64,000 bases of DNA, taken from positions 62,001 to 126,000 of the forward strand of contig NIVC01001522.1 of NCBI GenBank assembly GCA_002269645.1, given 5' to 3'. The translations under genes and the position numbers were made by a program. This document shows positions 1 through 64,000 of this stretch, piece after piece (position 1 is the stretch's first letter; every line of letters starts with the position of its first letter). The notes beneath the pieces were generated by a model. That model was not told the DNA's origin, ran no database searches, and saw only the letters and a program-made list of their open reading frames with translations. The stretch comes from Macrostomum lignano (taxonomy: Eukaryota).

Positions 1-619
1 TTAAAAATACTGGCTGCGCAGCGCAGGGCTCCGTATGCCGGGCCATTTCAGCCTTCCCAACCCCCCAAGCCGGAGGTTCGTCCCACCGAACGACATTTTG
101 CGCGCGAGGCGGTCGTAAAAACATTTCTGCCTTTTCTGCTTTCGCAGCTTTTCTTAGAGCAGGGCCATGCAGGGGCCTCTCTGCTTCTAGGGGAGATATG
201 GAGAGCTAGCGAGTCGCGATGAAGTCAGGGAAGAGTTGCGGAACGGAAGAGATAGGGGAGGAAGTGAGGGAGACTTCCTCTTTCCGCAGTTTGGGATTAA
301 TTCCCCCTCTCTCAAGAAGAAGCGAAGGAATTGGGTCTTTCTGACATTTTTGCAGCGCCGATTATTCATGATTTTCAAACTTCCATACGGTTCAATCTTT
401 TTCATCGGTTGCTTGAAGTTGAAGATTTCTCCGTTTGTCAATTCGATTAAACCTATTTTTATGCAATAAGCTATTTGACAGATTAGATAGAGTGAAATTG
501 TATTTATAACAGTGATTAGGTTGCAATAGCAAGTCAAAATTAGGAGACGACCAAGCCTTAAGTTCAGTTGAACCCATGAACTCTTTACAAGCGGACTCAC
601 AGTGTGAGCTGACCAGCTG

Positions 620-1998
620 CGGTCTCCCTTTTGACTTGACCCCCCCCCTGGGTCCTAACTTTGAGTTGACCCTCCGGTCTCCCTTTTGACTTGACCCCCC
701 CCCTGGGTCCTAACTTTGAGTTGACCCCGGTCTCCCTTTTGACTTAACCCCCCCCCCTGGGTCCTAACTTTGAGTTGACCCTCCGGTCTCCCTTTTGACT
801 TGACCCCCCCCTGGGTCCTAACTTTGAGTTGACCCCGGTCTCCCTTTTGACTTAACCCCCCCCTGGGTCCTAACTTTGAGTTGACCCCGGTCTCCCTTTT
901 GACTTAACCCCCCCCCTGGGTCCTAACTTTGAGTTGACCCTCCGGTCTCCCTTTTGACTTGACCCCCCCTGGGTCCTAACTTTGAGTTGACCCCGGTCTC
1001 CCTTTTGACTTAACCCCCCCCCCCCCTGGGTCCTAACTTTGAGTTGACCCTCCGGTCTCCCTTTTGACTTAACCCCCCCCCCCTGGGTCCTAACTTTGAG
1101 TTGACCCTCCGGTCTCCCTTTTGACTTAACCCCCCCCCCCTGTGTCCTAACTTTGAGTTGACCCTCCGGTCTCCCTTTTGACTTGACCCCCCCTCTGCGT
1201 CCTAACTTTGAGTTGACCCTCCGGTCTCCCTTTTGACTTGACCCCCCCTCTGCGTCCTAACTTTGAGTTGACCCTCCGGTCTCCCTTTTGACTTGACCCC
1301 CTCCCTGTGTCCTAATTTTGAGTTGACCCTCCGGTCTCCCTTTTGACTTGACCCCCCCCTCTGCGTCCTAACTTTGAGTTGACCCTCCGGTCTCCCTTTT
1401 GACTTGACCCCCCCCCTCTGCGTCCTAACTTTGAGTTGACCCTCCGGTCTCCCTTTTGACTTGACCCCCCCCTCTGCGTCCTAACTTTGAGTTGACCCTC
1501 CGGTCTCCCTTTTGACTTGACCCCCCTCTGCGTCCTAACTTTGAGTTGACCCTCCGGTCTCCCTTTTGACTTGACCCCCTCCCTGTGTCCTAATTTTGAG
1601 TTGACCCTCCGGTCTCCCTTTTGACTTGACCCCCCCTCTGCGTCCTAACTTTGAGTTGACCCTCCGGTCTCCCTTTTGACTTGACCCCCTCCCTGTGTCC
1701 TAATTTTGAGTTGACCCTCCGGTCTCCCTTTTGACTTGACCCCCCCCTCTGCGTCCTAACTTTGAGTTGACCCTCCGGTCTCCCTTTTGACTTGACCCCC
1801 TCCCTGTGTCCTAATTTTGAGTTGACCCTCCGGTCTCCCTTTTGACTTGACCACCCCCTCTGCGTCCTAACTTTGAGTTGACCCTCCGGTCTCCCTTTTG
1901 ACTTGACCCCCCCCTCTTCGTCCTAACTTTGAGTTGACCCTCCGGTCTCCCTTTTGACTTGACCCCCATCTGTCCTAACTTTTCTTTTAGTTGACCCT
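620..1998. repeat. Tandem minisatellite, ~55-bp unit (CCCTCCGGTCTCCCTTTTGACTTGAC(C)nTGGGTCCTAACTTTGAGTTGA), ~25 copies
   Basis: CCTAACTTTG recurs at 1146 and 1201 (55 bp apart). The poly-C tract varies in length between copies. Confidence 0.95.
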
Positions 1999-2960
1999 CT
2001 CTCTTTACCCGGATTTGTGTCTACGCTTCTGTCCCCTAGTTGAGTACCCCTCGGTCCTCTAATCCCTCTAACTCTAAGTCCCATCCCGAACTGAAGCAGC
2101 CGGATAAGAATTTCATACCCATAACTCTCTAGGACATCAAATAAAATGAAAACAAACCCAACATAGAAATAAATCCAGGCAGGCACCTAACTCAAGCTTC
2201 GGTAAATAAGGCTTGACTTTCAAGTGATAAAAAAGTTGAGGAAAGTGAAAAGAGACTGACAGACAGGCTTTTTGGCCGCCCGGCCCTGCCCCTATCCCGG
2301 ACCGCAAGGACCAGTCAGTCGGAGTGAATGGGCTGATATGAAACCGAAGACAGATTTTATGGCGCACACGGACAGAGTGCGGGGCCCCCGGTCGGCCAAA
2401 GCAGAGGGCAAAGCGGGCGGGCGCCGATTTTACAACCTCGCAGAGGCCAACACCCCGACTCCTCCACCCTAAAAACACTGTCAATAAAAACAAAACTGCT
2501 CTATTCTCGTCGCCCCCCCCTGCTCATATCATATATAAGAATTACCTATACTATACCTAAGGGAAGGCTTCTCAAAAAATATAATATTCTCTTTCTCTAT
2601 GAAAGTGAAGGCCAGAAATTGCTCAGCATGTGGGTGCCATCCCTCCATATATCCTATAGTGTCGCGGCACTCACTCAAACAAACACTCGCTCTCTTACCC
2701 GCCGAAGTTATGGAATATAACAACTGAAATTTTACAACTTCCGCGCTCAAGATCTGCATGGGCGGACAGAAGGGGTGGGTTTTGCATTTTTTTCAGCAGA
2801 TTCTATGTATTCCATATATCACATTCTGTTCTCCATTTGTTATTTTATTTGGCCTTTTTTCTTCTTCGATCTTTAACACCACTGCGTGCCCTGTTCGGCT
2901 TCCTTTGATGTGGTGTTGAAACAAAATAATTCACTCTGTGTCTGTGCAGACAGGCAGAGA

Positions 2961-3700
2961 GCTGAGGGTAGATAGAGTAGGTAAAGTTGGAAGAGAGCGG
3001 AGGGTAGATAAGAGTAGGTAAAGTTGGGAGAGAGCGGAGGGTAGATAAGAGTAGGTAAAGTTGGGAGAGAGCGGAGGGTATAGATAGAGTAGGTAAAGTT
3101 GGGAGAGAGCGGAGGGTATAGATAGAGAGGGTAAAGTTGGGAGAGAGCGGAGGGTATAGATAGAGTAGGTAAAGTTGGGAGAGAGCGGAGGGTATAGATA
3201 AAGAGGGTAAAGTTGGAAGAGAGCGGAGGGTAGATAGAGAGGGTAAAGTTGGGAGAGAGCGGAGGGTATAGATAGAGAGGGTAAAGTTGGGAGAGAGCGG
3301 ATGGTAGATAGAGAGGGTAAAGTTGGAAGAGAGCGGAGGGTAGATAGAGAGGGTAAAGTTGGGAGAGAGCGGAGGGTATAGATAGAGAGGGTAAAGTTGG
3401 GAGAGAGCGGAGAGTATAGATAGAGAGGGTAAAGTTAGAAGAGAGCGGAGGGTATAGATAGAGAGGGTAAAGTTAGAAGAGAACGGAGGGTATAGATAGA
3501 GAGGGTAAAGTTGGAAGAGAGCGGAGGGTAGATAGAGAGGGTAAAGTTGGGAGAGAGCGAAGAGTATAGATAGAGAGGGTAAAGTTGGAAGAGAGCGGAG
3601 GGTATAGATAGAGAGGGTAAAGTTGGAAGAGAGCGGAGGGTAGATAGAGAGGGTAAAGTTGGGAGAGAGCGAAGAGTATATATAGAGGGTATAGATAGAG
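2961..3700. repeat. Purine-rich minisatellite, ~34-38-bp unit (GAGCGGAGGGTATAGATAGAGAGGGTAAAGTTGGGAGA)
   Basis: Tandem copies read directly. They generate the repetitive ORFs 2845..3756 and 3435..3752. Confidence 0.95.
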
Positions 3701-4409
3701 ATTGTGAAGGTGGAATATGAGAGGAAGCTAGCACAGAGCCTAAGGGATCCATGCACAGTTATAACAGTTTACCTGTTAATTATTAATTAAGGGCGTTTAA
3801 TTTAATCCACCAAAGTGTAAATGTTCTGCATACGTGCATTTGCAAGATCTTTTACAAGCTCAAACTCAAACTCAAACTTAATTGCCAATTATATAAACTT
3901 ATTTTATTACATTATTTTTTTTTGTTGACTTTCACTAGACTGTCGCCTGAATGACTGGCTGGGTCGTTTATTAAGTCAAGTCGTATTTGTATTTATAAAT
4001 CGTTTTATCAATTATTAGCGGCAGACTTACTGGAGACAACATGTACATACTCCCCACTGCACTCTGAGAAATTTGATTACTAACTAAACCGTGTGGTGTA
4101 TACATTCTATACTAATAACGAACGTTCTTTACAACATTATACTATAATACAATTATTGCACCAATTAATTTTCAGAAGTCTCAACGTCGCCTTTGCCTTA
4201 TAAAAGCAGGCGCCAACGCCAAGCAAGCAGTCACGCGTCGCCATGCCTGTTATAATTGCTGTGCATTTAATGGCAAGCAAGATGTTAAGATTTACAACAT
4301 TAATTCATAATTTTCTTTGACTGCAGTTCTGCATGGCTTAAAGTTCTTTGCTTTTAGATGGTAAGCTCATTACGAGCGTATATTCAGATATAAGTAGTGC
4401 AATGAGATG

Positions 4410-4998
4410 AAGGGAAGCCAAGGAGATGTAGGGAAGGCAAGGAGATGTAGGGAAGGCAAGGAGATGTAGGGAACCAAAGGAGATGTAGGGAAGGAAGGCA
4501 AGGAGATGTAGGGAAGGCAAGGAGATGTAGGGAAGGCAAGGAGATGTAGGGAAGGCAAGGAGATGTAGGGAAGGCAAGGAGATGTAGGGAAGGCAAGGAG
4601 ATGTAAGGAAGGCAAGGAGATGTAGGGAAGGTAAGGAGATGTAGGGAACCAAAGGAGATGTAGGGAAGGAAGGCAAGGAGATGTAGGGAAGGCAAGGAGA
4701 TGTAGGGAAGGCAAGGAGATGTAGGGAAGGCAAGGAGATGTAAGGAAGGCAAGGAGATGTAGGGAAGGTAAGGAGATGTAGGGAACCAAAAGAGATGTAG
4801 GGAAGGCAAGGAGATGTAGGGAAGGCAAGGAGATGTAGGGAACCAAAAGAGATGTAGGGAAGGCAAGGAGATGTAGGGAAGGCAAGGAGATGTAGGGAAC
4901 CAAAAGAGATGTTGGGAACCAAAAGAGATGTAGGGAACCAAAAGGAGATGTAGGGAAGGCAAGGAGATGTAGGGAAGGCAGGCCCAGAGAGATGTAGG
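4410..4998. repeat. 19-bp minisatellite (GGAGATGTAGGGAAGGCAA)
   Basis: Direct tandem copies with an AACCAAA variant unit. Confidence 0.95.
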
Positions 4999-5444
4999 GG
5001 TGCTGCAGGGTCTAAGGAGTGCTGCTATTTTTACAATCGATGAATTGCAAATTAATTATGAAAACGAAATGCATGCCTGATTTAATTGGCCATTGTCACT
5101 AGGGCCTTAAGTGCTTCGCTGAATCAAAGAGCTTGAAGCTTATTATAGAAGATTTTAGGCATCTTTAACAAGCATGATTGAGCGGGCAGTTTCAGTTTTT
5201 TCAATTTTTATGACTTTAATCTTTTCAGTTCTTTTAATTTGATACTTTTAAACTAGAAGCATCTGCATGTGCTGCAGATTCAAGTATACAAAGAACAAGT
5301 GGGCGGCCTTTTAGTTTGTATACACTTTCCTTATTGTTGCAATCGCCTTCAGGGGGGGGGGTTGGCAAACTTTTCAACCTCAAGGGCCAGATAAAGAATC
5401 CATGCCCAGCTCATGGCTGCGGCCAGGTGAGACAGGAAAAGGGA

Positions 5445-5975
5445 GGGAAGAGAGAAAAGAGATGAAAGAGGAGACGCGGGAGGAGACGAGAGAGGAGAGA
5501 AGAGAGGAGATGAGAGAGGAGATGAGAGAGGAGGTGAGAGAGGAGACGAGAGAGGAGATGAGAGAGGAGGTGAGAGAGGAGACAAGGGAGGAGATAAGAG
5601 AGGAGATGAGAGAAGAGATTAGAGAGGAGATGAGAGAGGAGGTGAGAGAGGAGACAAGGGAGGAGATAAGAGAGGAGATGAGAGAAGAGATTAGAGAGGA
5701 GATGAGAGAGGAGATGAGAGAGGGGATGAGAGAGGAGGTGAGAGAGGAGATGAGAGAATAGACGAGAGAGGAGACGAGAGAGGAGATAAGAGAGGAGACA
5801 AGGGAGGAGATGAGAGAGGGGATGAGAGAGGGGATGAGAGAGGAGACGAGAGAGGAGACAAGGGAGGAAAAGGAATGGGAGAGGAGATGAGAGAGGGGAT
5901 GAGAGAGGGGATGAGAGAGGAGACGAGAGAGGAGACAAGGGAGGAAAAGGAATGGGAGAGGAGATGGGAGGAGAG
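5445..5975. repeat. GA-rich low-complexity tandem repeat (GAGAGAGGAGAT-like, ~12-bp units)
   Basis: Direct reading. It explains the E/R/M-rich ORF 5402..5761. Confidence 0.9.
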
Positions 5976-6412
5976 ACAGAGACGAGCGATCCCGCGGGCG
6001 GAAGTTTCCCGCGGGCCGGAAGTCGATGAGCCCCTAAATTAGTATTGGTATATTTATACCGAACTTTCGTTTTGTCAGTCAAAATTTTCCAACTCCTTTC
6101 GTTTTAATAAAGTTGCCTTGATATTCTGTGTTCAAGAAATGAATTGGAAATTATAGAATGCATAGGTCATTCTGCTTTTAAAAAAAGCTTTTCGAGTGTA
6201 TGCTTTGCAGTCCATCTGGATTTCTTTGAAGCATCTTGATTTTTTTCTACCTGCAGAATCTTCGCCCTCATCTCGATCGATCCTTTTCCTACCTCTCCCT
6301 TCATTCCCTATATCTCCCTGCATTTCAATACATGTCCCTGCATTCCCTCCATCTCCCTACACTCCCCTACGCCTTCCTGCATTCTTGCAATTCCACAGAT
6401 TTTTCTATATCT

Positions 6413-6508
6413 CCCTTAGACCCTGCAGCACCCCTTAGACCCTGCAGCACCCCTTAGACCCTGCAGCACCCCTTAGACCCTGCAGCACCCCTATAACCCT
6501 GCAGGACC
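6413..6508. repeat. Short 19-bp tandem repeat (CCCTTAGACCCTGCAGCAC), ~4-5 copies
   Basis: Direct reading. Confidence 0.85.
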
Positions 6509-6565
6509 GGATCTCGTACCGGGGCTCTCTTACGGTGCTATTGTAGGGTTGTAGACATGGACAAC

Positions 6566-6765
6566 CATGCATAAATAAATACTCAGCAACATTAAAAAAG
6601 TCGCCACCTTTGAGAGTGCGCAGTAAACTCTAGCTCAGTATTTATTGACTTTTGAGTGACGCAACTTGCGCCACTTGCACACGCATCTTGTGATCGAAAG
6701 ACACTGCTCACTGGGGCAAAGGGTTGGCGACTTCTCAATGTTGCTGAGTACATTTAATTTGCATG
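6566..6765. mobile_element. Putative ~200-bp MITE/foldback with ~45-bp imperfect terminal inverted repeats
   Basis: CATGCATAAATAAATACTCAGCAACATTAAAAAAGTCGCCACCTTTG (6566-6612) is an imperfect reverse complement of CAAAGGGTTGGCGACTTCTCAATGTTGCTGAGTACATTTAATTTGCATG (6717-6765). No clear TSD. Confidence 0.5.
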
Positions 6766-7619
6766 CAGGAAGGCTGTTGTGGGAATCCTAACGCGCAACG
6801 ACTTCGGCTGACGGCAATTCCGCCGAGACAAGATTGACAAGCAAACAAATCTTGGCTTGGGAGTCCGAGCCTACAGCGCACATCTTGGCTCTATCTCCTG
6901 GCCCTATATATAACACCCATAACTCGCCATGCAGGCGAATGCAGTTAACTTTAGCATTAACCCAAATAATAAAAACCGTATGCATGCAGGGCTAGCTTAC
7001 CTCTTAAAAGGCCGAAAAATTATGACGCAATAAAAGGATTTGTTGCCGACTAGAGATGGGACAGGGATGCAGTGCTAGGACAGATATTGTAATCACTAGT
7101 AGTTGTCGAGGTGGATCGTAAGAGAGAGAGAGAAGGGTCCAACGGCAACTAAGAAGGTTTAATGGGCTAAATATTGCCAAATTTATGGTTTGAAGGCAGA
7201 GCTATATAGCGGGACTGAAATGTTTGGGTGTGTGTGTGTGTGTGCGTGTATTGCGGGTCGAAGGATTTATGTTTTGGGATTAGATATATAAAGGCCGGGG
7301 TTACGAGCCCCTAGCGACCGCGTGGAGACCCCCTTTGCCTTGCCTGATACAGACTGCGGCGCTCTGACAGAAAGCGGAGTAGAGCTCGGAGACAGGAGAG
7401 TCGGTCTCCTTGCTGATTGGCTGTTGAAGCAGAAGACTCGACAAGCGGGGCGGGCGGGCCGGTGGGGAGGGGGCGAAGAGGGGAGGTGAGCGGCGGAGGA
7501 CGCGAGCCTTGGACACCATGGACACTGCAGGGATACGAACATCTGGATTGGAAACCAGAATCTTAGTGGCGCTGCCTTTTAGGGCACTCACGAGTGCTCT
7601 GACTGTTGTCTTATTTTTA

Positions 7620-8160
7620 TTAGGATTAGGATTAGGAGTGCTATTAGGGTTAGGGGTGCTATTTGGATTAGGGGTGCTATTTGGATTAGGGGTGCTATTT
7701 GGATTAGGGGTGCTATTAGGATTAGGTGTGCTATTTGGATTAGGGATGCTATTAGGATTAGGGGTGCTTTTTGGATTAGGGATGCTATTAGGATTAGGGG
7801 TGCTATTAGGATTAGGGGTGCTATTAGGATTAGGGGTGCTATTTGGATTAGGGGTGCTATTTGGATTAGGGGTGCTATTAGGATTAGGTGTGCTATTTGG
7901 ATTAGGGATGCTATTAGGATTAGGGGTGCTTTTTGGATTAGGGATGCTATTAGGATTAGGGGTGCTATTAGGATTAGGGGTACTATTAGGAATAGGGGCG
8001 CTATTAGGATTAGGGGTGCTATTAGGATTAGGGGTACTATTAGGAATAGGGGCGCTATTAGGATTAGGGGTGCTATTAGGATTAGGGGTGCTATTAGGAT
8101 TAGGTGTGCTATTTGGATTAGGGGCTATTTGGATTAGGAGTGCTATCAAGATATGGGTGC
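7620..8160. repeat. 18-bp telomere-like minisatellite (GGATTAGGGGTGCTATTA)
   Basis: Direct tandem copies, most containing TTAGGG. They generate the PNPNST and LGVLLG ORFs. Confidence 0.95.
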
Positions 8161-8531
8161 TATAATAGGACCATAAATCAAGCTTGTGTTCAGCTAAGGT
8201 TTAGAAATTAAAATCATTAATCCCACGAGTTATTTTAAATTAGAATTTTAAAATCTTCAATCTGCACTGTCTGTTATAGGAAACTCTAGATATACTCGTA
8301 GTATTCCTTGAGCAATGCCCATTATATAAATTGCAGCTCAGCCCAGCTCGTATCCAAATACGAGTATCTGCTCGACCATAAGCGAGGCTCATAAAATATG
8401 CAATGCAAAGCTTGTTTTATACCTGCCGTCCATCCATGGACCTGCTATTTTTACAACGAATGGACTGTTGTATGAATAGTCAGCAAAATCAGCCATCAAC
8501 CGACATTCCACATGCCTGTCAACTCGCAGTT

Positions 8532-9417
8532 CTATGACAGTTCATGAGGACCACTCACAGTTCATGAGGATCACTCTATGACAGTTCATGAAGACCACTC
8601 ACAGTTCATGAGGATCACTCTATGACAGTTCATGAGGACCACTCACAGTTCATGAGGATCACTCTATGACAGTTCATGAGGACCACTCACAGTTCATGAG
8701 GATCACTCTATGACAGTTCATGAGGACCACTCACAGTTCATGAGGATCACTCTATGACAGTTCATGAAGACCACTCACAGTTCATGAGGATCACTCTATG
8801 ACAGTTCATGAAGACCACTCACAGTTCATGAGGATCACTCTATGACAGTTCATGAGGACCACTCACAGTTCATGAGGATCACTCTATGACAGTTCATGAA
8901 GACCACTCACAGTTCATGAGGATCACTCTATGACAGTTCATGAGGACCACTCACAGTTCATGAGGATCACTCTATGACAGTTCATGAGGACCACTCACAG
9001 TTCATGAGGATCACTCTATGACAGTTCATGAAGACCACTCACAGTTCATGAGGATCACTCTATGACAGTTCATGAGGACCACTCACAGTTCATGAGGATC
9101 ACTCTATGACAGTTCATGAAGACCACTCACAGTTCATGAGGATCACTCTATGACAGTTCATGAAGACCACTCACAGTTCATGAGGATCACTCTATGACAG
9201 TTCATGAAGACCACTCACACACAGTTCATGAGGATCACTCTGACAGTTCATGAGGACCACTCACAGTTCATGAGGATCACTCTATGACAGTTCATAAAGA
9301 CCACTCACAGTTCATGAGGATCACTCTATGACAGTTCATGAAGACCACTCACAGTTCATGAGGATCACTCTATGACAGTTCATGAGGACCACTCACAGTT
9401 CATGAGGATCACTCACA
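8532..9417. repeat. 44-bp dimeric minisatellite (ACAGTTCATGAGGACCACTC-ACAGTTCATGAGGATCACTCTATG), ~20 copies; resumes at 11334-11379
   Basis: Direct reading. The same unit reappears right after the retroelement. Confidence 0.95.
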
Positions 9418-9418
9418 A

Positions 9419-9618
9419 TGTAATATTTTATTCCTTGCCTTGGAGACAGTCTGAACTGTTAGCAATCGTGACAAATAATTAGCTGAATCATCGTATTGAT
9501 TTAATGTACGTTCGCTCTCTATGTACATCGCAGGCTTAACTTCAACTTGCATAAATAAAGCAATCACTGCCTCACGGGGCCTTCGTGTTTTTGGTGCTGC
9601 CAAATACCGCGTGTTACA
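9419..9618 (+). repeat. 5' LTR (200 bp)
   Basis: Starts TGTAA at 9419 and ends TTACA at 9618 (5-bp inverted termini). AATAAA at 9554-9559. The PBS follows 2 nt later. Confidence 0.8.
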
Positions 9619-10426
9619 AGTGGTAGCAGAGCGTACTGTGGCAGAGGGCGGCAGTCACCGTGCGATTCCTAGGGCGTTCAGCTCAGGCAACTTTAAGGAG
9701 TGGCTCCAGCGGTTTGAGCTGTGCGCGGCAGCCAACAAGTGGGTAAATGACAAGCATTTGCACCTGCCAACGTTTTTGGATGGTGAGGCTCTGGCTGTTT
9801 TTCTTGAGCTCGACGAGAATAGCAAGAGCGACTACAGCAAAGTGACCAAAGCTCTGAGCCAGGCATTTCACCCGGACAGCCAGCAATTCTCAGCGCTGGA
9901 TGCATTCGAGAGCCGGAAGCTGCTGCCGGGCGAATCTCCTCGGCTCTTTCTCTATCACCTGAAGCAGCTGCTAAAGGACGCTGGCATCAGCGAGGCAGGC
10001 GCAACGGCCACCATGCTGACTCACCAGTTCATTCGCGGACTGCCGGTGGACATCAGCAAGCAGATCAGAGCGGACGCGTCAGCCAAGACCGTGAGTGACG
10101 CTCTCGCACGGGCACAACTACTGGAGCTGCCTTCTGCCACCACGGACGGATTCAAGCAGCCTCTTGCAGCGGCAGCCGGAGCTGCAGGCAGTGCGGAGAC
10201 GGCAGAACTGCGGGCTGCGGTCAGCTCGCTGCAGGCGACCGTCCAAGACCTGGCGGCGAAGCTGGGCTCAGAGGTTTCGGACTCTTGCGTGATTCGCAGT
10301 GCGAGGAGACAGCGCGAGGTGACCTGCTGGAACTGCCACCGCCGCGGCCACATCGCCAGGAACTGCAATCAGCCGTCGGGAAACGGCACAGGCCGGGGCA
10401 GAGCCCGCACCCCTGGCCAGTTCTGA
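9521..10426 (+). CDS. gag: Retrotransposon Gag (capsid-like helical region plus CX2CX4HX4C zinc knuckle CWNCHRRGHIARNC); true start uncertain (GTG at 9638)
   Basis: Gypsy-Gag-like sequence (EWLQRFELCAAANKW, LPTFLDGEALAVF, FIRGLP) and a terminal CCHC motif. Confidence 0.85.
   Translation: MYIAGLTSTCINKAITASRGLRVFGAAKYRVLQVVAERTVAEGGSHRAIPRAFSSGNFKEWLQRFELCAAANKWVNDKHLHLPTFLDGEALAVFLELDENSKSDYSKVTKALSQAFHPDSQQFSALDAFESRKLLPGESPRLFLYHLKQLLKDAGISEAGATATMLTHQFIRGLPVDISKQIRADASAKTVSDALARAQLLELPSATTDGFKQPLAAAAGAAGSAETAELRAAVSSLQATVQDLAAKLGSEVSDSCVIRSARRQREVTCWNCHRRGHIARNCNQPSGNGTGRGRARTPGQF
9621..9632 (+). promoter_or_regulatory. Primer-binding site TGGTAGCAGAGC, complementary to the 3' end of initiator tRNA-Met
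   Basis: Lies directly after the LTR end. Animal tRNA-iMet ends in ...CUCUGCUACCA (established knowledge). Confidence 0.75.
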
Positions 10427-10434
10427 GCGCGGGC
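10378..10434 (+). promoter_or_regulatory. -1 programmed ribosomal frameshift signal: G GGA AAC heptamer plus H-type pseudoknot
   Basis: The heptamer at 10378-10384 is in gag frame and pol is the -1 frame. A 6-nt spacer follows. Stem 1 pairs 10391-10398 with 10411-10418; stem 2 pairs 10403-10408 with 10429-10434. Confidence 0.75.
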
Positions 10435-11333
10435 CCCAGCGTGAGTGGGTTGTTCCTGGGCGCAGAGGGGAGCGGTGCAGCCAGCAGCAGCGCAGCGGCA
10501 GTCGTCATCAGGCCGAACTCGGCGACATCCAAGCTGCAGTGCAGGATCGGAGGCGCAGACGTCACGGCGCTTATCGACTCAGGCAGCCAGGTGTCAATCG
10601 TGGACAAGCGGGTCCTGCAGAGCATGCGGCCAGCTCAGCTGGAGAGCGTGCACCTGGAGCTGCGGGCAGTCAACCAGCAGGCGGTGCCGGTGCGGCAGGT
10701 GGCCAGCCTGGCAGTGTCGCTCGGCGGCATCGAGCGGCGGCACCCGTTTTACGTGTCTGAAGGTCTGGTTGCTGCCGTCATCATCGGGCTGGACTTCATC
10801 AAGGCCTGCAACATGTGCCTGGACTTCAGCGACAGTGCAGCAGAGACCCCATCAAAGGACTCTTGTGTGATCAACGGCGTGAGTCACCTCGATGCTGACA
10901 GTCAGTTCGAGGACATTGAAGAGTAGCTGGTGCCGGATTTCACCAAGATCGACCTGCCAGTCGCGGAGGACCCGGACATCCGAGCTTTGGTGCGCGAGTT
11001 CAGCGACATTTTCACCAGGCGGCCAGGGCTGACGGATCGACACGAGCACAGCATCCCGCTGACTGACGATGTTCCGGTGCGGATCCCGCCGAGGAAGCTG
11101 CCGGTGCACTGGGAGCCCGAGGTGAGGAAGCTGATTCAGGAGCTGCTGGACAATGACGTCATCGAGGAGTCGGACAGCCCGTACGTGGCGACCCCAGTGT
11201 ACGTGCGGATGAAGAACGGTGACCTGCGGTTGACGATCGATTACCGCGAGCTGAACAAGAAGACGGTGCGGTAAGCGCAGGGCATTCCGCAGATGGACTT
11301 CGTCAAGGACAAGTTGGTTGGCAACGAGAGGAT
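10379..11333 (+). pseudogene. pol: Disrupted pol: aspartic protease (DSG at 10576-10584) and RT N-terminus, with stops TAG 10924-10926 and TAA 11272-11274, truncated before the YxDD motif
   Basis: ORFs 10285..10926 and 10930..11274 are in the same frame. After the second stop the frame continues AQGIPQMDFVKDKLVGNE until the satellite resumes. Confidence 0.85.
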
Positions 11334-12054
11334 CATGAGGATCACTCACAGTTCATGAGGATCACTCTATGACAGTTCACATTTACATTTTACGTGAATA
11401 TACGCTCGTAGTTACATGTTATAATTTTATGCATCCTATGGGTTTGCCGCTCGGGTAAAATATCGGTTTTGTATAAACAAATAACTGATAAGTATCCAAG
11501 AGGCACAAGTGTCATATGCGACATTATAACGCAATGACAGTGTCAAAAGCTCTATATAAGGTATGTGCCACCTATTGGTAGTTAACATATACTTATACAG
11601 ACTGCAAAACTGCAGCAAGCAATCCAAAAGCATGCAGACAAGATTGGGGAAAAAAGATAAGGGCAATGGGGCATCACCTTTCTCGTGCCCTGTTGTTGCA
11701 TGCCTTCCAGCTGCTGCTGCTGCAGAATTCAATAAAATTTTTATGGAATTAGCGATAAAATTTTGGGAATATAAAAGCCAGGATCTATAGGGAGGGGAGT
11801 CAGATCCGCGTTAGGCTTCCGGTTGCTATGTACGATTGTTGATGGTACTAAACCGGCGGTAATCCTTCAGCAGCAGCACGGAAAGTTTTGCAACACCCCG
11901 CCGCGCGTCCCATTTTTCTTGTTGTCAGGGCGTCAGAGGCTTGGGAAGCGGCGTCAGGGAGGGGACCGGAGCTCGAAAAATTAAGGGATTGTGCCAGATA
12001 ATTTGACTTTTTTACTTTTTAGTTCTCAGGCTAGAAGCAGCCAAAAATATACTG

Positions 12055-12650
12055 TTCACAAGCCTTAATTCTGTCATTCACAGCCTAACATCTGCCATTC
12101 ACAGCCTAAAATCTACCATTCACAGCCTAAAATCTGCCATTCACAGCCTAAAATCTGCCATTCACAGCCTAAAATCTGCCATTCACAGCCTAAAATCTAC
12201 CATTCACAGCCTAAAATCTGCCATTCACAGCCTTAAATCTATTCACAGTCTTAAATCTGTCATTCACAAACCTTAAATCTGTCATTCACAAACCTTAAAT
12301 CTGTCATTCACAGGCCTAAAACCTGTCATTCACAAGCCTAAAATCTGCCATTCACAGCCTAAAATCTACCATTCACAGCCTAAAATCTACCATTCACAGC
12401 CTAAAATCTGTCATTCACAGCCTAAAATCTGCCATTCACAGCCTAAAATCTGCCATTCACAGACTAAAATCTGCCATTCACAGCCTTAAATCTGTCCTTC
12501 ACAAACCTTAAATCTGTCATTCACAGCCTTAAATCTATTCACAGCCTTAAATATGTCATTCACAAACCTTAAATCTGTCATTCACAAACCTTAAATCTGT
12601 CATTCACAAACCTTAAATCTGTCATTCACAGGCAGTGAATCTGTCATTCG
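12055..12650. repeat. 21-bp minisatellite (CTGCCATTCACAGCCTAAAAT)
   Basis: Direct reading. Confidence 0.95.
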
Positions 12651-13059
12651 ATGTCGATCTGTTGTTCACAACCTTACTAGGAGATCTACATACAGATGCC
12701 CCGTCTTTTATGACCTTTCTTGTCATAGGCTAGTGGTCATTCGCATCTGTGGTTCATCACCGTGTGAACTAATCGTTCACAACTTACAATTGTCATCCAC
12801 AATGTTCACTGTCTGTCATTGAAACAAGATCTGTTGGTAAACTTGAAATTGTTTACAATTCTCAAGTCGAGTCAAGAAAATTCTCCTTCGCCTACTTAAA
12901 GTAGCAAGTCGGCAATTTAGATTTCAATTGACAAAACAAATTGCGTTTTTCGATGATGCTTGATGATTATGGTGGCATTCTAGCCGTAAAAAGGAGATTC
13001 AGTTCATGAGCAGTTCAGGTTGGAGCGGGCAAGACAGGAAATAAGGAGCAAAAGAGTGG

Positions 13060-13530
13060 AGGGGAGCGGAAAGGAGATTAGAGGGAGCGGCAAAGAGCGG
13101 AAAAAGGAGTGAGGAAGCGATAAAAGGAGTGAGGGAGCGGTAAGAGAGAGAGAGAGCGGAAAAAGAGAGTGAAGGAGCGGAAAAAGAGAGTGAGGGAGCT
13201 GAAAAAGAGAGTGAAGGAGCGGAAAAAAAGAGTGAGGGAGCTGAAAAAGAGAGTGAAGGAGCGGAAAAAGAGAGTGAGGGAGCGGAAAAAGAGAGTGAAG
13301 GAGCGGAAAAAGAGAGTGAAGGAGCGGAAAAAGAGAGTGAGGGAGCGGAAAAAGAGAGTGAGGGAGCGGAAAAAGAGAGTGAGGGAGCGGAAAAAGAGAG
13401 TGAAGGAGCGGAAAAAGAGAGTGAGGGAGCGGAAAAAGAGAGTGAAGGAGCGGAAAAAGAGAGTGAGGGAGCGGAAAAAGAGAGTGAGGGAGCGGAAAAA
13501 GAGAGTGGGGGAGCGGAAAAAGAGAGCGGG
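13060..13530. repeat. 21-bp purine-rich minisatellite (GAGTGAGGGAGCGGAAAAAGA)
   Basis: Direct reading. It produces the RKKRVRE and FFRSLTL ORFs. Confidence 0.95.
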
Positions 13531-13625
13531 TAGCGGAAATAGTGATAGAGTGGGAAACGGAAAATGGGAAGTAAGGGAGCTGATTGAGTGGGTTGGGATA
13601 TTACTATGCAAAAGTAGAATAGACT

Positions 13626-14750
13626 AGCAATCTACGCCCCCCGTTGGGGAGCCAAAGAAATGCAATACACGTTTTTTTAATAAGCTACATGTATCCTTGA
13701 AATCTTAAAAAATCTCCTGTCAAACCTTGTAAGCCTTGACATGTCAGTAACTCCCCCCACAAGCTTTAACATATCAACTCCCCCCCCTGACATCTCAGCA
13801 ATGCCCCCAATAAGCCTTGAAAATCTAAAAATATCTGTCAACCTTCTAACCCTAATCCTAACCTAACCCTAACCCTAACCCTAGCCTAACCCTAGCCCTA
13901 ACCCTAACCCTAACCCTAACCCTAACCTAACCCTAAAGCATTGAAATTTCAGTAATTCTCTCTAAGAGTCATTATAGCACTACTACAGCATTATTGCGAT
14001 TCCCTGCAAGCCTCGACATCGTAGGGATTCCCAAATGCATCTCTTCACTTCGACATGAAGCTTCTTTTATTTTTTACATTACGCTTTTTTTATCAGCGAT
14101 CCCTCCCCTGAGGAGGCATCAAATAATGTAATAAAAAGTTTTCAATAAACTACATGTAGCTTCTGGCTTTAGCCTTGAAATCTCATTTATACCCCAGTGA
14201 GCCTTGACATCTCAGCTATTCCCCCCGTAAGCCTTGACATGTCAGCGATGGCCCCCATAAACCTTGAAATCTAAAAAATCCCCCGTTAACCTTGAAACCC
14301 GATAAAATCTAACCCTCAACCCAAACCTGACCTAAACCTAACTTTAACCCAACCTAAAGTCTTGAAATCTCAGCAATTCTTCTCCCCTAAGCCTTGACAT
14401 TTTAGTGATTCCTTCTTTAAGAATCACAGCACTATAACGATTTCCACCAAGCTTTGACATCGTAGCAATTCCCAAATGAATCTTTTAACTTCGACATGAC
14501 CTTTCTTTTATGTATACATAGTGCTACTTTTATTTTTTACATGACTCTTCTTCTATCAGCGCCTCCCCCCGTGGCGAGCCAACAAAGAATGCAATAAAAA
14601 ATTGAGTAAAGTACATGAACTTTGAAGTAGCTTCTGACTTTTGCTTTGACATCTCAGAAACCCTCCCCCCGCGTAATCTCAGTTATTCTCTGAGAGCCTT
14701 TACGTCTCAGTTTTTCTCCCCAGCACAGCATTATAGCTGCATTTAATTTT
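13626..14750. repeat. Old ~465-bp unit in about 2.5 diverged tandem copies (starts near 13626, 14095, 14558)
   Basis: An AGC..CCCCC..G..GAGC..AAA.AATG.AATA block, AGCCTTGACATCTCAGC sub-repeats and the CTTCGACATGA motif recur about 465 bp apart. Confidence 0.6.
13847..13936 (-). repeat. Interstitial telomere-like (CCCTAA)n tract, imperfect
   Basis: CCCTAACCCTAACCCTAGCCTAACCCTAGCCCTAACCCTAACCCTAACCCTAAC read directly. Confidence 0.85.
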
Positions 14751-15470
14751 TACATGACACCCTTCATGTCTGACATGACGCTTCTTTTATTCTACCATGA
14801 TGCTTCTTAATTTTTTAAATGACACTTTCATTAGTCTTTAAATGAGGCTTCTATGATTTTTCATGACGCTTCTATGATTTTTACATGATGCTTCTATGAT
14901 TTTTTATATGACGCTTCTATGCTTTTTACATGACGCTTCTATGATTTTTTTACATGACGCTTCCATGATTGTTTACATGACGCTTCTATGATTTTTACAT
15001 GACGCTTCTATGATTTTTTACATGACGCTTCTATGATTGTCTACATGACGCTTCTATGCTTTTTCCATGACGCTTCTATGATTGTTTACATGACGCTTCT
15101 ATGATTGTTTACATGACGCTTCTATGATTTTTTACATGACGCTTCTATGATTTTTACATGACGCTTCTATGATTTTTTATATGACGCTTCTATGATTGTT
15201 TACATGACGCTTCTATGATTTTTTACATGACGCTACTATGATTTTTACATGACGCTTCTATGATTTTTTATATGACGCTTCTATGATTGTTTATATGACG
15301 TTTCTATGCTTTTTATATGACGCTTCTATGATTGTTTACATGACGCTTCTATGATTTTTACATAACGCTTTTATGATTTTTTACATGACGCTTCTATGAT
15401 TGTTTACATGACGCTTCTATGATTTTTTACATAACGCTTTTATGATTTTTTACATGACGCTTCCATGATT
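14750..15470. repeat. 22-24-bp minisatellite (ACATGACGCTTCTATGATTTTTT)
   Basis: Direct reading. Confidence 0.95.
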
Positions 15471-18400
15471 TTTTAGTTTTCTTGGCGTTAAAAAACTTTA
15501 ATTAAAAAAACTCTCTAAAAATCCGAACCATCGTCCCTGCATTTAGCAGTCAGTCTGTTTACCTCTAGGCTAGCTCTCATCGTTTTGATAACATGAATTT
15601 TAGCACTTCTATTTGGAGTTTCAAAACTCCAAGCATAGAGTAAATCACACGAAGCAGTTATGACATAATCAGTTTCTCAGTCAGTCAGTATCAGTTAACA
15701 ATATGGTTACGCAATTTAAATCAAGTCTGGTGCTACGCTTCCACACTGCATTTTCAATTCAAGTCGGAGTTACAATTCAGTTATGATGCAATCTATTTCA
15801 GAATCAGAATTCAACCAGTCAGTTTTTTCTCTAGCATTCTTACAATGCATTTCAAGTCGAAAAGTTTGCTTGACCTTTGCAAAAAAGCATGTTTTTCGAA
15901 TATTTAATGCCTTTAGCATCGAGCAATTTCTTAGCCTCGATGCATGTACCGTCACGGGAAAATTTCTGATCGAACAGTGCAAGTCTCATGAAAATCGGTC
16001 CAGCCATTTTTTCTCTAATCGATTGCGTACAAACAAACAAACAAGCAAGATTTTCATTTTTAGTATATTGGAAAGTATATTGGAAATGGAAAGCATACAA
16101 ACCTTAGAGATTTAGTATATTTAGATTAGAGATTTAGTATATTTAGAAGATTAGAGTGAGAATAAGGAGGTAATATCGAAGGGTTGAAGAGGTACATGGA
16201 AAGGTGAATGTAATTAAGAAGAGGCGAATGGCTGAGGCTGCTGAAGTATCAGAGGCTGAAGTACGCTCGTATTAATCAATTAGTCGGCTATAGCATTGAC
16301 CCTGCAGTGTTACAAGGAAGCGTAGCTCTATGTACACATTCTACAAAGCAAAGTTACTTTCGATCGGCAATTTTTTTTAAATCAGGCTAAAAATTAGCGA
16401 GCCAATTTTAATGCCTTTTTTGGTTGAAATCGAAATCAATTAAAATTTGATATATAATTTATGATACTGCAAATAATTTTGTTGTTATTAAATCAATTAA
16501 AAAGTAATTAAACAGACGAAGTCAAGCAGACAGTTTTTTAAATCAATTTATTTAGGTATATTTGAAATAAAGTGATTGTAGACAGTGGTATTTGAATGAC
16601 GGTGTACCAGTTTAATAGCGATAAGACAAATAAAATTCTAATAGCAGTTGCGGCTTTTTTATTGAATAAAAAATCTACAGATAAACGCGATTTAAGAAGT
16701 CTCTGAGAAATGCGGTTATAACAAAATTAATGAAATTAAAGGTGCATATATGAGCTACTTCTGAGGCTGATTCATAGCGCAGACCATTTGTTTTAAATGA
16801 ATAATTAATAACTATAAATATAATTCACTGTTGCACTTTTTGTTTTAGTAGGCGGTGCCACCAACACGACCGTCTCGCATATTAAGACTTTTTGCCCTCT
16901 GCTGCAAAACAGACTGAAAATCAATTTCGTTTGTCTTTGAATCTTCAATTTTAACAAGCTCTTCGTTCAGAAGTCTTAGTCAAATTATTAAAAGAGAAAC
17001 ACGGGGTTGGAGGCAAAAAACTATGGGCTAGTAGCAGTAGCACAGAGGTCAAACAAACAAAGTTCAAAACAGCATTTTATTTTAACTGTCATCTGAACTG
17101 AAACTTTTGTCTTTTCCGAAACAGAATTACGAATAATTGATGGTTCATCTGATCGGCGATTAACACAACGGGTATACCTGTAGATACGAGCTTTTGACGA
17201 TTAACGCTTTAAAGTTAACCAAAACCAACGCCAAGCCAAAATCAACACTAATTTATTTAAGTGTCGGATCAGCTCATAATGGCTTGGTTCTGACCAAGAT
17301 CACCAATAGCTCACATGTACAGGACACTCGATTGCTTTCGATTAACGTTTGGCCATTCATTCATGGGATGCTTTATTATTACTGATACTCGTATACTAAA
17401 AATATCGACTATAGCGGCAGGATGAAGAAAGTGGAATTTGCGCACGAGATTCGAGAACGCTAAGAAGCGAAATGAAAGGAAATATTGCTAAATACGAAAT
17501 AGCCTAATCCAAATCACACTGCGTAGTTTTAATTATTTCTTTTACTTTTACTGGATTAAGGAATTAAAACAAATTAAGCTAGATAACCTTTTTAAGACTT
17601 AGAAGACAACGACAAGTGGGTTTGGTCGGCTAACGGCTGACTGGACCGCCTGGACTGGACTCCGTGTTGTTGACAAAACAGGAAAATAGCCAATTCTTAC
17701 CGGCATATTTCGACTTCGAAATAAATATCGTCCGGACTCCGGAGTCGAAGCCTTAGCAGCAGAAATTGAGCCAAATGCGCAAAAATTTCAAACACAATGT
17801 CTTCTATTCAGCCAATTAAATAGGTTGCGTCGCGTTTTTTTCAATTTTCGGCACTCTTCCTATTTTGCGTTACGAGTATAAGGAAAGCCCCAGGGCCCAG
17901 TTAACTTGCTTGCTGGAGGAGGATAGGAAGGACACAGGAGGTTTGGATCCGGAAAGAGCTGTTTATAAAGTCAAACCTGGTCCGTGGGACTGTGGGACAG
18001 ACGGAGAGAGATAGGAAGACAAAAACTGCAAGTGAGGAGAGAGAGAAGATTGAGCTTGTGTCTCACTTCCAGGCCGAAATTTTCGGCTTTACTTATATTA
18101 GCGGCCGCGTGTGTGGGTTTTTGTGCTGTTTGGGGTGGCTTTATGTTGTGTTGCGCCGGTTTGGCTTGGAGGGGGCGGCGGGTTGGGGTGGGGGAAGTGG
18201 CGCCACCCTTTCGTTCCAATAAAGAGGCTAAAAACTGAGACCTTCACCCCGCAACCCCCACCGGTCCGCCACCCCCGTTTTGCAGAAAGAGGCCCGTCTA
18301 CGAGAGCCTCCTTCCCCTTTTCAACCCACCACCAAGATTTTTATTGCCCCCACAGTCTATAGCCCCCCTCTCACTCACTGCCTCTGCCCTCGCAGACGCA

Positions 18401-19120
18401 CCCAGGCGGCGCACAAAGTCGCAAACATATTATAACCAATCCAATCCAATGCGTTTCAGGCCCCGGCCATCCAAGGTCTTGAAGGCAAAGCGAAAAGGCC
18501 GCCCGCCACCCACAACCATGCAATTCCACAAATAAGGCACAAACAACGTGCGCCCCTGTCCCCGCGCGCTGTCCAGTTAGAGAGAAGCGAGGCGGGTTAG
18601 AGAAAAAACGAGCCTCAGTCACAAACTGAACTCAGCTCAGAGAGGGAGCTGGTTTTATTACACCCATCTGTAATAACCGCGTACCGCGTACCGCGTAGGT
18701 TGGGCCTTTTTTACTTTAGTTTCGCTTTCGCAAGCCAATAGGCGGCGTAGGAAGGAGTTAATAGGGAGAATGCAGTTTGCCTTTGCACTGTAGGTAAAGA
18801 AGCATTACTATTGACAGGGAATCCTCAAAGAAAATCAATGTTTTTGTCGTCCAAAATGCTTTCTTTGGGTCTTGGTTGTGGAATTGAATCTGAAAGCTTT
18901 AAACTCAAAATTAATCTCATTTTTTAAAAAATAGAAAACGAAAGCACATCCGCTTTAGACAGCCTTTAAGATAGAAAAGAAGTTTAGATAGATAGAATAG
19001 AAGATAGAATAAACTACTTCACATTTACCGGGCATTCCGGGATCCAGGAAGCAGAGCCCGGATAGACGGCAGTTAAGCATTGTTACCGTATCTTGCGTCA
19101 TTTTACAGGGGGCAGCCGGG

Positions 19121-19185
19121 CAGTGGCGAATCCAGGATTTTTCCCAGGGAGGTCAGCCGACCCCCTTGACCCCCCCCCTGGATCC
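19121..19185. mobile_element. Possible MITE remnant (CAGTGGCGAATCCAGGATTT ... CCCCCTGGATCC)
   Basis: Resembles the common CAGTGGCGGATCCAGG-type MITE termini. The right end is incomplete and there is no TSD. Confidence 0.3.
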
Positions 19186-20238
19186 TCAGGGCAGTGCCAG
19201 CCAAGACTAGAGTCAAGAGAAGGAAAAACCAAAAAGCCATATTTAGGAATACATTAAATTTTGTAAATGCAACTTATATGCATCTACACACAGCACACGC
19301 TACACTGGCCCACACACCGATACCAAAATACGCGGATAGAGAAAACAGAAATAAATTTGGTACGAGAAAAAACTAAAAGGAAGGTAAGGGGTAAGGGTTA
19401 GTAACCGAAGTGAGATTGTAAATCAGGCCGCACACTCCCTCCGCCGCCGCGGGCACGCCGCCACCCCACGCGCTCCAAACCCTCCCTCAACACTCTACTT
19501 CGTCTTAGCATTATATATGTATGCACGCATGTTGTGTATGTGTCTATTATAAAAGTTGAAACTCGGGACGGAGTCTCGAGTCTGTTGTTCCGGCCCGGAC
19601 CTATTTTGCACATCAAAGACGCCGCGGAGTGGGGGAGTGGGGGGTTGTGCTTAAGTATGGCATGACTTTACTTTAAGAATTAGGAAAGAATATGCAGTTT
19701 AGGGTAGAAACGGGCCAGGCAAGGCAGCCACATAAAAAATCTGCACCCCACTGACCCTTTACAGACTACTGACTGCTTACTTTATTACGGCCTCGGGACC
19801 AACTTAGACTAAGGCTTTTAGCCAGGATTTTTTTGGGGGGGGGCGTGTCTGGGGGCGCCAGCACCAGGAGCGCCAGCACAGGGGCGCCAGCTGAGCATAG
19901 CGGACATAGCTTTTTTTAAAGTTACTGTAGTATGAAATTATAATCATATTTGAATATGCATGAGCTCAACAAAGATTTAAATATATCCATTGTGGATTTA
20001 TTATTGTGAAAAGCGGAGATATGATGCTTAATTGTCAACTATATTAATATTCCGAGTTATCCAGATGACCTTGAATTTAAAATTTCAAACACTAGATCCT
20101 AGATTCCTAGATCCCATCAGCTAACAAGCATCCCAACTTCACAGCACATGTATCCCAGCTTCAGATTCCAACATTCAACATCCAACAAAAACAAATTACG
20201 CAGACCCGCAAACAAGGTCACAGTTAGAGCAGGGTGCG

Positions 20239-20570
20239 TCAGATGGCGCGCCGCAGAGCCTGGGCCTGACACCGCCTGAACGGGCCCTGCAAGGTGAGCA
20301 GCAGGACGTCCTGAACAGGTTGGGGGCAGTAGCCCTCGGCCCGGATCACGTGACCCGCCAGTTGAAGTCGCCGCGATGATGGACGGGCGCTGCAGCTTGG
20401 CCGATCGTTCAGGGCCTCGGTCTCGACGCTCTCGTCAGCTCGAACGGCAGCACGGCAGCACGGAACAGCACTGACGACGGCCCGGATCGAACGGAAGGCC
20501 GCCCAGGCAAGTCCTCTGCATGCGCATGCGTAGGTGAACCACTGGCAGCGTGCATGCGAGCTTGGTCGTC
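20239..20570 (-). mobile_element. Fragment of RTE-clade non-LTR retrotransposon ORF C-terminus, degraded
   Basis: Translation RRLQLAGHVIRAEGYCPQPVQDVLLLTLQGPFRR resembles the RRLRxAGHxxR...GxRxRGRP C-terminal motif of RTE elements. The upstream part is frameshifted. Confidence 0.55.
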
Positions 20571-20579
20571 TGCCCGTCT

Positions 20580-20775
20580 CCCCAAGCATCCTCAAGTTCC
20601 AGCATCACCAATTCCCAGCATCCCAATTTCCAGAATCCAACAGTCCCAGCATCCCCAAGTCTCAGCATCCCAATTCCCAGAATCCAAGAATCCCAGCATC
20701 CCCAAGTCCCAGCATCCCAAGTCCCAGAATCCCACCATCCAAATTCCGAGAGTCCCAGCACCTTAAGTCCCAAAA
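20580..20775. repeat. Degenerate CCCAGCATCCCAA(G/T) tandem repeat
   Basis: Direct reading. Confidence 0.7.
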
Positions 20776-21499
20776 CCCTAAGTTCCAACTTGTATCACTT
20801 CATCCAAACTAACGCACAACCCATCCGTCTGAATTGAAGCTGCAATTCTAAAAGAGGCAATAAAACCTGATGGGGCATGCGCGCAGCGATGGGGAGGGGA
20901 GGCAGAGCCCGGAGAGCAATAAATATATTATATTGTCAGCTGGCTTGTTAATGTATAATGAGGAGGTGACCCTCCACTGACGCTGCCACTACACCCAATA
21001 TAAAGTTTGGCTCGGGGTTTAGGGGCTCTGGTCGCAGCGCCCGAACAGATGGAGAGGGGCGAGAGCGATCAAGATCAAAGGAGCTGCCGACGATGAAGGT
21101 GGGGGGGGGGGGTTGGGGGCAGGAGAGCTTCCCTCTTAGGGGAACACAAGTTGACTTCAGCTGTTCAACCATGTACAGTGGCTCCAACAAGGTTTACAGA
21201 AGGATTTTAACAACTCCAGGACCACTGATGGATTTTGTTTTGGAAAGCTTTAAACTAAAGACGGATTTCATAAATCGTAAAATATTTACACCGGTTTATT
21301 GCTACTGAACACTTCTGTGTATGACATGCTGGGATAGAATAATCTATATCATATCTATATATTATGACTAGAATATATAGATTATTTTAGGATTCGTTCG
21401 AAATTGAAACTGCAAGAGACACAGAGCTTCATCAAGATGAAAAAACATTTGCTTCAATTCTAAATTGAATGCAGATTGCTTTGATGCCTTGTCAATAAC

Positions 21500-23870
21500 T
21501 CTGCCATCTCACTCTATATATCTCTGCCATGATGCCATCTCTCTCTATATCTCTGCCATCTCTCTCTGTAGTTCTCTGCCGTCTCTCTCTATTTCTCTGC
21601 CATCTCTCTCTATTTCTCTGCCATCTCTCTATTTCTCTGCCGTCTCTCTCTATTTATCTCTGCCATCTCTCTCTGTAGTTCTCTGCCGTCTCTCTCTATT
21701 TCTCTGCCATCTCTCTCTATTTCTCTGCCATCTCTCTATTTCTCTGCCGTCTCTCTCTATTTATCTCTGCCATCTCTCTCTATTTCTCTGCCATCTCTCT
21801 CTATTTCTCTGCCATCTCTCTCTATTTCTCTGCCGTCTCTCTCTATTTCTCTGCCATCTCTCTCTATTTCTCTGCCATCTCTCTCTATTTCTCTGCCATC
21901 TCTCTCTATTTCTCTGCCATCTCTCTATTTCTCTGCCGTCTCTCTCTATTTATCTCTGCCATCTCTCTCTATTTCTCTGCCATCTCTCTCTATTTCTCTG
22001 CCATCTCTCTCTATTTCTCTGCCATCTCTCTATTTCTCTGCCGTCTCTCTCTATTTATCTCTGCCATCTCTCTCTATTTCTCTGCCATCTCTCTATTTCT
22101 CTGCCGTCTCTCTCTATTTCTCTGCCATCTCTCTCTATTTCTCTGCCATCTCTCTATTTCTCTGCCGTCTCTCTCTATTTATCTCTGCCATCTCTCTCTA
22201 TTTCTCTGCCATCTCTCTATTTCTCTGCCATCTCTCTCTATATCTCTGCCATCTCTCTCTATTTCTCTGCCATCTCTCTATTTCTCTGCCATCTCTCTAT
22301 TTCTCTGCCATCTCTCTATATCTCTGCCATCTCTCTCTATATCTCTGCCATCTCTCTCTATTTCTCTGCCATCTCTCTATTTCTCTGCCATCTCTCTCTA
22401 TTTCTCTGCCATCTCTCTCTATATCTCTGCCATCTCTCTCTATTTCTCTGCCATCTCTCTCTCTATTTCTCTGCCATCTCTCTCTCTATTTCTCTGCCGT
22501 CTCTCTCTATTTATCTGCCATCTCTCTCTCTCTATTTCTCTGTTATCTCTCTATATCTCTGCCATCTCTCTCTATATCTCTGCCGTCTCTCTCCATATCT
22601 CTGCCGTCTCTCTCTCTATTTCTCTGTTATCTCTCTATATCTCTGCCATCTCTCTCTATATCTCTGCCGTCTCTCTCTCTATTTCTCTGTTATCTCTCTA
22701 TATCTCTGCCATCTCTCTCTATTTCTCTGCCATCTCTCTATTTCTCTGCCATCTCTCTCTATTTCTCTGCCGTCTCTCTCTATTTCTCTGCCATCTCTCT
22801 ATTTCTCTGCCATCTCTCTCTATATCTCTGCCGTCTCTCTCTCTCTCTATTTCTCTGTTATCTCTCTCTCTATTTATCTGCCATCTCTCTCTCTATTTCT
22901 CTGTTATCTCTCTCTCTAAATCTCTGCCATCTCTCTCTATTTCTCTGCCATCTTTCTCTATTTCTCTGTTATCTCTCTATATCTCTGCCATCTCTCTCTC
23001 TATTTCTCTGCCGTCTCTCTCTATTTATCTGCCATCTCTCTCTCTATTTCTCTGTTATCTCTCTCTCTAAATCTCTGCCATCTCTCTCTATTTCTCTGCC
23101 ATCTCTCTCTATTTCTCTGTTATCTCTCTATATCTCTGCCATCTCTCTCTATATCTCTGCCATCTCTCTCTATTTCTCTGTTATCTCTCTATATCTCTGC
23201 CATCTCTCTCTCTATTTCTCTGCCGTCTCTCTCTATTTATCTGCCATCTCTCTCTCTATTTCTCTGTTATCTCTCTCTCTAAATCTCTGCCATCTCTCTC
23301 TATTTCTCTGCCATCTCTCTCTATTTCTCTGTTATCTCTCTATATCTCTGCCATCTCTCTCTCTATTTCTCTGCCGTCTCTCTCTATTTATCTGCCATCT
23401 CTCTCTCTATTTCTCTGTTATCTCTCTCTCTAAATCTCTGCCATCTCTCTCTATTTCTCTGCCATCTCTCTCTATTTCTCTGTTATCTCTCTATATCTCT
23501 GCCATCTCTCTCTATATCTCTGCCGTCTCTCTCTCTATTTCTCTGTTATCTCTCTATATCTCTGCCATCTCTCTCTATTTCTCTGCCATCTCTCTATTTC
23601 TCTGCCATCTCTCTCTATTTCTCTGCCATCTCTCTCTATTTCTCTGCCATCTCTCTCTATATCTCTGCCGTCTCTCTCTATATCTCTGCCGTCTCTCTCT
23701 CTATTTCTCTGCCGTCTCTCTCTATTTATCTCTGCCATCTCTCTCTCTCTCTCTATTTCTCTGTTATCTCTCTCCCTATATCTCTGCCATCTCTCTCTAT
23801 TTCTCTGCCATCTCTCTCTATATATCCCTGCCATCTCTCTCTCTATTTCTCTGCCATCTCTTTCTCTCTC
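21500..23870. repeat. CT-rich 21-23-bp minisatellite (CTCTGCCATCTCTCTCTATTT), ~2.4 kb
   Basis: Direct reading. The unit varies by CT dinucleotide number. Confidence 0.95.
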
Positions 23871-24589
23871 TATACATAGTTATGTATCTCTGCCAGTTCT
23901 TTTTCTCTCTCCACCCCACCTCTCTCTCCCTTTTCAATTCCCCCGCATCTGTATTTTTATTCCCCTTTCAAAATGGTAATTGCCGAGGCCATAACTAGGT
24001 GTAGAGACAATCAGTGGCAATTGCAAAGCATCCATAAACTGGCCATCCAATGCAGTTTAATGCAGTTTACAGCCGCTAGGCAATAATTGCAGTTAACAGT
24101 CTTGTCGGTCTGCACCCTCTCAACCCTAACCCCATTTCCCAGCAAAATACTCCCGAATTCTCCCCAAAGATTACTTCCTACAACGCTCAACAGACTGCAC
24201 AGACACTTGAAATTGGCCTGAAATGTTGGTATGCAATAATCCAATATAAATAACTATTTATAGTATCTTGTATCCACGCTCGTAGATAAATCATATCGCA
24301 GATAAATGATAAATGTAATTAATCGGAAATTTGCAGCTTCGTAGTCGATTTCTGGGCTTATTTTTTCTATCGTATATTAGAAATCAAACCCCGAATACGT
24401 AATTGTCCTCGCGTTCTAAATATTAGGAATTTACAAATAATTCTTCTTTTCTTGGTTCCTCCTACTGACAAGTAGCATTAATAGGACATATGAACCGTTT
24501 TTAGTCAGAGACAACACAAGGAGTCACCGAACAAGAGACATACCAAAATGGACACGAGACAACCCCAATAACGATGAGAAACCCATAGG

Positions 24590-27500
24590 AGATCAGGCAT
24601 TCCAAGAAAGAGATGAGACACCCCAAGGAGATGAGACACTCCAAAAAAGAGATGAGACACCCCAAGGAGATGAGACACTCCAAGAAAGAGATGAGACACC
24701 CCAAGGAGATGAGACACTCCAAAAAAGAGATGAGACACCCCAAGGAGATGAGACACTCCAAGAAAGAGATGAGACACTCCAAGAAAGAGATGAGACACCC
24801 CAAGAAAGAGATGAGACACCCCAAGGAGATGAGACACTCCAAGAAAGAGATGAGACACCCCAAGGAGATGAGACACTCCAAGAAAGAGATGAGACACTCC
24901 AAGGAGATGAGACACTCCAAAAAAGAGATGAGACACCCCAAGGAGATGAGACACTCCAAGAAAGAGATGAGACACTCCAAGAAAGAGATGAGACACCCCA
25001 AGAAAGAGATGAGACACCCCAAGGAGATGAGACACTCCAAGAAAGAGATGAGACACCCCAAGGAGATGAGACACTCCAAGAAAGAGATGAGACACTCCAA
25101 GGAGATGAGACACTCCAAAAAAGAGATGAGACACCCCAAGGAGATGAGACACTCCAAGAAAGAGATGAGACACTCCAAGAAAGAGATGAGACACTCCAAG
25201 AAAGAGATGAGACACTCCAAGAAAGAGATGAGACACTCCAAGAAAGAGATGAGACACTCCAAGGAGATGAGACACTCCAAGAAAGAGATGAGACACTCCA
25301 AGAAAGAGATGAGACACTCCAAGGAGATGAGACACTCCAAAAAAGAGATGAGACACCCCAAGGAGATGAGACACTCCAAGAAAGAGATGAGACACTCCAA
25401 GAAAGAGATGAGACACTCCAAGAAAGAGATGAGACACTCCAAGAAAGAGATGAGACACTCCAAGAAAGAGATGAGACACTCCAAGGAGATGAGACACTCC
25501 AAGAAAGAGATGAGACACCCCAAGGAGATGAGACACTCCAAGAAAGAGATGAGACACTCCAAGGAGATGAGACACTCCAAGAAAGAGATGAGACACTCCA
25601 AGGAGATGAGACACTCCAAGAAAGAGATGAGACACTCCAAGGAGATGAGACACTCCAAGAAAGAGATGAGACACTCCAAGAAAGAGATGAGACACTCCAA
25701 GGAGATGAGACACTCCAAGAAAGAGATGAGACACTCCAAGAAAGAGATGAGACACTCCAAGGAGATGAGACACTCCAAGAAAGAGATGAGACACTCCAAG
25801 GAGATGAGACACTCCAAGAAAGAGATGAGACACTCCAAGGAGATGAGACACTCCAAGAAAGAGATGAGACACTCCAAGAAAGAGATGAGACACTCCAAGG
25901 AGATGAGACACTCCAAGAAAGAGATGAGACACTCCAAGAAAGAGATGAGACACTCCAAGGAGATGAGCCACTCCAAGAAAGAGATGAGACACCCCAAGGA
26001 GATGAGACACTCCAAGAAAGAGATGAGACACTCCAAGGAGATGAGACACTCCAAGAAAGAGATGAGACACTCCAAGGAGATGAGACACTCCAAGAAAGAG
26101 ATGAGACACTCCAAGGAGATGAGACACTCCAAGAAAGAGATGAGACACCCCAAGGAGATGAGACACTCCAAGAAAGAGATGAGACACTCCAAGAAAGAGA
26201 TGAGACACTCCAAGAAAGAGATGAGACACCCCAAGAAAGAGATGAGACACTCCAAGAAAGAGATGAGACACTCCAAGAAAGAGATGAGACACTCCAAGAA
26301 AGAGATGAGACACTCCAAGAAAGAGATGAGACACTCCAAGAAAGAGATGAGACACTCCAAGAAAGAGATGAGACACTCCAAGAAAGAGATGAGACACCCC
26401 AAGAAAGAGATGAGACACTCCAAGAAAGAGATGAGACACTCCAAGAAAGAGATGAGACACTCCAAGAAAGAGATGAGACACCCAAGAAAGAGATGAGACA
26501 CTCCAAGAAAGAGATGAGACACTCCAAGAAAGAGATGAGACACTCCAAGAAAGAGATGAGACACCCCAAGAAAGAGATGAGACACTCCAAGAAAGAGATG
26601 AGACACCCCAAGGAGGAGATGAGACACCCTAAGGAGATAAGACACGCCAAGAAAGAGATGAGACACTCCAAGAAAGAGATGAGACACTCCAAGAAAGAGA
26701 TGAGACACTCCAAGAAAGAGATGAGACACTCCAAGAAAGAGATGAGACACCCCAAGAAAGAGATGAGACACTCCAAGAAAGAGATGAGACACCCCAAGGA
26801 GGAGATGAGACACCCTAAGGAGATAAGACACGCCAAGAAAGAGATGAGACACCCCAAGGAGATGAGACACTCCAAAAAAGAGATGAGACACCCCAAGAAA
26901 GAGATGAGACACCCCAAGGAGAGGAGACACCCCAAGGAGGAGATGAGACACTCCAAGAAGGAGATGAGACACTCCAAGAAAGAGACGAGACACTCCAAGA
27001 AAGAGATGAGACACCCCAAGGAGGAGATGAGACACCCTAAGGAGATAAGACACCCCAAGAAAGAGATGAGACACTCCAAGAAGGAGATGAGACACCCCAA
27101 GGAGGAGATGAGACACCACAAGGAGGAGATGAGACACCCTAAGGAGATAAGACACCCCAAGTAAGAGATGAGACACTCCAAAAAAGAGATGAGACACCCC
27201 AAGGAGATGAGACACTCCAAAAAAGAGATGAGACACTCCAAAAAAAGATGAGATACTTCAAGAAAGAGATGAGACACTCCAAGAAAGAGATGAGACACTC
27301 CAAAAAAGAGTTGAGACACTCCAAGAAAGAGATGAGACACCCTAAGGTGATGAGACACCCCAAGGAGATGAGACACTCCAAGAAAGAGATGAGACACTCC
27401 AAGAAAGAGATGAGACACTCCAAAAAAGAGATGAGACACTCCAAAAAAGAGATGAGACACTCCAAGAAAGAGATGAGACACTCCAAGAAAGAGATGAGAC

Positions 27501-28425
27501 ACGCCAAGAAAGAGATGAGACACCCCAAGGAGATGAGACACTCCAAGAAAGAGATGAGACACTCCAAGAAAGAGATGAGACACTCCAAGAAAGAGATGAG
27601 ACACTCCAAGAAAGAGATGAGACACTCCAAGAAAGAGATGAGACACTCCAAGAAAGAGATGAGACACTCCAAGAAAGAGATGAGACACTCCAAGAAAGAG
27701 ATGAGACACTCCAAGAAAGAGATGAGACACTCCAAGAAAGAGATGAGACACTCCAAGGAGATGAGACACCCTAAGAAAGATATGAGACACCCCAAGGAGA
27801 TGAGACACCTTAAGGAGATGATACACCCTAAGGAGATGAGACACCCCAAGGAAATGAGACACCCCAAGGAGATGAGACACCTAAGAAAGAGATTAGACAC
27901 CCCAAGGAGATGAGACACCCTAAGAAAGAGATGAGACACCTTAAGGTGATGAAACACCCCAAGGAGATGAGACACACAAGAAAGAGATGAGACACCCCAA
28001 GGAGATGAGACACCCCAAGAAGGAGATGAGACACCCCAAGGAGATGAGACACCCTAAGAAAGAGATTAGACACCCTAAGAAAGAGATTAGACACCCTAAG
28101 GAGATGAGACACCCCAAGGAGATGAGACACCCTAAGGAGATGAGACACCCCAAGAAAGAGATAAGACACTCCAAGAAAGAGATGAGACACTCCAAGAAAG
28201 AGATGAGACACTCCAAGAAAGAGATGAGACACTCCAAAAAAGAGATGAGACACTCCAAAAAAGAGATGAGACACTCCAAGAAAGAGATGAGACACTCCAA
28301 GAAAGAGATGAGACACTCCAAGAAAGAGATGAGACACTCCAAAAAAGAGATGAGACACTCCAAAAAAGAGATGAGACACTCCAAGAAAGAGATGAGACAC
28401 CCCAAGAAAGAGATGAGACACCCAA
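24590..28425. repeat. 3.8-kb minisatellite of interspersed 21-bp (GAGATGAGACACTCCAAGAAA) and 18-bp (GAGATGAGACAC(C/T)CCAAG) units
   Basis: Direct reading. It is the source of all 200-1095-aa ORFs here. Confidence 0.97.
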
Positions 28426-29227
28426 GCAGGAAAAGACGAAGTAAAATGACACACCCACGAAGACAGTTAGAATAAATGCAAGCATAAATTCAGTGACAGA
28501 AGTGACAGAAATGCTGATCATCTAAGCTATAAAACACCGCGTCCCGCGTTGCCAGGCGGCAAAGACTGAGAAATTAATCTCAGAGAAAATCAGTACGGTG
28601 AAACCTCTTCCCCCCTCGGGAGCGAATAGACGAATTTTAATCAGGTCACGCAGCAGGGGCACATGGGAATGAGATCAGATAGGCGGAGGAGAATCAATGC
28701 AGACTCCGCCATCTCTTCCCTAATTCAATCTGAGCAGCAGGCACTCCAGGAAAATCTGCACCAGCCCACCCGAGACCTCCAGAACGAATTCAGATCTCTC
28801 TTATTTGACTAATTAATTAAATCCCTGAGCCTTCTGCCAATCATTGCCAATATAAATATTCCCAGCAGGCGGCAGAAGGCATATCGAGCCAGATTGTCCT
28901 CATTTCCAGCGGGCAGGAAATTCGATCAAGTGAAAAAAAACAGAAACAGCAACTGACAGAACGGCATTTTATGGTGATTGTTTTTGTGAAGAAGGAAAAA
29001 AACTAAAAAAAGATTGTAGACAGACAGGTTTATTAACAAAAGTTTGTGTAGAAAAAAACTGTAAAAAAATATTCGTTCGAAAGCATTGCTTTGAAATTTT
29101 TCTGGATAAAAAATAAAAATTTTTAGGAAACTGGCTTCTTCCAGGGATAAAATCTTGCTCAGTTTAGGAATAAATATTATCATGAGTCGTTGGCAACCAC
29201 GCTTTGAGATAACAGTCTGACACAATA

Positions 29228-30254
29228 TTGATTGATTGATTGATCAGTTGATCGGCGGATCCTGCTGGGGCCCAGTTGATTGATTGATTGATCAGTTGAT
29301 CGGCGGATCCCGCTGTGGCCCAGTTGATTGATTGATTGATCAGTTGATCGGCGGATCCTGCTGTGGCCCAGTTGATTGATTGATCAATTGATCGGCTGAT
29401 CCTGCTGTGGCCCAGTTGATTGATTGATTGATCAGTTGATCGGCTGATCCTGCTGTGGCCCAGTTGATTGATTGATTGATCAGTTGATCGGCGGACCCCG
29501 CTGTGACCCAGTTGATAGATTGATTGATCAATTGATCGGCTGATCCTGCTGTGGCCCAGTTGATTGATTGATTGATCAGTTGATCGGCAGATCCTGCTGT
29601 GGCCCAGTTGATTGATTGATTGATCAGTTGATCGGCAGATCCTGCTGTGGCCCAGTTGATTGATTGATTGATCAGTTGATCGGCAGATCCTGCTGGGGCC
29701 CAGTTGATTGATTGATTGATCAGTTGATCGGCGGATCCTGCTGTGGCCCAGTTGATTGATTGATTGATCAGTTGATCGGCGGATCCCGCTGTGGCCCAGT
29801 TGATTGATTGATTGATCAATTGATCGGCAGATCCTGCTGGGGCCCAGTTGATTGATTGATTGATCAGTTGATCGGCTGATCCTGCTGTGGCCCAGTTGAT
29901 TGATTGATTGATCAGTTGATCGGCAGATCCTGCTGTGGCCCAGTTGATTGATTGATTGATCAGTTGATCGGCAGATCCTGCTGAGGCCCAGTTGATTGAT
30001 TGATTGATTGATCAGTTGATCGGCAGATCCTGCTGGGGCCCAGTTGATTGATTGATTGATTGATCAGTTGATCGGCGGATCCTGCTGGGGCCCAGTTGAT
30101 TGATTGATTGATCAGTTGATCGGCGGATCCTGCTGTGGCCCAGTTGATTGATTGATTGATCAGTTGATCGGCGGATCCTGCTGTGGCCCAGTTGATTGAT
30201 TGATTGATCAGTTGATCGGCAGATCCTGCCGTGGCCCAGTTGATTGATTGATCA
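29228..30254. repeat. 48-bp minisatellite containing a (GATT)n microsatellite (GATTGATTGATTGATCAGTTGATCGGCGGATCCTGCTGTGGCCCAGTT), ~21 copies
   Basis: Direct reading. The unit varies by 4 bp. Confidence 0.95.
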
Positions 30255-30637
30255 ATGCAGGTGACTGGGCGAATCCAGCTGACACAGGCCGAGCCTCAGT
30301 GAAACAGTTGTGCAAGAAGGACTCCGAGGAAACGAACCCCGCACCCACCCATCAACTAGGCACAGTTGTCAATCAAGGAGGCGTTCAGTAGAGGCCCAAA
30401 ATAATCAATATAATCTAATAAAAAATCGATAAACCCAGTCATTAGTTCTCAAATCCAAGCGGGTGCTTAAACGACTTTACTTTACAGTTTAAGTAAAGGA
30501 TCTATAGGAGACTAAAAACTAAAGCAGAAAGAGAATTTATAGTTAAGTTATTCCATGTGGGCCTCCACAGGGCCTCCACCGACAACAGGCCTAGTTTGGG
30601 TGGGTGGCCGGTGGTTCGTTACCCCCGACAACAGGTA

Positions 30638-33600
30638 CTAGTAGTCGCCTAGATCGAAGCAGTCGTAGACGTCGCTTGCATCCTCATCCGCGACCGCTTC
30701 AGCGTCGGTTTGTGCACCAGACTGGAGCGACTCCGGATCCTGGATTGGGATAAGAAACGGCGAGAGATGGGACTGTTGATAAATGATTGAAGAGAGTCAG
30801 AATCTACATTTTGAGTAATCTGTAAGCATAAAGTCTGAAGACTGCAGAGTATGGTTTTGAAATTTTTGACCGATGCCTGCTGGGATTCAGGTTTTTAATT
30901 TGGCAACCTAAATTCGGACACAGGATGCCCATGGTATTTTGCGATTCTGATGCTAAAAAGACACTGAGAAAAACAAATAGACACACAGAAGGCAGACATA
31001 TGTTGCTTCTTCAAAAACAGCAAACAGAAGACACACACAGACAGACACAGCAGACACACAGACAGACACACAGACACACAGACAGACACAGCAGGCAGAC
31101 ACAGATAGACACAGCAGGCAGACACAGACAGACACAGCAGGCAGACACAGATAGACACAGACAGACACAGCAGGCAGACACAGACACAGCAGGCAGGAAC
31201 AGTAGACAAGCAGGCACACACAGACAGACACAGCAGGCAGGAACAGTAGACAAGCAGGCACACACAGACAGACACAGCAGGCAGGAACAGTAGACACACA
31301 CTGACACACACAGACACACACGCAGCTCCCTCACCTCCCAGTCCAGCGGGTACCGCAGCAGGCCAGCGAGGCCGCCGAAGCCGTTGGCAAACTGCACTCC
31401 CTCGGGGCTGCGGCAGGCCAGCACGCGCAGCTGAGCCCCGGCCGCCGGGCAGCCCGCATCTGCCAGCCAGTCGATCAGCGGCCTCGGCTCATCCAGGCCG
31501 CAGTCGGTGACCTCTACACCATCTCCATGCTGACCGCCAGCAGCACTCCGACAGGCTTGCCTAGGAATCAGCTTCAGCTGCCGGCTGGCGGTCAGCACGC
31601 AGTCGTAGGGCAGCTCCTCCCAGGCTAGCACAGTGTCCACCGCGCCAGATTCTAGTGCGGCCACAGTCTGCCCAACACCGTAGCAAACCAGCTGCTGCCG
31701 GCCGTGACCCAATTCTTCGAATAGTCTGGCTAGGCAGCGCTTTTCTTCTAGATAGGCCAGGCCAGTTAAACAGTCTGAGGCCAGCTCAATGGCCTGGTTG
31801 AGGCCGACCTCACCGCCGTAGGCTATGTCCACCACCTGGAGTGTCTGGACATGTAGATTAGATATGCATTTGTATTTATATGCTGGTGTATTGTTTGCTG
31901 CACTCCTACAGTCCTCTTTGATATATCCTAATCTTTAATCGTTTTCTTTCCGCCCCTCTCTTCATCTTTCCGCCCCTCTCTTCATCTTTCCGCCCCTCTC
32001 TTCATCTTTCCGCCCCTCTCTTCATCTTTCCGCCCCTCTCTTCATCTTTCCGCCCCTCTCCTCATCTTTCCGCCCCTCTCCTCATCTTTCCGCCCCTCTC
32101 TTTATCTTTCCGCCCCTCTGTTCATCTTTCCGCCACCCTCTCTTCATCTTTCCGCCCCTTTCTTTATCTTTCCGCCACCCTCTCTTCATCTTTCCGCCCC
32201 TTTCTTTATCTTTCCGCCACCCTCTCTTCTTCTTTCCACCCAACTTAATTATCTTTCCGCCCCTCTAATTATCTTTCCGCCCCCTCTCTTCATCTTTCCG
32301 CCCCTCTCTTCATCTTTCCGCCCCCCTCTCTTTATCTTTCCGCCCCCTCTAACTATCTTTCCGCCCCCTCTAATTATCTTTCCGCCCCCTCTAATTATCT
32401 TTCCGCCCCCTCTAATTATCTTTCCGCCCCCTCTAATTATCTTTCCGCCCCTCTCTAAACATCACTCCGCCGCTCTTTTCATATTTCCGCCCCTCACTTC
32501 ATATTTCCGCCCCTCTCTTCATATTTCTGCCCCAGTAACCAACCTTGCCAGCGAGTCTGGCATCCAGCAGGCCGCCCTGCTGCAATTCAACTTTGAAGTC
32601 GGCCGACCCGGCTAAAACAAGTCCGTCCACGGCCGGCCGGCCGCTGTCCGGCTCCAGAAACAGTCCGGACGCGAGTTCGGCCACTTTGCGCAAATAATTA
32701 TGCCGCTTCTCCAATCGGATACGGGCAAACCGGACGGCGGACTGTCCGCCTCGGCCGTGTTTTCTGGGCAACTCGACCGACATTCGGTGCAGCACCCGGC
32801 GCTCGGAGCCGCTCAGCACAGCGAAGAGGGCGCCAGAGCCGTCCAGCACGATGAAGCCGAACCTGCGCTCGTCAGTTTCCAGCATCGACTGCAGCGCCTC
32901 CGTGTGGAACCGGCTGTCGCACAGGTAGATGGGCGATTGGACAGGTTTGCACGGCTCCAAGTCTATTGTTACCTGGGTATGTGGGGGAAGGGGGTCGCGA
33001 TTTCTTATTTTCTAATAAATTCACTTTCGATACATATCGGCTACTTCAGTGTTTAATCGATACATACCGGCTACTTCAGTGTTTAATCGATACATATCGG
33101 CTACTTCAGTGTTTAATCGATACATATCGGCTACTTCAGTGTTTAATCGATACATATCGGCTACTTCAGTGTTTAATCGATACATACCGGCTACTTCAGT
33201 GTTTAATTAATACATATCGGCAACTTCAGTGTTTAATCGATACATATCGGCTTCTTTCGTAAATTATCGATACATATCGGCTATTTAAGAAATTTTTTGA
33301 TACATATCGGCTACTTACGTAAATTATCGATACATATCGGCTTCTTTCGTAAATTATCGATACATATCGGCTTCTTTCGTAAATTATCGATACATATGAG
33401 CTACATATATTAACATCAATAAGAACTCTAACCCAACCTTTTTCTCTTTCCCATCCTCCGTGACAATAGTCCCACAGAAGATCACAAGGCCATTGTCTGG
33501 CACCCGACTGTACACCTTCAGACGCTGCTGCACCGAGGCCAGGGCCCACAGCACAGCCAGTCGATTGGCACGCGATTTAATGTTCCCAGCTGCTCCAATC

Positions 33601-33914
33601 TCCTCAGCTAGCAGCTTGGCGGGCCGACTCAACGGGTGCCGCGGCGGCACCAGCAGGGTGATCAGACTGGTGCCATTGTGACCACGGACTCCGTCCAGTG
33701 CGCGAAGGAGTCGCTTCAGCTTCCATTGCTGCTGCTGTTGCAGTTCCTGGCTGCGAAAATCAGCTGAAAAAGCCGATGGTTGATTGACAGCCAGTGCTGT
33801 TGCCATGACAACAACAAGCTGTTGCTACATGCAATAGAATAGTTGAGGGTATTTACCTTCGAATGTTCGGCTATCAATCGCAGTCTCTGATCCTTTTAGC
33901 GGGTCCTCAGTCAT
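30638..33914 (-). CDS. ETF1: Divergent eukaryotic release factor 1 (eRF1-like). Exons: complement(30638..30739, 31335..31844, 32544..32972, 33438..33763, 33857..33914), ~474 aa. Alternative unspliced start ATG 33806 gives ~469 aa.
   Basis: Motifs [50 protein letters not shown] and C-terminal FDLGDY* (human FDLDDY*). All junctions are GT-AG and keep frame. Exon 1 is less certain than exons 2-5. Confidence 0.92.
31015..31322. repeat. CAGA/CA-type compound repeat in eRF1 intron 4 (CAGACACACAGCAGGCAGA...)
   Basis: Direct reading. It begins a few bases from the donor at 31334. Confidence 0.9.
31945..32525. repeat. ~20-23-bp minisatellite (TTTCCGCCCCTCTCTTCATC) filling eRF1 intron 3
   Basis: Direct reading. 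Confidence 0.92.
33028..33395. repeat. 30-bp minisatellite (TACATATCGGCTACTTCAGTGTTTAATCGA) with two subtypes, in eRF1 intron 2
   Basis: Direct reading. It gives 10-aa periodicity in ORF 32966..33262. Confidence 0.92.
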
Positions 33915-34292
33915 CTCTGATCCTTCAGTGGGTCCTCAGCCACCCTCTCTGATCCTTCAGTGGATCCTCAGCCACCCTCTCTGATCCTTCAGTGGGTCCT
34001 CAGCCACCCTCTCTGATCCTTCAGTGGATCCTCAGCCACCCTCTCTGATCCTTCAGTGGGTCCTCAGCCACCCTCTCTGATCCTTCAGTGGATCCTCAGC
34101 CACCCTCTCTGATCCTTCAGTGGATCCTCAGCCACCCTCTCTGATCCTTCAGTGGGTCCTCAGCCGTCCTCTCTGATCCTTCAGTGGGTCCTCAGCCACC
34201 CTCTCTGATCCTTCGGTGGGTCCTCAGCCGTCCTCTCTGATCCTTCAGTGGGTCCTCAGCCACCCTCTCTGCTCCTTCAGCGGGTCCTCAGC
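33915..34292. repeat. 32-bp minisatellite (TCCTTCAGTGGGTCCTCAGCCACCCTCTCTGA), ~12 copies, directly upstream of the eRF1 start
   Basis: Direct reading. Confidence 0.93.
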
Positions 34293-34761
34293 TACCCAAT
34301 GCCTTTAAATCACAATAATAAAACGCATTGAGCAAGCCAAATAATATATTTAAATTTCATTGCAACATTTGCACTAAGAAACATTGAAAAAAGAAACAAT
34401 TAAAACAAATTGCACTAACTGAATTGCATAATATCAATAATTTTACATAAAATTAATTGCACATATTAAATAACAATTAGTAAGATTGCATGACTAGATT
34501 GACAGTTATATAATAGCATTGTTTATACAAATACTACAGTACCATAATAGAAATATGAATATTAAATTATTGCACAATTCCTTCGCTGAAACACGAACTT
34601 AAATTAGATTAACACACTTTCATTGCCAGACAGAAAAAACACAAAATTATAGTTTCAATAATTACCAAATATCTACAAACAAAAAGCAAAGCAGCTTATT
34701 AACAATGAACCAGAAGTCAAGCAGGCTGTTTATTAGTTGCTGTATCATTGAACTATCTTGC

Positions 34762-35825
34762 CTCAAAATGGCAGGGATAGATAGAGGATTCAAAATGGCA
34801 GGGATAGATAGAGGAGTCAAAATGGCAGGGATAGATAGAGGATTCAAAATGGCAGGGATAGATAGAGGAGTCAAAATGGCAGGGATAGATAGAGGAGTCA
34901 AAATGGCAGGGATAAATAGAGGAGTCAAAATGGCAGGGATAGATAGAGGAGTCAAAATGGCAGGGATAGATAGAGGAGTCAAAATGGCAGGGATAAATAG
35001 AGGAGTCAAAATGGCAGGGATAGATAGAGGAGTCAAAATGGCAGGGATAGATAGAGGAGTCAAAATGGCAGGGATAGATAGAGGAGTCAAAATGGCAGGG
35101 ATAAATAGAGGAGTCAAAATGGCAGGGATAGATAGAGGAGTCAAAATGGCAGGGATAAATAGAGGAGTCAAAATGGCAGGGATAGATAAAGGATTCAAAA
35201 TGGCAGGGATAGATAGAGGAGTCAAAATGGCAGGGATAAATAGAGGAGTCAAAATGGCAGGGATAGATAGAGGAGTCAAAATGGCAGGGATAGATAGAGG
35301 AGTCAAAATGGCAGGGATAGATAGAGGATGCAAAATGGCAGGGATAGATAGAGGAGTCAAAATGGCAGGGATAGATAGAGGATTCAAAATGGCAGGGATA
35401 TATAGAGGAGTCAAAATGGCAGGGATAGATAGAGGAGTCAAAATGGCAGGGATAGATAGAGGAGTCAAAATGGCAGGGATAAATAGAGGAGTCAAAATGG
35501 CAGGGATAGATAGAGGAGTCAAAATGGCAGGGATAGATAGAGGATTCAAAATGGCAGGGATAGATAGAGGAGTCAAAATGGCAGGGATAGATAGAGGAGT
35601 CAAAATGGCAGGGATAGATAGAGGAGTCAAAATGACAGGGATAGATAGAGGATGCAAAATGACAGGGACAGATAGAGGATGCAAAATGACAGGGACAGAT
35701 AGAGGATGCAAAATGGCAGGGATAGATAGAGGATTCAAAATGGCAGGGATAGATAGAGGAGTCAAAATGACAGGGATAGATAGAGTCAAAATGGCAGGGA
35801 CAGATAGAGGAGTCAAAATGACAGA
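34762..35825. repeat. 21-bp minisatellite (CAAAATGGCAGGGATAGATAGAGGAGT-type; 21-27-bp period), ~1.1 kb, between ARNT stop and eRF1
   Basis: Direct reading. The repeat ORF period of KMAGIDRGV (9 aa) indicates a 27-bp unit. Confidence 0.93.
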
Positions 35826-35922
35826 GTTAAGTTTAAAATGACAACAAGATAGCCACTTAAAAATGGCACTAGCGAGTTAAAAGAGGGCAGGAATTGGTGG
35901 CGGTAGAGGCTACAAAAATCTA

Positions 35923-38900
35923 CTAGGGCAAGGATGGATCAGTGCCAGCGGAATGCTGCTGATGCTGTTGATAGGACATCATCATTGGCATGCTGTGACC
36001 ATAGGCAGCTGTGTAATACTCATGATGTTGCTGTTGCTGTTGCATAAGCATCAGCTGTTGATCGTCAGGATGATGAAATTCACCAGGCTGGTGCTGAAGC
36101 TGCTGCTGGTAGGGCTGATAAGAAGCAGATGTCCAACAATAATCTTCGGTGGCACTGCTGCTAAACCACATGGAATTATTGTCGGACACAATCTGCTGAC
36201 TGGAACCAGCGGCTTGTTGAGCCACAGGCGTTGTCTCATTGGTTGCGTTCGTTGGAGCAGCAGAAGCAGAAGACTCGTAACTGTAGAACTGATTAGCTGC
36301 CGCCTGCTGAGCATCGTGCAAGCTCTTAGCCGATGTACAGGTGCAGACAAAGAACTCGAACTCGCCAGAGTAAGGATTGTGAAATGCTGCCAGGCAGCAG
36401 CGGAGCAGAACGGGCTCAGTCTGATTGGCACCAGTAGTCAGGCGGACCAGAGCTGTCTGGGGTGCGCCTTTGGCGGAGGCGGCCGAGTCAAATGCTGACC
36501 TGAGCGCCGCTTGCTCCTCGGGCGTGGCCACCTGGGTGGGATTGGAGGTTATGGTGATTAGGGTTCGTTTTATGGTGATTGGAGTTGGTGTTATGGTGAT
36601 TGGAGTTGGTGTTATGGTGATTAGGGTTCGTGTTATGGTGATTGGAGTTGGTGTTATGGTGATCCGGGTTGGTGTTATGGTGATCCGGGTTGGTGTTATG
36701 GTGATTATGGTTGGTGTTATGGTGATTAGGGTTGGTGTTATGGTGATTGGATTGGTGTTATGGTGATTAGGGTTGGTGTTATGGTGATTGGATTGGTTAT
36801 GGTGATCCGGGTTGGTGTTATGGTGATTATGGTTGGTGTTATGGTGATTCGGGTTGGTGTTATGGTGATTGGAGTTGGTGTTATGGTGATTCGGGTTGGT
36901 GTTATGGTGATTGGAGTTGGTGTTATGGTGATCCGGGTTGGTGTTATGGCGATTGGAGTTGGTGTTATGGTGATTCGGGCTCGTAATAACTTTAACAAAC
37001 CAAAAAAGGTCCCTTGGTGTTATTAAAGTTAAGCAAATTTGGTGTGTCTTAAATTGTTTAAAAAAGTACTTTTATCCTGTATCATTAAGCGACACCAGTA
37101 GCCTTTCAAAGGCTACTTAAACTCACCAAATCAAAGAACAATTTGCCCAGCAACTCGTGCGGCTGGTAGCCCAACACGTTAGCCGTGCGCTGGTCGCAGA
37201 AGCTGATGCGGGAGTCGGCAGACAGCCTGGCCACGAACTCGTGCTGACTGTGCGCGCTCAGGTCGCTGCCGCTGCCTCCGGGACCGCCAGGGAGTGACGT
37301 CACCTGACACAGCGGTAACGAGATGAACGGCCCGTTAGTCTATTATTTATTAATTATTACTAATTAGTAATAGTGTGGCTAACCTGCAGCCTGGCAATGC
37401 CAACCAGGCACTGATGCCCGCCTGCTCCGCCGCTGCCGCTGCCGCTTCCGACGCCGCCGCCGACGGTTGATTCTCCGGATGTCGATGCCGACGAGCCGGC
37501 AGAATGAGGGTGCTGGTGAAGCTGCTGATAGTGCTGATGCTGATGATGAAGCTGGTGCACGTCCTCCGCCATGGGCGCGTGTACGTTGCCCTGTTTGTGC
37601 CGAGGAAAATTAAATTAGTTTATTAGAAACTTACACGCAATTTTCTTAGAAACCGACATTCGATTTTCTTAGAAATCAGAAACCGCATTTTTGGAAACCG
37701 AGACCCGATTTTCTTAGAAACAGCCAAAATTTTCTTGGAAAACGAGACACTTCTTAGAAACCGACACTCGATTTTCTTAGAAACCGACACAAGTTTCTTG
37801 GAAACCGAGACGCCATTTTTCTTAGAGACCGGCACTCGAGTTTCTTAGGTATCAACACACGATTTTCTTAGAAACCGACACTAGATTTTCTAAGAAACCG
37901 ACACTCGATTTTCTTAGAAACCGACACAAGTTTCTTTGGAACAGAGACGCCATTTTTCTTAGAAACCGGCACTCGAGTTTCTTGGGTATCAACACACGAT
38001 TTTCTTAGAAAGCGACACTAGATTTTCTAAGAAACCGACACTCGATTTTCTTAGAAACCGACACAAGTTTCTTGGAAACCGAGACGCCATTTTTCTTAGA
38101 AACCGGCACTCGAGTTTCTTAGGTATCAACACACGATTTTCTTAGAAACCGACACTAGATTTTCTAAGAAACCGACACTCGATTTTCTTAGAAACCGACA
38201 CAAGTTTGGTGTGTCTTAAATTGTTTAAAAAAGTACTTTTATCTTAGAAACAGAGACGCCATTTTTCTTAGAAACCGGCACTCGAGTTTCTTAGGTATCA
38301 ACACACGATTTTCTTAGAAAGCGACACTAGATTTTCTTAGAAACCTAAACTCCTTGGAAGTTTCATGGAAACCGAGACGCCATTTTCCGAGAAACCAACA
38401 CTCGAGTTTCTTAAGTATCAACAGGAGTTTATTGGAAAACAACAGCAAGTTACTTTTGAAAACTAAATACAAGTTTCTTGGAGATTGACACGTAATTTTC
38501 AAGAGAATCTATATTTATAAGAAACTTAAAGCAGAAAACAGATTAAGGCTAAGCTTTCTTGGAACTATATTTTACCCGCTGCTGATGCTGATGACTTGGC
38601 CAATTCTTCAAATAGCCTGTCACGTGAGTAACAGCGTAATGATGCCCGTCTGGACAGGGGCCGAGCATGTTGCGCTGCCTCATGCGAACAGTCGGCAGGG
38701 ACTGCTGGGGACAAGCCGCAGCCGACATTGGATCAGAGAGGCTGTTCACCGCGCCGGCCGAGGCCGCTGCAGCGGGACCGCCCGCGCCAACGCGCATCCG
38801 GCAGATAAAAGCGCGCCTGGCGCCCATTGTGCTGCGCATTTGGGCTGCCAAATATAGTTGGGGGGGGGCTGCGTGTAGGGTGCATTGTGGAGGTCATAGA

Positions 38901-40577
38901 TGTTTGAGTTAACCAACATCAACTTTCTAATCCAGAAAGTGACACCAGTTGAAACTTCTGTGGTGACACCATCTGAAATCCCTGATGTTATACCATCTGA
39001 CACTCAAGGTGACACCATCTGACACTCAAGGTGACACCATCTGACACTCCTGAGGTGACACCACCTGACACTCAAGGTGAAACCACCTGACACTCCTGAT
39101 GTGACACCATCCTGAGGTGACACCACCTGACACTCCTGATGTGACACCATCCTGAGGTGACACCATCTGACACTCCTGAGGTGACACCATCTGACACTCC
39201 TGAGGTGACACCACCTGACACTCCTGAGGTGACACCATCTGACACTCAAGGTGACACCATCTGACACTCCTGAGGTGACACCACCTGACACTCAAGGTGA
39301 CACCACCTGACACTCCTGATGTGACACCATCCTGAGGTGACACCACCTGACACTCCTGATGTGACACCATCCTGAGGTGACACCATCTGACACTCCTGAG
39401 GTGACACCATCTGACACTCCTGAGGTGACACCACCTGACACTCCTGAGGTGACACCATCTGACACTCCTGAGGTGACACCATCTGACACTCCTGAGGCGA
39501 CACTATCTGACACTACTGAGGTGACACTATCTGACACTCCTGAGGTGACACCATCCTGAAGTAACACCATCTGACACTCCTGAGGTGACACCACCTGACA
39601 CTCAAGGTGACACCACCTGACACTCCTGATGTGACACCATCCTGAGGTGACACCATCTGACACTCCTGAGGTGACACCATCTGACACTCCTGAGGTGACA
39701 CCATCTGACACTCCTGAGGTGACACCATCTGAAACTCCTGAGGTGACACCATCTGAAACTCCTGAGGTGACACCACCTGACACTCCTGAGGTGACACCAT
39801 CTGACACTCCTGAGGTGACACCACCTGACACTCCTGAGGTGACACCACCTGACACTCCTGAGGTGACACTATCTGACACTCCTGAGGTGACACCATCCTG
39901 AAGTGACACCATCTGACACTCCTGAGGTGACACCACCTGACACATAAGGTGACACCATTTGACACCGACAAAGTCACCTAGCACTAACCGTGATGGCCGT
40001 CCTTCTTCACGGTGCCAGTTTTGAGATCGAGTATCCTTGCCCCAGCTGCATCGGTGGGCGACAATTGATCTTGAATCCGTTCGCAGTCGTCGGGATGCAC
40101 CAGATCGTAGAGACTCCGCTGCAGCCAGTCGGCCTGGGAGCAACCTAGCACGGGCCCTACAGAGTCGCTAACGTAGACAATCTGACCAGTGTCGCATTGG
40201 CAAACAAACAGGAAGCCATCGGCCGCCTCCAGTATGAGGTGCTTCAACTCTTGATCGCTGAGAAACGATGGTTTATAAGCGTCCGAGCCGCCTATGCCAG
40301 TGTTGCCAACGCCTCTAAGACCTTTCATATGGGTGACGGCCATTCTTAGAATAGTGAGTTTATCCGGCTTGCGAGCTAAACTGGTACAACTGGGCACCAT
40401 GTCGCACAGTTCGTTAATATAAGCCGTCATTTTGTTCCGTCTGCGACGCTCAATCTCGCAGTGACTCTCCCTGGCGTAGCGCTCCTTCTCTAAGCAGTCG
40501 GACGGGTCTTTGCTTGACAGGGGTGGAGAGCTGCTGCTAGCATTGGAGTCGTCCATCACTGCAAGCATGAGACCCAT
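35923..40577 (-). CDS. ARNT: ARNT/tango class II bHLH-PAS transcription factor. Exons: complement(35923..36531, 37127..37303, 37384..37590, 38576..38844, 39989..40577), ~616 aa.
   Basis: b[31 protein letters not shown]...[41 protein letters not shown]...[14 protein letters not shown] / [11 protein letters not shown] / [10 protein letters not shown] / CLVGIARLQ|VTS. PAS-B EFVARLS...DQR...[11 protein letters not shown]...[17 protein letters not shown]-rich tail. Junctions are GT-AG and keep frame. Confidence 0.95.
36545..36980. repeat. 21-bp minisatellite (GTTATGGTGATTGGAGTTGGT) in ARNT intron 4
   Basis: Direct reading, with 7-aa periodicity VMVIGVG. Confidence 0.93.
37620..38470. repeat. ~23-bp monomer minisatellite (TTTTCTTAGAAACCGACACTCGA) organised as a 137-bp higher-order repeat, in ARNT intron 2
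   Basis: The marker GGTATCAACACACG occurs at 37848, 37985, 38122 and 38294. Confidence 0.9.
38940..39975. repeat. 24-bp minisatellite (GACACCATCTGACACTCCTGAGGT) filling ARNT intron 1
   Basis: Direct reading, with 8-aa periodicity VTPSDTPE. Confidence 0.95.
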
Positions 40578-40944
40578 TTTGACACCTTGGGTTATTAAGC
40601 ACTTTTGAATCTAATCTAATTAAGATTAAAATGTTTTCATTTTTAATGCAAGGCTATAGTAAGGATGTCCTTGGGCATGGAACATTCTGGTGCATACAAG
40701 GGGCCTTGATGCAATTGGCATAAACCTTTTTTGGCTATTTTTTTTGTAAAGATATATACTTGTTTGTTAATGTGGGTTACAGTTCTAAAATGTTAATTTC
40801 TGTGTTTTATTAGATAGAATTTATAAGCATAGAAATAGTGCACAGAAGACAATATATAGATTTTTTCCAAATCTGGTACTGTGCCATCTTCTTGACTATA
40901 GTGCCAGAGTTTGAAGCTTTGAAGTCCATAGAGTTGGAGACTAT

Positions 40945-41504
40945 GGGCCGTATGCAGAAAGCTTAGTCCAGACTAGCTAGTCAAGACTTGGGTAGTTCAG
41001 TCTATAGTCTATGGTCTAGCTACCCTAGTTGGGCCATATGCAGAAAGCTTAGTCCAGACTAGCTAGTCAAGACTTGGGTAGTTCAGTCTATAGTCTATGG
41101 TCTAGCTACCCTAGTTGGGCCATATGCAGAAAGCTTAGTCCAGACTAGCTAGTCCAGACTTGGGTAGTTCAGTCTATAGTCTATGGTCTAGCTATCCTAG
41201 TTGGGCCGTTATGCAGAAAGCTCTGTCTAGGGTAGTCCGGTCTTGAAAAGCTAGTCTGGACTTGGATTTGGTATGCAGAAACACAAAGTTAGACCAGTCT
41301 ACTAGAGACAGAACTAGGCTAGCTAGACCATAGACTATAGACTGAACTACCCAAGTCTAGACTAGCTAATCTGGAGTAAGCTTTCTGCATATGGCCCATT
41401 CTGTCTATAGTAGCCTAGTCTTTGTGTTTCTGCATACCAAATCCAAGTCCAGACTAGCTTTTCAAGAACAGACTACCCTAGACAGAGCTTTCTGCATATG
41501 GCCC
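40945..41504. mobile_element. PIF/Harbinger-like non-autonomous element with internal tandem and inverted modules (A A A B A' B')
   Basis: Termini GGGCCGTATGCAGAAAGCT and AGCTTTCTGCATATGGCCC, flanked by TAT on both sides. The 86-bp A module starts at 40945, 41031 and 41117. B spans ~41203-41311. Inverted A and B lie at ~41312-41398 and ~41400-41504. Confidence 0.55.
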
Positions 41505-42388
41505 TATAAAGGGGGCCTAGAGAAGCTTTTAAGCCCTTGGAATTAAGGACTCAAAGTTCAAATAACAGATTTTCCACACTATACACCTGCTTTGTAGTTG
41601 GGATAATAAGGGTTAAAGTTAAGATAAAAATGCAGTCTTAGCCATTCTCCTAGTACAATAAACATATGAGACCTAGTAATAAGTGATAGCTATATTATTA
41701 CCTTGTTAGGAAGATAACAGCATGCACTTGAATATTTTTTGGAAGGCAATCTATATGCTATTTGTGTCATTTATACACTATCTATGGACTATTTCTATGC
41801 TTTTGCCCATAAAAGCTATGTAAAACCAAAGAGAAACCAGAAATTTTAGTTAATAGTATTGCACCAAAAATAGATATTATAGTTAAAAAAATAAGAGAAA
41901 AATAGCTGTATGACTATGTACCTAAAATTTGAATATAAAATATTATCCTTGACAAACTTGTTTATTTATAGAACTTTATTGAACTTAGTTTTAAGAATTT
42001 ATACTTTTTAGCTATGCCTGACTTTCAACCTTGTACCATATTTGAAAAATATCTAGAAATCATATATCTAGATATACAAGTTGGTTTAAAAGACAATGTT
42101 GTTTTATAACAAATTTGCCTAAAAGATATATACCGTGTATATATGAAACCTTAGCATAGTATATGACTTGATTATATTCTAAGTGCATTGTAAACCCTTT
42201 ATTATACAGATGACAATGGCAATAGACATAGAAGTAAAACAATTTGCAATAAATTTAAGTAGGCACTATAATATATTATATAAAAATTTAATAATTAGAT
42301 TGTTATTTTAAAATCAACAATCAATCTAAAGACAAACTATAACCATGTTTAGAAATAATGTCTAAGCCTACTATTGGCATAGCCATTT

Positions 42389-42747
42389 TTTATTAGAGGC
42401 AGGGGTTGTGTGCACCCTGGCATCTTTAAGCAATATGGGCACACAACTAGCAAGAGGCATTACTGCTCATTCCGCTGACTCCCCTGAGTAGGCACACAAG
42501 CAGGAGGATACTTATGCAGGCACACACTCATACAGGAGTGTACAGTAGCCCTAACTTTATTTTATTGTTAGGCATGTACACTTCACTGTGCCTTGGGGGG
42601 GGGGTTGGCTTTCAAGGCCATTAATTGCATGAGCAGAGCCAAGGCCAGATTCCAATTTGGCCTCAAATTAATGTGACTGCACTTGGAATTGAGCCTAGGT
42701 CGCTGGCACACCAGAGCTTGTGCTAGACCATTGGGCTACGGCCTCCC
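42389..42747 (-). mobile_element. tRNA-derived SINE (~360 bp), CpG-decayed copy, with 14-bp TSD ATTGGCATAGCCAT
   Basis: Colinear along its full length with the SINE at 55768-56130. TSD at 42373-42386 and 42748-42761. Confidence 0.88.
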
Positions 42748-43476
42748 ATTGGCATAGCCATACTGATAGGTAGGGCTATACTAGGCCTACTACTTACTTG
42801 TTACTTTGGTAATACTAATAGTTTGTTAAGTCGCTTTGGCTAAATTTAAGATATGAGAGAAGCTCTTAAGTCCCTAGATAAAATTGGGAACTTAAGCAAC
42901 AAGGAAAAATATGTTTGACACTATTTTTTGTGTTTGACACTATATGCATATTGGGATAAGAATTAGAGAAGGCTATAGTTAAGATAAATGTATTTTATTT
43001 TCAATATAAAAACACTTAAATAAAGAATCAGGGACTTAATATAAACCTAATTTTTTATCTGTTTAAAATTTGTTGGAATAACATTGTTGCTTTTTGTAAG
43101 ATGTTATAGTAAATATTTTGTTTAAAAGGTGGCATACCATTGATATACTATAACAAAAGAGGCATTTTTTAGTGTACACTGGAAAAGTGTACACATGCAA
43201 AAAGGGTATTCACATTTAGAAAGTACATGTTTGCTAGATTTATTTTTAGAATAGAATCTTCTAGAAAATACTTTTTTTAGTGTGAAGATTAAGTTCATTT
43301 AAGAAATTTCCTAAATTCAATTAAGTGTTAATTTTACTTTAAAATCCTGATTATAGAATTTTTATTAGTTGAATTTAATATTGCATTTTTACTGTAGCAT
43401 TACATATTAGTACCGATGCAAAAACTTTGTTTTAATCAATGAAATTTTCAGAATATTCCGGTTGTATGCAATATAA

Positions 43477-45010
43477 TAGTGATGGATCGATATTTGATTT
43501 TTATTTTGATATTCCGAATTTTGAAACTAATTTTGCATCAAATTAATTTTGATTTTGATTTTTAATTTTGACACCATTCATCAAAAATCATTTCAAAATT
43601 TTGGTTTTATTTTAACAATTTAGACATTGATGATCATGCTACACAAGTAATAAAATCTTTAGAAAGTCAAAGGAAGTGCGGTTCAAAGACTTAGTAGGGA
43701 GGTGAGAATCGCCTTTTCTACAAGAAAAGATTGTGTGGGGCACACACTGTTCCAGGCCTTGTGCTGCACCCACCTCAACCTCCACAAGCCCACTGGCTGA
43801 ACTCATCAGCATGCATTTTAATTGGCTAAAGACTTAAAGCCTTAATGAAATGGATATAGGCTACTCATATCTAGATCTTCAGCTTAAATAGCGGTGAAAT
43901 ATAATACAACTTCTATATTTCTATGTACGAGTGTATAATATATAATACACTAGGCTCATTCCATATAAGCATGGTTGTAACATGACAGGTTATTTTTACT
44001 TATAAAATGAAATCTAATAATAGAATATACTAAACCAATATTTTAAATGAAAGATTATTTTGTCTAGAATATATTTATAGAGTTTCATATAGATATCATC
44101 ATTAGTATAGATGCTATTAAACCTTAAATGACACTTATGGTCGTAACAACAGGATTTTTGACATATAGAAACTAAAAGGTAAAAGTCTTATAACATTTTT
44201 CATTTTTGATATTTTGCAATACATTTTTAAAATTTGACTAAGAACATCTTTAGAAATCATACTCTTTTATTAGAATATATAAACTCAAAAGGCAACAAAG
44301 ATACAAAAGAAAAGGCAGCCTTATGGTTGTAACATTATGGTTGTAACATATTTTTTTCTGTCAATTCAGTAACTTCGAGGTACTAATACATTAAAAATAT
44401 AATAGATTATTTGGTCACCAATGCTTTTATCTGATGATGCAAGTACTATACTTTTATCTATAGTTTGTTTCAACCTTCAAAAGCTTTCTATTTGTTTTTA
44501 AAAGGTACAAAATCTTAATGATGTCTTTTGCTTCGAAAAATGTCCAAATTTTTACAAAAATGACTTTTTGCCAATTGATAACATATTAATCCAACATTTT
44601 ACCATTCCTTTATTCTTAGATTGTATATATTGCACAATATAAACATTTGGTAAAAAAATAGGCTAATTAGGCAATGGCAAGCAAAAATATTGACTTTTTT
44701 CTATTTTCCAAATATGTCCATCTTATATGGAATGAGCCACTAGCATTTTCTATTTCATTTTTTAAAGTAAGTTAAATCTTAAGTATTCTGGTTTAAACAT
44801 ATCAAAGATACTTTTTATAAAACATGTAAGCTCATACATGCAGAGGCAAGGTGTTAACCTTTTTGCATGATTAGCGAAAAAGTAAAAATTTGTTAAGCTC
44901 AAAAATTTTGATTTTGATTTTGATTTCAATTTCAATTTCAATTTCGATTCTAAGGAACCAAAAATTTTGATTTTGATTTTGATTTGAAAAATAATTTTGA
45001 TCCATCACTA
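43477..45010. mobile_element. hAT-like non-autonomous DNA transposon (~1.5 kb)
   Basis: 12-bp TIR TAGTGATGGATC...GATCCATCACTA. 8-bp flanks CAATATAA / CAATACAA differ by one C/T. Subterminal TTTTGA repeats at both ends. Confidence 0.7.
43953..44738. mobile_element. Nested TIR element (~786 bp) inside the hAT-like element
   Basis: 17-bp perfect TIR GGCTCATTCCATATAAG / CTTATATGGAATGAGCC, with ACTA repeated on both flanks. Confidence 0.65.
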
Positions 45011-46100
45011 CAATACAACTATAAATAAATGTAAGACCAAATATTCTAACTCCTTAAGTTCTTTTCTTCTGAAAAGCTCAGATATTCAAGCCAGCAAACT
45101 ATTGCCTTTGCTCAAGCTTTCATTGTCATCAAATTTTTATATTATATGCAATAGTAAACAATTCAAAGACTAGGCTAATATTAATAGGCAAGGGCAAGAC
45201 TAGAAACAACTAAAAAACTTAGACTTGGGATACAAAAGTAAAACAAGCCAAATCATAGAAAAAAGTTGAGGGCTTATATGAGTCTATAGGTACCCAGTTA
45301 TTCATACATTGAATAGATTATAATCAGCTTAGCTGCTAAAAAGACTAAGGCCATAGTTCAATGATTTTTGTCTCAAAAGGTTCAGAAAGTTATCCAAAAG
45401 GTTTTTAGTCATTTTAAACAAGTTTATTTTATTTAAGTAGGCCCTAGTAAAAGAATGGCTATATAAAGCACAATTATTATTATTATTATTAAATAGATGC
45501 TGGCACAAGGGTTAGCAAAGCACCTATTGGGCACTGGAAAAAAATAGCTAAGACCTATCTAGCTGCAAACCTACACTCTAGATCATGTAGTAAATGCCCA
45601 AAAATTGGGGCATACATTGGCCTTGCATGCCAAAATTAGGTGTGCATAGTTGGCATGCATCACTCCTGAGAAAATAGTATGCGTGCATATCCATATCTGG
45701 CATGCAATTTATAGAATCACATGTAAGAGTTATTGTGAAGTTGAAGAAAGATGAAAAAGTTCATTTCAAGTGCAAATTTCTAGCTTTCTGTTTTTTGTAA
45801 GCTTGTAAAAGAGCATTTAAACAAATCTACATGCATAAATTTTCCACTATAAATATTACTACCTAAAAAAAGGTCTATTAGGCAATTTAAAAAAGGTATT
45901 TTATTGTCATAATGTAAAAAAGGTGTTTTATTGTCACAACACTAGCATATTTTTGAGAATGGGCATGCACTACATTTTTTTGACATACATTTGTAATTAT
46001 TCAATTTTTGTTTGGGTGTGCACCCAGCATGATCTAGATTATGGCTGCAGACTAAGGGTATTTGATAGTCTTTTCTCAGTGCACGTTGCAAAAGTGTAGC

Positions 46101-46376
46101 CATACATGCGCAACTGCTGGCCGACCTGGCCGATCTGGCCACCGTAAATTGTGGTGGACCAGGGGTAAGTCGCAAAAATGCCACCCCAAAAAATACGGAC
46201 GTAATACTAATTAGATGCCAAGGCATTTAGGCCTGATAAGACAGTCATAGTTACTCCTGCCGTTTACCCAAATAAGCGTTTATTTTGCTTTAGGGTTTCT
46301 TTCAAAGGTAAGTTGCATTTTTGGTCAAAAAGTAAGTCGCATGGCCAGTGTAAATCAGGGGGGTTGCGCATGTATG
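46101..46376. mobile_element. hAT-type MITE (276 bp)
   Basis: Perfect 14-bp TIR CATACATGCGCAAC / GTTGCGCATGTATG. Perfect 8-bp TSD AGTGTAGC at 46093-46100 and 46377-46384. Confidence 0.85.
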
Positions 46377-49300
46377 AGTGTAGCCATAGGCCCTCTATAA
46401 TTTTTAAGTTTGTTAGGCCATTGCATAAATAATAAATTCAAGAATAAAATATTAAAAAGCATACAATTTCAAAATATATACTTGAAAACAATTTTTAGTT
46501 CTGGTATATAAATGCAGTCTTATAAATTTTCCTTTACCAGACCTGTCACCTAGCATACACTAATACACAATCCAAACTACTGACCACAAGGGCTGCAAGG
46601 ATAAGTAATAGACCCAATAATCTACTGGTTCTACCCAATAGGTAAAAGGCAATAGGAATAATATTACATAAACTTACACTAGAATTAGTACATGTATCTA
46701 AAGTAAAACATACAAGTAACAACAATTATTCATATTAGTTAGGCCTAACATATTGTTAATTGAGCAATTTGAGCAGGCTTAACAAATAGTTAGAAGTTAG
46801 GCCTAGCCTGCCTAAGCAGTGTAGACTTGATTATTCCGACATTGTCTAGGACTATTAGCCTTTTATAGTCAGACTGGATTATAAAAAAACTATTGTATTC
46901 GATATAAAACTAAGTATTAGTCTCTCACTGAGTCAATTGAGAAACACTAGACACCAGCATTCTAATTATATAGCCAATAACTATTTGTGGTTTGGCCAAG
47001 GACGACTTAAATAGACTTAAGACTAAGTCATCTTTGGGTTTGGCATGGCTGTTCTTAGAAAATTGCAACACAAAAGAAAAAATTGTGCAATAAAAAAGAT
47101 GTTTAAAATACAATGCTTCGAAGATACTAAACACGTCTGTCTTTATTTTTAGTTTTTTATTAGATCAGAGATAGATAAGCAAAAGCAACGATATCTCTTT
47201 GTTAATTCAAGTATGATATTTAAGTTCTCAAAGTTGTTGATCGAAGGTCCACATGCGTTTACTATAATTAGACAATGTTATGTATTACTAAATATATGCA
47301 TGCAATAAAATGCACAATTTATCATTCTGGCCGCAGCCAGAGGAAAACTGGGTCGCCGCACCGAAAAAATAGCCACAGGGGAGACTAAGCAACTTTTCTC
47401 CCGAATACAAGCCCTGCACCCTTTATTGGTACGTTACCAGGCTGCAGGATCCACACGTATATGAAAACCGATCAGATCTTCCTAACCGAATTCCTGGTTA
47501 TATATACGCCACTTACCACTGGCAACTTGAATTATGGTGCTTTTTTGATACCTTTAATTTGACGAAACAAAGAAATTATAGAAAGAATAATGAATTTTAG
47601 GTAATTTTTTCTGTAACAGATTACTAATTGCTTCCCCTCCCGCTACTACGTATTACGTTACATGTACATGTACTCACATGTTTTTGTTGATCGTATTACT
47701 GGTGGTAGGACTCCTCATTACTAATTTATTCTGATTTAATTGCTGTTTACGGTACTGGAATCGATTTATACATAAAAACAGGTATTTCAGTACATAATTA
47801 AGATACTAGCTCTGGATTGAGTAGACTTTGAATGCCCAAATTAAGGCACGCATGTGAACAGCGTATATTAAACGAGATATGGCGCAAGGCTAAAAGTTTT
47901 GACTATTTTAACAGCTTCACTTTGAAAGGTTTTTTAAAGTTCATCAATCGGCAATAAATAATGCATCTTTCTCGATCTGAAGTTATATTTAATTGGTCAC
48001 GCATTTCGATATCAAGTGACGGCAAAATTTAAAAATGCTAATCAGATGATTTAAAGTTAACTTTCTTAGAAATGCGTTGCGCAGGAAGTCAATAGGCCTA
48101 ATACTGCTTACTTGTTAGTTGTTACTTGACTTGCTGCTTTGACAAATTATGCAAATGAAATACTTAGACTAGTGAGATGTAAGAATTAGCTTAGTATAAA
48201 TTTCATTTAGATAGTTATAGTTATATTGGCCGTTGGCCAAGGTTATTTATTTTTTAATCACTTGTGACTTGTGCATAGTGCTGTTTTTTTGTCAAAAAAC
48301 GTTATGCCATTGAAATAATAGGTTATAGGCATAGGCATATTATGATCATGCCTATGATTATGGCTTGGTTTTTCAGTAATCCACTTAAAGAAATAGCAAA
48401 GTAAGGAATCAATTAAGAAACATTTAGTCAAATTACTCTTTTAATTAAATATTGTTCATATAATTTAAAATAGATAATGTAATAATAAAACTATAATAAC
48501 TCTTAATAATGATATAATATACTAACAAGTCTTAATTATATTTGTGTCATTTAAAATTTTTAAGTAAAGATTTAATATAAGAAGTCATTTTCATTTTTGT
48601 AAAATGTTGCCCTATATATATATATTTTTATATTTATAGTCATATTTTATTATCTTTCTAATATATTTTCTATAACTTTTTAAAGAAAAAATATTTGTCT
48701 ATTTTAAAACCAATGTGTTTTTCCTATATGTGTTTCATAAAATATCATTTATAAACAACCTTTTTGTAGCCATTGATCAGCCTGCCATGAAAGTGAGGTA
48801 ATTAACATTAAAGTTTTATACACTAATGGCATACTATATTGTTTTACTAGTCTTCTATTAAATTTTTTGTTGGTCATTTTGAATGTTAATAAAATGTTAT
48901 AAAATGTTGCTAGTTTAATTCCTTACGTATACTAATAGCTTTCCTTAACTATAATATATGTATAGATTTTTAACAATCCTATTTTAATATTTGAAGATGT
49001 AATCTATGTTAATGAATCTATTTGATGAATCTATAGTACATTGTAAAGGGTAAAATCAAATTGGATCATGCATAACATCTGAAATTACATATGCTATATA
49101 ATATCATTTTGACTAAAAATGCAATCTAAAATTATAACTTATCCAAAAACAAAGTAGTCCAAAAATCTTTGATATATCATCAATTTTTTGCAACATTATT
49201 TTTCATCTGCCATAATTTATTTTGTTTGGATTGGCTAGGTCAGTTGGTAGTCATGCATATATAAATAAGATTATATAAATCCCAATTTTTAGCACTTAAT

Positions 49301-49703
49301 AAGATTTTAATTGAAAAAATATCAAGCATGGATTATGATTGAAAAAAGGATCAAAACTCCTTAGTGATAGATTTGTATCATGACTCATTGATTTGATTTA
49401 TACATAGACATTAATTTAGATATTTAGCTTAAACATTATGTAAAGGAATGCTGTGTGATTTATACCCTGAAAAGCCAACCCCTAATTGGCAAGATGAAGA
49501 TGCTAAAAAATATAGAGATGACCTGTCAGCCTGTTTTAAGGTTGCTCAGTATTTACATATCTAGTGTATCTTGTTAGTTTCTTGTGTTCTACAAAAAAGA
49601 TTTTTTAGTTTCAGTTTTGTTCCTTTTTTCAGTTTTTTAAATTGAATATCAAATGGCTTCCAAATTTATTAATTTTTTGTTGAATTTTCTTTGCAGACAA
49701 AAA

Positions 49704-52700
49704 ATGCAGGATGAAGCAGATGGAGCTGATGACACAAGTGTTCGAGTGGCCGTCAGGTGGGCGTGTACTTTTATTGTCACAATTATTGTACTGAATATTA
49801 GATCTCTGTTGTAGCCTACTGGTTAGACCGACAGACTCTTAACCAAAAGGTCGGGGGTTCAATTCTGAACTCACTCAGAGCAATTTGTGTCCTTGAGCAA
49901 GACACTTAGCTCTCTGCATTGCTTCAGTTCACCCAGCTGTAAAATGGGTGCCAGCATTAGCTGGAGTGACTGAGGGTGTGTGTGGCGACCCCCCCCCCCA
50001 GTCCTTGGGCTGAACAGCCGTACGCAGCCTTCAGATGCGCTGCGTAATAGCTAAAGCTGAGCTGTCGGTTGTACACCTGGCCCAATTAGTGCAGGTGCAA
50101 TCGATTATTCATTATTATAACATCGGAGTTCTAAAAATAACAGTGCCTAATTGTTTTCAGGGTTCGGCCGCAGAATTCGAAGGAAAAGATTGAAATGAAT
50201 CGAATTTGCACCAGTGTCGCCGATGAAGAGAAACAGATACTACTAGGGGAGGACAAAGCGTTCACCTTTGACTACACGTTCGATATGCATATTGGCCAAT
50301 CTGCGATATTCGACTCCCTGGCTAAAAATCTAATCGATGGGTGAGTGGCAATTCCACTATTTTGTATAATTATCATATGAAAAAATAACACCCTCGTTAT
50401 CTGTTACTTTATTTCAGGTGTCTTGAAGGATACAATGCAACGTTGTTTGCTTATGGACAGGTGAGTAAGAAATTATTTTGTGAATCCTTTGATGTAGCCG
50501 ATCACTGAGGATCGTTCAAATTACCCGCAATTTATTTATGATCGTTTGATCTAGCTGCTGATTATTTAGTATCCTTTGATCTCGCCGGACGCCGCTATCC
50601 AGTTATTTAGGGTCGTTTGATCTCGCCGCTATCCAGTTATTTAGGGTCGTTTGATCTCGCCGCTATCCAGTTATTTAGGGTCGTTTGATCTCGCCGCTAT
50701 CCAGTTATTTAGGGTCGTTTGATCTCGCCGCTATCCAGTTATTTAGGATCGTTTGATTTAGCCACTATCCAGTTATTTAGGGTCGTTTGATCTCGCCGGA
50801 CGCCGCTATCCAGTTATTTAGGGTCGTTTGATCTCGCCGCTATCCAGTTATTTAGGGTCGTTTGATCTCGCCGCTATCCAGTTATTTAGGGTCGTTTGAT
50901 CTCGCCGCTATCCAGTTATTTAGGATCGTTTGATTTAGCCACTATCCAGTTATTTAGGGTCGTTTGATCTCGCCGGACGCCGCTATCCAGTTATTTAGGG
51001 TCGTTTGATCTCGCCGCTATCCAGTTATTTAGGGTCGTTTGATCTCGCCGCTATCCAGTTATTTAGGGTCGTTTGATCTCGCCGCTATCCAGTTATTTAG
51101 GATCGTTTGATTTAGCCACTATCCAGTTATTTAAGGTCGTTTGATCTCACTGCTATCCAGTTAGTTAGAAGCGTTTGATCTTAACGCCATCCAGTTATTT
51201 AGAATAGTTTGATCTAGCCGCCAGTTATTTTGGATCGTTTGATCTCGCTGCTAATTAATTTGGATAGTTGGATCTTGCCGCCATCCAATTTTGTGTCCTG
51301 GTTTGATCTAGTCGCAACTTAAAAAATGTTTTAATTTCCTTTCGCAGACCGGGAGCGGCAAAACCTACACAATGGGCACGGGATTCGAACTGTCCCCTTC
51401 ATCATCGGAGGCTGGCATCATCCCCCGGGCTGTGTCCTATCTGTTCGGCCAGATTGATGCAGCAAGGCGGTCCGCAACACAAAGAGGCTTGCCGTTGCCC
51501 GAATTCAAAGTGGTGGCCCAGTTTCTTGAGGTAGGCACACTTGGCCATCGCCTTGGTTTGTGAATGGATTAGAATGCACTTATTGGGCAACTTCTAGGCA
51601 ATCCACAGACTGTGCTGCACTTCCCAGCTCCTTAGTTGCTAGGCCAGTCTCCCCGATCCCTAGTTGCTGGGCCAGCCTCCCAGATCCCCAGTTGCTGGGC
51701 CACCAGCCTCCCAGATCCTCAATTGCTGGGCCAGCCTCCCAGATCCTCAGCTGCTGGGCCAGCCTCCCAGATCCTCAGTTGCTGGGCCACCAGCCTCCCA
51801 GATCCTCAGCTGCTGGGCCAGCCTCCCAGATCCCTAGTTGCTGGGCCAGCCTCCCAGATCCCCAGTTGCTGGGCCACCAGCCTCCCAGATCCTCAATTGC
51901 TGGGCCAGCCTCCCAGATCCTCAGCTGCTGGGCCAGCCTCCCAGATCCTCAGTTGCTGGGCCACCAGCCTCCCAGATCCTCAGCTGCTGGGCCAGCCTCC
52001 CAGATCCCTAGTTGCTGGGCCAGCCTCCCAGATCCTCAGTTGCTAGGCCAGCTTCCCAGGTTCCCAGGTGCTGGGCCAGCCTCCCAGGTCCCCAGGTGCT
52101 GGGCCAGCCTTCTAGGTCCCCAGGTGCTGGAAACCTACCACCCCTTTAAGCTATTTAGCTAGCGGAATCGCCTGCAATACAGAGCTAAATAAAACATATT
52201 TTCCTACTTTAAACTCCAGCTGTACAATGAGGTACTCATCGATTTGCTAGATGTGGCCCGAGACGCCAAGGTAATTGAAAAAACCGAACGGCTTTTTGAA
52301 TTATTTGTTGACTAAAGTTATTAATTATCTTATAAAAGTTTCTATTTAAGCACTGTTGAATCAAGTGATCTTAAAACTTTGAAATGCTATTTATTAGTCT
52401 AAGACACATCTTTTTTGCTAAATACTTGAGTGAGAGAGTCTTTAGGTTGAGCAGTTTTTTTTAGCGGTTGGAGTGACTGACGGTTGAGCTGACGTAAAGC
52501 TTGTGTATTGTGCAGCCATTATTCTTGCTCATCTCTGCACTATGTGCTCAATGGTTCATTTTTCTGGCCAATACATTAAAGAGGTGCGGCTTCGTCTTTT
52601 GAGCCGTTTCTTTCTCTCTACATCTCAGGCTGTTTATTGCTGTACGGTTTGAAGAGACTCAGATGTGCCCAGCACTTTAATTGCAATGCAGAGCGCTGCT

Positions 52701-55700
52701 TCTACATCTTTTGTGTGCGAGGGAGGCTTAATAAATCTTATTCTCTGCAGTTTTCTATTGGCCGCCGCCCGCCGTCTCTGTTTTCACTAGGTCTTTTTTC
52801 TTTTGAGCAGGTTGAATAATTCTCTCTCTGCCCTATTAGTGCCACTGTATTCTGGTGCTGCGTTTTCCAGTGCTTTTTCTATGTAGCTTTCCTGCGCTTG
52901 GCCTCCTCATCTCTCTTCTCCCCCACTCTTCTCTACTCTCCCCTCCACATCTCTCCCCCTCCCCCTCTCTCCCTCTTCTCTTTTCTCCTATCTCCACTCC
53001 CTCTCCCCGCTCTCCTCTTGACCTCCCTCCCCTCTACCTTTCCCTCTCCCCCTCTTTCTCCTCCCCTCCCCTCTTTCCTATCCCTCCTCCCCTCTTTCCT
53101 ATCCCTCCTCCCCTCTTTCCTATCCCTCCTCCCCTCTTTCCTATCCCTCCTCCCCTCTTTCCTATCCCTCCTCCCCTCTTTCCTATCCCTCCTCCCCTCT
53201 TTCCTATCCCTCCTCCCCTCTTTCCTATCCCTCCTCCCCTCTTTCCTATCCCTCCTCCCCTCTTTCCTATCCCTCCTCCCCTCTTTCCTATCCCTCCTCC
53301 CCTCTTTCCTATCCCTCCTCCCCTCTTTCCTATCACTCCTCCCCTCTTTCCTATCCCTCCTCCCCTCTTTCCTATCCCTCCTCCCCTCTTTCCTATCCCT
53401 CCTCCCCTCTTTCCTATCCCTCCTCCCCTCTTTCCTATCCCTCCTCCCCTCTTTCCTATCCCTCCTCCCCTCTTTCCTATCCCCTCTTCTTTAGTCTTTC
53501 CCCTCCCTCTCCCCCTCCCTCTCACCCTCTCCTCTCTTCCCTTCACCCGCTCTTTCTCTCCCCTTCTACCCCCTCTATCTGCCCTCTTCCTTCCTATCCC
53601 CTCCTCTTCCACTGTCCCCTCCCCTCTTTTCCAGCACCGTGCAATCTGTTCAAAAATCGGTATTTTATCTTCATAGAAACTCTCATTTCTGTCTCCTAGC
53701 TTCTCTTTGGTTTATTAAGTGTCAAATGATTGTGATATTGAGACTGAGCAATGGTATAATGGTATATCAAATAGCAGGTGATTGTCTATTTATATAGCTG
53801 CTTAAAGGTTGGTTTACCTACACTGTGTTAATTTGAATACTGAATCAAATAATTCCACATGTATGAATCTATTTTTACCATCATATCATAAGTCTATTGA
53901 TTCTGATTGTTGACATTTGTATAGTCAGTCATTAAACAAATATTTTGCTTAATATATTTCTTGTAATATTAGTATACCAATTAACTAAGCTTACATATTA
54001 TCGTCTAGTTGTGACCCACAGAAGTTGCAGAATTCTCTAGACTCCATATTTTCAGACTACTCAAATCTGACAATCGATAGGCAGCCTTCAAATAAAGTTT
54101 AATCTCAAATTTAAATAGATGGCATCCTGGTTAAAAAAACCAGGTTAAGAAGTTGATGCTTCATGACGCACGCTTCGAAACAGAAATAAAATATTCGTAC
54201 ATTAAGATAAATCAATTGTTGAAGACTTAAGTGATATTCTACTATGAATTAACTATATTTTTTTCAGAACAAGAAATCTCAAGTGAAAATTCACGAGAAT
54301 GCTGAAGGCGGAATTTACATCACTGGCGTGTCTACTCGGGTTGTCCTGTCGCTTGAAGATGTGAGTCCATCTTCATGAGAATCGCCCTTCCATCTCCATG
54401 AGAATCGCCCTTCCATCTCCATGAGAATCGCCCTTCCATCTTCATGAGAATCGCCCTTCCATCTCCATGAGAATCGCCCTTCCATCTCCATGAGAATCGC
54501 CCTTCCATCTCCATGAGAATCGCCCTTCCATCTCCATGAGAATCGCCCTTCCATCTCCATGAGAATCGCCCTTCAATCTTCATGAGAATCGCCCTTCCAT
54601 CTTCATGAGAATCGCCCTTCCATCTCCATGAGAATCGCCCTTCCATCTCCATGAAAATCGCCCTTCCATCTCCATGAGAATCGCCCTTCCATCTCCATGA
54701 GAATCGCCCTTCCATCTCCATGAGAATCGCCCTTCCATCTTCATGAGAATTGCCCTTCCATCTCCATGAGAATCGCCCTTCCATCTCCATGAGAATCGCC
54801 CTTCAATCTTCATGAGAATCGCCCTTCCATCTCCATGAGAATCGCCCTTCCATCTCCATGAGAATCGCCCTTCCATCGTCATGGCAGTATCCTTCATCAC
54901 CATAGCAACACGCTTCCATTCCATCACCATGACAACCGCAGACGATGCGCTGCCTCCAAGACGGCGCCCTGTGCCGCAGCACCGGCAGCACGAACATGAA
55001 CGCGCAGTCAAGCCGGTCGCACGCCATCTTCACTCTGCACATTCGTCAGAAACGACCCCTGGCAGTGTCCGAAGAAGATTCGCCATTCGGCGTCGAACCA
55101 GTGGCCAATCCGGAGGCTCAGACCATGGAGTTCGAGACTCTGACAGCGAAATTCCATTTCGTAGATTTGGCCGGCTCGGAGAGGTTGAAACGAACCGGAG
55201 CTACCGGGGATCGAGCTCGGGAAGGCATCAGTATTAACTGCGGTCTGCTAGCCCTGGGCAATGTCATCAGCGCGCTGGGCGATCGGACTAAGAAAGGCTG
55301 TCACGTGCCCTATCGAGACTCAAAGCTCACCAGACTCTTGCAAGACTCCCTGGGTGGCAACAGTCGGACAATTATGGTTGCTTGCATCTCGCCATCCGAT
55401 TGCGATTTCATGGAGACTTTGAACACGCTCAAGTACGCCAATCGGGCTAGGAATATAAAGAACAAGGTGTCCATTAATCAGGATAAGACTAGTAAACAGA
55501 TTGCCGCGCTGAGGGCGCAGCTCATGGCTCTGCAGTCAGAATTGGATGATTATCGAACGGTGAGTGATTTGGGGGTCAAAATTCGAATAAAATTCTAATA
55601 AGCCTACTATTCAGTAGAGGAGGAAGCTTCTCAGTTCTCTAGAAGTAAAGTTGGATGCTTTGATTTACTGGACAGCTTTTTCGTTTCTGATAGTAGTTTT

Positions 55701-58700
55701 CTTACTACTACTTTCTTAATACTAAAACCTAAAACCCTAGTCTAAACCTACCCCTAGCCCTAACCTAGGGGGCCGTAGCCCAGCGGTCTAGCGCAGGCTC
55801 TGGTGTGCCAGCGACCCAGGCTCGATTCCAAGTGCAGTCACATTAATTTGAGGCTGAATTGGAATCTCGGCTTGGCTCTGCTCGTGCAATTAACGGCCTT
55901 GAGAGCCAACCCCCCAAGGCGCAGTGAAGTGTACATGCCTAACGATAATATGCCCTATAAAGTTAGTGCCGCTGTACACTCGTGTGTGAGTGTGTGCCTG
56001 CGTACGTATCCTCGCGCTTGTATGCCTGCTCAGGGGAGTCGGCGGAATGAGCAGTAATGCCTCTCGCCGGTTGTGTGCCTATGTCGCTTAAAGTGCGCCA
56101 GGGTGCACACAACCCCCTGCCTCTAATAAATACCCCTAACCTAAAACCTATCCCTAACCTAAAACCAAAACCCTGACCTAGAACCTACCCCTAACCTAAA
56201 ACCTACCCCTAACCTAAAACCAAAACCCTGACCTAAAACCTACCCCTAACCAAAAACCAAACCCTAAACCTAAAACCTACCTCTAACCTATAACCTACCC
56301 CTAACTTAAAACCAAAACCCTAAACATAAAACCTACCCTAGTCTAAAACCTACCCCTAGTCTAAAACCTACCCCTAGTCTAAAACCTACCCCTAAAAAAA
56401 CCTAAACCTAACCTAAAACCTTAGCACCTGATGGCCCGTAAATAGATTGATCTGTTCAAGCCGAACCTCTTTTCCAACCAAACCTGCTCTCTCTCTGTCT
56501 CATCTACAAAGCGATTCGGCAATCTGTCTAAGAGTGCCGATGTTTCATCAGCGTCAGCCATCAAGGAGCAGTCAGTGTCCACTGCAGCCAAGTCTGCAGA
56601 CTCCGCTGCGTCGCAGATCGCTCGTACGACGCGACACTCCACCGCCAGCGCCAGCGCCACCTCTGCCGCTGCAGCTTCTGGCATGAGCAGCTGCAGGTCC
56701 TCGTTTGATTCCACTTCGACTCATGCTCACGCTGAGAACCCGCGAGCCGCTAGAAAAGTGCTCAGTATTGGGCCAAGTCATTGGAATGTAAAACCATGGT
56801 CCCCTTTCTCTGAGATATCCCTTGGAAAAAATGTTGTTGATTAAGTTTAAAGGACACAATGTTCTTTGTTGGGTTATTTTTCACGTTTTAATGTTGCAAC
56901 TGTTAGCAATTTTTTGTGGGGTTGCTTACGTCTGAAAAAATATTTGAGTCTGATGGGTCGATCAAAGAGTCAGATAAATGAATCAGTGAGTCATACGGAT
57001 AGGTCTGTGAGTCACACGGACAGGTCAGTGAGTCAAATGGGTAGGTCAGTGAGTCAGATGGGTAGGTCAGTGAGTCACATGGATAGGTCAGTGAGTCAGA
57101 TGGGTAGGTCAGTGAGTCACATGGATAGGTCAGTGAGTCAGATGGGTAGGTCAGTGAGTCACATGGATAGGTCAGTGAATCACATGGATAGGTCAGTGAA
57201 TCACATGGATAGGTCAGTGAGTCACATGAATAGGTCAGTGAGTCACATGAATAGGTCAGTGAGTCACATGAATAGGTCAGTGAGTCACATGAATAGGTCA
57301 GTGAGTCACATGAATAGGTCAGTGAGTCACATGGATAGGTCAGTGAGTCAAATGGATAGGTCAGTGAGTCACATGGATAGGTCAGTGAGTCAGATGGGTA
57401 GGTCAGTGAGTCACATGGATAGGTCAGTGAATCACATGGATAGGTCAGTGAGTCACATGAATAGGTCAGTGAGTCACATGAATAGGTCAGTGAGTCACAT
57501 GAATAGGTCAGTGAGTCACATGAATAGGTCAGTGAGTCACATGAATAGGTCAGTGAGTCACATGAATAGGTCAGTGAGTCACATGGATAGGTCAGTGAGT
57601 CAAATGGGTAGGTCAGTGAGTCAGATGGGTAGGTCAGTGAGTCAGATGGGTAGATCGATGAGTCAGATGGGTAGATCAATGAGTCAGATGAGTAGATAAT
57701 GAGTCAGATGGGTAGATCAATGAGTCAGATGGGTAGATAATGAGTCAGATGGGTAAATCATCGAGTCAGATGCCAATATCAATCCGCGCACTTCAACCTT
57801 ACTTGAGCAGGGCAAGCGAGTGGTGCTGGCAGACGGCAGCGAGGCCTGCAGCGATCTGCACTCCGAGAACAGCATGCTGCAAGCTGAGAATGAGAAACTG
57901 CGTGACAGAATCAAAGTCCTGCAATCGACGTTGGAAAGTATAAAGGCCAGGAATGCAGTGCTGCTCACCGATTGCGAAGTTGCTCAGAGCAGGCTGCGGC
58001 AGATGGATCGTAAGCTGTTTGGGGGTTGATGGCTTTAGTGACTGATGAGCTTGTTAAACTCACCTGAGCGTTAACTGTCAAGGGTTATCGAAGTTCCCGT
58101 GAATGACTCAAAGATAAGGGGTATCAAGATTCCCGTGAATGACTTAAAGTTGAGGGTATCAAGGTTCCCATGAATGACTCAAAGGTCAGGGGTAGGCGGT
58201 ATCAAGTTTTCTGTGAATGACTCAAAAGCCAGAGATATCGAGGTTCCTGGGAATGATTCAAAGTTGAGGGGTATCGAGTCAGGGGTGTCTACTTATAAAA
58301 TAAGACTGCAAACTTACCCCACCCACACTTAAAAATACAATAATGCGCATTTCGTCTACTATTAGTAGAGAAAAGTTACAAAAATGTAAATTCCCAAATT
58401 TTAGCAACCTTCAACGAAGACGAAGACCTGGAGCTGACTCTGAACCGCCTTACCACCGAAATGGAGGATCTGCGAACTCGCCTAGCCGAAGCTGAAGCCA
58501 CAGTTTCTCTGCTGCAACGCCAGCGAGATCGTCAGCGCGCATCAGCCGCATCGGGTTCGGGCACCTCCGCAGGTGCAGGCGGTCATACCAATCGGTCTGT
58601 GGCTTTCTCGGCTTCGGATTTTCCAGAGACGCCGAATAGCGACGAGTTTTCGTCAACAACATTCGATTCGACTCTGATGGGCATGGACTCGTCTATGACG

Positions 58701-58890
58701 GTCAGTGCGGCGTCTATTTCATTTCCGTTGTCAGGCGTTGCTAAGGACTCTGGTAGGACATCCGTCGTTAGCGCGTCAACTGCGGTGGATGTTGCGGGCG
58801 GCGCCGCTGTCGCCGGAGGAGGAAGCGACGAAGAAGCTGGAAGCGACGTTGAAGGTCTAGAAGACTCTGAGGATGGCGAAGATTCCGAGG
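49704..58890 (+). CDS. KIF21: Kinesin-4 family KIF21-like motor, probably 3'-partial. Exons: 49704..49756, 50161..50340, 50418..50460, 51348..51530, 52220..52270, 54268..54360, 54942..55559, 57811..58009, 58405..58890 (or to stop 58928).
   Basis: SVRVAVRVRPQ..KEKIE..ICTSV...[12 protein letters not shown]; P-loop FAYGQ|[11 protein letters not shown]; LYNE; switch [13 protein letters not shown]; switch [46 protein letters not shown]; [23 protein letters not shown]; neck and coil YRT|GKRVV...ENSMLQAEN...[14 protein letters not shown], which is KIF21-specific. All junctions are GT-AG and keep frame. Confidence 0.93.
49803..50118 (+). mobile_element. tRNA-head SINE with Deu/Nin-like central domain in KIF21 intron 1
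   Basis: A-box-like TAGCCTACTGG (49812) and B-box-like GGTTCAATTC (49856). TGTGTCCTTGAGCAAGACACTT (49886-49907) and CACCCAGCTGTAAAATGGG (49930-49948) resemble the Deu-domain consensus. ATT-type tail. Confidence 0.6.
50550..51310. repeat. 34-bp minisatellite (GATCTCGCCGCTATCCAGTTATTTAGGGTCGTTT) with 177-bp higher-order repeat, in KIF21 intron 3
   Basis: The variant GATTTAGCC recurs at 50755, 50932 and 51109. Confidence 0.92.
51630..52130. repeat. 28/34-bp minisatellite (CCTCCCAGATCCTCAGTTGCTGGGCCAG) in KIF21 intron 4
   Basis: Direct reading. A 90-bp higher-order period gives the 30-aa ORF repeat. Confidence 0.92.
52900..53630. repeat. Polypyrimidine tract with a 21-bp core array (CCTCCTCCCCTCTTTCCTATC, ~53070-53485) in KIF21 intron 5
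   Basis: Direct reading. Confidence 0.93.
54366..54880. repeat. 23-bp minisatellite (CATGAGAATCGCCCTTCCATCTC) filling KIF21 intron 6
   Basis: Starts about 5 nt after the donor at 54361. The 23-aa ORF period equals 3 units. Confidence 0.95.
55722..56424. repeat. Telomere-like CCCTAACCTAAAACCTA tract, interrupted by the SINE
   Basis: CCCTAA/CCTAAAA variants at 55722-55767 and 56131-56424. Confidence 0.8.
55768..56130 (+). mobile_element. tRNA-derived SINE, CpG-intact copy, in KIF21 intron 7
   Basis: Head GGGGGCCGTAGCCCAGCGGTCTAGCGC...GGCTCGATTCC carries A and B boxes. Ends AATAAA. Candidate TSD CCCTAACCTA at 55758-55767 and 56134-56143. Same family as 42389-42747. Confidence 0.88.
56985..57770. 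repeat. 21-bp minisatellite (GGATAGGTCAGTGAGTCACAT) in KIF21 intron 7
   Basis: Direct reading, with 7-aa periodicity. Confidence 0.95.
58085..58280. repeat. Diverged ~36-bp tandem repeat (GGTATCAAGTTCCCGTGAATGACTCAAAG..), ~5 copies, in KIF21 intron 8
   Basis: The TGAATGACT motif recurs about five times. Confidence 0.75.
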
Positions 58891-59537
58891 GTGAGATAGG
58901 CGTACTTTTAATTGTACTAATTAGCTGACGAGGCATTAATATCGGAATAGATACTCCCGCCGTTTACCCAACATGCAACATAATTTTCGCTTATTAATCT
59001 TTATTTGTCATCCATCGTGCAACAGTTTAATAATAATCATAGTAATAATCTACAGAAAACATTCAACACTAATTAGCTGACGAAGCATTTTTATTACTTG
59101 ATTACAGTCAGCTGCTCCCGCCGTTTGCCCTGCAACTTTCTATTAGAAAAACAACGCGGCGCGTGCATTGTTTCTCCTCGTGTTGTCAGTTGAACGGGGG
59201 GGCATTAAATAATCGATTCCGATAATGATCGATCGACAGAAGCAGAAATGCACACGCCGCTTGAGAGGGCAGGTCTTGACTTTAGCCAAAAACACATGGT
59301 TTGGATCGCGTGCCTGTCTTACCCAATGCCCCAGTCCAGGGTAGCAAATGTGCGGAGGGGGTGTGGTGTGTTTGTCGGATTTAATAAAAGCTTCTTCTAC
59401 GATCTAATCTTATTCACTCTCTTCTGTGTGTCTCCTCTCTGTCCCCTGCGTTGCATATTCATACACACGCATATATACACAATATAATCTGAATTGCTGC
59501 GTTGGAAAAGCGGAAACACAAACAGCACAGCAACAAA

Positions 59538-62500
59538 ATGTCAACTACGAAAGAGGCGGAGTCTTCCGTTGACGATCGGCATCTGTCTTGTCTAGCCGAC
59601 GGTCTGCCACTGTCACCGCTGCCGCCTCCATACGAGCCCGACCCAAGCCTGCCCCATGCTCCAGTCCGCCGTGGCAACCGTCTGAACCGTCGGGACAAAC
59701 GCCTGGCCGTACGCAACGCGCTGCGCTATTTCCCAGCCGAGCTGCACAGCCTTCTGGCTGGCGAGTTTGCCGCCGAGCTGACCAAATACGGGCATATTTA
59801 TATGTACCGGTTCAAGCCCAGGTTCCCCATTAGGGCCTACCCTGTGCAGCTGTATCCGGGCAAGAGCTTGGCTGGTCGCGTCATTATGCTAATGATCTGC
59901 AATAATTTAGACCCGGCAGTGGCTCAATTCCCCGAAGAGCTTGTCACGTATGGCGGCAATGGTCAGGTGTTCTCTAATTGGGCCCAATTTTGGGTTACTA
60001 TGCGGTATCTAGCCGAGCTGACCGAGCAGAGTACGCTAACACTGCACAGCGGCCATCCTATGGGTCTGTTTCCTAGCGGCCCGGAGTCGCCAAGGATGAT
60101 TGTCACCAACGGTATGATGGTGCCGAACTACTCAACTGCGGCTGGCTACGAGAGACTGTTCGCCTTGGGGGTCACCCAGTACGGTCAGATGACTGCGGGC
60201 AGCTTCTGCTATATTGGACCGCAGGTGAGGAGATGCGCTGACTGTTACAGGTGTGCTTGTGTATTAGTATTAGTATTGTGTATTAGTAATATTGGTATTC
60301 GCGTGATCTGCGTATGGGTTTGTCACGTGACCTGTCCTGTTATTAGATTTGATCACGTGACCTATCTTGTCAGTAGGTTTTATCACATGACCTATCGCAT
60401 GGTAGATTTCATCATGTGATTTATCTTGTCCACTAGATTTTATCACGTGACCTCTCTTGTCAGTAGATTTTATCACGTGACCTATCTTGTCCACTAGATT
60501 TTATCACGTGACTTATCTTGTCCACTAGATTTTATCACGTGACCTATCCTGTCATTAGATTTTATCGCGTAACCTTTATTGTCCATAAATTTTATCACGT
60601 GACATATCATCTCAGTAAGGGTTTATCACGTGACTAGATTTGCATCACGTGATCTAATAGTTTGTTATATTTTTCGCTACTTCAATCTTAAATGAATCCA
60701 TTAATATAAAACTGCTAAGCTCGTAGAAATGTCCCTAATATCAGTAATGATATTTCTTATGCTCTACTGATGTCAGTAGCTAATCTAGCCCCTACGATAT
60801 TTTTTCAATCATATCCTTGCAATTCAGGGTATCGTTCACGGCACCACATTGACGTTGTTAAACGCCGGACGTCGAATGCTTTCAACCACCGGAGGAGGCC
60901 AAGCGGCCAATTCGGACAATTCATTGTTGGCTGGCCGAGTTTTTGTCAGCAGCGGCCTTGGCGGCATGAGCGGCGCTCAGGCTAAAGCCGCCGTTATCTG
61001 CGGCTGCGTTGGCGTCATTGCCGAGGTGTCCGAGGAGGCCCTGGCCAAACGGCATCGTCAGGGCTGGCTGGACGAGCGCTCGGACAGTTTGGACGATCTG
61101 ATCGAGCGGATTCAACGGCATCGAGCCGCTGGTAAAGGCGTATCAATCGGTTACCATGGCAACGTGGTTGACGTTTGGGAACGCCTGGTTGAAGTGCACG
61201 TGACCACGGGGGAGTCCCTGGTTGATCTGGGATCGGATCAGACCTCCTGCCACAATCCGTTTCTGGGCGGTTACTACCCGGTGGGAGTCGAGTACGAGGA
61301 GGCCAGGTAAGAATTATTGTGTTAAATGTGTATTCAGCACATGAATTTGTACACAATGAACTGTACATGTACAGCACATGAGCGGTGTACACAAAGAACT
61401 GTACATGTACAGCACATGAGCTGTGTACACAATAAATTGTACATGTACATGTACAGCACGAGCTGCGTACACAATGAACTGTACATGTACAGCACATGAG
61501 CTGTGTACACAATGAACTAATTGTACATGTACAGCACATGAGCTGTGTGCAAAATGAGCTGTACATGTGCAACACATGAACACATTCAATCTTACATGTA
61601 CTCAATCGCTCGCTTAAGTTTGCATTGCTTACGCGCACCCAAAATTAGTGTGTTTTCGGTTGCGCAACCAATGCACATTGTTTGGCTTTGTTCATCATCG
61701 CAAGCATCACCAACCCCCCATCCGCAGACGCATGATGGACAGTCAGCCGGATCAGTTCCGCTTACTTGTCGAAGCCAGCTTACGTCGTCAAATCGAAGCC
61801 ATCAATTATCTAAGCGAAAAGTGCAGCGTGTACTTTTTCGACTACGGCAACGCGTTTCTATTGCAAGCGTCTCGTGCTGGGGCGGACGTCCTTGCCGTCA
61901 AGGATGTCGGAGTTGACGACAAGGACGACGAGCAACTGGACGAGAGCGAGTCGTCATCCAGCAGCAGGCCGCCAAGCTTTCGCTATCCATCCTACGTGCA
62001 GGACATCATGGGCGACATTTTCTCGCTGGGATTTGGCCCGTTCAGATGGGTCTGCGCCTCTGGCTTGGCCGCCGATCTCAAGCTGACCGACAGGCTGGCT
62101 AGCGAGGTCCTGGACTCGCTCGCCAGTGAGCCCAGCCTGCCCGAGTGCATTGCGCAACAGTATCTGGACAATCGGCGCTGGATTATAGAGGCCGATTCGC
62201 ATCAGCTGGTGGTCGGGTCTCAAGCCCGGATATTGTACTCCGATCTGTCTGGCAGGCTGGCTTTGGCCAATGCTTTCAACTGTGCCGTTAGCGACGGCCG
62301 GCTGTCCGGTCCTGTGGTGCTCAGTCGGGATCATCACGACGTGTCCGGTACGGACAGTCCGTTCCGAGAGACTAGCAATGTGTATGACGGCTCGGCTGTG
62401 TGCGCCGATATGGCCGTGCACAATGCCCTGGGCGACGCTTGCCGCGGTGCCACCTGGGTTGCGCTGCACAATGGCGGCGGCACCGGCTGGGGTCAGGCGG

Positions 62501-62733
62501 TCAATGGCGGCTTCGGTTTGGTGCTGGATGGCAGTCAGGAGGCTGGGGAGGCGGCCAAGCGGGTTCTGCACTGGGATGTCAGCAATGGGATCGCCAGGCG
62601 CTGCTGGTCCGGGCACCCGCTGGCCAGGCTGGCAGCTGGCAGGGCTCAGGCTGAGTGGCCAGACGGTCAGATGCAGCTGACAGTGCCTAGTGTGGCTAGC
62701 GATCAGCTGATCGATGCCCTGTTTATCGATTGA
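59538..62733 (+). CDS. UROC1: Urocanate hydratase (eukaryote-type urocanase). Exons: 59538..60224, 60828..61306, 61728..62733, ~723 aa.
   Basis: NALRYFP..H..LA.EFA.EL..YGHIYMYRF; NNLDPAVAQFPEELVTYGGNGQVFSNWAQF; GQMTAGSFCYIGPQ|GIVHGTTLTLLNAGR; SSGLGGMSGAQAKA; SDQTSCHNP; FFDYGNAFL; GFGPFRWVC; SRDHHDVSGTDSPFRETSN; WVALHNGGGTGWG. Junctions are GT-AG and keep frame. Confidence 0.96.
60320..60655. repeat. ~31-bp minisatellite carrying TCACGTGA palindromes, in UROC1 intron 1
   Basis: Nine perfect TCACGTGA copies counted between 60323 and 60652. Confidence 0.9.
61340..61600. repeat. ~38-bp minisatellite (TGTACATGTACAGCACATGAGCTGTGTACACAATGAAC) in UROC1 intron 2
   Basis: Direct reading. Confidence 0.88.
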
Positions 62734-63759
62734 TCGATTGATGGAAAAAATCGATCTTGAATTTCACTATTGATTGACACTGACACTACGCTGTAGTGCA
62801 TGGGTTTCCGTTGGTAGCTTCCTTAATAACTGTCTAATTCCAAGTTTTCTTCTCAAATTCCAATTGTGTCTATTCCTAGTGTATAAAGTTATTATCGATA
62901 CATATCGTGGATTGAGTTAATACTCTTTTATTCTACTGCAAGGGCCAGAAAACTTTTTTTTCAACTCAAGGGGCCCATATTGAGCATCTAGGCTCATGAC
63001 TGCGGGACAAATGAGAGGAGATGAGATAAGAGATTAGAGAAAAAGAAGAGATGAGATTAGAGATTAGAGAAAATTCGAATGAGATGAGAGATAACAGAGC
63101 TGAGAAGAGACACAAATATTAAGCGAGTCGGATTGCTATTGTGAAGTTTCAAAGGACCCAAGGGTCGAATAGAAAGGCTTCTACAGAGTTTTACAGTCAA
63201 TTCTCTTTAAAGAAAACATTTCCTAGTGTAAAAAGTGATTTGCGATACATATCGTAATAGAGTTACTTCTCCATTCTGAAAAAGATTCAGTAGATCACTT
63301 TTCAATTCGGAATTTCATTAATTGGTTAAAATTGATTTCCTAATTCAATACGTGGATGAAGGTATTTCGGTAACAAGTTAACTCTAAAAAACGATTTAGT
63401 AAACTTTTTTTAATTTATCTTAAGTTTTTAAACTACTTAAAGTAGTGAAACTTTAAAGAATAAATAAAGCTGATTAACTCGTGTACCCTACTAATGCGAA
63501 CTTTACTATGTGCAACTGATAAGTTTGGCGTTTTATTGTGCCGAAAGAAATATTTCGTACGCATTGAATGGAACCGTTCTCATATATGCTGCCTGATCAC
63601 CATGACTACAAGCAACAACTTGTGTGCATGTAATTGAACAGCCGTTTAATTTGATTAAGAGTTGCAATGATACGGCTCCTATGCTCACCAAAAATATTTT
63701 TCTTCATGAGCAACAGTCTATCTATTTGGTCTATCCATCATTCATTCATAGACAACAAT

Positions 63760-64000
63760 CTACCTTTCATGCGTAACCATCTGCCATCATGAAAAAAATC
63801 TACCCATCATGAACAGAAATCTACCCATCATGAACAGAAACCTACCCATCATGAACAGAAGTCTACCCATCATGAACAGAAACCTACCCATCATGAACAG
63901 AAACCTACCCATCATAAACAGAAATCTACCCATCATGAACAGAAACCTACCTATCATGAACAGAAATCTACCCATCATGACCAGAAACCTACCCATCATA
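63760..64000. repeat. 21-bp minisatellite (ATGAACAGAAACCTACCCATC) running off the window end
   Basis: Direct reading. Confidence 0.92.

Follow-up and report, generated by a model that had tools for sequence, protein, structure and literature searches.

The class-1 release factor eRF1 is among the most conserved eukaryotic proteins. To our knowledge it is single-copy in animals, and we are aware of studies of its decoding pocket almost entirely through laboratory mutants and through ciliate and trypanosomatid variants that are tied to changes of the genetic code. A duplicated termination factor is found in mammals, where GSPT2 (eRF3b) is a retrocopy of GSPT1, and the eRF1 fold has been re-purposed for ribosome rescue in the ancient paralogues Dom34/Pelota and Vms1/VLRF1. 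In humans, eRF1 occurs in a second form, isoform 2, which results from alternative splicing of the same gene, is 33 residues shorter and is not a separate, diverged gene (PMC11277123). The eRF1s of Euplotes and Blepharisma carry Ala at position 70, a UGA-restricting state, and recognize only UAA and UAG (PMC3025575, PMC4381064), while that of Blastocrithidia carries Ser70Gly (PMC12153298). All these organisms have reassigned UGA and rely on the variant as their sole eRF1. The substitution S70A lowers the kcat/KM for UGA 2.4-fold without eRF3 and 1.3-fold with eRF3 (PMC3025575), and in yeast it causes an 8-fold increase in readthrough at UGA (PMC4381064). The position-70 literature that had been invoked in a preliminary description of the present locus is thus correct.

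Here we describe a strongly divergent eRF1 gene of the flatworm Macrostomum lignano, a transgenic and RNAi-amenable laboratory model with a standard genetic code. We consider it reasonably probable that this gene encodes a functional, lineage-specific Macrostomum paralogue of eRF1 that originated as a retrocopy and has an altered role in termination.

Results

Gene structure and corrected model

The divergent eRF1 gene is located on the minus strand of the window, by which we mean the entire 64,000-nucleotide stretch of DNA that was analyzed. It corresponds to the GenBank gene BOX15_Mlig016649g2 of assembly Mlig_3_7, which specifies 469 aa, and the window gene matches PAA66883.1 at 100%. The gene adjoins a bHLH-PAS gene on the 274-kb contig NIVC01001522.1. 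A contaminant or symbiont origin was rejected in view of this large M. lignano contig, the synteny in three loci, and an orthologue that carries the Macrostomum spliced leader. Since the GenBank annotation of M. lignano is based on an RNA-seq assembly guided by the genome (PMC5730564), the gene is transcribed. No full-length transcript was present in its Logan cluster, no expression data were found in the searchable supplements of Macrostomum transcriptomics papers, and a literature search on Macrostomum eRF1, ETF1 or release factors returned nothing relevant.

The corrected coding sequence of 1410 nt consists of four exons with GT..AG borders throughout, and its translation is identical to PAA66883.1. 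Exon 1 (33806-33438; 369 nt, aa 1-123) starts with the ATG at 33806-33804, and the MATALA... N-terminus that follows is kept both in the orthologous protein P0004 and in the GenBank model. This exon encodes an inserted His43 (33680-33678), the GTS motif (33674-33666), the equivalent of E55 (33602-33600), the sequence AAGNIKS (33593-33573), Ala70 in human numbering (codon GCT, 33557-33555) and Trp73 (33548-33546). Exon 2 (32972-32544; 429 nt, aa 124-266) encodes YLCDSRF (32927-32907) and GGQ (32750-32742). Exon 3 (31844-31335; 510 nt, aa 267-436) encodes the last part of the M domain together with the fast-evolving C domain, in which the mini-domain region is shortened, not conserved and of low confidence in the predicted structure. 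It begins at 31844 rather than at 31835, and these 9 nt more at its upstream end add the residues TLQ (VLK in canonical eRF1). Exon 4 (30739-30638; 102 nt, aa 437-469 plus stop) provides the acidic tail, whose last residues are YDCFDLGDY, and ends with TAG at 30640-30638.

The preliminary description had reported a complete spliced reading frame with GGQ, NIKS, GTS, YxCxxxF and FDLGDY that is terminated by UAG, and this agrees with the uninterrupted minus-strand gene delineated here. The start and first exon that it had placed at 33914-33857 had to be abandoned, as this segment falls at the edge of a 32-bp tandem array of 13 copies (33884-34297), is absent from the GenBank model and is not conserved in the orthologue. 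There is no intron between the 33857 region and the ATG at 33806.

Family membership and motif states

The protein is readily recognized as an eRF1. The Pfam domains eRF1_1, eRF1_2 and eRF1_3 are matched with 66, 119 and 61.5 bits, respectively, all above the gathering cut-offs, and the best PDB matches are eRF1 structures (about 1e-129). In an AF2 model (mean pLDDT 74.9) the protein adopts the three-domain fold of eRF1, and its best superpositions are with eRF1 of eRF1-eRF3 pre-termination complexes, at TM-scores of 0.70-0.72 when normalized by target length. The protein thus has in common with canonical metazoan eRF1 (human P62495; PDB 1DT9, 3E1Y, 5LZT) the three Pfam domains, GGQ, NIKS, E55, YxCxxxF (as YLCDSRF), GTS and the acidic C-terminal FDL-DY tail. 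Weak similarity to Dom34/Pelota and Vms1/VLRF1 was picked up by Pfam and Foldseek. GGQ and NIKS are both missing from Pelota, a protein that has no part in the reading of stop codons, whereas the M. lignano protein keeps both motifs, and a Pelota-like rescue factor was rejected for this reason.

Within this framework the sequence is strongly divergent, as had been noted before. Its identity to the eRF1s of human, molluscs and flatworms is approximately 51%, whereas animal eRF1s are 75-85% identical to one another. All substitutions listed in the preliminary description are present, namely, in human numbering, T58A and S60G, which turn TASNIKS into AAGNIKS, as well as F56I, V66A, S70A, G73W, S123P and N129S. 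The one-residue His insertion before the GTS loop is likewise present, and F117C and K130R are also found. T58 is near-invariant among 111 canonical eRF1s, and AAGNIKS replaces the TASNIKS of the canonical group in both M. lignano and the orthologue, which also share the inserted His. Among the residues that we take to be involved in eRF3 binding, F291, F406 and LRY of GILRY are kept, while Y301 and I294 are each replaced by L or V in the two species. GGQ is embedded in HGRGGQSA in M. lignano and in HARGGQSA in the orthologue, and this G181A change beside the catalytic motif hints at a looser catalytic constraint.

An orthologue and a burst of change in the decoding domain

The search for orthologues that had been proposed earlier yielded one in another species, at 69% identity (protein P0004). 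It is encoded by the intron-free transcript contig L001 of 1578 nt, which has the final 26 nt of the Macrostomum spliced leader at its 5' end and thus represents a mature trans-spliced mRNA. A search of representative sequences revealed no further distinct members of this clade. When the M. lignano gene was compared with L001, dN was 0.25 and dS 1.2-1.5, which corresponds to an overall dN/dS of 0.17-0.23, well below 1. The domains differ considerably in this respect, with dN/dS values of 0.05 for the N domain (87% amino acid identity), 0.13 for the M domain and 0.42 for the C domain.

In the 111 canonical eRF1s, 195 columns are near-invariant. The M. lignano protein is changed at 47 of these and the orthologue at 52 (24-27%), and at 31 positions both carry the same new residue. 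For the N domain as a whole, 32 derived states are common to both species, as compared to 6 and 5 that are species-specific. This pattern points to a burst of change in the decoding domain, which was subsequently frozen by purifying selection. The burst would have occurred in the stem lineage and affected positions that are invariant in all other eukaryotic eRF1s, for example TAS to AAG before NIKS, G73W, the His before the GTS loop, F117C, S123P and N129S/A-K130R. The C domain, through which eRF3 and ABCE1 would be bound, and the tail keep diverging.

Three syntenic loci of M. lignano carry the divergent eRF1. The coding sequences at two of these are identical and intact, while the homeologue L007 contains a +4/-4 frameshift pair that scrambles a conserved block of 10 residues. 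The comparison with L007 gave 6 synonymous and 6 nonsynonymous changes and a dN/dS of 0.34 (p = 0.06 against neutrality). These features of L007, together with the fast C domain and the missing full-length Logan transcript, would fit a duplicate from polyploidy or retroposition that is decaying or functionless, transcribed but idle. We regard this explanation as exceedingly improbable, because the reading frame is intact in two species across saturated synonymous divergence, the N domain evolves at a dN/dS of 0.05 with 31 derived residues fixed in both species, the orthologue is represented by a mature trans-spliced mRNA, and two M. lignano loci have retained identical intact coding sequences. 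The transcript-based gene model, the trans-spliced orthologue and the low dN/dS also bear out the earlier statement that the gene is not a pseudogene.

Intron positions and a possible retrocopy origin

The eRF1 genes of Echinococcus and Lingula have introns in common at human positions 29/30, 87/88, 134/135, 244/245, 339/340 and 411/412. None of these six positions is used in the divergent gene, which has three phase 0 introns that consist to a large extent of repeats. Intron 1 (33437-32973; 465 nt, GT..AG) is mostly a 30-bp minisatellite of 12.6 copies and interrupts the gene at the non-canonical position 109/110. Intron 2 (32543-31845; 699 nt) is mostly a 20/42-bp minisatellite (31945-32533) and lies at 249/250, as compared to the canonical intron at 244/245. 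Intron 3 (31334-30740; 595 nt) contains 23/44-bp CA/CTG-rich repeats (31024-31325) and lies at 420/421, as compared to 411/412. The introns had previously been described as retained. They do exist and are spliced, but none of them is at an ancestral eRF1 position.

Because no intron matches the six canonical positions, the gene structure suggests a retrocopy that later gained new introns. With the Echinococcus and Lingula positions as a reference, the gene shows one feature of a processed retrogene, the lack of parental introns. The sequence that follows the stop codon shows no obvious poly(A) tract, and neither target-site duplications nor a parent gene were identified. Located 21 nt ahead of the ATG (33828-33866, minus strand) is a stretch with similarity to the 3' portion of the Macrostomum spliced leader (ATTCTATTGCATG versus ATT-TATTGCATG in the spliced leader). 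This likeness is borderline, since about 1% of genomic windows score equally (p ~0.01), and the stretch is less conserved in L007, where it is degraded. The 13-mer was therefore rejected as proof of retroposition.

A parallel in gene history is GSPT2, which also is a termination-factor duplicate without parental introns that is maintained by selection. However, GSPT2 encodes the GTPase eRF3 and is close to its parent in sequence, whereas the M. lignano gene encodes the codon-reading eRF1, is remodelled and has three new introns.

Second paralogue or sole eRF1

As a rule, retrocopies exist alongside their parent genes, and we infer that the divergent eRF1 is likely to be a second paralogue in a genome that still contains the canonical parent gene. 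This was addressed with two full-length protein searches of a database that includes both M. lignano proteomes. Neither search had a canonical eRF1 of M. lignano or another Macrostomum species among the best 120 of about 6000 matches, which is weak evidence for absence because these 120 matches span a band of only 10-15 bits. If a canonical copy of the flatworm type existed, it should have appeared close to the cestodes in such searches, which counts against the paralogue reading. Cestode eRF1s rank highest among the normal-length canonical matches to a profile of the divergent clade, and four derived states that are rare elsewhere are common to the divergent eRF1s and Neodermata; both observations favour a flatworm origin of the gene.

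Three candidates for the canonical Macrostomum eRF1 were considered and rejected. The gene for P0016 is free of introns and lies on a compact metagenome contig of 277 kb that is probably of protist origin. P0107 corresponds to a transcript without the spliced leader and shows no excess of rare states in common with the paralogue. A group of 438-aa proteins starting with MATAVSP was assigned to the sponges (P0287 is from Amphimedon).

Alternatively, the divergent gene could be the only eRF1 of Macrostomum, either as an orthologue that evolves fast or as a retrogene that took the place of its parent, and would then read all three stop codons proteome-wide. Four to seven divergent-type M. lignano entries appeared among the matches listed, yet no canonical one. 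The known stop-codon-contact and catalytic residues (N61, K63, E55, Y125, C127, F131, T32, S33 and GGQ) are kept, and purifying selection on the N domain is strong. Moreover, limited evidence indicates that the organism uses the standard code and does not read UGA as sense: M. lignano has 98.1% BUSCO completeness under standard translation (PMC5730564), and a TGA codon closes the urocanase reading frame of the window beyond its C-terminal domain. On the other hand, changes at about a quarter of otherwise invariant positions with a dN/dS of about 0.2 are hard to square with a sole essential factor. Ala in place of Ser70 in M. lignano, and G181A beside the GGQ motif of the sister species, also count against it. 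The loss of all six ancient introns points to a retrocopy, and the narrow score band weakens the argument from absence. We therefore consider a sole eRF1 possible but unlikely. If it were true, a metazoan would end all translation with a factor that lacks TAS and, in M. lignano, Ser70, which would redefine the eRF1 residues that are truly indispensable.

A putative role in termination

If the divergent eRF1 is indeed a second paralogue, its history would have started with retrocopying of a canonical flatworm eRF1 mRNA, followed by the gain of the three minisatellite-filled introns. The protein would be expected to enter the ribosomal A site at stop codons, where NIKS, E55, YxCxxxF and GTS would read the codon, and its GGQ motif would hydrolyze peptidyl-tRNA. 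Judged from its sequence, it may terminate translation differently from the canonical factor, through an altered stop-codon or context preference, efficiency or GTPase partner, and it could thereby modulate termination or readthrough wherever it is expressed.

A more specific, and in our opinion quite unlikely, scenario is that the canonical and the remodelled eRF1 of Macrostomum divide the work between them like bacterial RF1 and RF2. In that case AAG-NIKS, Trp73, the His at the GTS loop, Pro123 and Ser/Ala129-Arg130 would confer a different preference for the stop codon or the +4 context, perhaps with a separate GTPase partner for the remodelled protein. This would make Macrostomum the first standard-code animal with a second eRF1 that is selective for codon or context. 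A shifted preference would also show that termination is tunable through a second factor, and the naturally tested substitutions would be useful for the engineering of eRF1 towards readthrough or the incorporation of non-canonical amino acids. What sets the gene apart already at this stage is that about one quarter of the universally invariant eRF1 positions, including TAS of TASNIKS and residues flanking GTS and YxCxxxF, were rewritten and then kept by purifying selection in a standard-code animal.

Position 70 and the reading of UGA

The preliminary description had proposed that the paralogue may terminate poorly at UGA. The M. lignano protein indeed resembles the Euplotes and Blepharisma factors in its Ala70, the one changed residue with a specific link to UGA, but it occurs in a standard-code organism and the orthologue has Ser70, along with Val66 and Thr76. 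The lineage-conserved Ala70 of the Euplotes type is thus not found, and since the orthologue has Ser70, selection cannot have preserved the gene for a poor reading of UGA. The proposal is weakened accordingly.

A factor blind to UGA that is conserved as such, and that promotes UGA readthrough or selenocysteine insertion in the manner of Euplotes eRF1, would be in line with Ala70 in M. lignano, with the effects of S70A in yeast and in vitro cited above, and with the TAG codons that end the reading frames of both orthologues themselves. We nevertheless judge it very unlikely. Apart from Ser70 in the orthologue, the effect of S70A is only 1.3-fold in the presence of eRF3-GTP, S33 as the hydrogen-bond partner of S70 is kept, and no other change fits the known signature of factors specific for UAA and UAG. 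Changes at N129 and K130, which are Ser/Ala129-Arg130 across the two species, are presumably even features of the opposite, UGA-only, eRF1s of ciliates. As far as M. lignano itself is concerned, Ala70 predicts a weaker recognition of UGA, which would be a recent, species-level change rather than a conserved property of the paralogue.

Structure and product of the eRF1-like gene

From the sequence evidence, BOX15_Mlig016649g2 appears to be a functional, constrained and strongly remodelled eRF1 gene that is specific to Macrostomum, and its product very probably acts as a release factor whose properties have changed. Our literature search found no publications on this gene. Between 30000 and 34600 on the minus strand, eRF1-like coding blocks with repeat-filled spacers between them can be read from the sequence, and in the protein collection the product matches 'hypothetical protein BOX15_Mlig016649g2, partial' of M. 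lignano (PAA66883.1) at 99-100%, which places the window on contig NIVC01001522.1 (GCA_002269645.1). The gene consists of four exons (minus strand; exon 1, 33806-33438; exon 2, 32972-32544; exon 3, 31844-31335; exon 4, 30739-30638, stop TAG), which together comprise 1410 nt and encode 469 aa; every intron is in phase 0 and every border is GT..AG. The translation equals PAA66883.1 exactly, less four residues of 5'UTR read-through in the latter. Because a genome-guided RNA-seq assembly underlies the GenBank annotation of M. lignano (PMC5730564), these splice junctions are transcript-derived.

The observations in the preliminary description were real and accurate, except for the gene's 5' end and for what its introns mean. 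The five-exon splice proposed there is indeed an open frame, but comparison with the database proteins corrected its details: its first exon (33914-33857) is unused and falls within the final units of a tandem array (32 bp, x13), and exon 3 of the four-exon gene had been started three codons (TLQ) short. The true N-terminus is MATALA, which is kept in the orthologue described below. The gene does end at UAG, as had been noted, and so does the orthologue ORF.

The Pfam domains eRF1_1, eRF1_2 and eRF1_3 all score above their cut-offs, and the top PDB sequence matches are wheat, human and rabbit eRF1 (~1e-129). An AlphaFold2 model calculated with an input alignment of 40 sequences (mean pLDDT 74.9, with low confidence in the N-terminal extension, the mini-domain region and the tail) superposes best on eRF1 of the eRF1-eRF3 pre-termination complexes 5LZT, 3J5Y and 4CRN, with TM-scores of 0.70-0.72 (normalised by target length). 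In human eRF1 numbering, which is used throughout, the previously listed substitutions F56I, T58A, S60G, V66A, S70A (codon GCT at 33557-33555), G73W, S123P and N129S are all present, as is the one-residue insertion at the GTS loop, a His ahead of NGTS. Unchanged are T32, S33, E55, N61, I62, K63, S64, Y125, C127, F131 and the GGQ motif.

Selection and divergence

Among the matches listed, the sole relative outside M. lignano that stands well above the canonical crowd is a protein of 486 aa with 69% identity (P0004). Its coding sequence is intron-free on a 1578-nt Logan contig (L001, run SRR28338165). This contig starts with ACTGCGAAGACTCAATTTATTGCATG, the final 26 nt of the 35-nt M. lignano spliced leader (PMC8629364), and is therefore a mature trans-spliced mRNA of a Macrostomum-type flatworm. 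Directly beside the catalytic GGQ, at residue 208, the orthologue protein departs from the universally conserved HGRGGQ and reads HARGGQ (G181A).

Between the two coding sequences, dN is 0.25 and dS about 1.2-1.5 (saturated) by the Nei-Gojobori method, giving an overall dN/dS of 0.17-0.23. This refutes pseudogene status, against which had been argued before, and equally a ratio near 1, which, coupled with a lack of expression, had been named as a refuting condition. No part of the protein is better conserved than the remodelled decoding domain: dN/dS amounts to 0.05, 0.13 and 0.42 in the N, M and C domains, with amino acid identities of 87%, 74% and 57%, respectively.

The product is only 50.9-53.1% identical to human, lophotrochozoan, cnidarian, sponge and parasitic-flatworm eRF1s, whereas these canonical proteins share 75-85% identity with human eRF1. 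When columns with at most one exception among 111 canonical eRF1s of animals, plants and protists were taken as invariant (n=195), 47 were found to be altered. Forty invariant positions are altered in both species, 31 of them to the identical new residue. Of the derived states in the N domain, 32 are common to both species, 6 are confined to M. lignano and 5 to the orthologue, while in the C domain the two proteins mostly differ from one another. The frozen changes include AAG-NIKS, Trp73, the His insertion, Cys117, Ser122-Pro123 and Arg130. Such a burst-then-freeze pattern is the mark of either a functional shift or temporary redundancy on the stem lineage, with constraint setting in afterwards.

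An unrelated-looking eRF1 fragment (P0124; NCBI, 231 aa, 4843-bp contig) shares 40% identity with the product's C-terminal half and has the unusual strings GGLLDA-L, LASDCL, VCYG, ALESGAV and FGGLAA-LR in common with it; it may represent another divergent eRF1 lineage elsewhere.

Position 70 and UGA recognition

The previously noted association of position 70 with altered stop codon reading in Euplotes (Ala70) and Blastocrithidia (Gly70) agrees with the literature. In human eRF1, S70A lowers kcat/KM at UGA 2.4-fold without eRF3 and only 1.3-fold with eRF3-GTP, and A70S makes the Euplotes N domain omnipotent again (PMC3025575); in yeast, S70A raises readthrough about 8-fold in a UGA-specific manner (PMC4381064), and Blastocrithidia eRF1 carries Ser70Gly (PMC12153298). 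Ala70, Ala66 and Ala76 are, however, among the few states confined to M. lignano, the orthologue having Ser70, Val66 and Thr76. Since the orthologue keeps Ser70, the loss of this residue is not what selection preserved in this gene lineage. Of the earlier interpretation, the functional, constrained and strongly remodelled gene stands, but the proposed weakness at UGA depends on a non-conserved residue.

M. lignano appears to use the standard genetic code, as had been assumed. A urocanase gene in the window (59502-62733, plus strand), with Urocanase_N, Rossmann-like and Urocanase_C domains in consecutive ORFs, has TGA as the stop of its last ORF, and with standard translation the transcriptome attains a BUSCO completeness of 98.1% (PMC5730564).

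Origin of the gene

We mapped exon borders in the canonical eRF1 genes of Echinococcus multilocularis and Lingula anatina, which have six intron positions in common (29/30, 87/88, 134/135, 244/245, 339/340 and 411/412). The Macrostomum gene has introns at 109/110, 249/250 and 420/421, each largely minisatellite, and none at these six positions, so that its introns were incorrectly described as retained. Because all six canonical positions lack an intron, the structure fits a processed retrocopy with later intron gain. Similarity to the 3' part of the Macrostomum spliced leader (ATTCTATTGCATG vs ATT-TATTGCATG) is seen in a stretch at 33828-33866 (minus strand), located 21 nt before the start codon, and becomes weaker towards the 5' side. 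An equally high score is reached by about 1% of 100-nt genomic windows, and in one homeologue (L007, see below) the stretch is degraded to TATTTTATGCAG; it could be a relic of the retroposition of a trans-spliced mRNA, or chance. The gene descends from a flatworm eRF1, because four derived states, rare elsewhere, are common to the Macrostomum lineage and parasitic flatworms, and because cestode eRF1s ranked top among the normal-length canonical matches listed for a profile of the two orthologues.

Neither a single-sequence search of eukaryotic proteomes nor the two-species profile search returned a canonical Macrostomum eRF1 among the best 120 of ~6000 matches (a 10-15 bit score band in each case), and an exhaustive representative search gave no further members of the divergent clade. 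Since a flatworm-type canonical copy should rank near the cestodes, its absence there is mildly informative, and it would favour the gene being the sole eRF1 of Macrostomum. We nevertheless consider this unlikely: a structure like that of a retrocopy, the replacement of a quarter of the residues that are invariant elsewhere, the G181A change beside GGQ in the orthologue and the dN/dS near 0.2 all argue against it and for a second eRF1 paralogue, which the gene probably is.

Copies in M. lignano

A 90% cluster contains three GenBank loci, Mlig016649g2 (window), Mlig006332g2 and Mlig026666g1. All three lie downstream of a bHLH-PAS gene and are therefore not dispersed copies but homeologues or haplotigs, the genome being polyploid. 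In the window, the bHLH-PAS transcription-factor gene (35923-40565, minus strand; 612 aa in GenBank, ending at TAG) lies directly 5' of the eRF1-like gene, and the 'g2' suffix points to an assembly of both as a single transcriptional unit.

The coding sequence of BOX15_Mlig006332g2 (L006; NIVC01000695.1, 6377-21275) is identical to that of the window gene, while its intron 1 measures 14.9 kb versus 465 nt. This intron holds three copies of a ~5.7-kb unit, each with a ~1.3-kb CT-rich array. BOX15_Mlig026666g1 (L007; NIVC01001600.1, 6004-10364) differs from the window gene by 6 synonymous and 6 nonsynonymous substitutions (dN/dS 0.34, p = 0.06 against neutrality), a 3-nt deletion, and a pair of indels, +4 (CGGC) and -4 (GACT), 43 nt apart, that scrambles ~15 codons of a conserved M-domain segment. 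The scrambled segment also occurs in a UniProt model (P0002) from an older assembly, which is not independent as PacBio data are common to both. Either this homeologue is decaying, or an assembly error is common to both assemblies.

Other features of the window

At least 25 separate arrays scoring >600 are present in the window, every intron of the eRF1-like gene included. Very large 21-bp minisatellite arrays at 21533-23754 (x105) and 24589-28426 (x190) have an extreme strand skew (GC skew to -0.72, AT skew to 0.68). An ORF of 301 aa with an ATG start (9521-10426, plus strand) has a weak zf-CCHC (zinc-knuckle) match below the Pfam cut-off and may be a gag remnant of a retroelement. The region 42000-50000 forms an AT-rich block with a GC content of 28-36%, compared to 42-53% in the rest of the window.
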